DNA from: Podarcis bocagei
Lineage: Eukaryota
Assembly (NCBI GenBank): GCA_964188305.1
Contig: OZ076885.1
Reading direction: 5' to 3' (one strand)
DNA length: 64,000 nucleotides
In this document: positions 1 to 64,000 of the stretch, in pieces
How positions within the stretch are numbered: the first letter of the stretch is position 1
How the letters are laid out: each line of letters opens with the position of its first letter
Notes under the pieces: generated by a model
The model's database searches: none
What the model saw: the letters and a program-made list of their open reading frames with translations, nothing else
What the model was told of the DNA's origin: nothing
Made by a program: the position numbers and the translations under genes

Positions 1-291
1 GCTTTCTGCTTAGTTGTTGCAACTCCATGGTATTGCAACTACATTAATACAGCATTAGCTGGGAACATAGAATCAGGTTGCCTATTTACCTTAAATAATG
101 AAGCATCAAATAGAGACCTAGCTTAAGGGATTTCATTCATTCAGGAATGCTTCTAGAACTTGTTCCAACTACTTAATTCTTACACATCAGTGGGAAAGAA
201 ACAGAACAGTATGGTTATTTGTGTGCAGCCAGCTAGCCATTTATATGTTTAATTGGTTTTGATTTCTTTGCTTATATCTTTTCTCTGCAAG

Positions 292-3200
292 GGTCCTTGA
301 AGATCGTGAAGTTCTGTTGTACTGTGACTTCCATGGACATAGCCGGAAGAATAATATATTCATGTATGGCTGTAACAACAAATATGCACAAGAGCGATTA
401 TTCCATGAACGAATCTTTCCTCTTATGCTAAGCAAGAATATTCCTGACAAGGTGGGGTATAGTTTATAGGAAGATCTTAGTTCATTATGAATTATGTGTT
501 GGAAATTACCTTTTGTTGCAATGTGTTTTCCTATTTCAGTTTCTTCACTCAGTTCTGAGTAAAGCATATCTCCACATTTCCTTATCTCCTGGTTTTTTTA
601 ATGAGAGTGTCTATAAATTACCTTAAAGCTGGCTATTAAATCAGGCCTACTACTCTTCTCATGATAGGAAGATACTTTTATCTTCCTAACAATTTACATT
701 ATAATGCCCAGATTTTTCATCACTTAGCTGAAGTAAACATTCTGGCTTATATTTTTTAGATTCAGTCATTCCACACTTGAAGTGATATGACAGCAGATGA
801 TGCATATTGAATCTAGGTTGTTTTTTCCTGCTTTGAGCTAAAATATAATTTCAAACAAACTCTTCATTTGGTTCCAATATGAGATTAGTAAAACATTGGG
901 TGATATCCAGCTAAGTCATACTCAGAATAGACTCACTAAAATCAATGGGCTTAAGTCCATTGATGTTAGTTTGTCTGTTCAATGACTAGCATTAGATGTC
1001 CAGATTAGTTAATGTATACATATAATGGGCTTGGGTGATGATAATTTAGGAATTCACTGGGAAATAATATATGTTGAATATACAGGAATTTTTTAAATGC
1101 TAAGAACGGTCCTATATAGTAATGTAAATAGAGAAGATGTTCTAGTATTTCAAGAGGTGTCTGCTTGGCCACTGCAGGTTAGATGGCCCCTTGGTTGATC
1201 CACCAGGGCTTGTCTTATGTTCTAAAGAGAGATAAGAAATTAGTTCTAAAAATACAATCTAATTTTACCAATCTGGATGTTTAGTTTTCTTTCAACAGCT
1301 GTAAGTTTCAAGTCCAAAAGTGCAAAGAAGGAACAGGACGGGTTGTGATGTGGCGAATGGGGATAGTGAATAGCTATACTATGGAATCTACATTCAGTGG
1401 GACAACTCTGGGTAAGTGTACATTTTTGTCCAAGACCAAAGTAGACATTATCTGTCAATGAAAAGCTGGTGGTAAACCGCAGTACAGTAGTGGGATGTAG
1501 CAAAGGAGTGACTAACTTTTGGGGGGCCGAGGGTCAACATTCACTTTTGGCCAGCCTTCCAGGGATCACATAGCAGCTGTGAGTGTAGCTGCCCCACATT
1601 ATTGCAACCACAGGACACATACATGCACATGCATGCAGAATACACACAGAGGCACCCAGAGCCTTTCCCCTCAGCTGATCCACTATCACCATCACATCTA
1701 TTTTTCCATTATCATGCTCTGTAATTTCTGGCTTGTCATAACAATGGATAGAAAGGTAGGAAGAAAGAAAAGAAAGAGGTTAAGTTATAACCTCTGTTTC
1801 AATCATCAATGTATTTAATAGTTTTTAAAAGACATTCAGCATATAATTTTTCCATGCTGGATGTTGTGCACTGGAGTGTAATTTGCTAAAGATTGAAGAA
1901 CTACTTGTCTGTTTGTCTTTCTCAGGCAATAATAATAACTCTCATTTTACCTATGAGGATCTCAAATCTCTGGGCTACCATGTCTGTGACACCTTATTGG
2001 ACTTTTGTGACCCTGACCGTTCTAAGGTAAGAGTTTCCTGTTACTGCTAAGCAGGGTCAACGGACAATGATGGACCAGCCAGTGTCTTTAACTATTTATT
2101 GTTTTTCTGAGACCAGCCTCTGATACTGCCTTTTTTACTTTTCATATTTTGAAAAGGTGTCTATCGAAAGCCAGAGATATTTGGATTTGTAATGGAAGCA
2201 TGGTCGGATACAAATTTGAGACATGCATTTAGCAAAGCTCCTAGTTTTCCTCTCGGCTGTTCATATATCTGAGATGTGCTAAAATCTTCAAGTAGTTATT
2301 ATTTATTTCATAAATTTATATACTGCTTGATTGTAAGAAAGCCCCCCGAAAGTGGTTTAAAAAAACCTCGAAATGGTTAACAAATCTATTCTACCCTGAG
2401 TGCTTCAATTCTGCTCAAATGAGATATTTGCTAACTAAAAAACTGCATTATGTAAGTTTTTAATCGGCAGTTCGTCCATGCTTTTTACCCTTTCTCTTAG
2501 TTTCAGCAATGCCTATCTGAACTTAAGGAACTACTGAAGCAAAAAATCCAGAGAAAGCTCTCAGAGCTGGGCCATGTACAAAACATAGATGGTACTTGGA
2601 GTGACATCTCTCTATCAGATGTTGAATCCAGGTAACTCAAGTCTGCAAGCTTTTACTGACTCGAACCTTAGAGAAATGACAAGGAAATAGTGCTGACAAC
2701 AGGTGACGTTCCAGGCTTTATTGACAAATTAAAACCTGACATATCACCCAGTCCAAATGGCATCTACTAAAAAGTTCTTAAAGAACTAAAATGTGAAATT
2801 GCTAATCTTCTTAAAAAACATGTAATTTGTCCCTAAGATCAGTCCCCGTACCCAAGGATCAGATGTAATACCAGTTTTTTTAAAAAGGATCAGAGATGAT
2901 TTGGGATATTACAGGCCAGTTAGCTTACCATCTGTTCCAGTACTGAGAATTGATTCTTACTCTCTGCTTCCTGTTTCTTAACTAATTACTGACTCATAAG
3001 AGGATCTCTCCCTCCTCTTATTCCATGCCTGCTAAGTTTACCCAGGAAACCTTGGTCTAGGATTTTATGAAAAGCTTTTTCAAATTCTAAGTACACAATG
3101 TCAACTGGATCATCTCTATTTCACGTATATTGCACAGGAGGCAGAATAGCAGTTGCTGGAAACCACAGGAGGGAAAAGTGCTCTTGTGCTTGAATCCTGC

Positions 3201-6200
3201 TTGCTTGTTTCCCAGCCACTGTTCAGCCACTGTGAAAACAAGATACTGGACTAGATGAGCCATTGGCCTGATTCTGGGGGTCCTTCTTATGTTCCCATGT
3301 TGCCCTGCATCACACCAACGGTTTCCTTTTCCTTTAATTAGCACAAGTGGCTCAGACAGTTCCCAGTCAGATGGCCCCCCTGCACATTTGCTCAACATGG
3401 ATGAGAAGGTGAGAGTTATTCATTTTTTAGTGAACAAATCTACCTGGAAAAATATAAAAACTTCAATATCCTGGTCCCTTGTAATGGAATGGGGACACTA
3501 ACCTTACTACAGATTGGGTTGCTATTGATGTTAGTGGCTCAGAAAGAGACCATTACAGGAGATGTGCATTCTGTTACTGGAAAGAAAAAATGCACATATT
3601 TCAAAGGATTTAATGAAAAATGGAAAAAATTGATTGATGAGGCTTTTTTATTTTGTTGCTGTATCTGTTTTCTATAGTTTATTTTCCTCATGCTTTTTGT
3701 ACTAATTTATTGTCAATGAAAAGTATGCTAGTGGTATTGTAATCTATGCAAAGATTTTTTTTTCAATACCAAGCTTGTTTTGATACTAGCAATTGAAATT
3801 CTACATTGTATAGTCACACTGGCTGCCTTTAGAAAACACATTTCAGCAAGTTCTTTTAAACATGCCTTAAAAGGCTAGGCATTTCTGCAAGAGAAGGAGG
3901 TGCTTTCCATTTGTCTTTTTCTGTTTAAAGGACACAATTAATATCCTAGTTCTTCAGTGATATAGCAAGGAGTGCTCAGTCTCTAAATATTTTAAAAATC
4001 TACACACACCCCATAGTTGAGTTGATTTTGTCAGTTGTTTTCTGTGAGATGCCTTTGAGACCTGTTTCCACATAGCAGCTGCTAGAGTAAAACATGCATG
4101 AACTGGAAGGAGAATTGCATTTTCTTGCCAATAATGTAGTGTGGTTTTACTGCTGGGAAAATGCAGCCACAGAACTTATATTTTGAATGAAGATATCTGG
4201 ACTGCCTGCAACAAATAAGTAAAGCAGGCACTTCTGTCTTTCGGAAGATGACAATTTGTACAAGTCCTAAGAAAACTATGCTACTGGTTGCTATTGGAGC
4301 CTGGATAGGTAACTTATTAGGACTATGCTGTGAAAAAGAACAAGAATTATACTGTGGGTGGGACTTAAGAACTGAGCAGAAAAATACAACAAACACTGGG
4401 AGATAAGCTGTATTTTGTATGCTTGTTGACTCAGAAGTAAATACAACTGTGTTCAACAGAACGTACTCAAATGTAAGTGTGCACAAGATTACAGCCCAAA
4501 TGCCACAGAGCAATCTCAATAATTTCTAAATTATTATTTATTTGGAATCTAGGAATACTTTGGACGCTGAAAGAAATAGAAATGGACTTTAAGGCCTGGT
4601 TTGCATGTCACACTAAACCATACCATAGCTTAGCATGAACATGCAGGTGTACAAGCTGTTTGAGGGGAAACCATGGCTACTTTGCTGCTCCCTGGTCATT
4701 CTGCTGCTGTGCTAAGCTACGGTTTGGTTTAGCATGCTGTCTGAACACAGGCTCATGCCTTAGCTCTCTCAAACAATCCATAAGACAATCAGTTGCAGCT
4801 TGTGATTAGCAGACCCTCAAAGTGTCCCTATTTTCCAGGGACGTCCCTGATTTAGAGAAACCACCCTGGGTTATGATTTGATCCCGGAATGTCCCACTTT
4901 TCCTTAGGATGTTCCTATTTTCAGTGGAGAAATGTTGGAGGGTATGGAGTTATCTGATCCCCCAGCCGTCTGAAGGCAATCCTGTATAGGGAAGGTTTTT
5001 TAATGTTTAATGCTTACTATGTTTTTATATATGTTGGAAGCAGCCCAGAGAGGCTGGGGTAACCCAGTAAGATGTGTGAGGTATAAATAGTAAAATTATC
5101 ATTATGGAATGGGATGCCCTTATTTTCACTTGACAAATGTTGGAGGGTATGTGTTAGTCTGGAGAGAACTAAACCACAAGCCTGGATTTGGCAAAATGTT
5201 ATGCTAAGCCATGGCTTAGCTCGGGACTGCAGATCAGCACAATGACTAGGGAGAAGCAAAGTTGCTGAAATCTCCTCTTGGAATCTTTATGCTTGTTTAG
5301 TTTAGCATGCAAACAGAACCATTGTTTGACTGCATTTAGGTGGTAATTGGGAACACTTTCACAATTGTGTTGTTGTTACTTTTTTAATCTCTGAAGGATT
5401 TTAATGAGAAGAAGAAAAAGAAGAAAAAGAAACAACTCAGAACAAGGAAGGAAAGGAATGAGTTGCATCAGAAACTTACTCTGAGTCAAACACCAAAACA
5501 TAAGAAAGATATCCTGGTAAGAGGCCAATTAAAACAGACCAGATAAGTGCCTTTGCTGGAGGAGGACAGCCAGCTAGAAATGTTTCTCAATGGAATGCAG
5601 TTCAACTGTTTGGATATTTCACTAGTTTTCTGTCTAGTGAGTGTTGCTTTTTTATTTTTTTATTCCTGTATTGTTGAAGTGGTCTAGGTTATTCTCATGA
5701 CTGACACTTTTATGGGGCTGAATGAGACACTTGCCTCAAGCCTCAGGCCATGGGTGACTGATCAGTACCTTTTCTCCCCCCTCACAGTCCCCCCCCCATC
5801 CCCACAAGTGATTACTCTTACCTCCCCAGTTTTGCTCACATCATCCTCATTTTTTGTTTATTGTCCTACACAGTAAATTGCTGGTGCGCTGCCTCTATAG
5901 TCTTTTAAGTTTGGTGCCACTCCTCCTACTTCCCTGTTACTGGCCATAGCCAGGCCTCCACTGACTGACTGGTCACTTACCACGTTACTGTCCTGCAGCA
6001 AGCCTGGTCAGTGCTGCTATCTCTTGAGAAATTTAGGTGGGTCACTCGTTGTCTTATGGAAAGGTCTGGCTTTCTTGGGCTGCCAGGTGGCAACAGGGGT
6101 TGCCAGTGCTTGCTGGGTTGGTACTGTCTACTGACACAACTTAGTAGAGCTGCATTGTTAGAAAGACAAGCAGAAGCTTCTCATCTTTCTCAGTCCATCA

Positions 6201-9200
6201 TTGACATGACTGCACTAACTAGCCTGGGCAAGACATGTAGTGGTTTGGGAGGTGCACTTTTTAGAGTGGAAGATTTTTGAGGTCCTACATGCCCCCAAAT
6301 CTGGCTGTTCAGCCAGCTACCTCACTCTGTCAGTTTTTGGCTCTACAGCCAGCTTGCTTCCTGCTTTGAACATTAAGTCTCCACACTCCTTTTCCCATTT
6401 TCTGCTGGCTAGGAGGGAGTGCCAGTGAGAAAAATGTGGAGGTGCTGGCAGCATCCTGCCTCTGTCTGTGCCTTTAGTTTTCCTGCAATTCACTCCTCCA
6501 GGTAGAGTGTGCTAGTTCAACTAAGCAGCAGTAGGGAGAGTGAATGAGCAGGTTTATTGCTGTGTTTTGTGCAATTCCATATCAGCAGTGGAGGGAAGTG
6601 TGTGTTTCCATGCCTATACACATACCTACCCCAGTCTGACCTAGTGGCAGAAGGAGACTGAGAGAGAACGCTTCTTTCTTATTCCTTACACCTCTTTTCT
6701 TTCCTACCTGTACTCCTTCTCTTCTTGAAGCCATTGACCTTGCAACATTGTCCAAATAAGAAAACTTCTGACATGTGAAAGGGAAGAAGGGAAAGAGAGA
6801 GGACGAGTGTGTGCCAGAATCCAGACAATGATGTTTCATAGCTGTGCTATCCCAATAGCAGACTATATATAATCACACACTCAGCCAGTTCCTACAGACC
6901 AGCTTCAATCTTGTTGTGCACCAGAGTAGAGCTTTCATAGATCATAGTCAGCTTCATCAGATGCAGTCTTGAAGGTGCCACAAGACTCCCCCTCTGGAAA
7001 ATTTAGTGTATGAGAGAGCTGCTGTTGTCAATACCATGAAGAACTTTGGCAGTGGTAGACATAAGTCAGTGAGTGTGGGTATGACAATGAATATGCCATG
7101 CTCTATGTCTTTCACATTGTATCTGTCAACAGTGGGGCATGCATAACCCAGCTGTAGAGGGGTACCGCTGAGCCTCTTGGGCTTGCTGATTAGGAGGTCA
7201 GCTGTTTGAATCCTCATCACAGGGTGAGCTCCTGTTGCTCTGTTCCAACCTGGTTTCCGTCATGGTGTTCCATTGCACTAGAAGTAGTTTAGTCATGCTG
7301 GCCACATGACCCGGAAAGCTGTCTGTGGACAAACACCAGCTCCCTCGGCCTGAAAGCGAGATGAGCGCCGCAACCCCATAGTTGCCTTTGACTGGACTTA
7401 ACCGTCCAGGGGTCCTTTATCTTTTTTTGTTAACCTTCTAGTGTTTGTGAGAGAATATGGGGGCAGGACAATAGATAATGTTGGAAATTAAGCAGTGTGT
7501 AGGAGTGATGGCTAATCTCTCTCCGTTTATGAATGAGAGGTGTGTGAGAGCACCCTGAATGTGGCAGAGGCACCATTTACTGCTCTGCCTCAGGTAGCAA
7601 AATATATTGGGCAGGGCCTCAGTATTCTGCAGAAACAATCACTGTTTTGTTATAATTTGTTCGTGACTTCTAAGGCAGCCCACCTATTAGCCACACTGAG
7701 CCCTTTATCTCAGGAGGTGGATTGGGAGTAGAGAATCTACGTGCTCCCTCTGGCCTGGCCACCCACCCACCACCATTTTGCTTGCTGCCACCAGCCTGCC
7801 CAGCTTCCAGCTACTCTCCTGCTGTCTACTGTGCAGCAGCCAGTGGCATCCACTACCTAGCATTTTAGGAACATCATTGCTTTGCCACTGCAGTGCTGAG
7901 TTATTCTGGAAAGTCTTTCCTTAGTGTAAAGCACCTCGGGCAAGGTGACCCCAGAGAGCATCTGTGCCTCCCCCATCTTTCAACAACAAATACTGTTTAA
8001 AGTTCAACTGTATGAAATACAAAAGTTTGTTAATGGCACAGGATTGCTGTGAGGAAGCAGGTAGCCTTGTTAGTGTCTGACACATAATTATTTTTCTTTT
8101 TAAGCGGCCATATGAATGATCTGTACATAAAGGGTACAGTAGGAGACCTTACACCTATTTTTTTTTAAACCCTACAACTATAAATGTGACATTTTTAAAG
8201 GTTACAAAGCAGAGTGGGGATGAAGGTAGTTGTTCCTTGTCATCATTGATGTTATGGGCACTATCCACTATACCCTTGCAGGTTAATCATAGTTCCTTAT
8301 TATCCACCTGTCCAGCACACAGCTGTTAACATTTCTTATATGCTGTGGTCTAATTAACTAGATTGTGATTCCGTAGTAGTGGTAGTAATGATAATAGTAG
8401 CAAGGGTTGCCATATTTCAAAATGATTAGTGGATATACTGCTTTTCTTCAACTGTCAATAAGTGGCTGCCTACTCTTTTCCTAGACAGGAGATAGTTTAG
8501 TTGCACATATAGCAACGCCATCCAATGCATACCCAAAGGTTGCATTCAATGGTATATCTTATAATAACAAAAGTTTATTTAATCCATTGGAGGCTTGCTT
8601 TAGCCAAGTGAGGGGGGATTTTTGTCAATTCCTTCATTACAGTACCCATGCCACCTGCACATAGTGTTTGAAAGGGTCATCCAATCCACTGGAACAGATT
8701 TTGGAGGCATGTCTGCAGGAAGAAGGTGGAATCAGCATAAAATGGTTCTATCCTCATTCCATTGACAGAAGTAGCCACTGAATCAATGAGCTTTCCATCA
8801 GCAGGAGTGACACAGTTGGATATGACCCTAAGATTCTGTCATAATCCCCCCTCCCTACAGAAAAGCATGGGGGATAATTGCATTTTGTAGACTGAAAATC
8901 ACTACAATCTACTTTGGATGTGAAGAGTTCCATATTTAATCCCTGATTATTTTCAGAAAAATAATCTCATAGCAAGGCTGAAAAAAAGATCTGCCTGAGA
9001 CCAGGAAAAGTTGCTGCCAATCAGAGTAAACAGGCCTGACTCAGTTTAAGAAGGTTCATATGTTCAACTAGATACACCAAATAAAATAAATACATAAGTC
9101 AAACAAAAAACAGGAGTATTCTTTCACAAGGTGTTCCATTTATAGTTGTGTCTACACTAGGGTGTCAATATATATATGGGGCACTGTTCCCATGTTTGTG

Positions 9201-12200
9201 TTGTGTGTGCCTTCATTCACACGCTTTCACACTGTTCCTAAGTATGACATGCACTGATACTCCTATCATTTTGGCACCAAGGGAAGATGTATTTGTTTGC
9301 TCAGGCATTTTAATTTTTTGTTTTGTTTTAATGTCTTTCTCTGGTTTGTTGGTTTGTTTGGCTACCTCTGTGCATTTTTTATGAGTTTGTTCATTATTTT
9401 ATTGATATGGTTATTATAGTTTATTTTCTGTTTCAGCCTGTCCTTTTATAAGAATCAGAAGGGCAGGCAGTAAATATTTTAAATTAAGAATATATCATAC
9501 ACAAGTGATAAACTCAATGACATACATTTTCTTAAAATACAATATAGAAAGAACGGAAAACAAGGCAGTGGTGTAGCTAGGGCTTTTGCTGCCCAGGGCA
9601 GTCACTGAGTTTGCTGCCTCTCTCACTGTTCATCATCTGTCAGCCCCACCTCCATCAGCTACAGAGCCTGGCAGCCTGTGGGGCGGTCCCTTATGATCCA
9701 GGGGTGGTGGGTTAAGATGAAGTGCTGACTCCTCCACCATCAGCTTCAGTGCAGCTGACGCCTGACTTCCACTCAAGACCAGCAACAGACCACATTAAGA
9801 GTCCCAGAATGGGGCCCAGTGGAGGCTGAACTGGGCAACCAAAGGATCCATTGGATCCTACACAGGCACACTAAGATTAGAGATCCAATTTGTGTTTCTC
9901 TACTGTTCCAGCTTGGTGCAGCAAAACCTCAAGAAAATAGCCCTTCCCACCATCCACCTTTCACTGCAGGAACCAGAAGGAATTCAAATTGACAGTGGAT
10001 CTCCTGCTCTCATCATCCTTCAGGGCGGGGTTAGCATTGTTCTGTAGGACTGGAGAGATGTAATTTCAGATATTCAATCAGCCACAAATTGACCATCTGA
10101 CCTTGGGCCAGTCACTATTTCTCAGCTTATCCAGTGGTCAATGGTATTTTATTTTCAGTGTAAATGAGACTCTGCTTTTGTAGCTGGTTGTATACAACAG
10201 TGCCCTCTTTATGTATTCACATGGCATAAACATGTAGGTTGTCCTCTAGATCCAAACACACACACTATAAGCAAGCAATACTCCAAAGTGCTTATCTTGT
10301 AACCTTGCCATTTAAATGGTTTAATCCTGATAAAAGATCCTGTTTCCAAAAAGGACAGGAGATGGTAGTCTGATCTCTTCACTACTTTTAATTGATCTCT
10401 GAGACGTTGAGGGGAGGAAAATAATAAGGGGGTTGGCCGGGTTGGCTGGGCTGTGTGCACATTACTGCTTACTCCAGCTTTGCTTGGAGGGAAGCCTTCC
10501 CCCACCCCTTCCTCTCTCCAGGTTTTCTCTCTCACACAGTTGCAAAACCAGACTGGGCAGCAGCCCATCTTCTGCTTCACTGGGAAAGGGGAAGGAGGAT
10601 CTGCAAAGGAAAGGGGAAGCAGAATCGCTACGGGGCACCAGGCACCATCCTGCCAGCAAAGTGCGGCTAGAGTTAGTTGCCAGGTGAGAGGAGGCACAGC
10701 GAGGGAGGATGATGGAAGAAGCACACATCTACCCCACCAGCCAAGCACCGCCTGGGGTGGCCTGCCCCCGGTACCCCTCCCTAAATATGCTACTGAAACA
10801 AGGCAACTAAATGGCACATTATAGGTCAGCAAAAAGAGGCATCTACTTTCTTATTTCCTGAAGATTGTGGGAGGGTGTAATTAGATAGGAAGGCAATCAG
10901 CCTGTTCTGTAGCCAGCTCAGCTTGGCATGCCTGAGATTCATCACATATAAAGAGACAATTTGATCATTAGCATTTGCCAGTGGCACAGGGAGATGGGAC
11001 CAGAGGTGTAAATCAATTTCTTTGGCTTTCTTGTCAGATGGTGGGAAGGGGCAAACCTTCCCTGCAGGTGTAAAAGAGTTAAGTTTTGAGTGGATGTGAC
11101 CTACAAGTAGTTTCTGGATTCAAATAAGTTCCACTGAGGGGGCAAAAAGTGGAGGGTACTAGCTTCTTGCTGCAATAGCATCAATGGCATTAGATAACTA
11201 TGACTTCATTTATTGTATCTCTGCTTGTGAAAGAGGAAGCCAATGAACTTTCACCATTGTGTCACCCTGTCCTGTACTCCAAATCTGTTAGCATTAGTAG
11301 CAGGTTGTGAGGCCCAGACAAAATCATGCTGATGTTCTTCACCAACTGCTGGTTGGTCATCCTGATCTGATTAATGGATGAGTAATCAATGAAATGACTT
11401 TATAAAAAAGATATTGGTGAAAGGACATTTTCATTATTTTGCCTTTTAAGACCATTAGCAAGGATTGTGTTTGAAGAACTCCAATTGTCAAGGCACATTA
11501 TATCAATAGACCACCCATATCTAACTATTTGAATTGATTTAGAATGCATGATGTTCCAGAACTCATGTTTATTATATTGATCAGATGGCAGGCATACATA
11601 TTTGCCGATATGTACAATATTAAATTGATATATGTTCACTTCTGTAACTGCAGAGACTATTCAACCTTCAACCATGTGCGAAGTATCTTGTGCTGAATGG
11701 GACTCTCTTTGTGTGACCGTTTCCTCCTCTGAATTTCTCGACTCTCCTCTGCTTTTCCTGTTTGAGTGGAATAAGGAGTCTCTGTTAAGAGACCTTGGAC
11801 AGCATCCCATTGAATCCTTTCACTGTGATTTCAGAGTGAGCCAATATACCATCTCTCTATTAAATTCCTTTAGGAAAGCTCAATTTCTCCAAGTGTTGAA
11901 AAAAATCATAGCCTTTCCAAGAGATCATGGAGAGACAACAGTTCAGAACAGAAGAACAAGCAAATGAATCAAGTACTCTGTGTGTGTCAGGTTGGTTTGT
12001 GGAATCTAATTTTCTGTTACAATTCACCGTATGCTCAGTGCCTCTCAGATGAAATTTATAAGTGTATTGGTACACTAAAGAACTGCATTACACAATTCAT
12101 CTTGGAGACTGACCCATGATACGAATAATAAAGGAATGTGCTTGAAATAAATATTTGAAAAATACTTTAAGGAAATGTTAGATTGGATATAAACTTGTTC

Positions 12201-15200
12201 CCTTTTGAGTGCATATGTTGTAGGTGGCTGCACAAAACATATTGCCACACTAGGCATAACGTTTTATCTTAATTACTAAAATAACATGTGGGCAGTGGAC
12301 CATTTCAGTGGTTTTTTGGTGACCATACATTCAGAGAGCTATAACAAGAATTTAATATAGGGCTTTGGTTTTCAACCAGTGTGCCATGGCACTCTGGGGT
12401 GACTTGAGGAACGTTCAGGAGAGACAGGGGGGCTGTCCTTTCATTAACTTGTAGCTCATATCTTCCTTCATTATCACTCTCTTTCCTTCTTAGGAACATT
12501 CAGGGGAGCTGGCAGCTTTAACTTGCAGCCCATTATCTTCCCAACATAAAACAACAGCAAAAAAGTGGGAAAACACTTTTGCATGACTGTTTATCTTCTT
12601 AAAATCTCCCCCCCCCCAACAAAAATTCTCCTCTCATCTTCACTAAGTAACAGTTCCTTAGTTTTACACAGAGGGCTTGAGAAATGCAAGAAAATAGCAA
12701 AGTAGCTTGATGGTGTGTGTGCCAAGATGTGTGTGCTCTATAAGAAGGGATTTAAAATAACCTTGAAAATGTCCTCTGTGTTTCCCTCTCCTACCTCCAA
12801 CATCCCTCCCTCCCTCTTCTTCTCTACCTCTCGCCACAGGCACTCCCCTCTTCCTTAACAGTCACCAAACTTTATCAGGACAGGGAGAATGTTGCAGAAA
12901 AGGACAGTGTCAACTTACATAACACTGTCAAACCGATAGTTACGTAAATTCAACTAACAAATATACCCACAACGTAACTAGCTGTGTTTAACTATATAAT
13001 TTCCTTATACATCATATAAACATACCGTAACTCTTTTCACATTATCTAATTGAGTAGAAGAAATTAAGGACCAACATTTAGAACAGGAAATACAAATAGA
13101 TCAGTTCTTATATATGTAATGTCCAAATAAAAGCTTTTGTGTTCCACGTATGTACAAATGAATCAGTTTTTTTAAACATAATTTCCAAATAAAAGCTTTT
13201 TGTGTTCCACGTATGTCTTAGCGAATACAAGTGTCAAACATAATAAGTTTAAGGAACAGGCTTGCAAAAGATGAACTTTTTTTGTAATGTTCCACCTCTG
13301 CCTTTGCAAAGTATGGTTGTTGTATGCAGCTGATGTTTCCAGGTATCAGACGAAGGATATGAAAGATCTTAACACGTGCCTTTGCAAAATATAGTTGTTG
13401 TATGCCGGTGTCAGACGAAAGAACTTAAAACGTGACAAGGATTCCCGGAATAATAACAAAATATTTCTCCTTCTGATGTTAATCTTGTTTCACCCTCCCT
13501 CCCCGCATTTGCACACTAATTTAGGAAAAGGCATGCTGGGGATGCCTTGCGGGATGAATTAGCTTGGCCCTGCAGCGCAGTGGCATTGCTTGGGTTCCCA
13601 TCGACACATGCGTTCCTACTTATATGTCCCCCAAAAATGGCACCGAAAAGGGGCATGGCGGAATGGGGTGGGGGCGGAACGGGGAAACCCCCACTTATGC
13701 ATGTCCTTTAATGGAACCCCAGTGTAAGCGACTTACACAGGGGAGCAGCAAAAAGAACATGGTTGGTCAAGGGAGCTGTGGACTCAGGTTAAAAACCACT
13801 GATACAGGGTATCACAAAAATGACTGACATCACAGCATATAAGAAACTACAAAGAGAGATGCTTGAACCAAGAGCTCTTTTAATATTGCCAAGAAAATTT
13901 AACAAGATTAGAGGGCTGAAAAATGCTTTGGAAAAATCCTACAGTACACTTTGGACCCACCAAAGAGAGATGAGAAGATATAAAAATAACCAAACTTAAC
14001 TGTCAACGGTACTAGAAACCTTAGCACCTAATATAGTCAGTGGGCATTTACTGGAAAATATGTGTGGAGGGAAATAATGAGGTAGGAACACTTACAAAGG
14101 AAGTCCCTTGGGTTTGAGTGCATACTTCTAATATGAAAACACTGAGAAAAGGATAAAGAAGGGATCACTGCTTCCCAACATGCAGCAAAACAGGCCAATG
14201 TGTGATCTTCACATGATAGATGTCCACAAGTGTACTATACTCTTTCCTATACTTATGCAAACCAATGTAAGAAAAATTCTGCCTATGAGGTACATCTAAA
14301 ATAAAGTGGTGTTGGAGGCTTTGAGGTAAGTATCAGTCCATACTGAAAGGTAGCCTTTTCAGCATTGCTTAGCTTAGTTTTTGAATTGAATAAAACAAAT
14401 ACGTGATCAAAAGCAGAAAACAGACCCTTGCAAAAGGACAAAGGCAATCTTCCTGGTTGACTGAAGAGAAGAAAGTCTGTTTATCAACGGGAAAGGTAAA
14501 ATAGGGTATGGAAATGTTTTGGTGAGCAACACCTGGACACACATGGGCAATGAATGTGCCTATGTGGTGAAAAAAAAAGACATAGGGTGCACTTTAATAC
14601 TCATTATGAGGCATATATAAAAATAAGAAAGTCAGATACTGATTTATTCTCTACATTTCTTTTATACAGAACCGAAATCTAGAAAATTCACTCTCTACAT
14701 TTGTGCAAGAAGAAAATGTAGATAAGAAGTATCAAGGTGAGGAATCTATCCTTACACACATTGCAGAAAATGGCTTTATTTGGGGGGGGGTAATACATGT
14801 CTGTGTTATGGTGAAAAGAAAGTTGTGGCAGACAGGAGCCACTACCATGCCACCATGATTAACTATTATTGCTTTATAAATATACAAACATGATGGGGAC
14901 AGAAGGCAAAAGTTTACTCCTTTTCCCTAATTTCCAAATTGTACCTGTGGTTAGGCCCATGTAAATCAAGTGATAAATTTCTCTGGATTACATTATAATC
15001 AAAGCCTAGTCCAGTTCTCATCTAAGGGAAACTAAGTGTCCACTGCCCTTTTTTACAGTGGTGTACATGAGCACATATATGGATATGCACCTGCTTTTTC
15101 ATGTACAGTGGTACCTCTGGTTATGTACTTAATTCGTTCCAGAGGTCCGTTCTTAACCTGAAATTGTTCTTAACCTGAGGTACCACTTTAGCTAACGGGG

Positions 15201-18200
15201 CCTCCTGCTACTGCCACTGCGCGATTTCTGTTCTCATCCTGAAGCAAAGTTCTTAACCCGAGGTACTATTTCTGGGTTAGCGGAGTCTGTAACCTGAAGC
15301 ATATGTAACCTGAAGTGTATGTAACCCGAGATACCACTGTACAGGCAACGGGCAACTGACGTGTGATTGCACATGCACACACAGTTCTGAACCCAAAAGT
15401 GACCCAAAAATGCCACTAAAATATCACTAACATAGTTGAATAGGGGTTGGGTGAAAAACTTTATGCAGGCCCCACTAACGTGCAGGGGATCCTGAATGTA
15501 ACCTTTGTGCAAAATGAGGATTGCCTGTACTGTATATATAAACAGGAATTTTAAAATAGTTTCTGTATACAGTGGTGCCTCGCAAGACGAAATTCATCTT
15601 GCGGTTTTTTCGTCTTGCAAAGCACGGCTATTAGCGGCTTAGCGGCTATTAATGGCTTAGCGGCTTTAAGAAAAAGGAAACAAACTCGCAAGAACTCGCA
15701 AGACGTTTCGTCTTGCAAAGCAAGCCCATAGGGAAATTTGTCTTGCGGAACGACTCAAAAAACGGAAAACTCTTTCCTCTTGCGCGTTTTTCGTCTTGCG
15801 AGGCATTCGTCTTGCGAGGTACCACTGTACTCCTAAGTACAAGGCAGAGGATGGCATATATTTCTGACAGGGGAGTGGCATCTGTAGTTTGTTAAGGGTA
15901 CTGGGATTTGTAGCTCTTTGAGGGGTCAACTACAGTTTCCAGAATTCTTTGGAGGATGTTATGTGCCTTAAATGTGTGTTGAATGTGCCTTAAAATGTAT
16001 AGTGTGGATGTGACCATGTTGCTGCTTTTCAGTTAATAATTTCAAGGTTACCAAAAAGTGTCTTTCAGCCATCAAATACCTGGATATACAGAAACTTTTT
16101 AAAGTTCCATCTGAAAGTTAATAATTAATTAATTAATAATACCCCACCCGTCTGACTAGTTTTCCCCAGCAAATCTCTGCGGCTCCCAACTGAATATTAA
16201 AAACACAAACATTAAAAACTTCCCTAAACAGGGCTGCCTTCAGATGTCTTCTAAAAGTTGTGTAGATTTTTATCTCCTTGACATCTGATGGGAGGGCATT
16301 CCATAGGAAGGGTGCCACTGCCTGGTTCCCTATAACTTCTCGCAGTGAAGGAACCGCCAGAAGGGCCTTGGACTTCACTGTCCGGGCTGAATGATGGGGG
16401 TGGAGACACTCCTTCAGGTATACTGGGCTGAGGCTGTTTAGGGCTTTAAATGTCAGTAACATCACTTTGAATTGTGCTCAGAAATGTACAGTACTGGGAG
16501 GGAGACAGATGCACCCCACTCAGAAGGGCATTTCACAAATACTGAACTGCCACCAGGGCTCTAATATGGGTCAACACCAAGTGGGCACTAGCCAGAGGTG
16601 TAACCGCCAACAGAGTTTATACTACTGGTTGTAGGGCCTAAGATGGTTGATAGTAGGAGAGGTGCTCTTTTAGGTACATGGGTCTCAATGTGCCATCATT
16701 CACTTATAACCAGTACAGCACTTTCAGGACCTATTTATCAATTTTGCAAGATAGGGGTATTTTAAAAATTCAAAAAAGAAAATGGGATTTGGCATCCACT
16801 TGATAAATAAGGCTGGCAATATTCGCTGTTGTGCTTTTGCACACTTTCTGGGGTTTTTCTTTTTTTAAGGTAAGCAGACCACCACCACCCCATGCCCAGA
16901 AAAGAAAAAAGATAGTGGAATGTACGGGAGGAGTGAGTATAGGGAGAGGCAAAAAACTCAGACAGCCCAGATGCATTCTACCAAGCTCTACCCATTGGTA
17001 TGGAATCACAATTAAAATTGTGACTGAAAAAACAGGGCTATTCAGCTCCACTTGGCAGTTGTGGAAGCAGGATGCCACAATTGGATTTTGCCCATATCTT
17101 TCTTTGCAGACACTCTAGGGGGCAATATTGAGCTATATCAGAGTATTTGTCACAGACATTTACCAGTATCTTGCAGTGTACTGAATTCCTAGCAGAATAT
17201 AGGCTTTCTGGTTGCAGAGGATATTTTGAAGACATTTTACATTCCTTCATCTTACCTCTGTCTTTCCACTGTGTAGAACTCACTTTGGGTAAGCAGAACA
17301 TCCCAATAATTGAACCTGAGATCAAGATCAAGGGTCCCCAGCCACTCCTGGTAGCTATGATTCCATCAATAGAACAGCGACGGAGCCTCACAAAGTCACC
17401 CATCAAACAGCACCCATTTTCCTTCCATTTACAGCCTGATGAAGAACTTCATGAGAAACAGAATGCAGGTACAGGACTGGGGTAGTTAAGCAGACAAGTT
17501 TACCTGTGAGGTTAAGGGACAGAATGAGCATTTAGGAGTGAATGATTCTAATAAGAAAATTCTGCCAGATGAAGAAGACAAATTTAGGTGTGAATCTGGA
17601 CAAGATGGGTACTTGTTCTCTTTAATTGGAATGTCAGACACCAAATCTAAACCATTGTATTAAGTGAAACAAGACATTGAGTAAAATTCACATCACTGCT
17701 GACTTTAGTCTAGCCAGAAATGCACTACTGTTATTTAGTTTTGATTTGGCATTTGTGTTTCCTTTTACTTCTTTACAGGCACTTGTGTTTCATCCGAATG
17801 TCCTCGTGGTCTTGGAGTCAAACGACACAGGTACTACCGGGTCAGAACTCCTCCTGGGCACCATGACAGCCTCCTGAAATGGCATTGATTTAATTGTCTA
17901 ACTTTAGGCCTTTTCATTTACAATTTACTTACATGATGATACATGTGCAGGAAAACATTACATGTACTTCCAGGAAGCAAGGTGGATTAGTCTTTTGCAT
18001 CAAAAACAACAAAGTGTCTTGCGGCACCTTAAAGGCAAATACATTTATTATGGCATAAGCTTTTGTGGAATACAGTATACTGCAAATAAGTATTTCATCT
18101 GTGTTTTTGGACCTCATTTACAGCCACCCTCATCATGTATACAACCCCCCTCCCACCCCAAGAAAACCATGTGTATGCATTGTTCCCATAAGGAATTATT

Positions 18201-19472
18201 TAGTGTTTAAGAGGCCACAAGACGCTTATGGTGTTAGGTTTACAGTTATGTGTGTAGTGTGATGTGAATGCTCTTTACATGCTGAGGCTGTGTAAAGGGC
18301 ATGTTCTGTACTCACTGACTGTTGCCTGGTGTGTGTGTATTATAATCAGGTTAAACTAGGTGAATTGAGGCTGGGTGGCTAATGTGTGGTGTGATGTAGT
18401 TTCTATTTCATGCAAGGTGAAACTTGGAAAGTAGCCTTGGCTAGTTGCTCATTTATCTTTGAGCTATATGATAATTCAACAAATAAAAGGCTACTCGGTT
18501 GAGACACACAAAAGTACCGGTAATCTTTGTCAGCACTCCAGCGATTGCTAATCCTGCTTGGTAAAACAACCACCACTGTATTGTATTCTCTCATCTTTTA
18601 GAACATGAATGAAAATCAGAAATCAAGGCCAAACCACATGCTTTATTATGCTTTATTGCATTTGTCTCAGGATTTTTGTTAAATGGCCGCTGGAAACTTG
18701 TTGGGATTAGGACCATGGTAGGGCCCATTTTCTACTGTGTTGCAGTCTAAATGAAATTTGCTCCTGGAAACTGCTTCTGTTGTTAGGGAGAAGCTCTTTC
18801 CCTCCCCTCCCTGTATACTGTGGTCCTGTTTCTATTCAGGGGTCCTTGCAACTGTTATTTAACAAACAAAGCCCCCCAGACATTGTTAAATACAATTGCT
18901 CAAGTTAAGAGTCTAACCCTGATAACTAACATTTTCCTGCTGTGAACTGCATGAAATGCTAATACCTTTAGGTTGTGGATAAGCCTTGGTCCCTGCTATG
19001 CCTTTGTGAAATGAATTTCTTTCACTCTCAATTTATTAATTAATTACAAGTGCTTGTATACCACTTTTTATCTACAATACAGTATTTGAAATTTAATTAT
19101 TTAAAAGAACTATTTTTCTCCCCCAACCCTTTTTTTAGGTCCATGTGGTGGAATCCTGAAGTGCCTTCTGTGACTTTAATGCTGCGTCGAAGTCTTTCTT
19201 TGAAATCTCATAGCATTATTGACAACAAAAACCTGTGGAATCTGAACCAAAGCAGGTCACAGATTATTCCCTACCGAGAATACAAATGGAAACCACTCAA
19301 AATTGACTACATGGTTCTGAAGTCTGAAAATGAACATCATGCCAAAGTCAGGGGAACTCCAAACATGATTGGACAAAAATATTCATTATTGAAGAACAGA
19401 GAGGGTAATCCAAAGGCAAAGTTTGTGCACAAGGAACATCTTGTGCCCTCCTATGAAGCCATAGACTTTTAA
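292..19472 (+). CDS. AGBL2: Cytosolic carboxypeptidase 2 (AGBL2/CCP2), 3' part; 5' exons lie upstream of the window
   Basis: Confident GT-AG exons 292-451, 1285-1411, 1926-2026, 2501-2631, 3342-3408, 5397-5516 join in phase: [27 protein letters not shown]...[12 protein letters not shown] / [37 protein letters not shown] / [25 protein letters not shown] / [22 protein letters not shown] / poly-Lys. This is the M14 CCP catalytic C-terminus (FHGHS zinc ligand, YTME catalytic Glu). Less certain C-terminal exons 14670-14736, 17277-17468, 17779-17830, 19139-19472 are phase-compatible. Lies upstream of MTCH2 in the same orientation, as in mammals. Confidence 0.88.
2701..2940 (+). mobile_element. Degraded CR1 LINE ORF2 fragment
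   Basis: Interrupted translation resembles 'KSPGPD.I..VLKELK.EIA..L ... PVFKKGSR.D...YRPVSL.SVP', matching the equivalent segment of the intact CR1 ORF2 at about 49400-49620. Confidence 0.7.
7135..7427 (+). mobile_element. Diverged Sauria-type SINE
   Basis: Shares blocks with the 28945 copy (gggcttgctgat, gggtgagctcc, gctggccacatgacccggaa, gagatgagcgccgcaacccc, ggggtccttt tail). Confidence 0.75.
15106..15339. mobile_element. Tc1/mariner (Tigger-like) MITE
   Basis: TA-flanked terminal inverted repeats CAGTGGTACCTC...GAGATACCACTG; internal repeated taacctga motifs. Confidence 0.85.
15570..15827. mobile_element. Tc1/mariner (Tigger-like) MITE
   Basis: TA-flanked TIRs CAGTGGTGCCTCGCAAGACGAA...TTCGTCTTGCGAGGTACCACTG; multiple internal cgtcttgc repeats. 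Confidence 0.85.
16133..16490 (-). mobile_element. L2 LINE 3' fragment
   Basis: Minus-strand translation [17 protein letters not shown]...[16 protein letters not shown]...[10 protein letters not shown] is typical of the L2 ORF2 C-terminus; followed by a TTA-rich tail. Confidence 0.75.
17965..18075. mobile_element. Penelope-like element terminal fragment
   Basis: aaacaacaaag...gcggcaccttaaaggc...atttattatggcataagcttttgtg resembles the arm of the 28150 element (gcaccttagagac...ataagctttc). Confidence 0.5.
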
Positions 19473-21779
19473 TAACTCACAAAGAGTTAACTTGTTAGAA
19501 GGAAAGCTGGCACTCTCCTGTTGCAGGCCTATTACAAATGTTTAGCACAAAGTCTACTGCATTTTGATGATGAGAGAATTTGGAGTGTTGATAAAGAGGA
19601 TGGGAGATTTCAGTTGTCTTATTTTTATAGGTTTGTAGCTGAGATTAGCTAATATGAAAGGGCAAAGCTTTTCCCCGTTAAGACCTTTGGTTAGTACAAT
19701 GCATTTCAGGAAGAACACATAATTTCCACCCCTATATTTTATTCATAAAGTGAATATGTAGGAAGTACTTGCAAGGAAGTATTGGCAGGTAGGAGGTGCT
19801 GAACCTCCTTGCCTGCAGCTTCTGCAGATGCCCCACCAAGTCAGGGTCGAAAATCAGAAGAGGGGAAAGATCCAGTGGGCATAGGATGACTCAGTGAGTG
19901 TGAGGGGTTAAACAGCCTTTCCCTCATGCTAATTCTCTATAAATTCCACTTCCACCATCAGACACGCATTCCCCAGCCCTCCACCATTACTTCCCAAATT
20001 CACATTTACTGAGGTTGCATGTCATTCTACCATTTTTTTCTTTTTGTAACCCCCCCCCAAGTTTCCTATCAAATGTGTACATGAATTATTATTATTTTAA
20101 TGATGAAGGGTGAATATCTGAAAACTATTACGTTGAATTAATAATAGATGATTTTGTAGCAGTGGGCACAATTATAACAGAAACAATTCTGTTGCTGTAA
20201 TGTTGGAACCACACAAGGAAAAAATGCAATACTCAGGTACAGGTTTTGTAGCGTTTTTACCTCTAAAGTGGTACTGTTACTCTTTGTGAGTGAAAAGTAT
20301 GTCTTGTTGAACATTAAACGGCATAGTAAAGGTACTGAAGGTGCAACTCTTTTTTTTAAGTTTTCAGTTGTCATAAAATAATTGTTAGTGTTCTAAAACA
20401 CACCCAAACAGAACATATTTATGTAGAAATCTATTGAATTATATTTCATTTTGCATAATGTAGCTAAAAACTATTTCTGTGAAGAATCCATCCACTCGGG
20501 TGTAAACTTTGATGACCTGTTATAAACAAGTCAGTTGTGTTACCATTAAGCTATAATTTATTCTCACTATGAAGATTTTGGATTATAATTCAGGAAGGAA
20601 CGAATAAATCTCACATTAAATATGTGTCTGAACTGCAAATGAGAAACAGACTGGCAAATCTACATACATTTTCCTCTTCCTCTCTTTAGTATTAAACTAG
20701 CATCTACTACTAGCATCTGCTACAATTTGTTTCTGTCAAGTAACTCTTTCACTACCTATTTTTGTCCCCAAATACACAAAAAATCTAGGAAAAGTACAAT
20801 TCCATATATTTTTTAATCAGTTATTCTGGCAGGAAAGTGTATTTGAACTAAAATGCACCTTATATGCAGCTATAATTTTACCTTGTTCACTGCCACCTCC
20901 TGCCTTTCTTCCCTATGTGTAAGTGCCTTGGAAATTTCCTTTAGTGTCCAAATAATGGGAGTGATGTGTTGGCTTCAAAACATTGGGAATACTTCACCTG
21001 TCCACTCCATTTTCCTTGTTGCTATTGCTGCTGCTGTTCTGAGAATGAGAGGGAACTAGTTTTTTTCTGTAAAAGGGCAGGCATGTGCACCAGCAACATT
21101 TTAAAAATAAAACAGTCAAGGCTTGGTTTTCTCTGGAAAGTGGGAAAGGGAGAGATGATGAAGGGAAAATTACAGTGGGGATGGGCTGAAAGGATATTAC
21201 ATTTTGAGACTGCACAAGAGTCTAGGTGCTGAGCAACAATGCATAAGCTCTTCTCTAACACAAGCTGGAAGTTTTGAAATGCTAGAAGCAATACTTGCTA
21301 TCGTAGTATTGCATATTAACCGAATGTGGAAAATTTCTGGGTAATAATTAAAGCACTTTAAAATGAATGCTTGATTTTGGTCTAGGCAGCTTCCCTGAGA
21401 GCAAGGATGTCCAAAGTAAGATGAGAGTTAGACTTGAATTGCAAACTAAATAGAGCGGTGGTGGCGGCGGCGCTTGCTTTGTTAGTTAGTTTGACTTTCT
21501 ACTTGGAAAGTGATCCTGCAAATGCTTACTGAACAGCAGGTCTGAAAGAAGAAGTCCTTTGTAGTCAATGTCAATTGTACTACAGTTCTGCCAGGAAGGC
21601 ATGGAAGTAGAAGAAAAACAACAACCCTGAACATTAAAATGTTCATTAGCCACGAACATTTTAACTAGTAAGCATCTAATGGTACACAGAGCGAAGAAAA
21701 CCTAACGATTGCTGAAAACCTGACGTATTGGAAAATTAACTACTGTATATTAAACATTCGTTGACTGCCCCGACTTCAA

Positions 21780-22960
21780 TGCCCTCTACGTACTACACAT
21801 CCGGCGCCTGCCAATGACTTACTTATGTAGCTAAAACTGGGCGCGGATAGTGTACTCTTCTCGCGACAGCTTCTTCCCGGCCTCTCATTCTCCAGTGGCT
21901 ACTCCGATTAAAAATCTACAATTTCCTACCTCTAGGTCAGAAGATTCTTAGCCCACCTACCGTGTGACGCAAAAGCCTATTTTTTTTTTCTTATTGGCTG
22001 TCAGAAACAGAGCTAAGAAGCACGTCGAGAAATGCCAAGAGAAATTCAATGGGACGGGGGGATGTAGAGTTGTGTACCACCGTAGTCCTCGCTGACACTT
22101 CAGTTCTATACAGTATTCTGATCCTTTTTACCACCGAGCTGCAAAGCTATAGAGCGGCGACCATAGAGAATCAGCTTTCGGGTTGGTTGGTTTTTACCGG
22201 AAGTTCAGGCTGCAGGTCACTGTCAATATTGCTCCCCCCCCCATAGGCTAGGCCTATCGCGCTCTAGAAGTGGCGGAAACAGGGACTAGCTGGAACCGGA
22301 AGTAGTTGGAGTGGGAGGGGAGGGAAAGGACGTGGAGGCAGCGGCTCGAGCCGTATCTTCCTCTACCGCAGGTCACGTGGAGGTGGCGCGGTAGCCTCTG
22401 CTTCCACCCCCCACCCCCCTCGGCGGAGCCCGGCGCGGCTGCAGCATGGCGGACACGGCCTCTCAGATGCTGCTGGGCTCCGGCCTCACGGTGCTCTCGC
22501 AGCCGCTCATGTACGTGAAGGTGCTCGTGCAGGTGAGGCCTTCAGTTCTGGCAGGTTTTCCTCGCTCGTGAGGGCGACGAAGGGGGCGGCACTGAGTGGG
22601 TGGGAGGAGGTCAAAGCAGCCCCAGGTTGCCTCCCACCCTCGCTCACTGGGGAAGAAGTTTCCTCCTCGCTCCCAAACGCGTTTCCATGGCAGCGCCCCC
22701 CCCCCCGCGCGTAGCCAGCAGCCCCTCAAAGTAGCAGAGTCGCCCTTCGGCTTGGGTCGTATCCGGGCCTTGCTTTGCTTCAGACTTCCTTTTCGCAGGG
22801 CGGTGGCTGCTCGCCTCCCTGCCCCGAGGCGTAGCAGCAGCGCCGCCGCCCCGGCGGAGGAAAAAGAAAGCCGCTCGTAGGGACGCGGGAAGCGCTACCT
22901 CACTTTCACATCATCCAGACAGCAGGCGCCGTCATTTGCGGTGCAACTTCGCTTTTGAGT
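21780..22960 (+). promoter_or_regulatory. MTCH2 promoter / CpG island
   Basis: CpG-rich region around exon 1; two CCGGAAGT ETS/GABP motifs (22197-22204, 22296-22303), reverse CCAAT near 21993, E-box GTCACGTGG (22372-22380), near-TCTCGCGAGA motif at 21859. Confidence 0.8.
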
Positions 22961-25900
22961 CTTTCTTTATTGCGCTGCCTAGAACCGCAGGTATTGAGGT
23001 GGGTCCGGCGAGGGGAGCACTTGGGAATCAGCAGCCGCAGCGTCTTCTCTTCCAGAGTTGAATGGTTACTTACGAGCCCCCCCTCGAGACTGGTCGAGGG
23101 GAAAGACTTCCCCAGGGTCGAATTTCAGTCCAGTTGCGGTGAACGGCTGGGCAAGGGTCCCTGGGTCCTTTGCAGAGAACCTCCCTGTTGTAGAAAGAAT
23201 GCTTCCTGCGGGGTTTTGCTGCTGTCAAGCACTCCGCCAGCTGCTTGTCACACTCGCATGCCATCCTGCCGCAGATATTTGTGGACTGGCATTCCGTCTC
23301 TGATCCGTTGCATGAGAGTTTGTACCGTTGCCACTTTACCCTGCGGTGACACTTTAAGGATACCCTGGCGTGGCGGTAACAGCAGTCATGAATGAAACAG
23401 CACTGATCCACTGCATCCACGGGGCTTCCAGAACCACCAGTTCCACAGTAGCAGCCATATAGATTGAGTCCTAGCAGTGGGATTTGCAACCGGTGCCGGT
23501 AACACCAGAGGGTCAAAATCAGATCCAAGACACTGCGTTTCTCTCGCTTGCTGCCTTTGCTGTGTCCGCATTCCTGAGAGAACAAAATTGCCAGTGCTAG
23601 CCACAGAACAACCCTCATTGCAGAAGCCACTGTTTAATTTTAGCCAGTTTCAGACTAGCGTACCTCACTCAAATGTTTTTGTGAGCCTGGCTGATTTCTG
23701 AATCTGGATCAGTTTTCTGTGCTGGTTTTATGTGTGCCTCGTATTCAAATTTGTCCTCTTCTCATTTTTATTGGTAGCGTTTCGGACACTCCCAGTAGTT
23801 CCAGCCTCAAGAACTTCTTTATTTACTATATTTGGCTGCATGTTGCTTTTGGCCAGCTGTGGCTTTGTACTCGTATCGTCATTGGCTGAAAAGCATAGCT
23901 GCCCCAGGTACAACAGCCCTGTCTGTTAAAATATTTAACAGCCTGCATATCCACCTTCTAATAAAAAATGCAGGAATGGGAAGCACATTAGCATTTCGGA
24001 GTTTGGATACACAAATTCCTATAATGTAAGTTTCAGAATTTAAGGGCAAAGGACAATTGTGAGACTTTCTGTTATTAGCCTCACAGTGGTTCTCATATGA
24101 TTCACTATACAGAGGATATGTGGAGCTATGTAGTGGGATATCTATCTCAAAAATAAATACCGCCTACCTCTGCCAAGAAAGCACATTGTCTTCTTTGGTA
24201 AATTGGACTTGTGAAACACAGTATCCAATTTGTCCGTAAAACTTTTTGCTAAATTGCAGACCTTGTGAGTTATAAACTATGGAAAACATGTTGTCTAGTA
24301 CAGTGTTTCCCAACCACTGTTCCGCAGCACACTAGTGTGCCGCGAGATGTTGCCTGGTGTGCCGCGAGATGTTGCCTGGAGGGAGGCGGGCGAGTCGGGC
24401 GGCGAGAGGCGGGGCGGCGGCGGCGAGGAGAGGCCGCCCAGCGCGGGGCTCTCGCCGTCTGCCTGCCTGGCTGCCTGCGAGCTCGGCGGGCAGCGCCTCC
24501 GTCCGCAGCGCCCGCCTCGCGGCTCTCATTCCCTGCCCCTGCCAAAGCTCACCCAGCCAAGCCGCGCTCTCCTTCCTGCCTCGCTTTGCTGCCTCCTCCC
24601 CCCCCACCCCCAAAGCTTGGAGGTTCCCCGGCAAGGGGGAGGAAAAAAAATTGAAACTTACACTTTCGTGCGTCCCTCCCGGCGTGACGCTACGCGCTGA
24701 CGTCACGGGGCTGTAATGGTGGTGTGCCTCGAGATTTTTTTCATCAAACAAGTGTGCCTTTGCCCAAAAAAGGTTAGGAAACACTGGTCTAGTATGATAT
24801 ATTGTGACAAGTCAAGTGGCTATTCACAGCATAAAAAGCAAAATAGCTCCATGTTCTCAACTAGTTGTTTAACATTTAATCACAGCAAACTTATCTTCAG
24901 AGTCACCTAGATCACATCAAGGACAAACATTTTAAAATAACTTTACCTGGTTGGAAAAAATGCAGGGGGGAATCACTTTGGAGCGAAGAAGTGGGGGAAT
25001 ATGGTGCAGCGTCTGTGGGGATATATGTTTGGTCTGTATCTCCAAATTTTATTTAAATTATTTATTTCCTGTTCTTTAGCCAAAAAGATTCCCAGAACAT
25101 CTTATGACAGTCACTAGTAAGACATATATATGTATAGCACTAAGAGATGGCACCTGTTATCCAGTGATCTTGCCAGACTTTCTGCTGAACTGCAGACCAC
25201 CCAGACATTTAATGTGAGCTACAAACTGTTACCATCTTCTGAATATAGTGGTTTTAGAACTTTAAACTTACAGTTAGTAGCACAGACATAGAATTCTAAG
25301 AACAAAAAATTGATCATATTTTCTCTTATGGTTCAGTTTTCAAATGTCCAGTGAGTGGAACAGCTGTAGTTGTTCACTGCTAGGGAATGTTGGGGTTATT
25401 CCTTGGGGTGCTGTTCACACTGTAGAGGTTGCTGTAGGCTGTCTCTTTATTTTGAAGGTGGGATATGAACCCCTCCCTCCAACTCTGGGAAGAAATATCT
25501 TTGGGCGACAGGTCTATCAGCTGCCTGGTCTCTTTGCTTATGGTGAGTGCATAATGTATAAGATTTGTGAATGAGCCAGAAAGACTTAAAGCAGGATTGG
25601 ATTGCTGTAATTGTTGCACTGCACTTGGTGGTGCCTATGCCTTTGAAGCAGAGCTTCTCATGTGTACAAGGATTAGCTAGAGATCCTGCAACTGTTGGAA
25701 CAGTGGCAGTTTATATAGGTAAAGTGGTGAGTCTCAACTCTCAAGAAGCTTCAGTGCTATAGCCATGATCATTGGCTTTTGAATTCATGCAGTGAGACAG
25801 AGTTAGAATAACAGGAAAGTACAATGTTTGGGCATCTGAGCCTCTCTCTTCCTGTAGCCTATTGCCCTTCAAGTATCCTTCATATGATTTAGCCTGTGCA

Positions 25901-28900
25901 TGCATGTGCATGTCCCAGCAATGCCACACTTCATGCTCCGACTTGTATATTATTGGCTCTGAGCTTGCTTGCTTTCTTGCACACTGTTACTCAAACTTAG
26001 GATCATTAACAAGTAACTTGTTACTGCAACCCAGAGATGGGGGAGCTGTGACCCTCTAGATGTTGTTCAACTTCCTAACCAGTTTGCAATATCTGGGAAA
26101 TCTGTGACTTTCCCTCCTTGTTGTAGAGGATGGCAGAGTTTGGGAAGGGCAAGCCGGGTTCTGGTGCATGCTGACATTATTTTAAGTGTAGTCCAATGTT
26201 CAGTTAAGCATGCTGAAATAAATAGGACATGAGCATGCTTTGCTGTGCAGGAGATTATGCCTGCAGCTGTGTATCGTGACCTTTGTACTGAAGTTTCTAA
26301 CTTGGCATCAGGCCCGGTCTTCTCTAGCATAGGATAGGCCGAGTTTTAAATAGTTTTGCATCCCTAACTTCTTTTTTTTAAACACATTTTTGAGTGCTGG
26401 AATCTCTAGGCAGGTGGGTGAATGGGGTGAGCAGTCAATGTTGAGTATTATCTTTTAATCTGTATTGACTTCTGTTTTCAGCTAAACACATTATGAAGAT
26501 TGATGGAAGGGCTGGACTCTTCAAAGGTTTGACTCCTCGACTCTGCTCAGGAGCTATCGGCACTATAGTGCACAGTAAGGTTTTACAGGTACTATATAAT
26601 TTTATTCTATAGCAACATTAGTATGCTAAACATTTCACAATCTGATAAAGTCAGCCATGCCCTGCTAAGCCCTGCCAATAAGGTGTTAGTTGCCTTTTTA
26701 AGGCAGTGAAAGTCGTTATTTGGAACACCTGTAGAACAGTGTGCAACTTCAGGTATTATTCCCGCCTTCCCTAGACTCAAGTTGCATTCTTTGGCTTGTC
26801 AGAGATTGGAAGGAATGCTTGCTATGGCAAATATGAGGAGCGTGTTTGTAGTTGTCTAGGATTAAGCCTTAGTAAACACAGTGGGCTGTTTCCACATGGA
26901 ATGTATCACTTGAATTAAGTTTTATCTGCTCCCCTCCTTCTCTTGTGTGCTCCCATTCATTAAATTGCATCCTCTTCAGCGTAAGCCCAAATTTCCAATT
27001 GTATTCAAATAATCAGGGTATGGTATGTACTCAGCATTCACACAGGGGTTGTAAACTAGCTTAAAGCTTTGGCAGACAAAATTTGTTCTTAGAGCACCAA
27101 AGCATAGCTTAGCATTTTATGGCCCAAGCCAACAACAGTCCCAAATAAAGGTATTTGCAAGTCAGACTTTTTGGTTGCTACCAATAATTATTGTGATTGA
27201 TGCTGAGAGTGAATGGCAAGATACTTGACAGTTTCATGGGGTGGTTTCCAGCAAAGTATTTTGCTAGTGCAGGGGCTTCTGGCTGTGCAGCAGAACTTCC
27301 CTTCCTTCTCCTCTCCCCATGCATCCTCTAAATGTATTCCGGGGGTTACCCCAATCCTCTGAAGCAGATTTGGGGAGGGTGCATGGGTGAGGAGAGTGAG
27401 ATGAAGTTCTGTTGCACTAACAGAACTACTATTTTGGATACGACACATGGTTTTGACCATACAATCAGGTCTCTAAGCATCAAAACTATTTATAGGATGC
27501 ACCAATTTAGTTTAGCCTTGTTTTCTGTGGACTGCCTGGATTGCTACTGTGGCCACTTGGTTGTGCCAACCTGTAAGTAGCAGTTTCAGTTTTTTAAGGC
27601 TGTTTCTCTGCTTTTAGTTACACAGAAGAACTAGATTGGCAGATGACTCAAATGCACATTGCTTTCAATAATTAATCTGTGAAGAATGCTATATAACTCA
27701 TAGATATATAAGTAGTGTTGTTACATCTGATACATCTTGGAGAAATCACTGAACATATTGTGGGATAATAGTTGCAGAGTAACATGCAGGTTTTTATAGG
27801 TATATGAAAATCCTTCAGAAGTACTGTATTTTTCCATCTATAAGATGCCCCCATGTATAAGAGGACACTTATTTTTTCAGCCCAAAATTAAGAAATAAAT
27901 ATTTTAAACACTGTGTGTATAAGACGACCCCCAATTTTAAACTTTAAAAATTTGGGGAAAAATATAGTCTTATACATGGAAAAATATAGTATGTATTACT
28001 TTTCCCCCAAAATTCAGCTGGCTTGCAATAAGAGTACGAGAAGTAATATGTACCTTCTTTTCATTGGGAATAATTCAAGTAACAATCTTGAGGACATTTT
28101 TGAGACAGACGGCATGGAGTATTGAAATATATTTTAAAAATTTAAAAATTGTGCAGTAGCACCTTAGAGACCAACTAAGTTTGTTCTTGGTATAAGCTTT
28201 CATGTGCATGCACACTTCTTGAGAAACACTGTATCTGAAGAAGTGTAAATGCACACAAGAGCTTATACCAAGAACAAACTTAGTTGGTCTCTAAGGTGCT
28301 GCTGGACATTTATTATTATTATTTTATATATTGCGACAGTGTCAGACCAACACGGCTACCTACCTGAATATAGAAGCATGGAATATTCTTATTCTTATTA
28401 ATTAAATTTATTAGACACCTTTTCTTGCAATCCAATCGTGGGAATGGGAAAGTAAATGCGAAGACAATTACGTATGCTTAAAATGCTGAGAATGAGGAGA
28501 TAAGCCATGGGCTCATTTTTCTCTGTTTTCCTACTTCTAGCACTGCCAGGAAGCTGATCAAGTTGAGGTAAGTAGGTTCTTAGCTTTTATTTGTTTGCAT
28601 GAGTTGCTTCTCCCTTTCCCACCCATGTGATTGCTCCTCTATTTCCCTTCCCTGAGCTCATGGGTATTGGGAGGTGGCTGCTGCCTGTATCAGATGGTAT
28701 GTAGAGTAATGCATTCTCTGGGAGTTCTGGGGTTCTCCAGAATATCTTCCATCCAGAATTAGACAGCACAACAAGATGCCTTCTACAGACAGCACTGGAA
28801 ATGCCGTCACCCCATGACTTCTGATGCTCACTTTTCTCTCCAGGACCCAGGGATCAGCCCCAAGGAATCCTCGTCCTCCTTGGAGCAAGTTGTTAAGGAG

Positions 28901-31900
28901 GTAAGAGATGGATTCATTTGTCATGGGCTAAGCTGGGATGTATAGGGACGCGGGTGGCGCTGTGGGTAAAACCTCAGTGCCTAGGGCTTGCCGATCGTAT
29001 GGTCGGCGGTTCGAATCCCTGCGGCAGGGTGAGCTCCCGTCGTTCGGTCCCAGCTCCTGCCCACCTAGCAGTTCGAAAGCACCCTAAGTGCAAGTAGATA
29101 AATAGGTACCGCTTTATAGCGGGAAGGTAAACGGTGTTTCCGTGTGCTGTGCTGGTGCTGGCTCGCCAGAGCAGCTTTGTCACGCTGGCCACGTGACCCG
29201 GAAGTGTCTCCGGACAGCGCTGGCCCCCGGCCTCTTAAGTGAGATGGGCGCACAACCCTAGAGTCTGTCAAGACTGGCCCGTACGGGCAGGGGTACCCTT
29301 ACCTTACCTTTAAGCTGGGATGTATTAGGATTTCACATGCACAGGTGCCAGGGTTGAATGGTGACAATCTGTTCCCTGACAGAACTGATCAGGCATTGTG
29401 TTTTGGATAAATTAACATGGGCAGCCTCCAGGAATAGGAGCCAAGCTTGGCTCCCCTTCAAAAGAGGCACTTCCACCTACCCACTGCTAAAAGATGCTGG
29501 GGGAGCAGGAGGGTGTGTGAGGTGAATGACTGGGTGGCAAAGACAAGTCAGGCAGTGGGGAACCATTTAGAGCAGCGGTTCTCAAGCTGTGGGTCCCCAG
29601 ATGTTGAACTACAACTCCCATCATCCCTGAGCTTTGGCCTTCCTAGCTAGGGGTGATGGGAGTTGTAGTTCAACAACATCTGGGGACCCACAGCTTGAGA
29701 AAGGCTGTTTTAGAACCTATGGGGCCCTTGGTTGGTGCCTGGCAATGGTGCAGAAGTGTCCCACATTGCAGCCTGCCAGTTTTGTTCCATATCAGTGAAC
29801 AGAGGCCAGGATAACTGACTTTAAGCATGCAATATTGGGTTGTAATTAACCCAGCATTAAGGAGGGTTCTGCTTGCCCAAAGGAGCAATTTATTCTCTCC
29901 TCCCACTGTGCACTGTCCTGGGGGTTCTCTCAATCCTCCAGAGCAGATTTTAGGAGGATGTGGCAAGAGGAGAGGGAGGGAAAGACCTGTTACGTGAGTG
30001 GGAATCCTTGCATTGGCTTCCATGGGGGGGAGGAGACTGGGGGAAAAGCACATTGTACAAGCAGAAGCCCTTGGGCAGGGCTTCTGCTGATGAGTTTGTT
30101 AGGTGAATCCCACCCAATATGACAAGATGTCTGCAAGCTGTTTAAAGGGGAGTGTACATCCAGGAACAGAAGTCCTAGAACTAGAGAGATGAGGCACCTA
30201 GAAAGAGCCCTTCCAGTGTGCTATAGTGGGCAATAGGATGCACTTGGAAAGTCTGTGCCTAGCGTGATAATAGAGCAAAGCACTGTCTCTAAATGAGTTG
30301 AAACCTGTGGCTCGGCTGAAACTAGCTTTGATTGGTAGAGGAATTATAAACTCAGTTTTAATCTCAAAGTGCAGCTTCTTAACACAAATGCTTCGAGTTG
30401 TAACTCACACTAAGTGACAGCCATTAGGTGCTTTAGTGGAACCTGGTCAGATGGGGAGCATTCTGTCACTTTAAATCTTGCCATTTCCTTGGCTGGCTTT
30501 CTGCTGATGTTTTTGCCATTCCTTTTGGTCATAGACTTCTCAAGAGATGATTGCACGTTCTGCTGCTACGCTAGTCACCCACCCTTTTCATGGTAAGTGG
30601 GGGCTGTAGCCCTTTGGTCACTGCCAGCACACATTTACCTCTCTGGCAACAAGAAAGAGGAAAGTCATTCACCAGCCTTTCCTTGTTACATTCAGGTCCC
30701 TTCATGGTCATTGTTTTTTGTGCTTCGGGTATCCATCTTGCACACTGCTGGCTTTGATCAATTATCTGATATGTAATTATTTCCTGATGACATTTATACT
30801 CCGTTTTTCCTAATCAGCTGAAGGTGCCTAACAAAATGAGTCAAAACACACTGGAAGCCAGTGCAGCTGTTTCAGTAAGGGGGTCACATGGTCCCTGTAC
30901 GCAGCCCCTGTTAACAGGCTGGCTGCACCATTCTGCCAATTGTAGCTTTCAAAAGCAGCCCAATGTAGAGAGCATTGCAGTAATCCAAATGTGATGTGTA
31001 TGAGGCAAGTGTTGTCGTGACCAAGAATGGGCATAGTTGGCACACTGGTGTCAGCTAGGCAAAGGCATTCTGGCCCCAGCTGTCACTTGGGCATCCAAGG
31101 TCATAGCTCCTTACCATGAGCCTGAATTTTCAAGGGGCATTCTATTCCATTTAACTGTGGTTGAACCCCTGTTCCCGAACCAGGGGCATATCTGTCCTGT
31201 CGTGAGTTAAGCTTCAATTAGGAGAGTGGCGAAGTAGTGTGTTCCTGTGTTGGCCTGAGTAGGGGAAGGAGAGTGGGGAGGATCCTTGCTGATGTCATTT
31301 CCCTTTTCCCTCCGTCCTTGTCCTTCAGTGATCACGTTGAGGTGTATGGTGCAGTTCATTGGCAGAGAGACCAAGTACAGGTATGTGCATATTTGTGACC
31401 AGGCGGCTTCCTTTGGACTTTAGCCCACAAGGCCAATGCCTTTTTTGTAGGAGAACTTAAAAAGAGGCCAGGGAGCAATTAGTGTGTGAGCACAGAGGTT
31501 TCCTGTCATCGTTGAAGTTGAAAATGGGGAGGGGGTCAGGGAGAGCCACTTGTTTCTTGATTTCTGAGAGTAAATTAATTTCTTTCTTAATTTTCAGTGG
31601 GGTGTTGAGCTCCTTTGTCACCATTTACCGGGAAGAGGGCATCTTGGGATTTTTTGCGTGAGTACTTGCTTGTGTGTGTGTGGGGGGGTGAACTTCCTTT
31701 TGTACCTGCCATGGTTGTTGGTTCATGGGGGACATGGTGAACAGGGAGGGACAGAGGGCGAGTCCAATTATGGCCAGAGCTCGTGGGAGGCAGAATGTTC
31801 AACTAGTTGAAACTTTGATCTAATTCAGCCCAGATTTTCTTAAGCAGATTGTGATCTTTCTTGGGAGAATGTGTAACATTGTGCTTTGCACTAAAGTTGA

Positions 31901-34900
31901 TCAGCCTCCCATCATGGAAATACAGCCAGATTTTCTGCCTCACACACTGGAGGGAAGCGTGCATATGTATGTAACATGTTATTTCCAGGCAGTATGTGGC
32001 CTTCTCACTTAACAGTTTTTTTCCTTTTCCAGGGGCCTTATTCCCCGCCTGCTTGGGGACATCCTGTCCTTGTGGCTCTGTAACATGCTGGCCTACCTCA
32101 TCAATACCTATGCACTGGAGAATGGGGTAAGTAGACTACAGGTAGTGTGATGTATGGGGTGTAGGCAATGGAGTGCTGAGCTCAGGTAGGCAGGTATGAA
32201 AGGTTTCCTCCCCTAGCCTTGGTCAGCTTAAAGGGTCCCTATTGTGGTCCTGTTGCATATCCTCCTGAGCAATACAGTGGAACCTCGGATTAGGTTACCC
32301 TCAGGTAATGTAAACTTCGGGTTGTGAAAATGGCAAACCTGGAAGTGTTTTGCCGCACGCACATGTGCAGAAGCGGTCTCTCCGGTTGCGAAAACTTTGG
32401 GATACGGCTGGACCTCCTGAACGGATCCCGTTCACAACCAGAGGTACCACTGTATATCCTTTTTGTCCCCAGCCTCTGAATGTGGTTGCCTGTTGCTACC
32501 TCCATTACATCTAGTACTTTCAGGCAGCTCCTTCAGATTTTGCTCCAGTGCAGGGATTATGATGGATTTGGGAATGATTACTCTTAATTGAGGAACAGGG
32601 GTCAGTTACTTTGTTTCTCTTCTTTCTAGGTCTCCACCATGACTGAGATGAAAAGCTATTCTCAGGCTGTCACTGGAGTGAGTGTATAGTTCATTTCTCT
32701 TTCCTGTGGGAAGAGGGGGCGGGTTGTGTCCTGAGGATGTGAGCGTAGGCATGAGCACTTCATCCTGAAGTTTGGGGGTGATGCTGGTGATGTCCTGTGC
32801 AAGAAGCCTTGCAAGCTGTACACCTCAGGATCTCTGTTCAATACCTGTGAGATCCGTCTGATCTCTGGTGCTGAGCTCCTAAGTAGGTGCTGTTGCTTGG
32901 CTCAAACTACTGTTCGGCTTAAGCTGAACAATTACCAGCCATTTCATTTTATCTGCTTCATGATTGCTGTGAACTCCTGTCCTGAAACAGAATTGCGACT
33001 GCAATAACGCTTCACTGCCCTGTGGAGCTCCTTCTCTCTAGCCTAAGGCATGCTCCCTGCAACTACAGCTCTAAGAAGGTTCTGCCATTAAGAGGCCATC
33101 AGCTGGGTGGGGCTTGTGAAGGAAAACTGAGGGACTCTTTTCATTGGTGTATTTTGCTGTATTGTATCTGCAGTTCTTTGCCAGTATGCTGACTTACCCC
33201 TTTGTACTCGTCTCAAACCTGATGGCCATTAATAGTTGTGGGTGAGTGCAGAGTCTGATTTCTCTAACTTGGCTTTTGATTGTGTGTTTTCAAATGTATA
33301 ATACAAGCAGTTCAGTCTCATTTAGTCTTGGTTTGTCAGGTCCCTTTCCTTCATGAAGCAATGAGAGTTTTAGCAATGTGCTGCATCTCGCATCTGTTCT
33401 CTTCATATTTTCAGCAGCTGCTTTTCAGTGTTTAGGTACCACAACCCACAGAGCTTGAAAATAAAGCATCTGACATGGAAAGTCTCCTAGAATAGCTCTT
33501 AAGGGTTTAATTTAAAAGTTCAGTGGTCAAAGAGCCATCTCCTTCACTGCGCCCTGCCTATGTTCAAAATAGTTGTGGCTGGAGATGCAGCTAAGGACTT
33601 CTAAAAATTTGAACCTGGCTTTCAATCTTGTGGTCATCTGCAAATCCAGTAAATATTTTTAAATTCATGTGGACACTACAGGTCTATTCAATAGATTTCC
33701 AATCTCAAGAGAAAATAAGGGATCTGTCCTGTTTCTCCCCGTGGTTGTCCAGCTTTTTTTATTCATTTTTATCTTACTACAGTACATGGTTTATGGGTGT
33801 TGATTTTATTAATGAGTCTGATCACACAGAGGTAGAAAATTGTGATTCTTTCATTGTTTGATGGGTTAGACCAAGCTTCCTCAACCTTGTCCCCCCCAGA
33901 TATTTTGAGACTACAATTCCCATCATTCCTGACCACTGGTCCCGCTAGCTAGGGATCATGGGAGTTGTAGGCCAAAAACATCTGGAGGGCCAAGGTTGAG
34001 GAAGCTTGGGTTAGACACTGGGATGTACCTTCTGGCCACAAGGAGACAGGATGTTGAGAACTGTGGAGTCTCTTGAGAAAATACTTAAATTATAGGTCTG
34101 GTTCATGCATGACATGAAACCATAGTTAATGTGAATGAGCATGTTATGGGCTTACTGCTTGGTTTGGAGAGAAGCAAACCACAACCCTTGTGTTTCAGAC
34201 GCTACAACAAGCCAGGATTTGTGGTTTGTTGCTCCCCATGCAGACAGAAGCTGAGGAGAAGTGAAGTAAGGACTTCTGAGCCCACTGCGCTTTCACAATA
34301 AACCATGGTTAAACTCGCATTAAACCATGGTTTTAAGCATTAACCATGGCTATGTGCAGGGACGCGGGTGGCGCTGTGGTCTAAACCACAGAGCCTAGGG
34401 CTTGCTGATCAGAAGGTTGGCAGTTCGAATCCCTGTGATGGGATGAGCTCCCATTGTTCGGTCCCAGCTCCTGCCCACCTAGCAGTTCAAAAGCATGTCA
34501 AGTGCAAGTAGATAAATAGGTACTGCTCCAGTGGGAAGGTAAAAGGTGTTTCTGTGTGCTGCTCTGGTTTGCCAGAAGCGGCTTAGTCACGCTGGCCACA
34601 TGACCCGGAAGTTGTACGCCGGCTGCAAGCCTGAACTGCTGGTGTACAAATGCATTTTTATCTAGAAGGAACAGACCTTTTACTTTGCTCATTGATTCAG
34701 ACCTGTCTCACTCTCTTTCTTTTTTTAATGTAAAAGCTCAGCCTGAATGTTCTTTGAAGTAATTGTTCTAGTCTAGAAGTTGCATCTGGGCTACTGTTTC
34801 CCAAGTGACTATGAAGCTAGAAATGCATGTTCTGCACATGGGATATTGTTGGTGAGCTGTTTTGGTAAATTACCCTGGTCTCTTGCTGTTTCTCAGGCTC

Positions 34901-35573
34901 GCTGGTGGCCTCCCTCCTTATGCCCCAGCCTACTCGTCCTGGTTACACTGCTGGAGCCAGCTACAGGGGGAGGTATGTCTGTTTTGTCTGCCCTTTCATT
35001 AGAGGACCATAGCATCTTGCCCTTGATGTGGGTGGGAGAGGAAATTGGCAATACAGAGTCCCCCTCTCCAATTCTTCCAGGGGTTTTGGCCGTTGGGTGT
35101 ACCAGCCTCCCAAGCAAGGATGCCAGACCAAGATCTCTCTGTGTGGCTTGGGGTGCCCTCACCTCTTCTGGGTGCATTCCAGCTGCCACACCAAGTGTTG
35201 ATTTTCCAGGGTGGGCAAGCTTCATCTCTTGGGGCTTAGTTTTATGGTTGGGAGAGCCTTGAAATAGGGAGCCGTCTCCAAGCTCTTTCTTTCTTCAGGA
35301 AAGAAGAGAGAAAGAGACTCTGCCCCCACTCCAATTAAAACAGATTGCCCCTGACAGAATTTGACCCTCAATGGGGGGGGGGAACCCCTCTGTATTTGTT
35401 GCTGGCAAGATGCTGGACCTCTGTCCCCAAAGTCTCAGTCTCTATTCACATTCCCTCTCATGCCTCCTTTTCCCTCGTGTTTTCAGGGTAACATGAGCAG
35501 AGGGAACAGCCTGTTTTTCCGGAAGGTGCCTGCAGGGAAGCGGTATGTGTGGGAAGAGAAGAGATTTCACTGA
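22446..35573 (+). CDS. MTCH2: Mitochondrial carrier homolog 2 (outer-membrane insertase), 301 aa, 13 coding exons
   Basis: Exons 22446-22532, 25458-25542, 26482-26588, 28541-28567, 28844-28900, 30535-30592, 31329-31380, 31598-31657, 32033-32126, 32630-32677, 33174-33241, 34897-34972, 35487-35573; all GT-AG, total 906 nt. Protein [47 protein letters not shown]...[15 protein letters not shown] matches vertebrate MTCH2. Confidence 0.97.
22966..22971 (-). terminator. Candidate polyA signal (AATAAA) of the nested PLA2 gene
   Basis: TTTATT on the + strand, about 100 nt downstream of the PLA2 stop codon. Confidence 0.55.
23070..23618 (-). CDS. Secreted phospholipase A2 (group I/II/V/X fold, group-X-like Cys pattern), single coding exon, 182 aa, nested antisense in MTCH2 intron 1
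   Basis: ATG at 23618 (the track start at 23630 is GTG). Hydrophobic signal peptide [14 protein letters not shown], propeptide ending REKR, Ca-loop [11 protein letters not shown], active site [11 protein letters not shown] (His48/Asp49/Tyr52), ACECDK (Asp99), 16 Cys in the mature chain. Confidence 0.93.
24301..24786. mobile_element. Non-autonomous hAT (Charlie-like) element, GC/CpG-rich
   Basis: TIRs CAGTGTTTCCCAACC / GGTTAGGAAACACTG with perfect 8-bp TSD GTCTAGTA (24293-24300, 24787-24794). Confidence 0.9.
27824..27989. mobile_element. Mariner-like MITE
   Basis: TA-flanked imperfect TIRs CTGTATTTTTCCATCTATAAGA / TCTTATACATGGAAAAATATAG; internal tataagac repeats. Confidence 0.7.
28149..28369. 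mobile_element. Penelope-like element remnant forming a long inverted repeat
   Basis: About 70-bp arms: cagtagcaccttagagaccaactaagtttgttcttggtataagct... and ...agcttataccaagaacaaacttagttggtctctaaggtgctgctg; followed by gaccaacacggctacc, which I recall as a squamate PLE terminus. Confidence 0.7.
28945..29310 (+). mobile_element. Full-length young Sauria-type SINE
   Basis: tRNA-like head with A box (tggcgctgtgg) and B box (ggttcgaatcc), (ACCTT)n tail, 15-bp TSD TAAGCTGGGATGTAT at 28929-28943 and 29311-29325. Confidence 0.92.
29573..29707. mobile_element. Palindromic hAT MITE
   Basis: Almost wholly self-complementary (ttctcaagctgtgggtccccagatgttg...caacatctggggacccacagcttgagaa); imperfect 8-bp TSD atttagag/ttttagaa. 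Confidence 0.8.
30850..31200 (-). mobile_element. Degraded L2 LINE fragment
   Basis: Minus-strand translation [29 protein letters not shown] is the hallmark L2 ORF2 motif. Confidence 0.75.
32275..32452. mobile_element. Tc1/mariner (Tigger-like) MITE
   Basis: TA-flanked TIRs CAGTGGAACCTC / GAGGTACCACTG, same TIR family as the 15106 and 15570 elements. Confidence 0.8.
33872..34008. mobile_element. Palindromic hAT MITE
   Basis: TIRs CAAGCTTCCTCAACCTTG / CAAGGTTGAGGAAGCTTG; perfect 8-bp TSD GGTTAGAC. Confidence 0.9.
34359..34625 (+). mobile_element. Sauria-type SINE, 3'-truncated
   Basis: Begins gggacgcgggtggcgctgtgg and is colinear with the 28945 copy up to tgacccggaag. Confidence 0.85.
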
Positions 35574-36771
35574 GCCCTGGGCCTCTTGTGACCGTTCCAG
35601 ATGCACAGAATGATGGCAGTGTGTTGATTTCTATACAGTTTTTAAAAAAAGAAAAATAATCAAATTAATCTTGGGCAATGGACCTGGCTGTGAGCATGAC
35701 TTAATGGCAAGTGTGATGGGGGGAGTTTCATTTCCGTCTCTCAGATCGGTGGAAGGCAGCAGGGGCAAGGATGACAGGAAAGCTACCCCTGTCAGAGGAA
35801 GAGGGGAAAAAAGACGGCTTACACTGTTGGGAATGTGGAGAGTTCTTTTCCTTTTCCTGAGAGCACTGATGTCTGTGTTGATGGGAATGCTATCTTTCTC
35901 CCCAGCTCCTACCTTCTGATGGTACCATCCCAGGACTACTGTGGGTTGCTGGGGGAAAGTGGACCAATATTTTTTTTCCTCCTGTCCCCAGACAGTACAG
36001 CTCTTAGCCTTCTCCCCTTCAAACATTTTGTTATATTCAGGCATGAAAAGATTGCCGGCAAATTGCTAGCCCTGCTTTGCTGTGCAGGGAGTTAAGCATT
36101 ATGGAAGCTGTGGTGGGCAAATCAAGCATGTATGCTGTCACCAAGCAGATCTGGAGTGTGCCTCTAAATTTCCTTGGCAACACTCTTGTGATAGCCACCA
36201 TGGAGAATGTTGCTTGAAATGGTTCCACACTGCCATTGCATGGGGGGGGTGTTTCAGGGCAGATGCTCACTATGTGGATTAGGCAGGCTTCCTCCCCTTA
36301 CCCAATCAAGCCACTGCAAGCAGTCAGATATGTGGTGGAAATGACCCAGTCTGGCCATTAAGAGGTGGTGTGCACAAGGCTCCCACACAGTGACGGCTGC
36401 CATATCGTGATACAAATTGGCCTCTCTCTGGTCACAGTAATTTGTGGATCGTGCCTCCACAGCCGAAATGTTGGGGCACTCTGGGGAACAAGTCCCTGCA
36501 TCTCATCTGCTACTGTTTCAGGAGTTCTGAACAAACTGGGGGGGGGGGGGGATAGAAAGCAACTGTCTTCTGAAAGTGTTTTTCCAAGAGGATTGAAATG
36601 TGTCAAATGCAGTCTATTGGCCATAAGAGGCTCTAGAAGAGGTGAGTTCTTATGTCTCTGTGCCTAGCAAAATTGCTCTTTGAAAGCATGACCGTGAAAC
36701 CACTGGCAGTGCGGAATGTGACGTGTTAACTCAGTATGCTATTAGGAAAGTCTCTATTAGCATTCTTTGTT

Positions 36772-36777
36772 AATAAA
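36772..36777 (+). terminator. Candidate MTCH2 polyA signal
   Basis: AATAAA about 1.2 kb after the MTCH2 stop codon; usage not verifiable. Confidence 0.4.
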
Positions 36778-38734
36778 GTTGTAGACAGTGTAACCAGAAG
36801 GCATAATTCCTGTAGGCTTTTGTTCTCGTACAAACCAGCCAGCTAAGGCAGAAGAGGGTGAGGTTAGCTCCCTGTCCTCATTCCTGTACGATCTGTGCTT
36901 CTCGCTCTTGGACCTTCCATGATTTCACAAAAAAAGCACAGTTGCTGCTACTCACGTCACATTACCATCTCCAAAAAGAAATGCTGGGTTTGTGAGGGAC
37001 GGAGGTGGCAGTTTGCCATATTTGTCTACTGCCTAAAGATGTAGCTTTTAGACAGGGGTGTTTTGTACACTCATTTGCAAACTATAAAAGGGGGTTTCCA
37101 GCCACATTTTTCTTCTTTCTTAGCTCTCATCTTACACTCACTCTAGATGACATTTAGGGGCTTGTTGGTTTGTGGATTGGAGCAAGGCCGCCATTTCTTG
37201 GAGGATGAATGGATCGAACTGCACTAGTATGTGACCAAATAGATAATAATGAATATGAATTAGGGTGATGAACATAGGTGAACATAATGTCATGAAATGC
37301 AAAAGCAGCTGCATATCCACTATGCTGGTGGGGCCAGTAGTACAGGTAAGATACTTACATTTCTAAGAGCCTAAATTGGCCTTCATCAATATGGTACCCA
37401 CCAGATATTTTGGACTACAACTCACATCATCACTGATTATTAGTCATGCTAGCTGGGGTGGATGGGAGTTGTGCCCTTCAGATGTTTTTGGATCTGGAGT
37501 AAGAAACATCTTGTCTAAATGGATAAAGAGGATAGGAGTGAAGATGATGCAGAGAATTGTCCACAAGTACTAAGAGTATGCACACACACCTGTGCAATTT
37601 TCCAGTAAACTATTAACATTGTACCAGACAATGTGTGTCTTCCCCCAAGCTTAGGTAGGACCTCTTCTTCTTGGCTCCTAGAACAGCTAAATGCATTATT
37701 ACAGGGTTGTTGGGTGGGTTTGTGGGGGTTTTTTAATGCCCCAGATAATACTTTGTACTTGCTCATATGTAGCTATTTTATTCCTTGGTATCAGTAAAGT
37801 TTGAGTTGTTATTTGAAGCTGTCATTCAGCAATGATGAACAGGTATGAGAAATGGGCTCCCAACAGTAGCCCTTGTGGTATACTGCTGGAAGTGCACTCT
37901 TGCGTTGAATACTAGAAGCTATGGGAAGAATTGAGCTTCACACTCTTCTGTCACTCTTTCTGCTTGCCAGACAGACCAATCTCTCCTCTCCTCCCACCAC
38001 ATGCTGTTCTTGGGGTTCTCTCAACACCTCCCACCCTATGAGCCAATTTCAGGGGGCACATGGCACGAGGAGAAAGCCCTATTGTGCTAGCAGACCTCCT
38101 GTGTGGGCTTCTTCTGATGGGGGACCAGTTCGTTGACTCTGGCCCTATGTATCTTCTGCTGGTACTCAGGCCAAACAGTGTGCATTTTACAAATGTGATA
38201 TAATTTAATTGGAATTTTCTGGTGTTAAAGTCAAATATTGTATAGCACATGCCTTAACAGTTATCTGCAGCGATTGCACATAGCTTCTCCCAATACTTCA
38301 TTTAAGGTTCTGTTTACAGACATTATCATTTCTATTACTTTACTGAGCCTCTACAAGAGGTCTACATAAATGTTTTGTCAGGGTATAAACAGGGAGCAGT
38401 ACTGCTAGGTCAGCCAACTGGAGGCTTCAAACCTGTCAAAAGTTCTCAGACTTCCTCTGGTGGCCCAGCAACCCTGGGATGCAACTCTTCCGGGAGCACA
38501 GATGGAATCGGTGAAAATCAAATCTATCCTTCATCTGCTGGCTATTTGTTTGAGGTCTGGATCTAATCGGTTTTAGCTGGAAAGGTATTGATTCAGCTTA
38601 GATGTTAACTGTGGGGCCAATGTGCTTGTGTCCAGATTATTAAATCTGAACCTAGTTCTTGAAACTTCATACAACTTAAAATGTATATATATAGGAATTT
38701 TCTCATTTAAACCATCTCTTTCTGCTACCACTGG

Positions 38735-38740
38735 TTTATT
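38735..38740 (-). terminator. Candidate GLYATL polyA signal
   Basis: AATAAA on the minus strand 30 nt after the stop codon. Confidence 0.5.
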
Positions 38741-38769
38741 TTTTAATGACAGAGCTTTTGAATAGCCTG

Positions 38770-41700
38770 TCACAGCAGAGAAATGGGTGTATGCAGGTCG
38801 TAGGACAGAAAGCAACTAGTAAAGTTGGCTTCAAGGCATTGTAGGGCTCTCTGCATTGATGTGTTGTTTTCCAGGACATCACCATAGACTGGGTAATTGA
38901 GGCTTTGTAGCTTCCTGCCTAGTGCTGCTATCACCAGCTGAATGTAGCCTTTGCCACGGTGTGCTGGCATGGTGTAAGCATGGGTCAGGCACCCAAATTG
39001 ATCCAGCAGGACCCAAGAGATAGGACATCCTCCAGCATCCAGAAGGCAACTACTAGGGAAGCAGTCGATTAGCCGAGTCAGATAGCAGAGACTCTGCTCA
39101 TTGCCGCCTACACTCCAGGTCTCATTCAGCAGGGCAGCATGAGTGGTGTTGAGGGATGAGAGTTTCAGCTCTGATCCTGACCTGAAGAAGGAAAGAAAGG
39201 TAAGGCCTACCTTCAGAAGTAACACTTAAGGCACGATGAACCAGCCAGCTCCAGCACCCAAGTGTCAAGCTTGAAGTCTGCAGATGGAGCTGGGATGCCC
39301 TGCAACCACCTGAAGGTTAACATGACAAAAGGTGTAACTGAGCCCTCTGTGGCTTTCCTAGATCTACGAGCACATGGTGGTGCTTGTTTGATCTCTAGTC
39401 ATGGAGGATGGGAGGCCCTAGCTAGTGTATTATTTATTAAATTTATTCCCTACCGTTATTAGCGAGGGACCCAGTTTTTATGCTGACTTCCTTACTTGGG
39501 CTACATTTTCCCAAAATTAATTAAGGGGGAATGATGAGTGGCATTGTTAGGAGACTATTAAATGCTACCAATGTTGTTTGTTGCTGTACTTGCTGCAACA
39601 GAGTTAAATCTTGAATATTTAGTACAGGCTTCCTCAAACTTGGTCCTTCAGATGTTTTGAGACTACAATTCCCATCATCCCTGACCACTGGTCCTGCTAG
39701 CTAGGGATCATGGGAGTTGTAGGCCAAAAACATCTGGAGGGCCAAGTTTGAGGAAGCCTGATTTAGTGCCAGCAAAGGTTTAGTACAGAGGAGCTCATTA
39801 CATTGTGTAGCTGCTATTAGCCCAGTGGATTCATAGTAGTATAAACTACAGCTATGCTTTTGGTAAGTTGATCCCACTCTACAGGTGAAATGTTTCAGGA
39901 ATATTAACCCTATGAAAGCACAATCCTTTATTGTAATATTTATCAACAGTGATGTTACATTCTAACCTCACCGCCTGCCCAGTTGAATGTCCTGTCCTCC
40001 CCTTCCCATTTTACAAAGGACTTATCCAGTGGCCCTGATAAACATTACTAAGTATCTGCCTTTTGGAAAGCCTACAAATATGATTTACAGAGATCCACAA
40101 ACATTGGCTTACTAGCCAGCCATTGTTTGTGCTTGCTCCTAATCACCTTGCTTGTGTCCTTGGGCATGTGCAGAGTACCTGGGTAAAAAACAGGGATCAT
40201 CTCTTATTTGAATTATGGAAAAAAATCAGAAACATTGAGGAGTCTTTCTGCTGTTACAACTGCCAAGGTCCTTGTCCTTTCTTCCTGAAAAGATAACTCT
40301 GCCTAGCATAAGAGTCACCTCTTGGCTTTGAGTTTATTTCCTCTTGCACATATTTCCCCCTGTTAGAGGTCTCCAGTGAGTGGGCACCATGCTCTAAATT
40401 ACTAGTGCACTGGCAAATGTCTCCTGCCTTCCTTGTATTGCTTGCTACCTGCAACCCCTGAGTCATAGAGCGTGACATACGTGGGTGTGGAAGAAGACAA
40501 ATTCAAGGGTTTCTGCACAACAAAAACCTGGGTCCGAGTCACCAGCTTTGCGGAGAAATGCTTGGCAGCTGCTAGGTTTTGAGATGTCTGATACACACCA
40601 TCCTGCAGACCTGGGTGTGGAAAATGGTGAGGGGATTATTGAGGTGCTCAGAGGAGAGGGGCAGAAGTCGCAGAAACATAGACCACAACTCTATATGATT
40701 ATGGGAAAGGTAAAACGGTGATCACCTCAAGTAAACCTTGCTCTGACTAGCGAAGAGGATTTCAGCAGCACCAAAACTAAGATTTTCTTCCACAGATGCA
40801 GAACAGGTAACAATAACACTTCTCTAAATGCATATGCCAATGCTGAAACAGTTTAGAAAAGTACACACACACTCTTAAAACTTGTGCATACAATATTCCT
40901 TTTTTAAGAATTCTAAATTGGTAGCACTGGCACATGCACAGAACTTTGGGTGTTCAGGTGTCTTACCCTGAAGTAAGAATTCTTGTTTCCAATCAATGGC
41001 ATCAGAATCTTTCACCAATTTCTCATAGGCATCTAGGTCCTTATAGAAAACTGCACAAGATTGGGTAAAATAGTTCATTTCTGAAGGCACTTTCTAGGCA
41101 AAAACAAGCAGGAAAGATGGGAAGAGGTCATTCCTTTGCACACACTAGCCCACCTAGGAGTCTTCGTCTAAAGAGCAGGCTTAAGAAGCTTTAAAATGGG
41201 TGGATAAGTTTTTTTTTTTTTAAATCATAGCAAACCCTCTGCAAGACATAGGCAACCACAGAAAGCACACATTCGATTGCTCATTGATCAGTGGCAAACG
41301 CCCCTCTTCAGATGATGGAGGTGCAATTTGCCTCCAGCCTCAGTTGATCAATCTCATCATTTTTTAATTTCTCCCCTCTTTTTGCTCCTGCTTCCAATAT
41401 CGGGGAGGTCTTTGATCTGATCAGGCCTCTGGGTTGGGTGTTTGCCACCCTTGCTTTAAACCAATTAAATGTTACTATGCAAAATATGTGCAGTTTTTCT
41501 GTTTTAGGGGGCCCAAATGACACCCCCCCCCACTAGCATGTCTGATGTAGAGAACAGCATTTCCCTAGCATTCAGCTGACAGTATTTCACTGCCAGGAAA
41601 ATATGCCCCAGCTCGTACCTCATTTATGAGTGCGTTGTGGAAAGTACTTGTGCAAAGGAGTTAGGCACCTGTTGGGGTGTTGTTGGCACCCTGGCAACAG

Positions 41701-44700
41701 AGAATTTCCTGCACCAATGCTCCATCTCCCAATCCCATCTTCCCCACTATGACTCTTTGTATGTGGCTGTACTCTCCCTTGGGTAAACATGTGCATCATC
41801 CCCCTTTAAAAATAATGGGGCAGACATGTTGCTGCTCCAGCAACAGTGCACAACACCGCTACACTATGAGAGCATAAGTACAAGTTATCAAGCTATAGCA
41901 CTAAATTGAGATTAAGGCTAACATGCAACATTATTGCTAATTGCTTCACTTTCTGCCAGACTGGGCAGGGGATTATGGCTTTGCCTGCCTCTACCTTCTC
42001 TGTTCCCACTGGTAGTGCTTTCTTCGTCCTCACAATTCAAGCCCTTTGCTGATGCTACTCACAGAACCAAGACAAACATCCCTCTCTTGGATGTCCCATC
42101 ACAGCAGTACCTCTCTCTGGAGCCGTGCAATGACCACCTGGAAGCTGGGCCAGGAATCTACCAGTATCTCCTGATGGAAAGCGTTGCCGTGACACACGTT
42201 CAGCACAGCCCCATGGACCTGGTGGGACAAGAGGGAGGAGGCACGGCAGGGTCAGCTATCTTGACGTAACAGAAACAGCAGCATTAAAAGAATTCAGAGT
42301 TTGTAGGGCAGCAGTTGAAGAAGGAGCAAAAAGGGTTTTCTGGTGTGTGTGTGTTTCTTGTGGCTGATTAGCTCTTTTCCCTGTGTAAAGGTCAGAGGGG
42401 GCAGGGTTTCTGTTGAGGCAGGGGATTAGCTGTGGGAGGAGCTTATCAGAGTTTGTAGGGCAGCAGTTGAAGAAGGAGCAAAAAGGGTTTTCTGGTGTGT
42501 GTGTGTTTCTTGTGGCTGATTAGCTCTTTTCCCTGTGTAAAGGTCAGAGGGGGCAGGGTTTCTGTTGAGGCAGGGGATTAGCTGTGGGAGGAGCTTATCA
42601 GAGTTTGTAGGGCAGCAGTTGAAGAAGGAGCAAAAAGGGTTTTCTTGTGTGTGTGTGTTTCTTGTGGCTGATTAGCTGTTTTCTCTGTGTAAAGGTCAGA
42701 GGGGGCAGGGTTTCTGTTGAGGCAGGGGATTAGCTGTGGGAGGAGCTTATCAGAGTTTGTAGGGCAGCAGTTGAAGAAGGAGCAAAAAGGGTTTTCTGGT
42801 GTGTGTGTGTTTCTTGTGGCTGATTAGCTCTTTTCCCTGTGTAAAGGTCAGAGGGGGCAGGGTTTCTGTTGAGGCAGGGGATTAGCTGTGGGAGGAGCTT
42901 ATCAGAGTTTGTAGGGCAGCAGTTGAAGAAGGAGCAAAAAGGGTTTTCTTGTGTGTGTGTGTTTCTTGTGGCTGATTAGCTCTTTTCCCTGTGTAAAGGT
43001 CAGAGGGGGCAGGGTTTCTGTTGAGGCAGGGGATTAGCTGTGGGAGGAGCTTATCAGAGTTTGTAGGGCAGCAGTTGAAGAAGGAGCAAAAAGGGTTTTC
43101 TGGTGTGTGTGTGTTTCTTGTGGCTGATTAGCTCTTTTCCCTGTGTAAAGGTCAGAGGGGGCAGGGTTTCTGTTGAGGCAGGGGATTAGCTGTGGGAGGA
43201 GCTTATCAGAGTTTGTAGGGCAGCAGTTGAAGAAGGAGCAAAAAGGGTTTTCTTGTGTGTGTGTGTTTCTTGTGGCTGATTAGCTCTTTTCCCTGTGTAA
43301 AGGTCAGAGGGGGCAGGGTTTCTGTTGAGGCAGGGGATTAGCTGTGGGAGGAGCTTATCAGAGTTTGTAGGGCAGCAGTTGAAGAAGGAGCAAAAAGGGT
43401 TTTCTGGTGTGTGTGTGTTTCTTGTGGCTGATTAGCTCTTTTCCCTGTGTAAAGGTCAGAGGGGGCAGGGTTTCTGTTGAGGCAGGGGATTAGCTGTGGG
43501 AGGAGCTTATCAGAGTTTGTAGGGCAGCAGTTGAAGAAGGAGCAAAAAGGGTTTTCTGGTGTGTGTGTGTTTCTTGTGGCTGATTAGCTCTTTTCCCTGT
43601 GTAAAGGTCAGAGGGGGCAGGGTTTCTGTTGAGGCAGGGGATTAGCTGTGGGAGGAGCTTATCAGAGTTTGTAGGGCAGCAGTTGAAGAAGGAGCAAAAA
43701 GGGTTTTCTGGTGTGTGTGTGTTTCTTGTGGCTGATTAGCTCTTTTCCCTGTGTAAAGGTCAGAGGGGGCAGGGTTTCTGTTGAGGCAGGGGATTAGCTG
43801 TGGGAGGAGCTTATCAGAGTTTGTAGGGCAGCAGTTGAAGAAGGAGCAAAAAGGGTTTTCTGGTGTGTGTGTGTTTCTTGTGGCTGATTAGCTCTTTTCC
43901 CTGTGTAAAGGTCAGAGGGGGCAGGGTTTCTGTTGAGGCAGGGGATTAGCTGTGGGAGGAGCTTATCAGAGTTTGTAGGGCAGCAGTTGAAGAAGGAGCA
44001 AAAAGGGTTTTCGGGTGTGTGTGTGTTTCTTGTGGCTGATTAGCTCTTTTCCCTGTGTAAAGGTCAGAGGGGGCAGGGTTTCTGTTGAGGCAGGGGATTA
44101 GCTGTGGGAGGAGCTTATCAGAGTTTGTAGGGCAGCAGTTGAAGAAGGAGCAAAAAGGGTTTTCTGGTGTGTGTGTGTTTCTTGTGGCTGATTAGCTCTT
44201 TTCCCTGTGTAAAGGTCAGAGGGGGCAGGGTTTCTGTTGAGGCAGGGGATTAGCTGTGGGAGGAGCTTATCAGAGTTTGTAGGGCAGCAGTTGAAGAAGG
44301 AGCAAAAAGGGTTTTCTGGTGTGTGTGTGTTTCTTGTGGCTGATTAGCTCTTTTCCCTGTGTAAAGGTCAGAGGGGGCAGGGTTTCTGTTGAGGCAGGGG
44401 ATTAGCTGTGGGAGGAGCTTATCAGAGTTTGTAGGGCAGCAGTTGAAGAAGGAGCAAAAAGGGTTTTCTGGTGTGTGTGTGTTTCTTGTGGCTGATTAGC
44501 TCTTTTCCCTGTGTAAAGGTCAGAGGGGGCAGGGTTTCTGTTGAGGCAGGGGATTAGCTGTGGGAGGAGCTTATCAGAGTTTGTAGGGCAGCAGTTGAAG
44601 AAGGAGCAAAAAGGGTTTTCTGGTGTGTGTGTGTTTCTTGTGGCTGATTAGCTCTTTTCCCTGTGTAAAGGTCAGAGGGGGCAGGGTTTCTGTTGAGGCA

Positions 44701-47700
44701 GGGGATTAGCTGTGGGAGGAGCTTATCAGAGTTTGTAGGGCAGCAGTTGAAGAAGGAGCAAAAAGGGTTTTCTGGTGTGTGTGTGTTTCTTGTGGCTGAT
44801 TAGCTCTTTTCCCTGTGTAAAGGTCAGAGGGGGCAGGGTTTCTGTTGAGGCAGGGGATTAGCTGTGGGAGGAGCTTATCAGAGTTTGTAGGGCAGCAGTT
44901 GAAGAAGGAGCAAAAAGGGTTTTCTGGTGTGTGTGTGTTTCTTGTGGCTGATTAGCTCTTTTCCCTGTGTAAAGGTCAGAGGGGGCAGGGTTTCTGTTGA
45001 GGCAGGGGATTAGCTGTGGGAGGAGCTTATCAGAGTTTGTAGGGCAGCAGTTGAAGAAGGAGCAAAAAGGGTTTTCTGGTGTGTGTGTGTTTCTTGTGGC
45101 TGATTAGCTCTTTTCCCTGTGTAAAGGTCAGAGGGGGCAGGGTTTCTGTTGAGGCAGGGGATTAGCTGTGGGAGGAGCTTATCAGAGTTTGTAGGGCAGC
45201 AGTTGAAGAAGGAGCAAAAAGGGTTTTCTGGTGTGTGTGTGTTTCTTGTGGCTGATTAGCTCTTTTCCCTGTGTAAAGGTCAGAGGGGGCAGGGTTTCTG
45301 TTGAGGCAGGGGATTAGCTGTGGGAGGAGCTTATCAGAGTTTGTAGGGCAGCAGTTGAAGAAGGAGCAAAAAGGGTTTTCGGGTGTGTGTGTGTTTCTTG
45401 TGGCTGATTAGCTCTTTTCCCTGTGTAAAGGTCAGAGGGGGCAGGGTTTCTGTTGAGGCAGGGGATTAGCTGTGGGAGGAGCTTATCAGAGTTTGTAGGG
45501 CAGCAGTTGAAGAAGGAGCAAAAAGGGTTTTCTGGTGTGTGTGTGTTTCTTGTGGCTGATTAGCTCTTTTCCCTGTGTAAAGGTCAGAGGGGGCAGGGTT
45601 TCTGTTGAGGCAGGGGATTAGCTGTGGGAGGAGCTTATCAGAGTTTGTAGGGCAGCAGTTGAAGAAGGAGCAAAAAGGGTTTTCTGGTGTGTGTGTGTTT
45701 CTTGTGGCTGATTAGCTCTTTTCCCTGTGTAAAGGTCAGAGGGGGCAGGGTTTCTGTTGAGGCAGGGGATTAGCTGTGGGAGGAGCTTATCAGAGTTTGT
45801 AGGGCAGCAGTTGAAGAAGGAGCAAAAAGGGTTTTCTGGTGTGTGTGTGTTTCTTGTGGCTGATTAGCTCTTTTCCCTGTGTAAAGGTCAGAGGGGGCAG
45901 GGTTTCTGTTGAGGCAGGGGATTAGCTGTGGGAGGAGCTTATCAGAGTTTGTAGGGCAGCAGTTGAAGAAGGAGCAAAAAGGGTTTTCTGGTGTGTGTGT
46001 GTTTCTTGTGGCTGATTAGCTCTTTTCCCTGTGTAAAGGTCAGAGGGGGCAGGGTTTCTGTTGAGGCAGGGGATTAGCTGTGGGAGGAGCTTATCAGAGT
46101 TTGTAGGGCAGCAGTTGAAGAAGGAGCAAAAAGGGTTTTCTGGTGTGTGTGTGTTTCTTGTGGCTGATTAGCTCTTTTCCCTGTGTAAAGGTCAGAGGGG
46201 GCAGGGTTTCTGTTGAGGCAGGGGATTAGCTGTGGGAGGAGCTTATCAGAGTTTGTAGGGCAGCAGTTGAAGAAGGAGCAAAAAGGGTTTTCTGGTGTGT
46301 GTGTGTTTCTTGTGGCTGATTAGCTCTTTTCCCTGTGTAAAGGTCAGAGGGGGCAGGGTTTCTGTTGAGGCAGGGGATTAGCTGTGGGAGGAGCTTATCA
46401 GAGTTTGTAGGGCAGCAGTTGAAGAAGGAGCAAAAAGGGTTTTCTGGTGTGTGTGTGTTTCTTGTGGCTGATTAGCTCTTTTCCCTGTGTAAAGGTCAGA
46501 GGGGGCAGGGTTTCTGTTGAGGCAGGGGATTAGCTGTGGGAGGAGCTTATCAGAGTTTGTAGGGCAGCAGTTGAAGAAGGAGCAAAAAGGGTTTTCTGGT
46601 GTGTGTGTGTTTCTTGTGGCTGATTAGCTCTTTTCCCTGTGTAAAGGTCAGAGGGGGCAGGGTTTCTGTTGAGGCAGGGGATTAGCTGTGGGAGGAGCTT
46701 ATCAGAGTTTGTAGGGCAGCGGCGCGCGCCTAGCGGCGCGCGCAGTTATATCCATCTTTTAGATTTAGGGGAGCTAGTCTCAAACGTTTGTTGGGGGAGA
46801 CCTAGGTTTTTTTTGTGTGTGTGTGTGTGGGCGAAGTTATTTGTCCTGTCTTCAAGCTTTTTATGATGGAGGACCTCTGTAGCCACCCCCAACAACACGA
46901 TCTCAAGATGGAAGGGGAGGGAACAGCTGCAGTCGCCTGCGATTCCTGCGCAATGTTTGCCATCTTGCCAAAGGTTGCAGGCAGCTTCACCTGCAGCAAT
47001 TGCATGTTGATTGCCCTTTTAAAAGACAAAGTCCAGCAACTGGAGGAACGTGTAGCTACGCTCCAAAGAATTAGAGAGCTGGAGCTCTTCTTGGAAGCAA
47101 CAGAGCACACCGTCCCCACCAAGGAGGAGACAGGGGACTCCCCTGAGAAGGAGGCTAGTTCATCAACACAGGAGCCAGATATATGGAGAAACGTGACTCA
47201 AAGAAGTAGGAGGCCCAGGGTTCACTCTGATTGTTTAGAAATACACAATCGCTTTGAGGTCCTCTCCCCTAGCATGGAAGACGAAGAGCAGACTCCATTT
47301 GAGGATCTCTCCCTCATTACAGTCGATCAGGTATATGAAGACGAGCAGCAAAGTCAGTCCTCAGGGAATGTGCAGGCGACCTTGGAACGGACAGCTCACG
47401 GAAGAACCCCGACCAAACCCAAGAGGAGGCGTGTAGTGGTGATAGGGGATTCCCTACTGAGGGGAACAGAAGCAGTGATCTGTGGGCCTGACAAGATGTC
47501 TCGGGAAGTGTGCTGTCTCCCCGGGGCTAAGATCCAAGATGTAACTGAACGACTGCAAGGAATCATAAAACCCACTGACAAATACCCCTTCCTCTTGGTT
47601 CATGTGGGAACCAATGACACTGCAAGCAATAGCCTCCAGAAGATCAAAAGAGACTACGAGGCTCTCGGCAGGAAATTGAAGCAACTAAATGCACAAATTG

Positions 47701-50700
47701 TCATCTCGTCTGTCCTCCCAGTTGAACGACGTGGCCCAGGGAGAGAGGGGAAAATAGTGGAAGTGAACAGCTGGCTTCGCAAATGGTGTAAACAGGAACG
47801 GTTTGGATTCTTAGATCACGGACTGCAGTTTCTTGAAGATGGACTTCTGGCAAGTGATGGGCTGCACCTCACAACGGTTGGGAGGAATGTTTTTGCCAAA
47901 AATCTCAGAAACCTCATCAGGAGGGCTTTAAACTGACTAATGTGGGGGAGGGAGACAGTGCTCCTGAAGGTAGGAGTCTATCAATTAATGAAGATGATCA
48001 TCCAAATGTCATAGACCAAATGGAGCAAACAGCACACGGACCTAGTGGTGGGAGGAAAAAATCCTTAAATAAGAGACACGGGGGAATGATTAATGGACTT
48101 CAATGTCTGTACACTAATGCGCAAAGCATGGGAAATAAACAAGATGAGCTTGAGCTCTTGGTACAGCAAACTAAATATGACATAATAGGCATCACTGAAA
48201 CCTGGTGGGATAAGTCCCACGATTGGAATGTAATAATGGGGGGATACAATCTATTTCAGAGAAACAGACCAGACAAGAAAGGAGGAGGAGTGGCGTTATA
48301 TGTCAGGGATGTGTATACCTGTGAAGAGATCCAAGATTTAGAACCTCAAAGCCAATGTGAGAGCATTTGGGTCAAAATTAAGGGAGAGAAGAATAACAGA
48401 GACCTCATTGTGGGAGTTTACTATAGATCCCCAAGCCAAACGGAGGACATAGATGATGCCTTCCTGGAACAGATGGCCAAGCATGCAAAAGGAAGGGAGA
48501 TAGTAGTAATGGGGGACTTCAATTACCCGGATATTTGTTGGACGTCAAACTCAGCCAAGAGCATAAGGTCAAACAGATTCCTCACTGGCCTTGCAGACAA
48601 CTTCATTGTCCAGAAAGTGGGAGAAGCAACAAGAGGAACAGCCATTTTAGATCTGGTCCTAACCAATGTTGATGACCTGGTTAGTGGGGTAGAAGTGGAA
48701 GGATCATTAGGCGCGAGTGATCATGCTCTTCTGAAGTTTACTATACAGCGGAAAGGAGCAGCCAAGCATACTAGGACTCAATTTCTTGACTTTAAGAAAG
48801 CCGACTTCATAAAACTTAGGGAAGTGCTGGGTGAGATCCCATGGACAGCAATACTAAAAGGAAAGGGAGTTCATGATGGCTGGGAGTTTGTTAAGAGGGA
48901 GATAGTAAAAGCACAACGTCAGGCAATACCAATGAGACGGAAACATGGAAGGTGCCTAAAGAAGCCAGGGTGGCTATCTAAAGAACTTTTAACTGAATTA
49001 AGATTAAAAAAGGATGTGTACAAAAAATGGAAAAGGGGGAAACCACCAAAGAGGAATTCAAACAAATAGCCAGAACGTGTAGACACAAAGTCAGAAAAGC
49101 TAAAGCACAGAATGAACTCAGGCTTGCTAGAGAGGTTAAAAGCAACAAAAAAGGCTTTTATGGGTATGTTCGTAGCAAAAGGAAGAACAAAGAAACAGTG
49201 GGGTCACTCAGAGGAGAAGATGGTGAAATGCAAACAGGGGACACAGAAAGGGCTGAACTCCTCAATGCCTTCTTTGCCTCAGTCTTCTCCGATAAAGAAA
49301 ACAATGCCCGACCTGAAGAATTTGGAGCAAATGATTCAGCAAAGGAAACACAGCCCAGAATAACTAAGGAGACAGTACAAGAATATTTGGCTAGTTTAGA
49401 TGTATTCAAGTCTCCAGGGCCAGATGAACTGCATCCAAGAGTATTAAAAGAACTGGCAGATGTGATCTCAGAACCACTGGCAGTCATCTTCGAGAAATCC
49501 TGGAGAACAGGCGAAGTCCCGGCAGACTGGAGGAGGGCAAATGTTGTCCCTATTTTCAAAAAGGGGAAAAGAGAGGACCCAAATAATTACCGCCCAGTCA
49601 GTCTGACATCAATAGCAGGGAAGATTCTGGAGCAGATCATTAAGCAAACAGTCTGTGAGCACCTAGAAAGGAATGCTGTGATCACCGATAGTCAGCATGG
49701 ATTTCTGAAAAATAAGTCATGTCAGACTAACCTGATCTCATTTTTTGACAGAATTACAAGCCTGGTAGATGAAGGGAACTCAGTGGATATAGCCTATCTT
49801 GATTTCAGCAAGGCATTTGACAAGGTGCCCCATGATATTCTTGTAAAGAAGCTGGTAAAATGCGGTCTTGACTCTGCTACCACTCAGTGGATTTGTAACT
49901 GGCTGACTGACCGAACCCAAAGGGTGCTCATCAATGGTTCCTCTTCATCCTGGAGAAGAGTGACTAGTGGGGTGCCACAGGGTTCTGTCTTGGGCCCGGT
50001 CTTATTTAACATCTTTATCAACGACTTGGATGATGGACTCAAGGGCATCCTGATCAAATTTGCAGATGACACCAAACTGGGAGGGGTGGCTAACACCCCA
50101 GAGGACAGGATCACACTTCAAAACGACCTTGACAGATTAGAGAACTGGGCAAAAACAAACAAGATGAATTTTAACAGGGAGAAATGTAAAGTATTGCACT
50201 TGGGCAAAAAAAATGAGAGGCACAAATACAAGATGGGTGACACCTGGCTTGAGAGCAGTACATGTGAAAAGGATCTAGGAGTCTTGGTTGACCACAAACT
50301 TGACATGAGCCAACAGTGTGACACGGCAGCTAAAAAAGCCAATGCAATCCTGGGCTGCATCAATAGGAGTATAGCATCTAGATCAAGGGAAGTAATAGTG
50401 CCACTGTATTCTGCTCTGGTCAGACCACACCTGGAGTACTGTGTCCAGTTCTGGGCACCACAATTCAAGAAGGACACTGACAAACTGGAACGTGTCCAGA
50501 GGAGGGCAACCAAAATGGTCAAAGGCCTGGAAACGATGCCTTATGAGGAACGGCTAAGGGAGCTGGGCATGTTTAGCCTGGAGAAGAGGAGGTTAAGGGG
50601 TGATATGATAGCCATGTTCAAATATATAAAAGGATGTCACATAGAGGAGGGAGAAAGGTTGTTTTCTGCTGCTCCAGAGAAGCGGACACGGAGCAATGGA

Positions 50701-51388
50701 TCCAAACTACAAGAAAGAAGATTCCACCTAAACATTAGGAAGAACTTCCTGACAGTAAGAGCTGTTCGACAGTGGAATTTGCTGCCAAGGAGTGTGGTGG
50801 AGTCTCCTACTTTGGAGGTCTTTAAGCAGAGGCTTGACAACCATATGTCAGGAGTGCTCTGATGGTGTTTCCTGCTTGGCAGGGGGTTGGACTCGATGGC
50901 CCTTGTGGTCTCTTCCAACTCTATGATTCTATGATTCTATGATTCTATGTGTTCCTGGTTTCTTTCAAATGTCGCCTGTCAGTTTTGTGGCCAGCCTTGC
51001 TGTTAACCTTGTCAGTGGTCAGTTGATCCATGAAGCCAACAGTGAGTCATGACACTGCCAGCCCAACCTTATCTGCCATTTTCTGGAAAGCCCTTGTGCC
51101 CAGAGTACAGTTCCTTGATCCCCTGGCATTTCCAGCTCTAAAGGATAAGAAATAAACCACTACTCCCTTCCCTCAGATTCTTGGATTGAAGAGGTATCTA
51201 TCACAGACTGGGCTCCTGGTGGTGTTCACATTAAGCTTTGAGTTGGATTCATTGCCCAAGCAGAGGTTCTGCATCTGCCTGGCAAAGAGCAGAGGAGGAT
51301 GCCATCTCACCTTTAGAGATTCGGGGAAGCAGCTCCTCAGCTCTTTCTTCAGCACTCGAAGATCATCCTTGTTGACTAACACCAGCAT
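38770..51388 (-). CDS. Glycine N-acyltransferase-like protein (GLYATL3-like), 284 aa, 5 coding exons
   Basis: Minus-strand exons 51388-51311, 42218-42111, 41093-40967, 40610-40481, 39181-38770; GT-AG, total 855 nt. Protein [58 protein letters not shown]...AVFYKD...[14 protein letters not shown]...[15 protein letters not shown]...FPSSCLLD...[23 protein letters not shown]...PVY carries GLYAT-family/GNAT motifs. Exact orthology uncertain. Confidence 0.92.
39625..39760. mobile_element. Palindromic hAT MITE (same family as 33872)
   Basis: TIRs CAGGCTTCCTCAAACTTGG / CCAAGTTTGAGGAAGCCTG; TSD atttagta/atttagtg (7 of 8 match). Confidence 0.88.
42294..46720 (+). repeat. Tandem array of 152-bp monomers, about 29.1 copies
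   Basis: ttgtagggcagc recurs at 42301, 42453 ... 44581 (15x152) ... 46709 (29x152). Units are near-identical; I saw variants only in units 3, 5, 7, 12 and 21. Confidence 0.98.
46863..47936 (+). CDS. CR1 ORF1p (Zn finger, coiled coil, SGNH/GDSL esterase), 357 aa
   Basis: CDSC...CSNC zinc finger, heptad-like [22 protein letters not shown], and SGNH blocks [17 protein letters not shown] and DGLH. First ATG is at 46863. Confidence 0.92.
   Translation: MMEDLCSHPQQHDLKMEGEGTAAVACDSCAMFAILPKVAGSFTCSNCMLIALLKDKVQQLEERVATLQRIRELELFLEATEHTVPTKEETGDSPEKEASSSTQEPDIWRNVTQRSRRPRVHSDCLEIHNRFEVLSPSMEDEEQTPFEDLSLITVDQVYEDEQQSQSSGNVQATLERTAHGRTPTKPKRRRVVVIGDSLLRGTEAVICGPDKMSREVCCLPGAKIQDVTERLQGIIKPTDKYPFLLVHVGTNDTASNSLQKIKRDYEALGRKLKQLNAQIVISSVLPVERRGPGREGKIVEVNSWLRKWCKQERFGFLDHGLQFLEDGLLASDGLHLTTVGRNVFAKNLRNLIRRALN
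47942..50862 (+). pseudogene. CR1 ORF2 (APE endonuclease + reverse transcriptase) split by one frameshift near 49031-49040
   Basis: EN motifs LYTNAQS, ITETW, GGGV, MGDFN, LDLVL, SDH in 47942-49069; RT motifs [37 protein letters not shown] in 49027-50862. Adding one base in aaaaggggg restores [13 protein letters not shown]. Confidence 0.9.
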
Positions 51389-51915
51389 CCTCAGAGTAGG
51401 CTGGGCCCGCAGATGCTCCAGAAATGAAGACAAAGACCAATGGTGCTTGGGGTGAAAGGATGTAACCTTCCCTTGTACTTCCCTTTCAGCAAAAATCTGC
51501 CATGGCAGAAAAAGCAACACACATTTTAATGATGCTGGGATGTAGAACTTTGCCAGTCTCAGATTTACTTGGGTCATATGACTGGGTAAATGCCATAGAA
51601 CACAATGAGCTGTACAAAATGGCACTGCTGTGCCTCCTTTCACACCCCAATCTTAAAGGTGGACTCACCTGGGTACTTGGAAATTGAAGAGAGTGATTCA
51701 ATGCCCTACAAGAAGTTTTGGAGTAAGTGCATTCAAGGTTAGTAACAGCTTGATCAGTAACAGGGTTCTGTCTCAACAAAGTCAGGAGTTCCTGATGAAT
51801 TCAAAGTCCAAGGCAAAATAACTATGTCATCTTGGGACATCATCTGACAAGCTAGCTTTTTCCTGAGGCCTTCCCCTTCATTTGTTTGAGAGAATCACCT
51901 GGAGCTACTTCAATG

Positions 51916-52208
51916 CAGGGGCGTAGCTAGCGGCTCCGGCACCGGGAGTGGCGGGGGTGCCACAGCAATCCGCCCAGGGGGTTGGCCGGCATGCTGCCCA
52001 CGGAGTCTGCCTGGCAGCCACAAGCCCCATGCTGCTGTTTCAGGCAGTGTGGGCTCCCGAGCCACTGTGTCACTCCCAGGAGAAACGTGTGGCTCAGGCG
52101 CACTGCAGGCCAGGCCCCGCAGTAAGTGCTGCCCCCCACCGTGTGCCATTTTGTCACCCCCTCAGGGATGACACATGGGGCGGACCGCACCCCCTTCCTA
52201 CGCCCCTG
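51916..52208. mobile_element. Non-autonomous DNA transposon (possibly PIF/Harbinger-like)
   Basis: Terminal inverted repeats CAGGGGCGTAG / CTACGCCCCTG around a GC-rich interior; superfamily not established. Confidence 0.6.
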
Positions 52209-54316
52209 CTTCTGTATTAACCCACCTTTCTGCAACACACCTATGCTCTGCTGGTAGCACCCTGCAGCCAACTTTCCTGCTTTTGAAATAGAGAGTAAAT
52301 CAAATGGCATCTTTCCCCCCCTCAAGTGCTCTTGAACAGAAGAAAGGAGGACAGTATAGTATTAAGTGGAGGAAGGAAGCACCAGATCACTCTGGAGAAA
52401 TTTCAGAATTCAAGTCTTTCATCGATTGCCTTTCATGCTAATTTACACTGGCATCTGTCACACAACATTCATGCAGAAATAACATCTCTGCAGGTGCGCT
52501 AGCATCGACGGCCGTGTTCAGTGTTTCCCAAGTGCCAAGAACAGGACTTGGAATGCCCTTAGAGCTAGGGTCCTAGGCCTTTACTATTTGCACATGGTTG
52601 GGGCATGTGTGCATCAGCCAATGCGTCTTCTGCTTATCTCTCCATAACAAACAGCATCTGTCCCAATTCTCTCTTACTCAGCTGTTAAAGGTACAAGGTG
52701 CTTGTCCTGTGTGTCTGACAACCCTACACCAGTCAATAAAAGATTCTAGCTCCAGTGTGGACCCTTGGCACAATCAGATTTCTTTGTAATGGCGAAGCAA
52801 GACCCAGATATGCAGAAATCAACCTTGTTGAATATATCAAAAAGCAAAAGTATAACTTATCATATTAAAACCTAGCAGGAGAAGCAGCAGCTGTCAGTGC
52901 TATAAAGGCAGCTTAGATCTGAACTAAAAACACCAAAATACCTAATTGTGGTGTGTGGAGCTCTGTAGTCCTCCCATCTCCTCCTTAATTGGGCACTTAG
53001 CGTCTGCAAAATGATATGAGGATGTTTCTGGATCCAGTTCTGGGGACCTTGCAAAAGGGAAAGGAAATATTCTCTTCAGCAGGGCCTCTTACCTGCCAGG
53101 TACAATGGAAAGGGCTAGAGTCCTCTTGTCAGTCTCCTACACAGTCATCAGAGGCGGTTGGGGGTGAAGTGAGAAGGCGGAGAGTCCTCTGCCAGATTGT
53201 TCTCATGCAACAGACAAATGATTCATTCTCACATTTTCTGAGCCCACAGGGAAAATGGTTCAACCTAGCTTGGAAACAGTTATCCCGTCCCTGTCAAACG
53301 TGTATTTTTATTTATTTATTGGTTAATTATTAAAAAACACACATCCCTAACATCCTAGTTAAGGTGAAGGAGACTGTAAATAACAAAGCAGAAAAAACTG
53401 AAGCTGGAGAAATGGGAAATTCATGGCCAGCAGCCATCTAGGACAAACGAGGACCAGGACAAAATCAGAAAAAGAACAAAGGCTGCAAATGATGCAATGT
53501 AGGTGGGGGGTGTTCTCCAAAGGTCACACATGTTTAGCAAAGCCTTCTCAGAAGGACCCTTATTTACTTTAAAAAGTGCACAACAATGTATTTGAATTAT
53601 ATCTATCCATCTATCTAGTGAAAATATCAGCCGTGTGTGGATATACAAAAATAAAAAGATCAATTTTATACACAATCCTACTATAGTATGTAAAATGTAA
53701 ATATGCAAAATTCTTACATAATTATGTCTTTAGTTCACTCACTTCCCATGATTTTTGTAATCACTCAGACACTCATAATTTAATCACCACCCTTTTATTT
53801 GCAATCTAGCTATCCTGAGGAAATTGACAAAGCCTAGGCACACGTACCTGGAAGTCATTTCCATTGAACTCAATGGAGCATATAGGATTGCATTGTAAAG
53901 ATGCAATGTGAAGTGCAATTACTAGGGCAGAGCTTTCCAAACTTTTCATGTTGGTGGCACAGTTTTTAGACATAAATGAACCCCTTTCCAGCCTCGGGAA
54001 GAGCATGGGGAGCGTTCATGTGACACACCTACATGCTGCAGCCAACACACTAACCTGTCACAACACACAGCTCCCTAAGCTGTCAAAAATGGTCTTCAAG
54101 GGTGTTAAGCATTGAATTCTGGATTAGCAAACCAATAGGAAGGAAAACAGATGTTGGGGAATGGGGAGAAAGGCTTCTTCCTTTAGATTTTCTGTAATTA
54201 AGAAAGGGAGTATTCGTGACCTAGAGCAGAAACAGGATATGGCATTTCTTTTTACATTTAGCCCAGCATAGAATAATAGAATCAGAGTTGGAAGGGACCC
54301 CATGGACCATCTAGTC

Positions 54317-54731
54317 TGTTGTTGTTTAGTCATTCAGTCCTGTCCGACTCTTTGTGACCCCATGGACCAGAGCACGCCAGGCACTCCTGTCTTCCACTGC
54401 CTCCCGCAGTTTGGTCAAACTCATGTTGGTAGCTTCACGAACACTGTCCAACCATCTCGTCCTTTGTCGTCCCCTTCTCCTTGTGCCCTCCATCTTTCCC
54501 AACATCAGGGTCTTTTCCAGGGAGTTTTATCTTCTCATGAGGTGGCAAAAGTCTTGGAGCCTCAGCTTCACGATCTGTCCTTCCAGTAAGCACTCAGGAC
54601 TGATTTCCTTAAGAATGGATAGGTTTGATCTTCTTGCAGTTCATGGGACCCTCAAGAGTCTCCTCCAGCATCATAATTCAAAAGCATCAATTCTTCGGCA
54701 ATCACTTCCATACATCACTACTGGGAAAACC
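54317..54731 (-). mobile_element. RTE/Bov-B LINE 3' fragment
   Basis: (CAA)n-type tail on the minus strand and the Bov-B-like 3' block cagtcctgtccgactctttgtgaccccatggac...catctcgtcctttgtcgtccccttctcc...tcctccagcatcataattcaaaagcatcaattcttcggc. Confidence 0.85.
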
Positions 54732-54923
54732 ATCTCGTCTAGCCCCCTGCAATGCAGGAATATGCACTCATACCAGGATCATTCAAACCTGTAACCTTGG
54801 TATTAGCAGGTATCTCAGTATGTTGGATTTTGTGTGCAACGTTGCTCTGCTGTTCTATACCCACTGTATGAAGTATTAACATTTTTTGTATTACAACAGC
54901 CGATTAGCAGTATACAATAACTA

Positions 54924-55600
54924 CTACGTGGTCTGCAGACTCCGTAGCTCCTGTACGAAGGCAAGGAGCTCCCCCGCAGACTTGGGAGACGCAACAGGCA
55001 CGTAAAGAAAAAACGCGCAGGCGCAGACTGGGCTTAGGCCGCTACTTGGGACAGGAGTTGAGAGCCCAGATCCGCGCAACGCAGCGCCGCCCGCCCCTCT
55101 GTTTACAATAAGTATAGCCGGCCGAGGCTGAGCCCGAGTCCTTCCGAAAGACTTCGGCTGCCGCCAGCCGCGTCCGAAGCCGGATACGGAAATAACCGAC
55201 GACATCCGGCATCCGCCGAAGGGAGCTTTGGCGGCTCATCCGTAGGCTACGGAGACGCACGAAGGTTGCCTCGAAGCAAAACTCGGGCGAGGAGCCATCA
55301 TGGCGGACCAGGTCGAGCAGCTCCGGGCGGACGGCATCCAGAAGCGGTTGGTGCAGGAAGGCCGAGGGCCCCTACCAGATTACCAAGATGGTACCAAGGT
55401 GAGAGAGGACGGTTTCTCGGGGCTGAGGTAAATAACGGAACGGGGCGGGAGGAACGCGCATGCGCAAGCGAGCGGCGATGACGCACGAGGAGGCTAAAAT
55501 ACGCGTGCGCGGGGAAGATAGTGGGGTGCGGGGTTTGCGAGTTGAGTTCGTTACCCACGCATTATACATCCAGAATTTTGCTAACTCGAGGCTGATGTGT
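54924..55600 (+). promoter_or_regulatory. AIP promoter / CpG island
   Basis: CpG-dense region around exon 1; NRF1-type GCGCAGGCGC (55015-55024), perfect GCGCATGCGC (55456-55465), and GC boxes (ccgccc near 55087, ggggcggg near 55442). Confidence 0.8.
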
Positions 55601-58600
55601 TCCTGCCTTCGAGATGGAGGGATTCTTCCCCCACCTCGCCCATAAATGTGCATTTTGCAAGCTGTGCTTCCAGTCCACTTCGAATATGTGACGGGTTAAT
55701 CCCGAGGGGGGGAAGGAAGTATGGGGGGTCTTGTTTATTTAATAAAATGTATACACTGCTTGGGGGACGCGGGTGGCGCTGTGGTCTAAACCACAGAGCC
55801 TAGGGCTTGCCGATCAGAAGGTCGGCGGTTCCCCAAAGCATCAATTGATGCAAGAGGCCGTGCCCCAACCTTCAAAACAGGATCATATTTGCAGTGAGAA
55901 CAGACTTGGTGCTTGTAAACTGAATATGTGCATTAAAACAGGATAAAGCCACATCTGTGCTACCAGTAAACACTTTACAGATTAATCTACATAATTGGAT
56001 AGTGAAGACACTTGACGTGTGTTTTGCTTCTCCCAGTCGTAGTATGCGTGAGAGAAACCTTTATTCCTTTAAGAAGGGCCATAGGTGAGTAGCGGGTCAG
56101 GTGCTTTGTATGCAGATTCTGCACCAGGCATCTCCAATTAAAAGGAACAGATAGGAAGGGAGAGGAAAGGGCCGCCTCTTCCCGAGACCCTGTTGAGCAG
56201 CTGCTGCTAGTCAGAGCACACAACCCGAAACTAGGGGGCAAATAGTCTGATCTGCTATAAAGTAGCTTCCTGGGATAAAAGTCACCTAAGCCACCTTCAG
56301 CTAGCAGCAGATCTGTGTTTATAAGATGCTGAAGCCCCTTCCTGCATTTACACTTCCCAATGCAGTAACTCCCCCCCCCTTTATTCTCTGCCTGAGAAAC
56401 TGGGGGACAGAGATATTTAAACAAGTTATTTTTATTTGCTGTGTAATTCCCCTACAGCTTCATGAATATCAGTTTCTTCTGGCTCAGTAGCTTGTGAGAC
56501 CTGCTGCTCAATCCACCCGCATAGCAGTATGGTATGGTGAGTGGGCTGGTACAGGCTTGTGTTTAAGTCGTAGCCATGGGTGGCCAGGACGTGCATGTAG
56601 GTGAGTGAATGGGCTAGCAGAGGAGGGAATGGAGTGCTCTGTTCCTCTGCATCCAGCTTGGTACTGCAACTCTCCAGTCTTTCTTTGCCAGCCCCCAGCT
56701 GGCTAATAAACATTTTTGCAGGTAACTTTTCTGGGCTTGTTTACAACCCTGGGCTAGGACTTTCTATATCTATTTGCCTGTTGATTTGACCAGTTATTTA
56801 AATGAATGTTGAGAATCAAATTTGTATTTATTTAATGCTTCCCCTATAAAATCCCAAAGTGATTTAGCAACATCCATATGTGTGTGTGTACACATGTCAA
56901 GGACAGATACAGACAGGGGGGTGGGGTGGAACTCCACTTGAAAGGCTTATTGTAGAAAATGAAGGTTATTTGATAGGCACCAAAAAGATGAAAGAGTTGG
57001 TGCCTGCTTGATGCCATGAAAGGGAGCTTCATAGGGTAGGTACCACCATGTTAAAGGTCTAGTTCCTACAGTGCATGGAATGGATCAGCTAATAAGCTGA
57101 AATTTCTACAAACTCTGTTCTGAGCTTGATTGCACTAACTCTGTCACTTGTATACAGTGAGGGCAATGTACTGTGCTATTAGCTTTATTCATCATATTAG
57201 AAGTTGGTGTAATACCACGTCAGTCCCTTGATCCAACCACTCTGCTTCCCCTTCTCTTCAGGTGACCTTCCACTACCGCACACTGCTCTGCAGTCCGGAC
57301 CAGCGAGTCTTGGATGACAGCCGTACCCGAGGGAAGCCCATGGAGCTCATCATTGGCAAGAAATTCAAGCTGCCCGTTTGGGAGACTATCCTGCACACCA
57401 TGAGAGAGGGAGAGATGGCTGAGTTCTTGTGTGACACAAAGGTAATCCTTGTGGGATGATCAGCCTCATAGAATTGTTGAGTTGGAAGGGACCACGAGGG
57501 TCATCTAGTCCAATCCCCTGCAGTGCAGGAAGTGGGGCTCAAACCCATGACCTTGAGATTAAGAGTCTCCTGCTGTACCAACTGAGCTATCATAGAAACA
57601 ACATTCTTAAGTCTTAATTAATGCATGTAAGGGTTAATACCACAGAATAAGCTGTCTTGCCAGGCTTAGTTAGGTCACTTCCCCTTAGGTCATCAAGCCT
57701 ATTGTTCTAACCTCCACACACATCTACCTGAGAAGCTCAGCATGGCTCTCACAAACCACTATTTTGAATTCCTAGACCAATCATTTAGAAACTTTAACCA
57801 CTTTGTAACTTAGCCAACTTTTAGTGTCTGTGCAACTTTATGAAGCCATTTGAAGTCAGTAAACCATTTTTAACTTACCCAATGTGTGGTCTTTTTCTAT
57901 GTTAGGGGAGGAGGAAAACTTTGGAAGGAGCTTGGAAGGGTGTATTATGAAGGTCTAACAACTTATATTTCCACACTTTATTTTGCTGTATATTTTGCTA
58001 TTTTAAATCTGCTGGGGTTCTCTCACTAAACAGTACGTGTCTCAAACTTGGATCTTGGCATCCAGGTACTCTTCTTTCTATATACCTATTTTTAACTTGA
58101 ACCCAGAATCCCCACTTCTGCTGCAAGCTAGCTTGGTCTAGTGTGGGAAGTGGCTTAGACATACCAGGCCAGGAAAGGCCTCTTCCCTAACCCTGGCATC
58201 TGTAGTTTCCCTAACACATCCTTATGCTTTCTTGGTGCAGAATTGGAGTTTCCTTAGCTGCAGCTTTCAGGATTCTCCTTCCACAACTCACAACTAAGTA
58301 TTTGGATCTGGCACAGGTGATGGAATGCCAGATTTGTTCTTTTTTGGAGAGACAATACATCATTTTGCATGTGCACAAAATTTTATCTCATATCTTTGGG
58401 GCTGATGGTATTCCCTGGGAGAGCTTCTTCTCTCCTAGCAAGAAGGACTATGCCTGATCTTTTCTTTCTTTCTCTCCAGCATGTGGTCTTGTACCCAATG
58501 GTGTCAAAGAGCTTGAGGAACATTGCGGCTGGGAAAGATCCACTGGAGGGACAACGGCATTGCTGTGGCATTGCTCAGATGCATGAGCATCACTCCCTGG

Positions 58601-60486
58601 GTTACCCAGACCTCGATGAGCTGCAGCAGAACCCCCAGCCCCTCATCTTTGCCATTGAGATGCTCAAGGTGAGGGGAAGGAAAGGTGAGGTCCTCTGGGA
58701 CAGTCAGAATCAGGAGAGTGATGACTCTCTTGTGTATTTGAGAGTTTCTCCTGTATGTGGGTGTATGGATGTGCAAGAAGGGAGGAGAAAGCTGATTCCC
58801 AACAGATCTGTCTTGGTCTCCACTTTTATTTTCTTGGCTACGTACATGAGATGATTTTGCTAGCTTTTTAAAGGTACCACACAGGGATGAAGCAGCAGCT
58901 GCCTACTGAGAACCCTCCTATTATCTCACTTCCTCCCAGTTTCATAAATCTCATCAAAGACTGGTTTTTTATTACCTGTACCCTGGGATGCGGAAGGCAC
59001 ACAGTCAGACGGGCTCTTACAGTGCTCACATTGCCCCCACTAACCCAGCCTGTTGCCTTTGTGCCTCGCTTAGGTGGAAGTTCCTGGCACATACCGGCAA
59101 GATCCTTGGGCCATGTCCGATGACGAGAAAGTGAAGGCCGTGCCCCTGATCCACCAGGAAGGCAATGAGCTCTACAAGGAAGGCAAAGTGCAGGAGGCAG
59201 CTGCCAAGTACTACGATGCCATCGCTTGCCTCAAGAACCTGCAGATGAAGGTGAGTGAAGGCGCGTCTTCCTCACACCCTAGTGCAGCTTCACTTTTGTC
59301 TACACATTTGTGTTAAGAGGGTGGGTGTGTCAGCTCCAGATGTAGCAGGGATCCCACTTCCCTTGCATCATGCTGCAGAGTCAGATGTGAGGTGGATTGA
59401 TAAGCAGGGTTGGCACCGCATAAAGGGCAGCCCTTCTTCCTGTGCAGTTCCTCCCCTGTCTTTCATTCCATAAGGTCTGCTCTGATGGCAGGGCTTCCAG
59501 GAGGCCACTCCTTTTCAGTCAACAGGGCCCTTGGTTGTGCTGCCCAGCCATCATGGCACTTCTGTTCTCATATGTAGGGGAACCTTTGAAATCCTCCAGC
59601 TGTGCCTCACGCTCCTTTCCTTGTCCTGTACCCCAGGAGCAGCCCGGATCCCCAGACTGGATCCAGCTGGACCAACAAATCACCCCTTTGCTGCTGAATT
59701 ACTGCCAGTGTAAGCTGTTGAACGAGGAGTATTACGAGGTGCTGGATCACTGCTCCTCTATTCTCAACAAGTATGAAGGTAAGGCATTTTGCTGGCCACA
59801 CCATGCCCTAGTGGGGAATGGGAAGCAGCTCTGAAAATAGGGAGTTGTGGGATTTGATTAATCTAACTTTGTGTTGCGAGGGACTGCATGTGGGGGCAGA
59901 GGCAACCTACTGTGGTTTTAGAGAGCCAGCGTGGTATAGTGGTTAACGTGTTGGACTAGGACCTGGGAGACCAGGGTGCACATCTCTCAGACATGAAGCT
60001 CACTGGGTGACCTTGTGCTATGCTAGTCACTGTCTCCTAGCCTATCCAACCTCACAGGGTTGTGAAGATAAAATGAGAAGGAGACAACCCTGGTGCACCA
60101 CCTGGGGGATAGGTGTGATATGTGTCATTTTAAATAAATAAGAGAGTCCTTGCATGTAACTGGGGTTGAGGGGGGAGCTTTGTATTGTGCCCTGGTTGAA
60201 AGTGGAATAGAGCACTGGGTGGGCCTGGTCAGAGTGTACGGAGCCTGCCTGCATTACTCAGGTGCTGGCTCTCCCCGCAGATAACGTCAAAGCCTACTTC
60301 AAGCGAGCCAAGGCCCATGCTGCTGTTTGGAATGCAACCGAAGCGCAGGCTGACTTTGCCAAGGTCTTGCAGCTGGATCCGTCGTTGGGCCCTGTGGTTG
60401 CCCGGGAGCTGCGTAGCCTGGAGACCCGCTTACGTCAGAAAGAAGACGAGGACAAGATCCGTTTCAAAGGCATATTCTCTCAGTAG
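55300..60486 (+). CDS. AIP: AH receptor-interacting protein (FKBP-like + TPR co-chaperone), 330 aa, 6 exons
   Basis: Exons 55300-55398, 57262-57441, 58480-58668, 59074-59250, 59637-59778, 60281-60486 (993 nt). Protein [16 protein letters not shown]...TFHYRTL...[18 protein letters not shown]...[27 protein letters not shown]...[18 protein letters not shown]...RFKGIFSQ. Confidence 0.97.
55764..55831 (+). mobile_element. Sauria-type SINE 5' fragment
   Basis: gggacgcgggtggcgctgtggtctaaaccacagagcctagggcttgccgatcagaaggtcggcggttc, then an abrupt end. Confidence 0.8.
57467..57590 (-). mobile_element. tRNA-Lys(CTT)-derived SINE with CR1-type 3' tail
   Basis: Reverse complement atagctcagttggtacagcaggagactcttaatctcaaggtcatgggtttgagccccac resembles tRNA-Lys-CTT; its tail ggattggactagatgaccctcgtggtcccttccaactcaacaattctatg resembles the CR1 3' UTR. 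tcatagaa is duplicated at both ends. Confidence 0.82.
59921..60140 (+). mobile_element. tRNA-derived squamate SINE (Squam3-like)
   Basis: gagagccagcgtggtatagtggttaa..gttggactaggacctgggagaccaggg head, gaagctcactgggtgaccttg core, and taaataaataa tail. Confidence 0.75.
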
Positions 60487-62944
60487 CCACGATGCCGCCT
60501 GCTGCTGTCCCACTTGGGACAGCTGAGGCTTTGCTGTCGGCGCTCTAGGGCCAGGCAGCGCCAATGGACCATGAGACTCCTTGGCTCAGGGCTAGTGCGG
60601 CCCTCCCCTTTGCACAGATATTGGGGAAGCCGCCCTTTCTTGTCAGCAAAGTATGTTGCCTCTGTGCAAATAGCAGTATTTGCCAAAGGGAAGAGGGAGA
60701 GGGAAGGGAAGGCTTTCTGATTTCCCAGGCCAAAGAGGAAGGTGTCTGCCAGATTAGGTGTGAGCCTCTTATGTTATCCCTCCAAGTGACCCTTTACCCT
60801 GTTCCATTGCACACAGTGCCTTTTCCTGTGTTGCTCATGAAGAGAGAAACTGAGCTTGTGTGAGAGCTGCCAGGAGATACTGTGAGGTATGCTTTGTGTT
60901 GTGGGCCAAGGCTGAATGGGCCATTTATGATGAGAGTTGCATGAAGGTGATCAGTTCTCCCTTTGAGTGCCATTCCTCCTTGCCATGCCCTCTGTGTGCA
61001 GTAGTGCATGTGTTTGCGCTTGTACTCAGTCCATCCTGGCTAGTGTGCAGGTTATAAGGCGAGGTTGCCCTTTTCTGGCTCCTGGCTGTGTGGGATGATG
61101 CCCCAGGATCCAAATACATCTCCCTTTGTGAGGGAACCTTACGTGGTGTATTGCTGAGTAAGAAGGAACCAAACCGTTGGATGCTCCGTCCAGCAGGTCT
61201 TTCTAAAGGAGAAAGAGAGACTGCACCTACTGCATTGTGGTTGTTGTGTTGGAAACCCTTGGCTTCATTAGTTAAGTGTGTTGTGGTGTGATAGGTCAAC
61301 CATAGACATGCGGTGCCCTGTGCTGCTTTGCAATCTAGGAGGCTCTGCCGAATGCCAGCTTCCCTGTTACTTGATGTAATGGCTGCTGTCAACATTCCTT
61401 GTTGTTCCTGGTGCTTTGTAGCTGGTTGGAGGAAGAGGCAGTTTCAAAACATTTTCTGCTAAAATGAAGAACTCTTCATTTCTTTGGGCCTTTAGTACAT
61501 GACTGAGAGAGAGGAGTCTTGTGCATATTGTTTCTTGATGCCTCCAGTAGCAAATATTCCAAACTGATGCAGTACAGCAACAGGCCTCAGTCCTTCCTTC
61601 TCTGAGAGGTAGGGCTTGGGAGCAAATAGCAAAAGGTGAGGCCAGCCAACCAGCCCTGCTAGAATGTATATATTTGAGCAATATACTGTGCAGCATATTC
61701 TGAAACTCCGAGGGTGACTGTTGCCACCTTCTGAAATGTTTAAGCCACATCAAGTGGCACAGGTAATTGTTGGCACCAGTGATTTACCTAAGGCCAAGGG
61801 CACACCAGGAGGACAGTGCCTCATAAGCACCAACTTTCCCTGTGAGTATAGCAGCAGCCAACAGTAAGGGGATCATGTCAAAGGCTCAGAGAGTTTTTCC
61901 CTTCCTTCTGTGTAGGAAAAGATGATGGGTGGACATGCCGTCATAAGCAGCTTTTTCCCTTTAATTATTTCAGAAACTGAATCAAAGACAGTCAGATTCA
62001 CTGAAAGACTTAGGATGCAAAGAACACTTGTTCAGGGTGTTTTTCCGTGAGGAAGGATCTTTGCCCCAACCCACCAAGGTTATTTGCTTGTTAGAATGGG
62101 TTTTGTGCTTGGATTGCCAATCTTGGGTACAGAATCAGTGGAGTTCATCCCTGAGCAATATCAGGACAATGGGCTCTTATAATGCCTTGAATTCCTGTTG
62201 TATGGTGAGTGTGATTGCAGTCTTTGCCTGGACTGTGAAACTGGCCCTAAAAGAGGGAGATACCATTTACCTACCCAGTTCAAATTGGATTACTTGTGTT
62301 CCTACCAAATACATCTACAGAGCCAATAATAATGTATTTTAATTTTTTTTGCATCTTCCCAGTTACCTTTCCTTGCAAATCAGTTTATTTTGTTTTGTTG
62401 GTCTGTGCTGTCTCTCTTCAGTATACATCTGTACACAGTGCAGACCCCCCCTCCAGACTGTTTTCAGCACCAGTGTGCATAGCACGGTCTGTATAGTTGG
62501 ATTAAAAACTAGCTGTCAAGGTGTCCCATGGGGAAAAGGCACCTTGCTTTTTCAAAGTACTGTGTGCCTGTACTCTCCAACGTCTACTCCAGAGGGCAGC
62601 CCATTGTTGTCCTGATATTACATGCACTTGCAGAGAAAATGGGAGATCATCCAAACACCATACCAAATCAAAATTGAAATGTCATGAACCAAGCAGAAAG
62701 GAACACTTTGTTCATCCTTCTGCGGCTTTAAAATTTGCTACCCAGTGTATATTTAGCCTAGCACATGCCCCTAGGGATAAAGTGGGTGAACAGAGAATGT
62801 GGGATCGAACGCCACAGTTGGCACAATCTATTATTTCTGTGCGGCTCCCATTCAGTTCAGCGGCTCTTGCACTGAGGAACTTGGCAGTAGATTGTGCTCA
62901 GTAATGGTCGTCTAAATAACCACCAGTAGAATTCAGAGTTGTAC

Positions 62945-62950
62945 AATAAA
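62945..62950 (+). terminator. Candidate AIP polyA signal (alternative ATTAAA at 63272)
   Basis: AATAAA about 2.5 kb after the AIP stop codon; usage not verifiable. Confidence 0.35.
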
Positions 62951-64000
62951 GTTTCCTCTCTACCACAGAGTACTGCAAGAAAATGTTTTTGCTTCTGTTT
63001 TTTAATGGTTAGATTATTGTACGTTGCCTGTCTTTGAGCTACAAAGGTTGTACTGCTTTTTTCTGGACCATATCTATATTTGGAGCAGGTAGGGCTTTGT
63101 TGGTCAGCTTTGAGTCTCATGCTACACCTATCAAAGTCTCTGTACTGCTAGTGCAAATCAGTCGCAGACAACAAGCCTGGCTAACACAAAATCTTTGGGA
63201 AATAATTTTTAAAAATCATCATTGTGTTTCTATATTACAGGTTCAAGTGTATGGTATTTGTTTATATAAAAATTAAACATATTCAAAAGCAATTTGGTGA
63301 CAGTTCTGGCATCTTTGGGTCCTGGTGGAAACTAGAAAAGAAGCCAGAGGATTAAAAACTGGTGTGCTTAGTCTAGACCCCCGTTTACCTCTGACTTGCC
63401 GTCAATAAGGAAAATTGCAACTTTTGCTTCCAAGAATGAAAACAAGTAATTTGCTATAAAGGAAAGTTGAAACATCTGTATACCTACTCTCCTGTTCAAT
63501 GGCTTGAACAAGGAGTTGGCTCAGGAAATCAACACAGGCACAGCCTTGTAAGTAAAATTATTGTACCCTCTTCAGTTGACTTTCTGTAGCCTAATCCCTC
63601 CCCTCAGTGATGGGATAGAAATTTTATAAAGCAGCCCAGGAAGGAATAGAGCACTTCTGAAACGTGAAAAGCTTTAGCCCATGGGCTGCATACCCATAAG
63701 CAGGTTTTTCTGCTCAATTATTATTATTATTTGGTCATCTGTTACTAATAATTGACAGAACTCACTGTTGTGAAAGTTTACATCTGCTTGCACAACAGGA
63801 CTTCCACCTTGTTTTCCTCGCCTCTGCAGCCCCTATGGTTCCTAAAATTGTGGGAAGACTGCAGGGGGAAGGAGAGGAAGATGGAGTTCCACTATGCAAG
63901 TTCATTCCACCCGTGCACGGACTGTTACAAACAATCCAAGGAATTTGAAAAAAATAAAAAATGGGAAAGAATTCTACGAAAAAAATGTCTTGTGAGCCTG

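Follow-up and report, generated by a model that had tools for sequence, protein, structure and literature searches.

We analysed a window of 64,000 nt from Podarcis bocagei (assembly GCA_964188305.1, contig OZ076885.1), to which all positions below refer. Its plus strand carries MTCH2, with 12 coding exons mapped at 22446-35570 by tblastn with MTCH2 proteins; a 27-base exon candidate at 28541-28567 would bring the total to 13. Coding exon 1 (22446-22532), which lies within a CpG island, and exon 2 (25458-25542) were both placed by tblastn and RNA reads. Reads joining these two exons across 2925 bases numbered 112, 98, 588 and 597 in four RNA runs (related species); intron 1 therefore spans 22533-25457, with GT..AG ends, and the secreted PLA2 (sPLA2) gene considered here lies wholly inside it in antisense orientation. 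The nesting asserted by the first-pass annotation of this DNA thus holds, on tblastn exons and on splice reads in all four runs. A minor alternative donor of exon 1 (junction 22510-25458) takes 2-12 reads per run. Upstream of MTCH2 and on the same strand, tblastn placed exons of AGBL2 (cytosolic carboxypeptidase 2) at 263-19184.

Other elements are also found in the window. A hAT-type MITE (24301-24786, no strand assigned) lies within MTCH2 intron 1, some 680 bases 5′ to the PLA2 start, and is not part of the gene. It has terminal inverted repeats and a target-site duplication of 8 bp; its interior is rich in GC and CpG, and it draws multi-copy RNA reads. A near-complete CR1-type LINE occupies 42294-50949, with an ORF1 containing an SGNH/GDSL domain (46863-47936), an ORF2 in two frames (endonuclease 48020-49069, reverse transcriptase 49027-50862) and an 8-bp tandem tail (50920-50949); in front of it lie 29 copies of a unit of 152 bp, matching at 99%. 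A weak tRNA-like match of 32.9 bits on the minus strand (57531-57590) is probably a tRNA-derived SINE.

The PLA2 coding sequence is a single exon of 182 codons on the minus strand (23618-23070) with zero internal stops, identified by open-frame reading, by own-genome searches and by a match of its protein to Pfam PF00068 at 96.5 bits (curated cut-off 32.1). All its parts are on that strand. A putative signal peptide of about residues 1-20 (23559-23618), contiguous with the rest of the gene, was called by visual reading of the hydrophobic N-terminus, which is similar in relatives. There follow a short propeptide (23535-23558) whose end, R-E-K-R, is a predicted furin-type site according to the family alignment; a mature PLA2 domain (residues 29-156, 23151-23534) with 16 of the protein's 17 cysteines and a net charge of +8, delimited by alignment and by a model that matches sPLA2 folds; and, past the last cysteine in the alignment, a C-terminal tail of 26 residues (23073-23150) with an N-glycosylation sequon at N162. 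In the residue numbering used for sPLA2 enzymes, catalysis depends on the His48/Asp99 dyad, Asp49, Tyr52 and the Ca loop; the alignment has the Ca loop, H48, D49, Y52, Y73 and D99 all in place. The uninterrupted frame, Ca-binding loop, four catalytic residues and 16 cysteines described in the first pass were all confirmed in this way. The AlphaFold model is mediocre (pLDDT 61), with three helices and a hairpin visible, and all 47 matches listed by Foldseek were sPLA2 structures at probability 1.00; the best solved structures by sequence and by fold were pancreatic enzymes, with 1y6o on top. As judged by profile, active-site residues and predicted fold, the gene product is a conventional secreted PLA2.

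The first-pass annotation pointed to a TATA-like CATAAAA (23726-23732, minus strand) as promoter element and to an AATAAA (22966-22971, minus strand) about 100 bases past the stop as polyadenylation signal. Both motifs are where it put them, but dinucleotide shuffling of the 300 flanking bases, repeated 2000 times, gave CATAAAA by chance in 169 trials, a TATA-like pattern in 392 and AATAAA in 96, so that as signals they are weak and suggestive at best. Proximity to a housekeeping CpG island had also been given a role. The island faces the 3′ end of the PLA2 gene and the 5′ flank is CpG-poor (o/e 0.36-0.42); it therefore cannot be the PLA2 promoter, and we rejected it as a driver on orientation and on the RNA data, which give no co-expression with MTCH2. 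The RNA comprised four runs of a related species, from two studies, tissues not given, with 6-12% of each run read. Minus-strand transcripts were sought in the two stranded bulk runs, where no PLA2-direction read pairs fell over the ORF in the 6-12% read; sparse intronic reads there ran in the MTCH2 direction. Depth over the ORF was below 1 in the two single-cell runs, and MTCH2 exon 1 depth was ~100 to ~1280. In these four runs, then, PLA2 is not co-expressed with MTCH2; silence everywhere does not follow.

A PF00068 profile search of the same genome yielded 33 matches, and only the nested locus spans the domain in one frame. The other PLA2 loci, whose group labels we presume from cysteine pattern and similarity, are two of group IB (C16), four of group II plus an otoconin-22-like gene (C7), an OC90-like gene (C8) and two group-X-like genes (C14 and C6). 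The nine single-domain paralogues have the mature domain on three exons, cut at the same two places, in agreement with the 4-exon structure given for Pla2g2 genes in the accessible part of 10.1101/583344. The nested gene is without all three ancestral intron positions in this genome, the signal-peptide one included. Its mature domain is 28-38% identical to these paralogues, the closest standing at 38%. Genome search, identity and trees agree that it is a separate locus from the PLA2G2 cluster and PLA2G1B, as first claimed, and from canonical PLA2G10. Two paralogues deserve mention in their own right: the C6 gene (L034, G000:C6:75228500-75236000) is a second group-X-like gene, cationic and intron-bearing, apart from the canonical C14 one, and the two group IB-like genes of this non-venomous lizard (L036 and L037, C16, ~17.67 and ~20.23 Mb) are ~2.6 Mb apart.

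Of the 69 candidates that a protein search with the nested PLA2 brought up, 34 were family proteins, found in lizards, snakes, turtles, frogs, a newt, caecilians and sharks, together with four Logan proteins; cluster members extend the family to rays and to further snakes and turtles. When 1.84 billion representatives were searched with a profile, 13 matched at E up to 1e-30, seven of them new. Five of the seven are family members, from Xenopus laevis, coelacanth, paddlefish, a ranid (a second paralogue) and a sawshark (a divergent protein); the remaining two are multi-domain models of other groups. A further search found a sturgeon member. The gene had been framed as a matter of squamate evolution; that frame is too narrow for a family whose relatives reach sharks, rays, sturgeon and paddlefish, coelacanth, amphibians and turtles. 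None of the matches returned was a named member from a mammal, bird, crocodilian, teleost, gar or bichir. Birds and teleosts dominated our MTCH2 search, yet gave no PLA2 family member. Detection in these searches depends on shared words, members more than 50% identical are concealed behind their representative, and two proteins (P0009, P0022) have no assignable host, so that the members apparently missing from mammals, birds, crocodilians and teleosts are no proof of loss.

A metagenome scan for orthologue DNA brought up 26 loci, at most 68% identical over short stretches and at most 36% over the domain, with no orthologue among them, and the ESM Atlas contained generic PLA2 clusters only. Three turtle RefSeq models of the family are flagged LOW QUALITY PROTEIN. 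Ranid frogs have a second, diverged family copy (P0246/P0389). The sawshark protein (P0250) is strongly diverged, and its only match in the Podarcis genome is the nested PLA2. In the accessible text of PMC6707386 a toad parotoid peptide, sequenced de novo, is assigned to Xenopus XP_012817552; we rejected it as support: at E ~3 it is identical at 7/9 residues and differs from Bufo P0023.

Conservation was scored over 79 family sequences, a count in which near-duplicates and alternative gene models figure. H48, D49, Y52, G30 and G32 are kept in all 79, D99 in 78, the C-terminal cysteine in 77 and C11 in 76; the propeptide arginines are present at position -4 in 71/79 and at position -1 in 72/79. 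An RxKR-type site occurs in 60 of 71 family sequences and the 16 core cysteines in 63 of 71. The tail column aligned with the sequon has Asn in 60/79, and the full sequon is found in 48/71. Net charge (n=71) has a median of +8 and a range of -5 to +13. Identity is 97% to Podarcis raffonei and 71-85% to other named squamates, and mature-domain identity is 52-55% to five shark and ray relatives; this last figure bears out, at the protein level, the purifying selection that the first reading had argued from its intact residues.

Synteny was approached by a proxy, comparing RefSeq accession numbers and contig sizes for the PLA2 and MTCH2 proteins, on the assumption that the order of RefSeq numbers broadly reflects that of the genes. 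Both genes were available for 13 species; in 13 of 13 the contig sizes were identical and the accession gap was at most 72, being at most 2 in five of them. The gap is 1 in Mauremys mutica, Dermochelys and Rhincodon, 2 in Crotalus tigris (on a 1.7-Mb scaffold) and M. reevesii, 3 in Caretta, 6 in Malaclemys, 11 in Podarcis raffonei, 12 in Gopherus evgoodei, 15 in Emydura (on a 2.4-Mb scaffold), 22 in Thamnophis elegans, 34 in Pelodiscus and 72 in G. flavomarginatus. No amphibian, coelacanth or sturgeon pair is among the 13 species; on the MTCH2 side 10 of 120 matches were looked up, and the snake and lizard cluster members were partly listed (15/47). Terrapene was left out, its sole MTCH2 entry being an 89-aa fragment on small scaffolds unlike those of the PLA2, as were Rhineura, Tiliqua and Anolis sagrei, which have a same-size contig with no PLA2 accession shown. 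The whale shark (Rhincodon) pair, XP_048462903/904, indicates that PLA2-MTCH2 linkage is older than the split of cartilaginous and bony vertebrates. Adjacency of this kind means neighbourhood; for species other than P. bocagei we infer both nesting and lack of introns.

Trees with PLA2G1B, PLA2G2, PLA2G10 and OC90 domains, as the first-pass annotation had proposed, gave the family its own clade in three trees, with the backbone unsettled. The family forms one side of a branch with 100/100 support in a tree of 36 rows that includes the nine own paralogues, where the terminal branch of the nested PLA2 is short; it is a clade at 100/99 in 26 rows, and at 98/98 in 63 hand-chosen rows from an earlier set and 145 extracted domains, for which the bootstrap had not fully settled. 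A quick tree joined it to group X (SH-aLRT 88). A free 26-row tree placed it beside OC90 at 63/0, which is no support, and sister tests on the 26 rows rejected neither group X nor group IB (p-AU 0.556 and 0.478). As the careful trees leave the backbone open, no parent gene or sister group can be named. Within the Podarcis genome all 16 cysteine columns are common to the nested PLA2 and the two group-X-like loci only. The family resembles group X and probably works like it, but cannot be filed there.

What we observe is an open frame nested in MTCH2 in P. bocagei, with its cysteines and active-site residues in place, in a separate clade whose members range from sharks to snakes. The intronless antisense sPLA2 of MTCH2 intron 1 belongs to a conserved lineage of its own; we think it likely that this arose as a retrocopy of an early group I/II/X-type gene and was at MTCH2 before the shark/bony vertebrate split. 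Of the initial proposal of a functional retrogene or an unrecognised sPLA2 lineage, the conserved separate lineage stands, and the retrogene stays inference: the missing of all three ancestral introns fits retroposition, and the AATAAA is followed by no poly(A) run, although none is expected at such age. We lean slightly towards a broader statement, by which this would be a fifth, unnamed lineage of conventional vertebrate sPLA2, equal in rank to groups I, II and X. A single retroposition would have fixed it in antisense in MTCH2 intron 1 before that split. It would have persisted there, encoding an active enzyme switched by furin, in cartilaginous fish, sturgeons, coelacanth, amphibians, turtles and squamates, with independent losses in teleosts, in mammals and perhaps in birds.

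The most likely course of events would begin with a spliced mRNA of an early I/II/X-type gene, reverse-transcribed and inserted antisense into MTCH2 intron 1, where the copy would have gained a promoter and been retained. Proenzyme secretion and hydrolysis by the Ca/His48/Asp99 scheme are established sPLA2 biochemistry. Transcription would proceed from the intronic promoter of the PLA2 itself towards that of MTCH2, in few tissues or stages; our guess at these, in descending order, is mucosal or skin secretion, the male germ line and gut. The protein would leave the cell as a glycosylated proenzyme and be activated by a furin-type cut after RxKR; its cationic surface would bind anionic membranes, and the sn-2 ester of phospholipids is predicted to be cut by the Ca/His48/Asp99 mechanism in a group X-like manner.

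An unlikely alternative is that an ancient lineage reached MTCH2 as an intron-bearing DNA duplicate whose introns were lost later or in some lineages, with intron-1 nesting perhaps specific to certain lineages. Gene structure is known from P. bocagei alone, the remaining synteny consisting of accession numbers and contig sizes, and the patched ends of some UniRef models (P0029-P0031, P0035) could reflect splicing. Three separate intron losses are nonetheless less economical than one retroposition, and full-length members each occupy one open frame on Logan contigs as long as 7028 bases, which would suggest genomic copies free of introns if those contigs are DNA.

Rather improbable is conservation for a non-catalytic role, as a ligand or an otoconin-like matrix protein, in which the active site would be incidental. 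Besides the unsupported position next to OC90 in the free tree, such a role could draw on T36, L37, W38, Y40, R41, R85, K95, W96 and R118, non-catalytic positions that are invariant or nearly so. The unbroken retention of H48, D49 and Y52 speaks for catalysis instead, since OC90-type domains are without the His-Asp motif.

That the gene is the canonical PLA2G10 orthologue, the outcome against which the first-pass annotation had set its own proposal, or a recent retrocopy of it, we regard as highly improbable, and the C14 match and the identities refute both. Its cysteine columns, its dibasic propeptide and its place in the quick tree recommend group X. Against this, a named snake group 10 protein matches the C14 locus at 67% and 191 bits, and the nested PLA2 at 44% over 106 residues and 73 bits, ninth of ten; C14 pairs with that protein in the tree at 96/95; and identity to both group X loci is 38%, as opposed to the higher values for sharks and rays. 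NTAN1, a neighbour of human PLA2G10, is likewise on C14, 5.9 Mb away, which is a weak point. The refutation does not extend to an ancient descent from group X.

Least probable of all is a silent or decaying pseudogene with an intact frame in P. bocagei: it would accord with zero transcripts in four RNA runs, but frame and key residues are intact, identities to P. raffonei and other named squamates are high and the terminal branch is short.

Our retroposed-lineage reading concerns genes that have already been predicted in RefSeq under generic names; what appears to be new is that they form one lineage at one locus. Neither a PLA2 within MTCH2 nor a group of vertebrate sPLA2s without introns is described in the accessible literature, including the available parts of PMC4314415, PMC5721910 and PMC6707386, and MTCH2 had 0 occurrences in the accessible text of 10.1101/583344, whose supplementary gene tables could still mention the gene. 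In RefSeq the copies of snakes, lizards and turtles go by "crotoxin basic subunit-like" and one from a frog by "taipoxin-like". These are best-hit labels, not kinship, and can lead to the copies being taken for toxins when venom or skin transcriptomes are counted. The classification of sPLA2 was built on mammals and snake venom. If our reading is true, it gains a branch as old as jawed vertebrates and apparently absent from mammals, the picture of the ancestral vertebrate set behind venom PLA2 recruitment changes, and the gene is a nested retrogene of unusual age, with transcription running head-on into the promoter of a housekeeping gene.

Among known systems, the group II cluster (PLA2G2) is the source of viper venom PLA2. 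It and the otoconin-22-like gene share with the nested PLA2 the C50-C-terminal cysteine pair, and several members are cationic; unlike it, they are without C11 and C77, have 4-exon genes and lie on another chromosome, group II genes being described as an OTUD3-linked cluster in the accessible part of 10.1101/583344. ACTBL2, in the available portion of PMC7870945, is an old vertebrate retrogene that arose from a multi-exon family and has long been kept with one coding exon; the nested PLA2 differs from such old retrogenes in its family and in having no nameable parent. Group IB (PLA2G1B) is alike in the C11-C77 pair and the propeptide, and 1y6o is a pancreatic variant engineered with the group X disulfide; group IB differs in being without C50 and the C-terminal cysteine (14 cysteines), in a loop of 16 residues vs 13, in its introns and in an identity of 35-38%. 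Group X (PLA2G10) has eight disulfides, including the group I and group II pairs, and a propeptide with a dibasic end. The nested PLA2 is unlike it in being single-exon at another locus, in its 38% identity, separate clade and extra tail with a sequon, and in spacing: C11 to the YGC motif is 15 residues in the nested family vs 12, and C61 to C77 is 13 vs 11. Net charge is +8 in the nested PLA2, -4 in the C14 group X gene and +9 in the group-X-like gene on C6. The likeness to group X lies in the 16-cysteine layout, with both the C11-C77 and the C50-C-terminal pairs in the cysteine columns, the dibasic propeptide, a similar N-terminal helix and the absence of a full pancreatic loop.

Follow-up and report, generated by a model that had tools for sequence, protein, structure and literature searches.

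A single-exon secreted phospholipase A2 gene inside a lizard gene, from an apparently unnamed branch of the family kept from sharks to lizards

The nested gene, its predicted product and its transcripts

The window analysed here, a stretch of 64,000 nucleotides from the lizard Podarcis bocagei, carries a secreted phospholipase A2 (sPLA2) gene that lies antisense within the first intron of another gene (Table 1). From its exon sequence, we take this host gene to be MTCH2. The nesting of one gene in the other, proposed by an initial annotation made from the letters alone, was confirmed by RNA. Spliced reads joined position 22530 to position 25456 in two raw stranded runs (112 and 98 reads, respectively), spanning the GT..AG intron that contains the PLA2 reading frame, and the same joint was present in contigs of five further runs. 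A Pfam search with the 29 residues encoded by host exon 1 gave no match.

Table 1. Coordinates of the PLA2 gene and of the host exons around it (positions in the window)
Feature	Position	Strand	Description and basis
Host coding exon 1	22446..22532	+	29 aa; spliced reads
Host intron 1, with the antisense PLA2 inside	22533..25457	+	GT..AG, 2925 bases; spliced reads and contigs
Host exon 2	25458..25542	+	spliced reads
Candidate polyadenylation signal AATAAA	22966..22971	-	99 bases past the PLA2 stop
PLA2 coding sequence	23070..23618	-	ATG at 23618, stop at 23070; single exon without intron, 182 aa and stop; one unbroken genomic match
Likely signal peptide	23559..23618	-	about residues 1-20; boundary set by eye; helix 2-17 in the model; hydrophobic leaders in orthologs
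Short propeptide with REKR end (23546-23535)	23535..23558	-	predicted furin-type cleavage site
Mature core	23151..23534	-	128 aa with a net charge of +8; 16 Cys arranged as in group X; calcium loop YGCYCGTGG
Catalytic His49 and calcium-binding Asp50	23385..23390	-	kept in 36/36 family members
Asp96, dyad partner	23247..23249	-	kept in 36/36 family members
Basic patch, mature residues 54-72	23319..23375	-	sequence; family alignment
Tail	23073..23150	-	26 residues; proximal part partly conserved; distal part variable, low model confidence

The frame opens with a hydrophobic leader and its product matches Pfam PF00068 (E 1.8e-27). Recomputed on 23073-23546, the mature chain begins right after REKR with its first base at 23534 and comprises 154 residues, including 16 Cys at positions 11, 28, 30, 45, 46, 51, 52, 62, 75, 82, 88, 93, 95, 102, 121 and 128. 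It contains 7 Lys and 16 Arg (23 in total) versus 6 Asp and 6 Glu (12), giving a net charge of +11 and a computed pI of 9.07; the core alone has 19 basic and 11 acidic residues (net +8, pI 8.8) and the tail adds +3. Two sequons are present, NGS at 76 and NWT at 134. All the counts given in the initial annotation (the REKR site, Cys11, the 16 Cys, 23 versus 12 charged residues, the 26-residue tail and the sequons) were right when recomputed. The calcium loop, His49, Asp50, Tyr53, Tyr71 and Asp96 are intact, and His49 and Asp50 correspond to the canonical His48 and Asp49, and Asp96 to the canonical Asp99. In the available text of PMC3111613, conventional sPLA2s are described by the motifs XCGXGG and DXCCXXHD. 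They have six conserved disulfides and up to two more. Here the two motifs read YCGTGG and DQCCFIHD, and both are found in all 36 members of the family considered below. An AlphaFold2 model (mean pLDDT 68.8, pTM 0.65) showed the sPLA2 helices, with low confidence in the propeptide and in residues 167-182. Foldseek searches with this model returned sPLA2s at E values from 3e-8 to 1e-6, and its top PDB matches were a pancreatic enzyme engineered to carry the disulfides of group X, and human group X itself.

The PLA2 frame sits at the edge of the CpG island of the host gene. Read depth over the frame was 0-0.19 in the two stranded raw runs, versus about 55 on host exon 1, from a sample of about 12% of each run that cannot demonstrate silence of the PLA2. 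Contigs covered the frame in runs X2, X7, X10 and X11, from four studies, and in X5; these runs were retrieved using the window stretch itself and their contigs carry no strand. The X2 and X7 contigs extend over other parts of the intron, so that unspliced host RNA may explain their coverage of the frame. The upper ends of the contigs, at 23687-23736, and a lone 637-base contig from X10 give a weak hint of a transcript belonging to the PLA2 itself, whose expression may be tissue-restricted or inducible.

Several other elements were noted in the window. A GC- and CpG-rich, repeat-like insert occupies 24300-24800 in the host intron, upstream of the PLA2 start, and one related run skips 494 bases within it. 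A tandem array at 42294-46720, in which a unit of 152 bases is repeated 29.1 times with the copies 99% alike, lies immediately before a LINE at 46806-50859 on the plus strand, presumably CR1-like, with an esterase-type ORF1, an endonuclease and a reverse transcriptase in three frames. The window also contains one or more exons of a glycine N-acyltransferase-like gene (38773-39225, minus strand) and of a gene with an AIP-like FKBP domain (58321-58851, plus strand).

Other sPLA2 genes of the genome and distribution of the family

When the genome was searched for PF00068, 33 of 39 candidates matched. The window PLA2 alone matched in one piece, the remaining sPLA2 loci matching exon by exon, and since a single full match was found, a second copy of the gene was rejected. 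The multi-exon sPLA2 genes consist of two IB-like genes on contig C16, four group II genes at C7:64.86-64.89 Mb, one further gene at C7:74.7 Mb and two group-X-like genes of three exons each, on C14 and C6. In addition, a two-domain PF00068 gene on C8 is presumably otoconin-like. The gene at C7:74.7 Mb (G000:C7:74735548-74737662; L014, L016, L032) encodes a divergent 14-Cys sPLA2 that has a long branch and stands outside the group II cluster. The C6 gene (G000:C6:75230621-75233300; L036) has a net charge of +7 and a 17th Cys near its end, and it groups with python and bird proteins named 'phospholipase A2-like' (P0154, P0149), which suggests that group X is represented by two paralogs in sauropsids.

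The PLA2G10 ortholog is the three-exon gene on C14, whose queried exon is 98% identical to the annotated PLA2G10 of Podarcis muralis. That protein scored 160-176 bits against human group X structures, the next family reaching 109, versus 68-70 bits for the window PLA2, which is below the scores of pancreatic enzymes. Identity between the window PLA2 and the PLA2G10 of the same genome is 37%, and 15 of the identical positions are Cys. NTAN1 shares the contig of the C14 gene at a distance of 5.9 Mb, and close PLA2G10 synteny was not found there. Because the genome has a separate multi-exon PLA2G10 and the two trees described below place the family outside the group X clade, orthology of the window PLA2 with PLA2G10 was rejected. 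The suggestion that the protein represents a distinct subgroup was thus borne out, by the separate PLA2G10 gene as well as by the clade of its own.

The comparison of charge and tail covered the 10 PLA2G10-type proteins returned, five of them complete squamate models. These five had net charges of -8, +2, -3, -2 and -11 and ended 3-4 residues past the last Cys, and two bird and one wrasse protein were similar (net -2, +1 and -4; 1-3 residues past the last Cys). Two aberrant squamate models had 15 and 10 Cys, with net charges of +4 and -6. Reptile PLA2G10 orthologs therefore do not share the charge (-11 to +2) or the tail (3-4 residues) of the window PLA2. The initial annotation had also called the enzyme strongly cationic. 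It is indeed cationic, with a core of +8, but this charge is moderate and not unique among the sPLA2 genes of the lizard: the C6 gene has +7, and three of the four group II genes, as read from the genome here, have +8, +11 and +13, the +11 value including a long uncertain end.

Of the 69 candidates from a single-sequence search with the window PLA2, 34 were homologs at E<=1e-10, which argues against a chance match, and a search with the family profile found 44 homologs among 1369. When 1.84 billion representatives were searched with the profile, family members scored 173-307 bits before a fall to 123; between the family and this drop there were two proteins of other groups with two to four domains, whose scores are summed over domains. 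Lizards, snakes, an amphisbaenian and turtles are represented among the named members, as are frogs, a newt and caecilians and, further, the coelacanth, sturgeons, paddlefish, sharks and rays. No named mammal, bird, crocodilian or teleost member was among the matches listed (members of 30 clusters). Absence from these groups is not proven by this, since the reach of the word-based search is limited, several matches are unnamed and, in the 50% library, members are hidden by their representatives. In databases, members carry venom or pancreatic names with the ending '-like', such as 'crotoxin basic subunit-like' or 'taipoxin alpha chain-like', and some sturgeon records were automatically labelled group 10. 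A search of the ESM Atlas returned generic PLA2 clusters only. Venom names of this kind are given automatically in lizards, turtles, frogs and sharks that are not venomous, and surveys of genomes or transcriptomes may therefore count the gene among the toxins by mistake.

A literature search found no description of the gene; most subscription papers lay outside the search, and supplements may include the gene unnamed, possible examples being the PLA2 tree of the habu genome (31 non-venom genes) and a Pla2g2 preprint. The search also found no paper linking MTCH2 with Pla2g and synteny. MTCH2 and group X are not mentioned in the available portion of bioRxiv 10.1101/583344, nor is MTCH2 in that of PMC13578310, and the accessible parts of PMC4314415, PMC6062510, PMC9837156 and PMC9680080 contain no account of the gene. 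The family is apparently an unnamed branch of secreted PLA2 that has been kept from sharks to lizards.

Conservation, phylogeny and origin of the family

Conservation was analysed in 36 members. Five mispredicted or truncated models (P0028, P0029, P0030, P0031 and P0087) were dropped, and two fragments (P0035 and P0114) as well as P0002, which is near-identical, were left out. The 16 Cys and the catalytic residues were invariant in all 36. A furin motif (R-x-x-R) preceded the mature start in 35 members, the core had a net charge of at least +3 in 33 (median +7) and the tail comprised at least 12 residues in 35, so the furin motif, the cationic core and the tail are kept among orthologs. Neither of the two outcomes that the initial annotation had named as refuting was therefore seen. 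The three non-cationic members, two from Xenopus and one frog paralog (cores of -5, 0 and 0), indicate that charge is not essential everywhere in the family. Basic residues at positions 13, 15, 57, 67, 90, 97, 107 and 117 were retained in 33-36 of the 36 members, and Trp10 and Trp68 in 32 each. Within the basic patch, the well kept basic residues were limited to Arg57 (Lys or Arg in 34/36), Lys67 (34/36) and Arg65 (29/36). In the Anolis sagrei member P0007 the mature chain directly follows the leader with no furin motif, which reflects either a real loss or a gene-model error.

Conservation of the tail was confined to its first 13 residues or so, in which Pro129, Asn134 and Thr136 (as Asn134-x-Thr136), Ile138 and Trp141 recur and the rest varies. 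A sequon lay inside the first nine tail residues in 24 of the 36 members. Of the two sequons reported for the window PLA2, both present, NGS is not conserved and was found in 3 of the 35 proteins compared. Across the family, tails have net charges from -1 to +13 and range from short and neutral in squamates and sharks to 50-60 residues with Lys/Arg runs in most frogs. The proposed Pro/Arg tail does not stand as a conserved feature, as the distal part is variable and Arg139 is replaced by Leu in P. raffonei and in contigs of three related runs. A set of frog members (P0011, P0013-P0017, P0019-P0021, P0024, P0025, P0027 and P0238) has tails of 45-61 residues with net charges of +7 to +13, and by sequence their Lys/Arg runs resemble additional cleavage sites for convertases, or peptides of heparin-binding or antimicrobial type.

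The core of the window PLA2 is 79% identical to that of Anolis and 85% to that of Rhineura, compared with 70% and 68% for PLA2G10 in the same pairs, and it is still 55% identical to the core of a shark member. At least 11 differences were listed in relatives (eight on the core and leader side and three in the tail), of which six are silent and five are replacements, three of these in the tail. A silent processed pseudogene, with a frame that stays open by chance or through the overlapping CpG island, would account for the lack of introns, the near-zero depth in two raw RNA runs and the CpG-rich setting. We consider this very unlikely, given that the frame is open and the catalytic residues are invariant across the jawed-vertebrate range, that none of the at least 11 listed differences hits a Cys or a catalytic residue and that contigs cover the frame in runs of four studies.

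In a tree of 38 rows, whose bootstrap was not fully settled, the 21 family rows fell on one side of a branch with a support of 100/100 and a stem of 2.81. A second tree of 127 rows, a quick one built on few alignment columns, joined the family to a lineage of acidic cartilaginous-fish proteins with 16 Cys (SH-aLRT 99). In it the family fell outside X, II and IB, and its neighbours there (support 93, unstarred) were proteins of sea urchin, tunicate, wasp and mite as well as unnamed ones. The acidic sister lineage (P0092, P0242, P0243 and P0244; 16 Cys, net -2 to -6) was seen in cartilaginous fishes only, and no separate copy of it was found in the lizard genome. These results do not fit the hybrid architecture put forward by the initial annotation: the family forms one old clade on a long stem and bears no sign of a contribution from group IIA or IIF. 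The superficial mix of features in the window PLA2 could suggest a recent reptile chimera, or a derived PLA2G10 that acquired an IIA-like charge and an IIF-like tail. However, orthologs with like features occur in sharks, sturgeon, coelacanth and amphibians, PLA2G10 exists separately, and the IIF extension bears one extra Cys according to the available text of PMC3111613, as opposed to none in the tail of the window PLA2, all of which makes such an origin extremely improbable. A recent hybrid origin was rejected by the distribution of orthologs, unless those matches are non-orthologous.

The position of the family relative to group X was less sharply defined. AU tests on 52 rows rejected none of the constrained groupings, with p values of 0.343 for the family with group X, 0.205 with group II and 0.176 with group IB. 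A dibasic propeptide together with Cys11 was found in 50 of the 134 profile-search rows scanned, invertebrates included. The HDCC Cys was present in 17 of these 50, mostly group X, and was absent in the six neighbours that were checked, all of them from non-vertebrates or unnamed. The family might have arisen by a very early duplication as the sister of group X, and it could then be filed as a group-X paralog instead of a new group, a possibility that we take seriously without favouring it. Propeptide, Cys11 and an extra C-terminal disulfide pair are common to both, the AU test does not reject the pairing, the HDCC Cys is missing in those six neighbours, the top structural matches are of group X type and some sturgeon records bear the automatic group 10 label. 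On the other hand, identity to the PLA2G10 of the same genome is low and owes 15 positions to Cys, the free trees put the family outside groups X and II, and both locus and gene structure differ. Moreover, the dibasic propeptide and Cys11 are also found in sea urchin, tunicate and mite proteins and are for that reason probably ancestral.

On the simplest reading of the sequences, the propeptide and Cys11 would be ancestral, the C-terminal disulfide would be common to the family and to groups X and II, and the family would have left the group X/II stem early, probably by retroposition. The source would have been an early group-X/II-like transcript, retroposed before sharks and bony fishes split. 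We lean towards the view that the family is an unnamed group of conventional sPLA2 in vertebrates, whose single-exon gene arose by retroposition, became fixed in the first MTCH2 intron before that split and has been strongly constrained, with an acidic sister in cartilaginous fishes and with separate losses in mammals, birds and teleosts. The single exon and the intron position were read in this genome only. If this view is true, the classification into groups I, II, V and X, based on mammals, missed the family because it was lost in mammals, birds and teleosts.

Proposed function and comparison with known sPLA2 groups

We judge it likely that the window PLA2 is an intact single-exon pro-enzyme gene, belonging to an old jawed-vertebrate clade of its own apart from PLA2G10, with a predicted furin-type cut and a probable calcium-dependent hydrolysis on anionic surfaces. 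The product would be secreted, and a furin-type protease would cut it at REKR, freeing the N-terminal helix as in group X, an enzyme activated on loss of its propeptide (PMC3111613, available text). The mature protein would hold eight disulfides, with the pairing suggested by alignment with group X, and would likely hydrolyse phospholipids through a calcium-dependent His-Asp mechanism on negatively charged extracellular surfaces. Docking to the membrane may occur via a hydrophobic face composed of Val2, Leu3, Trp10, Leu20, Leu21 and Trp68 and ringed by the eight conserved Lys/Arg positions listed above. This basic ring would favour anionic lipid, as in bacterial membranes or exposed phosphatidylserine, as well as retention on heparan sulfate; the conserved tryptophans may permit some hydrolysis of phosphatidylcholine (PC). 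The tail is predicted to be glycosylated and mostly dispensable. Heparan sulfate binding by group IIA depends on overall charge, and an interfacial Trp promotes PC hydrolysis (PMC7583969, accessible part). Group IIA kills Gram-positive bacteria via hydrolysis of their anionic membranes (PMC9304279, accessible part).

Our single best guess from these features, put forward tentatively, would be a surface-defence role on anionic membranes. Pure defence is opposed by the moderate charge, which is common to the C6 gene and three group II genes of the lizard and absent in Xenopus. The family evolves slowly, which is easier to reconcile with a constant substrate or partner in the host than with an arms race against microbes. 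Close behind the defence reading, and equally tentative, would be a role in host-cell lipid-mediator signalling. The same gene of the same clade would then encode a convertase-activated signalling enzyme of mainly group-X-like action, freeing fatty acids and lysophospholipids from PC-rich host membranes, its charge merely holding it near cells. This possibility, which we rate as real though not preferred, is consistent with the group X skeleton and propeptide, with the retention of Trp10 and Trp68 in 32 of 36 members each, with the promotion of PC hydrolysis by interfacial Trp (PMC7583969, accessible part), with slow evolution and with the existence of acidic members and an acidic sister lineage. 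Against it, human group X has a Trp at the second residue past the conserved Tyr, and this position is Leu73 here and Phe, Leu or Tyr in the family, and the eight basic positions are retained in 33-36 of 36 members.

The conventional classification of sPLA2 (groups I, II, V and X) rests on mammals and venomous snakes, and an extra clade of jawed-vertebrate age alters the reconstruction of the ancestral sPLA2 set. A propeptide and 16 Cys alone are insufficient to define group X. The family also provides a natural comparison for the ways in which the choice of membrane by sPLA2s depends on charge, on interfacial tryptophan and on activation by convertases. Altogether, we regard it as a new branch, or subgroup, of a well-understood enzyme family, which would work like a cationic group X.

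Group X (PLA2G10; PDB 1le6, 4uy1 and 6g5j) resembles the window PLA2 in its basic-residue propeptide, its 16 Cys in the same order, with the Cys of both group I- and group II-type disulfides present, its calcium loop, its His-Asp dyad and its fold. The window PLA2 is, however, 33-37% identical to group X, occupies a separate locus and has a single exon in place of three mature-coding exons. It also carries three extra residues before the calcium loop and after Cys52, has a long tail (26 residues) and lacks Trp at the group X position, and it is cationic, whereas human group X has 10 Lys/Arg versus 15 Asp/Glu (hand count from the alignment). The pancreatic enzymes of group IB share the propeptide and Cys11 and gave the top raw PDB scores (76-78 bits for natural enzymes). 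In contrast to them, the window PLA2 lacks the pancreatic loop, seen as an alignment gap, and has the HDCC Cys and a C-terminal extension that are absent in IB; of the features of IB membership (pancreatic loop, 14 Cys and no C-terminal extension), it shows none.

Group IIA (PLA2G2A; PDB 1ayp and 1n29) has in common with the window PLA2 a cationic surface, the disulfide pattern of the C-terminal extension and probably a preference for anionic membranes. It differs in sitting in the PLA2G2 cluster (C7 here), the family lying outside that clade and having a conserved Trp. Group IIA has no propeptide and no Cys11; neither was shown by the lizard group II genes, and the window PLA2 has both. Human IIA is far more basic than a net charge of +7 to +8. 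Group IIF, finally, has a C-terminal extension of similar length. Its extension contains one additional Cys, as described in the available text of PMC3111613, whereas the tail of the window PLA2 has no Cys and no homology between the two was shown.

Follow-up and report, generated by a model that had tools for sequence, protein, structure and literature searches.

Tandem 152-bp units at the 5' end of a young lacertid CR1 LINE are candidate promoter monomers

Positions 42294 to 50949 of the window (the whole 64,000-nt stretch of Podarcis bocagei DNA that was analysed) form a single insertion, a young and near-intact lacertid CR1 LINE in which a run of tandem monomers is followed by a tether and then by ORF1. 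In our preferred reading, to which we assign a probability of roughly 60%, the promoter of this element most likely lies within the monomers, and their redundancy offsets the loss of 5' sequence. Note that promoter activity is something we infer for the units, which are therefore referred to below as candidates. CR1 predominates among the LINEs of reptiles, birds and many amphibians, and to our knowledge its promoter has hardly been characterised.

The body of the element has the features of the CR1 clade, namely an esterase ORF1, an ORF2 with apurinic-type endonuclease and reverse transcriptase domains, and an 8-nt microsatellite at the 3' end instead of poly(A) (Table 1). The ORF1 domain was matched by PF13472 (E = 1.8e-09, over the gathering score), and its closest relatives are the ORF1s of lacertid, turtle and frog CR1 elements. 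ORF2 contains PF03372 and PF00078. Relatives of both reading frames from P. muralis in UniRef are 95-97% identical, and one ORF2 cluster has 196 members. The tail, of the TCTATGAT type, is shared with a copy from Zootoca vivipara (L001). ORF2 matches the intact 947-aa protein P0084 collinearly except for one frame break; at 49034 the window copy differs by 1 nt in length from most other copies. Given this break, the element that carries the 29 units is not necessarily active. The first ATG of the element, at 46863, had been put forward in the preliminary description as the in-frame start of ORF1. It is indeed in frame, but the ATG at 46908 is the one that matches the start kept in the CR1 elements of Zootoca and frog. 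No target-site duplication could be recognised at 42294/50949 or in the Zootoca copy, and no further CR1 copies were found inside the window, where only a 52-nt 3' fragment is present at ∼54.3 kb. Truncation at the 5' end is pervasive in this family: in a related species, DNA word depth (a rough measure) was 1.58 M at the 3' end versus 34 k at the start of ORF1.

Table 1. Features of the CR1 insertion, with positions in the window.
Feature	Position	Strand	Basis
29 complete monomers of the CR1 5' UTR, 152 bp each, head to tail	42294..46701	+	TRF; exact spacing; 43-nt probe
Partial 30th monomer, first 19 nt only	46702..46720	+	Unit anchoring; same array endpoint in Zootoca L001 and L010
CpG block, 23 nt, 8 CpGs, 9-bp G-C hairpin with 4-nt loop	46721..46743	+	Array/tether junction
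Remaining non-repeated tether, ATG-free, with (GT)n tract at ∼46815-46830	46744..46862	+	86-88% identity to L001 and L002 tethers
CR1 ORF1, 357 aa, intact, GDSL/SGNH esterase domain	46863..47936	+	96% full-length identity to P. muralis P0208
TTTAAAC heptamer, phased T_TTA_AAC, just 5' of the ORF1 stop; ORF2 in -1 frame	47927..47933	+	
ORF2 part 1, apurinic-type endonuclease (APE); frame lost near 49034	47942..49069	+	96% to P0084 residues 1-344
ORF2 part 2, reverse transcriptase, other frame	49027..50862	+	97% to P0084 residues 338-947
3' UTR; 8-nt CR1-type microsatellite tail (TCTATGAT)x3.8 at 50920-50949	50863..50949	+	TRF

Repeat analysis with TRF returned a single array (42294-46720) with a period of 152, 29.1 copies, 99% matches and 0 indels, the 29-unit length being an assembly-based figure. 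When the first 19 nt of the unit were used as an anchor, 30 unit starts were obtained, and every spacing was exactly 152 nt; a 43-nt probe from the unit gave 29 exact matches versus 0 expected. Across the 4.4-kb array there are 7 substitutions in total, such that the units are 99.8% identical. Position 49 is changed from G to T in units 3, 5 and 7, position 48 is changed from T to G in units 12 and 21, and unit 3 carries two further substitutions. The assembled sequence of the window contains 0 N. The organisation originally described, a CR1 with ∼29 units of 152 bp that run into its 5' UTR, was thus confirmed by TRF, by the exact spacing and by the 142-nt tether that joins the array to ORF1.

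The top strand of the array is G-rich and the units are G/T-rich, with a GC skew of ∼ +0.5. As had been claimed, the consensus unit contains 0 ATG, 0 AATAAA and 0 CG on both strands, and one CpG has been gained in each of units 12 and 21. The + strand is free of ATG from 42294 to 46862 (4569 nt). Leaders of the other copies are likewise ATG-free throughout, with the sole exception of one ATG in one Zootoca unit; the chance of zero ATG in shuffled sequences is ∼0.02 for each unit type. No ORFs of at least 100 aa start within the array, and each reading frame is interrupted by 7 stop codons over three units in tandem. No TATA box was found in the units, which, together with the CpG-free Podarcis consensus, speaks against a promoter and contrasts with mouse L1 monomers and the chicken CR1-H 5' UTR. 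No YY1-type site was recognised. The motifs CTTATCA (GATA-like) and GGATTA (homeodomain-type) are present in all Podarcis units of the array, as first reported, but they differ in the homologous Zootoca unit, and their candidacy as conserved motifs was rejected. A two-unit RNA fold was no better than shuffles (z = -0.15) and there were no Rfam matches across 41800-51100; on these two results the idea that the units are structured RNA was also rejected.

Between the array and ORF1, the 142-nt tether holds 9 CpGs, nearly all of them in the 23-nt block at the junction (Table 1). Two Zootoca copies, L001 and L010, match this block at 23/23 positions, and three of the six lacertid copies (L002, L008 and L009) lack it. 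Only the 23-nt hairpin and the tether stood out in folding (z = -2.6). Beyond the common first 19 nt and the GT tract, similarity between unit and tether is weak (score of 44, with a shuffle maximum of 40). Neither the CpG block nor the unit core gave a match when metagenomes were scanned. The suggestion that the promoter is insensitive to methylation is weakened, because the 8-CpG junction block is conserved between Podarcis and Zootoca and because each Zootoca unit has 2 CpGs.

Comparison was made among six full-length lacertid copies at six different loci, comprising the window copy, one from Podarcis lilfordi and four from Zootoca vivipara. Homologous units lie directly 5' of the same tether in all six, and their number varies (∼0.75, 2.6, 3.3, 3.8, 11.6 and 29.1); the P. 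lilfordi contig has ∼0.75 unit and three of the Zootoca loci have 2.6-3.8 units. The likeness to L1 monomers that had been proposed is upheld by this arrangement, as is the unusual length of the window array (29 units versus 0.75-11.6 in the five other copies). The question had been raised of whether other full-length copies lack the monomer; 5/5 carry homologous units. Zootoca L001, a CR1 with 91% identity over 4.07 kb, is located in an intron of ATRAID, a different gene. Its array of 2.5 kb (∼11.6 units, built of 183/305-bp units) ends at the same unit position as that of the window copy and is followed by the identical CpG block. The insertions examined sit inside host-gene introns.

Units of the two genera are homologous (score of 71-87 versus 18-22 for shuffles, z ∼21), with ∼80% identity that is restricted to a block of ∼70 nt at the unit boundary. 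In the ∼150 kb sampled, every unit lay at the 5' end of a full-length copy, and truncated CR1 pieces in those loci were without units. Because independent insertions carry the array, it belongs to the RNA that is reverse transcribed, and these sequence comparisons support the view that the monomers are an integral, heritable 5' part of the CR1 lineage rather than a local satellite. Unit numbers have a mode of ∼3, and the array of 29 units falls in the long tail of their distribution instead of being an object of a separate kind.

If the array is carried in the RNA, transcription would have to start at its 5' edge in any genomic surroundings. Since only monomer sequence lies near such a start, a Pol II promoter would most likely be internal to the monomers. 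The best candidate would be the ∼70-nt block across the unit boundary, because it is the only part that is well conserved between Podarcis and Zootoca. A copy shortened at its 5' end during target-primed reverse transcription could then keep a working unit, as has been proposed for mouse L1, and an ATG-free leader would let ribosomes reach ORF1 from whichever unit the RNA starts in. Unit number would subsequently drift by block duplications and deletions, whether through unequal exchange, replication slippage or template switching by the reverse transcriptase. The two Podarcis copies (window and L002) begin at the same position in the unit, TCAGAG. The four Zootoca copies begin at -60, -22, +9 and +33 relative to TCAGAG, which are four different phases, so no single fixed start site is evident in Zootoca. 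In unstranded bulk RNA-seq data from a related species, the ratio of RNA to DNA depth stayed flat at ∼3-6e-4 all along the element, from the monomers down to its 3' end, with no 5' enrichment; no pile-up of read starts was seen, and the two read directions were about equal. Such a signal agrees with dispersed copies being transcribed passively.

The monomeric 5' UTR could be genuine and short, and yet the 29-unit length could reflect neutral expansion at this one locus once the element had inserted, through unequal exchange or slippage, in which case the excess is a minisatellite growing in place with no role in promoter strength. We regard this as unlikely. The other five copies have mostly ∼3 units, the depth of unit k-mers in a related species is just ∼1-2 times that of the tether, and the window copy has a broken ORF2. 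The near identity of the units and the recurrence of shared variants at spacings of 2 and 9 units fit block duplications of those sizes. However, the same pattern of variants would be given by block duplication in the donor lineage or during reverse transcription. The ∼11.6-unit Zootoca copy shows that long arrays recur in the family, and a long tail of the same kind is known for mouse L1 (PMC6454616). Moreover, neutral expansion would explain just the additional units, and these could still be promoters.

Alternatively, the units could be a transcribed leader with a function other than that of a promoter (RNA stability, packaging, translation control or a silencing decoy), with transcription starting in the tether or the CpG hairpin region, or resulting from host read-through. 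ATG is strongly depleted, which shows that the units are under selection as an mRNA leader, the CpG-dense block is perfectly conserved between genera, a CpG-island 5' UTR is the promoter in chicken CR1-H (bioRxiv 10.64898/2026.03.19.712899), and the intronic position of the examined insertions would suit read-through. Against this, a promoter in the tether cannot yield RNA with units upstream of it, yet units have been copied to new loci; half of the copies lack the CpG block; and the unit RNA folds in an ordinary way and is without Rfam matches. Read-through would bring flanking sequence along, and the loci have none in common. We consider this explanation improbable.

Over-expansion or collapse of the window array during assembly is less probable still. 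Near-identical 152-bp units are difficult to assemble, but the array is not a featureless run, having position-specific variants in units 3, 5, 7, 12 and 21. Modern long reads easily span 4.4 kb, and in an independent assembly from another genus this element family has an array of 2.5 kb. Finally, the notion that the 152-bp unit represents a satellite of separate origin, which abuts CR1 by chance or was captured by 5' transduction, is largely refuted and very improbable: its sole point is a caveat in the preliminary description, whereas the breakpoint between array and tether is identical in two genera at unrelated loci, the tether opens with 19 nt of unit sequence, units occur at CR1 5' ends only (∼150 kb sampled) and unit k-mers are not in excess in a related genome.

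In a literature search, tandem 5' units were nowhere described for CR1; the search did not extend to Repbase entries or subscription journals, so the result is not proof of absence. A survey of CR1 in 111 squamate genomes ignored 5' UTRs and dropped copies of more than 6 kb as artefacts (PMC11303007), a filter that would remove exactly such array-bearing elements. If CR1 does use stacked monomer promoters, then the answer of mouse L1 to 5' truncation arose independently in a second LINE clade, and counts of full-length CR1 in squamates need revision. The ∼70-nt conserved block and the junction hairpin would be concrete, testable candidates for the promoter and regulation of CR1, and intronic arrays of variable length, such as that of the window copy, would be a likely source of structural polymorphism.

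Related arrangements were seen outside lacertids. In CR1 elements of snakes and a dendrobatid frog (L003, L006 and L011), 3.0 units of 125 bp and 2.3 units of 128 bp lie directly 5' of ORF1. These units are homologous to each other, with 66-69% nucleotide identity, and the ORF1 proteins are just 45% identical. They form short arrays and carry the octamer ATTTGCAT, but no resemblance to the unit of lacertids could be detected (z < 1.5). No tandem units were present upstream of ORF1 in the copies sampled from one bird, two turtles and one monitor lizard. A wider reading, which we offer tentatively and hold to be somewhat doubtful, is that ends composed of monomers, tether and ORF1 are widespread and partly ancient in CR1 and not an oddity of mouse L1. 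The ATTTGCAT unit would then be under strong selection as a promoter module, since in that reading the identity of the units between snake and frog, seen alongside 45% identity of ORF1, implies strong selection on non-coding sequence. Lacertids would have swapped in an unrelated CpG-free unit, one able to reach at least 29 copies, and the Zootoca unit may hold a spliceable intron, the candidate being a 122-nt GT...AG segment of the 305-bp unit.

Known systems offer further comparisons. CR1-derived tandem DNA occurs in chicken, in the HinfI and centromeric satellites (PMC6947457, table). Those are large arrays that are detached from functional elements, whereas the lacertid units remain attached and are not over-represented. 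Satellites form abundant, element-free arrays; none was found for the lacertid unit in ∼150 kb, its depth in a related species was ∼1-2 times that of the tether, and the proposal that a satellite is being born from a LINE 5' UTR was not sustained. Within the same LINE clade, the full-length 5' UTR of chicken CR1-H is a site of transcription start in oocytes and a demethylated CpG island, with tandem monomers unmentioned (bioRxiv 10.64898/2026.03.19.712899); in this respect it is unlike the CpG-free Podarcis unit.

The closest parallel is with L1 of mouse and rat (L1Md A, Tf and Gf). As in lacertid CR1, head-to-tail units of 150-200 bp make up the very 5' end, with a non-repeated tether and then ORF1 behind them; the number of units varies by insertion, with a mode of ∼2-3 and rare very long arrays; and the first unit is often incomplete. 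The monomers of mouse L1 are CpG-rich and methylation-controlled, whereas the unit has 0 CpG in Podarcis and 2 in Zootoca, and the CpGs cluster in the 23-nt block at the junction. In promoters of mouse L1 the commonest number of monomers is 2-3 and the largest is 50, and unequal crossing-over and second-strand priming have been proposed as routes of array expansion (PMC6454616). Monomer types of L1 are replaced between lineages while the ORFs remain homologous (PMC5381506). The two elements belong to different LINE clades, CR1 having an esterase ORF1, and have no sequence similarity. The lacertid CR1 array is best described as an architectural, and putatively functional, analogue of the L1 monomers and not as a member of the L1 clade.

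Tandem Repeats Finder, applied to the window, returned a single indel-free array (period 152, 29.1 copies) with 99% matches. With the first 19 nt of each unit as anchor, 30 unit starts were found at a spacing of exactly 152 nt, corresponding to 29 complete units and a 19-nt stub, with seven substitutions over 4.4 kb; the window sequence contains no N. The + strand of the array is G/T-rich (GC skew ∼ +0.5). ATG, AATAAA and CpG are absent from both strands of the consensus unit, and no + strand ATG occurs across the 4569-nt leader (42294-46862). The preliminary description was thus accurate. Units 3, 5 and 7 share one substitution, and units 12 and 21 share a second (window 42598-45485), the second creating the sole CpGs within the array. 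These recurrences suggest that the array grew by duplication of blocks of two and nine units.

Features of the window CR1 and of the copies compared with it (window positions unless a locus is named)
Feature	Position	Strand	Remarks
Unit array, window copy (P. bocagei)	42294-46720		29.1 units as assembled
Tether	46721-46862	+	non-repeated, 142 nt, directly after the 19-nt stub
CpG block at array/tether junction	46721-46743		23 nt
CR1 ORF1	46863-47936	+	GDSL esterase domain
CR1 ORF2	two frames	+	endonuclease and reverse transcriptase domains
CR1 tail	ends 50949	+	(TCTATGAT)x3.8
Array, L001 (Zootoca)			about 11.6 units
Array, L002 (P. lilfordi)			about 0.75 units
Array, L008 (Zootoca)			about 3.3 units
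Array, L009 (Zootoca)			about 2.6 units
Array, L010 (Zootoca)			about 3.8 units
122-nt segment	L001:7763-7884
122-nt segment	L008:9621-9741
122-nt segment	L009:9137-9868		three copies
122-nt segment	L010:9227-9348
Snake units, L003 (Erythrolamprus)	L003:7522-7900		3.0 x 125 bp
Poison-frog units, L006	L006:7661-7960		2.3 x 128 bp
Second poison frog, L011	about L011:5835-5920		single unit of snake/frog type

A related copy in Zootoca vivipara (L001) was located using the window ORF1 protein. It lies in an intron of another gene and is 91% identical to the window CR1 over 4.07 kb. A 2.5-kb tandem array precedes it, stops at the unit position where the window array stops, and leads into the identical 23-nt CpG-rich block and then into a homologous tether. 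The array-tether layout was also found at unrelated loci in three further Zootoca copies (L008-L010) and in Podarcis lilfordi (L002), and the Podarcis 152-bp unit is homologous to a 183-bp Zootoca unit (z ∼21 versus shuffles). The proposed attachment of the monomer to CR1 held in the ∼150 kb of lacertid DNA sampled, where units are confined to the 5′ ends of full-length copies and truncated CR1 fragments at these loci carry none. Insertions that arose independently share the array, so it must belong to the RNA intermediate. We consider its structure and heritability well supported (probability about 0.9).

The junction block contains eight CpGs, folds into a perfect 9-bp G-C hairpin and has the same sequence in Podarcis and Zootoca. 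Three of six lacertid copies lack precisely this block, which may be either a palindrome prone to deletion or a regulatory site. It is also absent from some contigs that probably derive from RNA (joint 46707>46756). Each Zootoca unit retains two CpGs, and the Podarcis consensus unit has none. The junction block and the Zootoca CpGs weaken the earlier proposal of a methylation-insensitive promoter.

Because the units are retrotransposed along with the element, they are a transcribed leader of its RNA. ATG is depleted in them (shuffle P of no ATG ∼0.02 for either unit type), and the leader is free of ATG in five of the six lacertid copies, the sixth carrying one variant ATG. If the RNA starts at the 5′ edge of the array regardless of flanking sequence, an internal promoter would be needed, and it would be expected within the units because the tether sits up to 4.4 kb downstream. 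The candidate is a ∼70-nt block spanning the unit boundary, on which conservation between the genera is centered (∼80% identity, hardly any indels, versus 15-60% identity and many indels in the remainder of the unit). In Zootoca this block includes a GGGCGG box adjoining TCAGAG. Both the window array and the L002 array start at TCAGAG, but each of the four Zootoca copies has a different starting phase. Neither the GATA-like site nor the GGATTA site of the Podarcis unit is conserved in Zootoca. Neither a special fold nor an Rfam match was found for the unit RNA.

In bulk RNA-seq from a related species, the RNA/DNA depth ratio is flat (∼3-6e-4) from the units through the 3′ end, and the two read directions are roughly equal, a pattern expected if dispersed fragments are transcribed passively. 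Probable transcriptome contigs include unit, tether and long ORF pieces, and do not locate the start. Overall, promoter function of the units is plausible but unproven, with odds slightly better than even.

The six lacertid copies have a mode of ∼3 units. Logan contigs from a related species, in which depth is a rough measure, show a 5′-truncation gradient from 1.58 M at the 3′ end down to 34 k where ORF1 starts and to 10.7 k in the tether; by the same measure, unit bins of 11.6-21.9 k correspond to ∼1-2 units per tether, with no satellite-scale excess. Promoters of mouse L1 mostly have two or three monomers, with a record of 50 (PMC6454616). Given this parallel, the mode and the units per tether, the window copy, noted earlier for its unusual length, is an outlier at the long end of a normal distribution.

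The window ORF1 is complete in length and shares 96% identity with a Podarcis muralis protein. Both parts of ORF2 are collinear with the intact 947-aa ORF2 of P. muralis (96-97% identity); a single frame break separates them near 49034, a point at which most other copies show a 1-nt length difference. An in-phase heptamer at the ORF1 stop, T_TTA_AAC (47927-47933), is a candidate ribosomal frameshift site, ORF2 being in the −1 frame. The Podarcis ORF1 N-terminus, including that of P. muralis proteins, is extended by 15 codons (MMED..., window 46863-46910); Zootoca and frogs keep the start that corresponds to ATG 46908, within TCAAGATGGA.

Some Zootoca units are 305 bp versus 183 bp, the difference being a 122-nt segment. 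This looks like an intron because it begins AAG|GTGAGC and ends with a long pyrimidine tract and TTTTCTAG|G. Whether present or missing, its boundaries are exact; 4 of the 11 L001 units have it, as does every unit of L009. Splicing followed by return through RNA may be the origin of the 183-bp units. In L009 (9870-9915) the array and tether join at another point, via a short stretch alike in both (GGGTGAC / TTTGACC). This join suggests unit-tether recombination and a tether that is itself a decayed unit.

Units also lie immediately 5′ of ORF1 in a snake CR1 and a poison-frog CR1, the poison frogs sampled being Dendrobates and Ranitomeya. The snake and frog units are homologous over their whole length (66-69% identity, z = 32) and have the octamer ATTTGCAT in common. 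Identity between the ORF1 proteins is just 45%, and constraint looks stronger on the non-coding unit than on the protein. Snake and frog units are unrelated to the lacertid unit (z < 1.5), and no tandem units were present in single CR1 samples from two turtles, one monitor lizard and one hummingbird.

No description of tandem 5′ units in CR1 was found in the full-text literature (Repbase and most subscription journals fall outside this coverage). The largest squamate CR1 survey filtered out copies >6 kb and does not discuss 5′ UTRs (PMC11303007). Chicken CR1-H has a CpG-island promoter (bioRxiv 10.64898/2026.03.19.712899), CR1-derived satellites are on record (PMC6947457), and L1 monomers are known from mouse and rat (PMC5381506, PMC6454616). 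The window copy is an exceptionally long example of a monomer-type CR1 and is probably inactive. The feature is real and, in our analysis, is best read as a CR1 equivalent of the monomer promoter of L1, the promoter role in CR1 being putative; the spread of unit number in lacertid CR1 resembles that of mouse L1, in which few units are usual and long arrays rare (PMC6454616).
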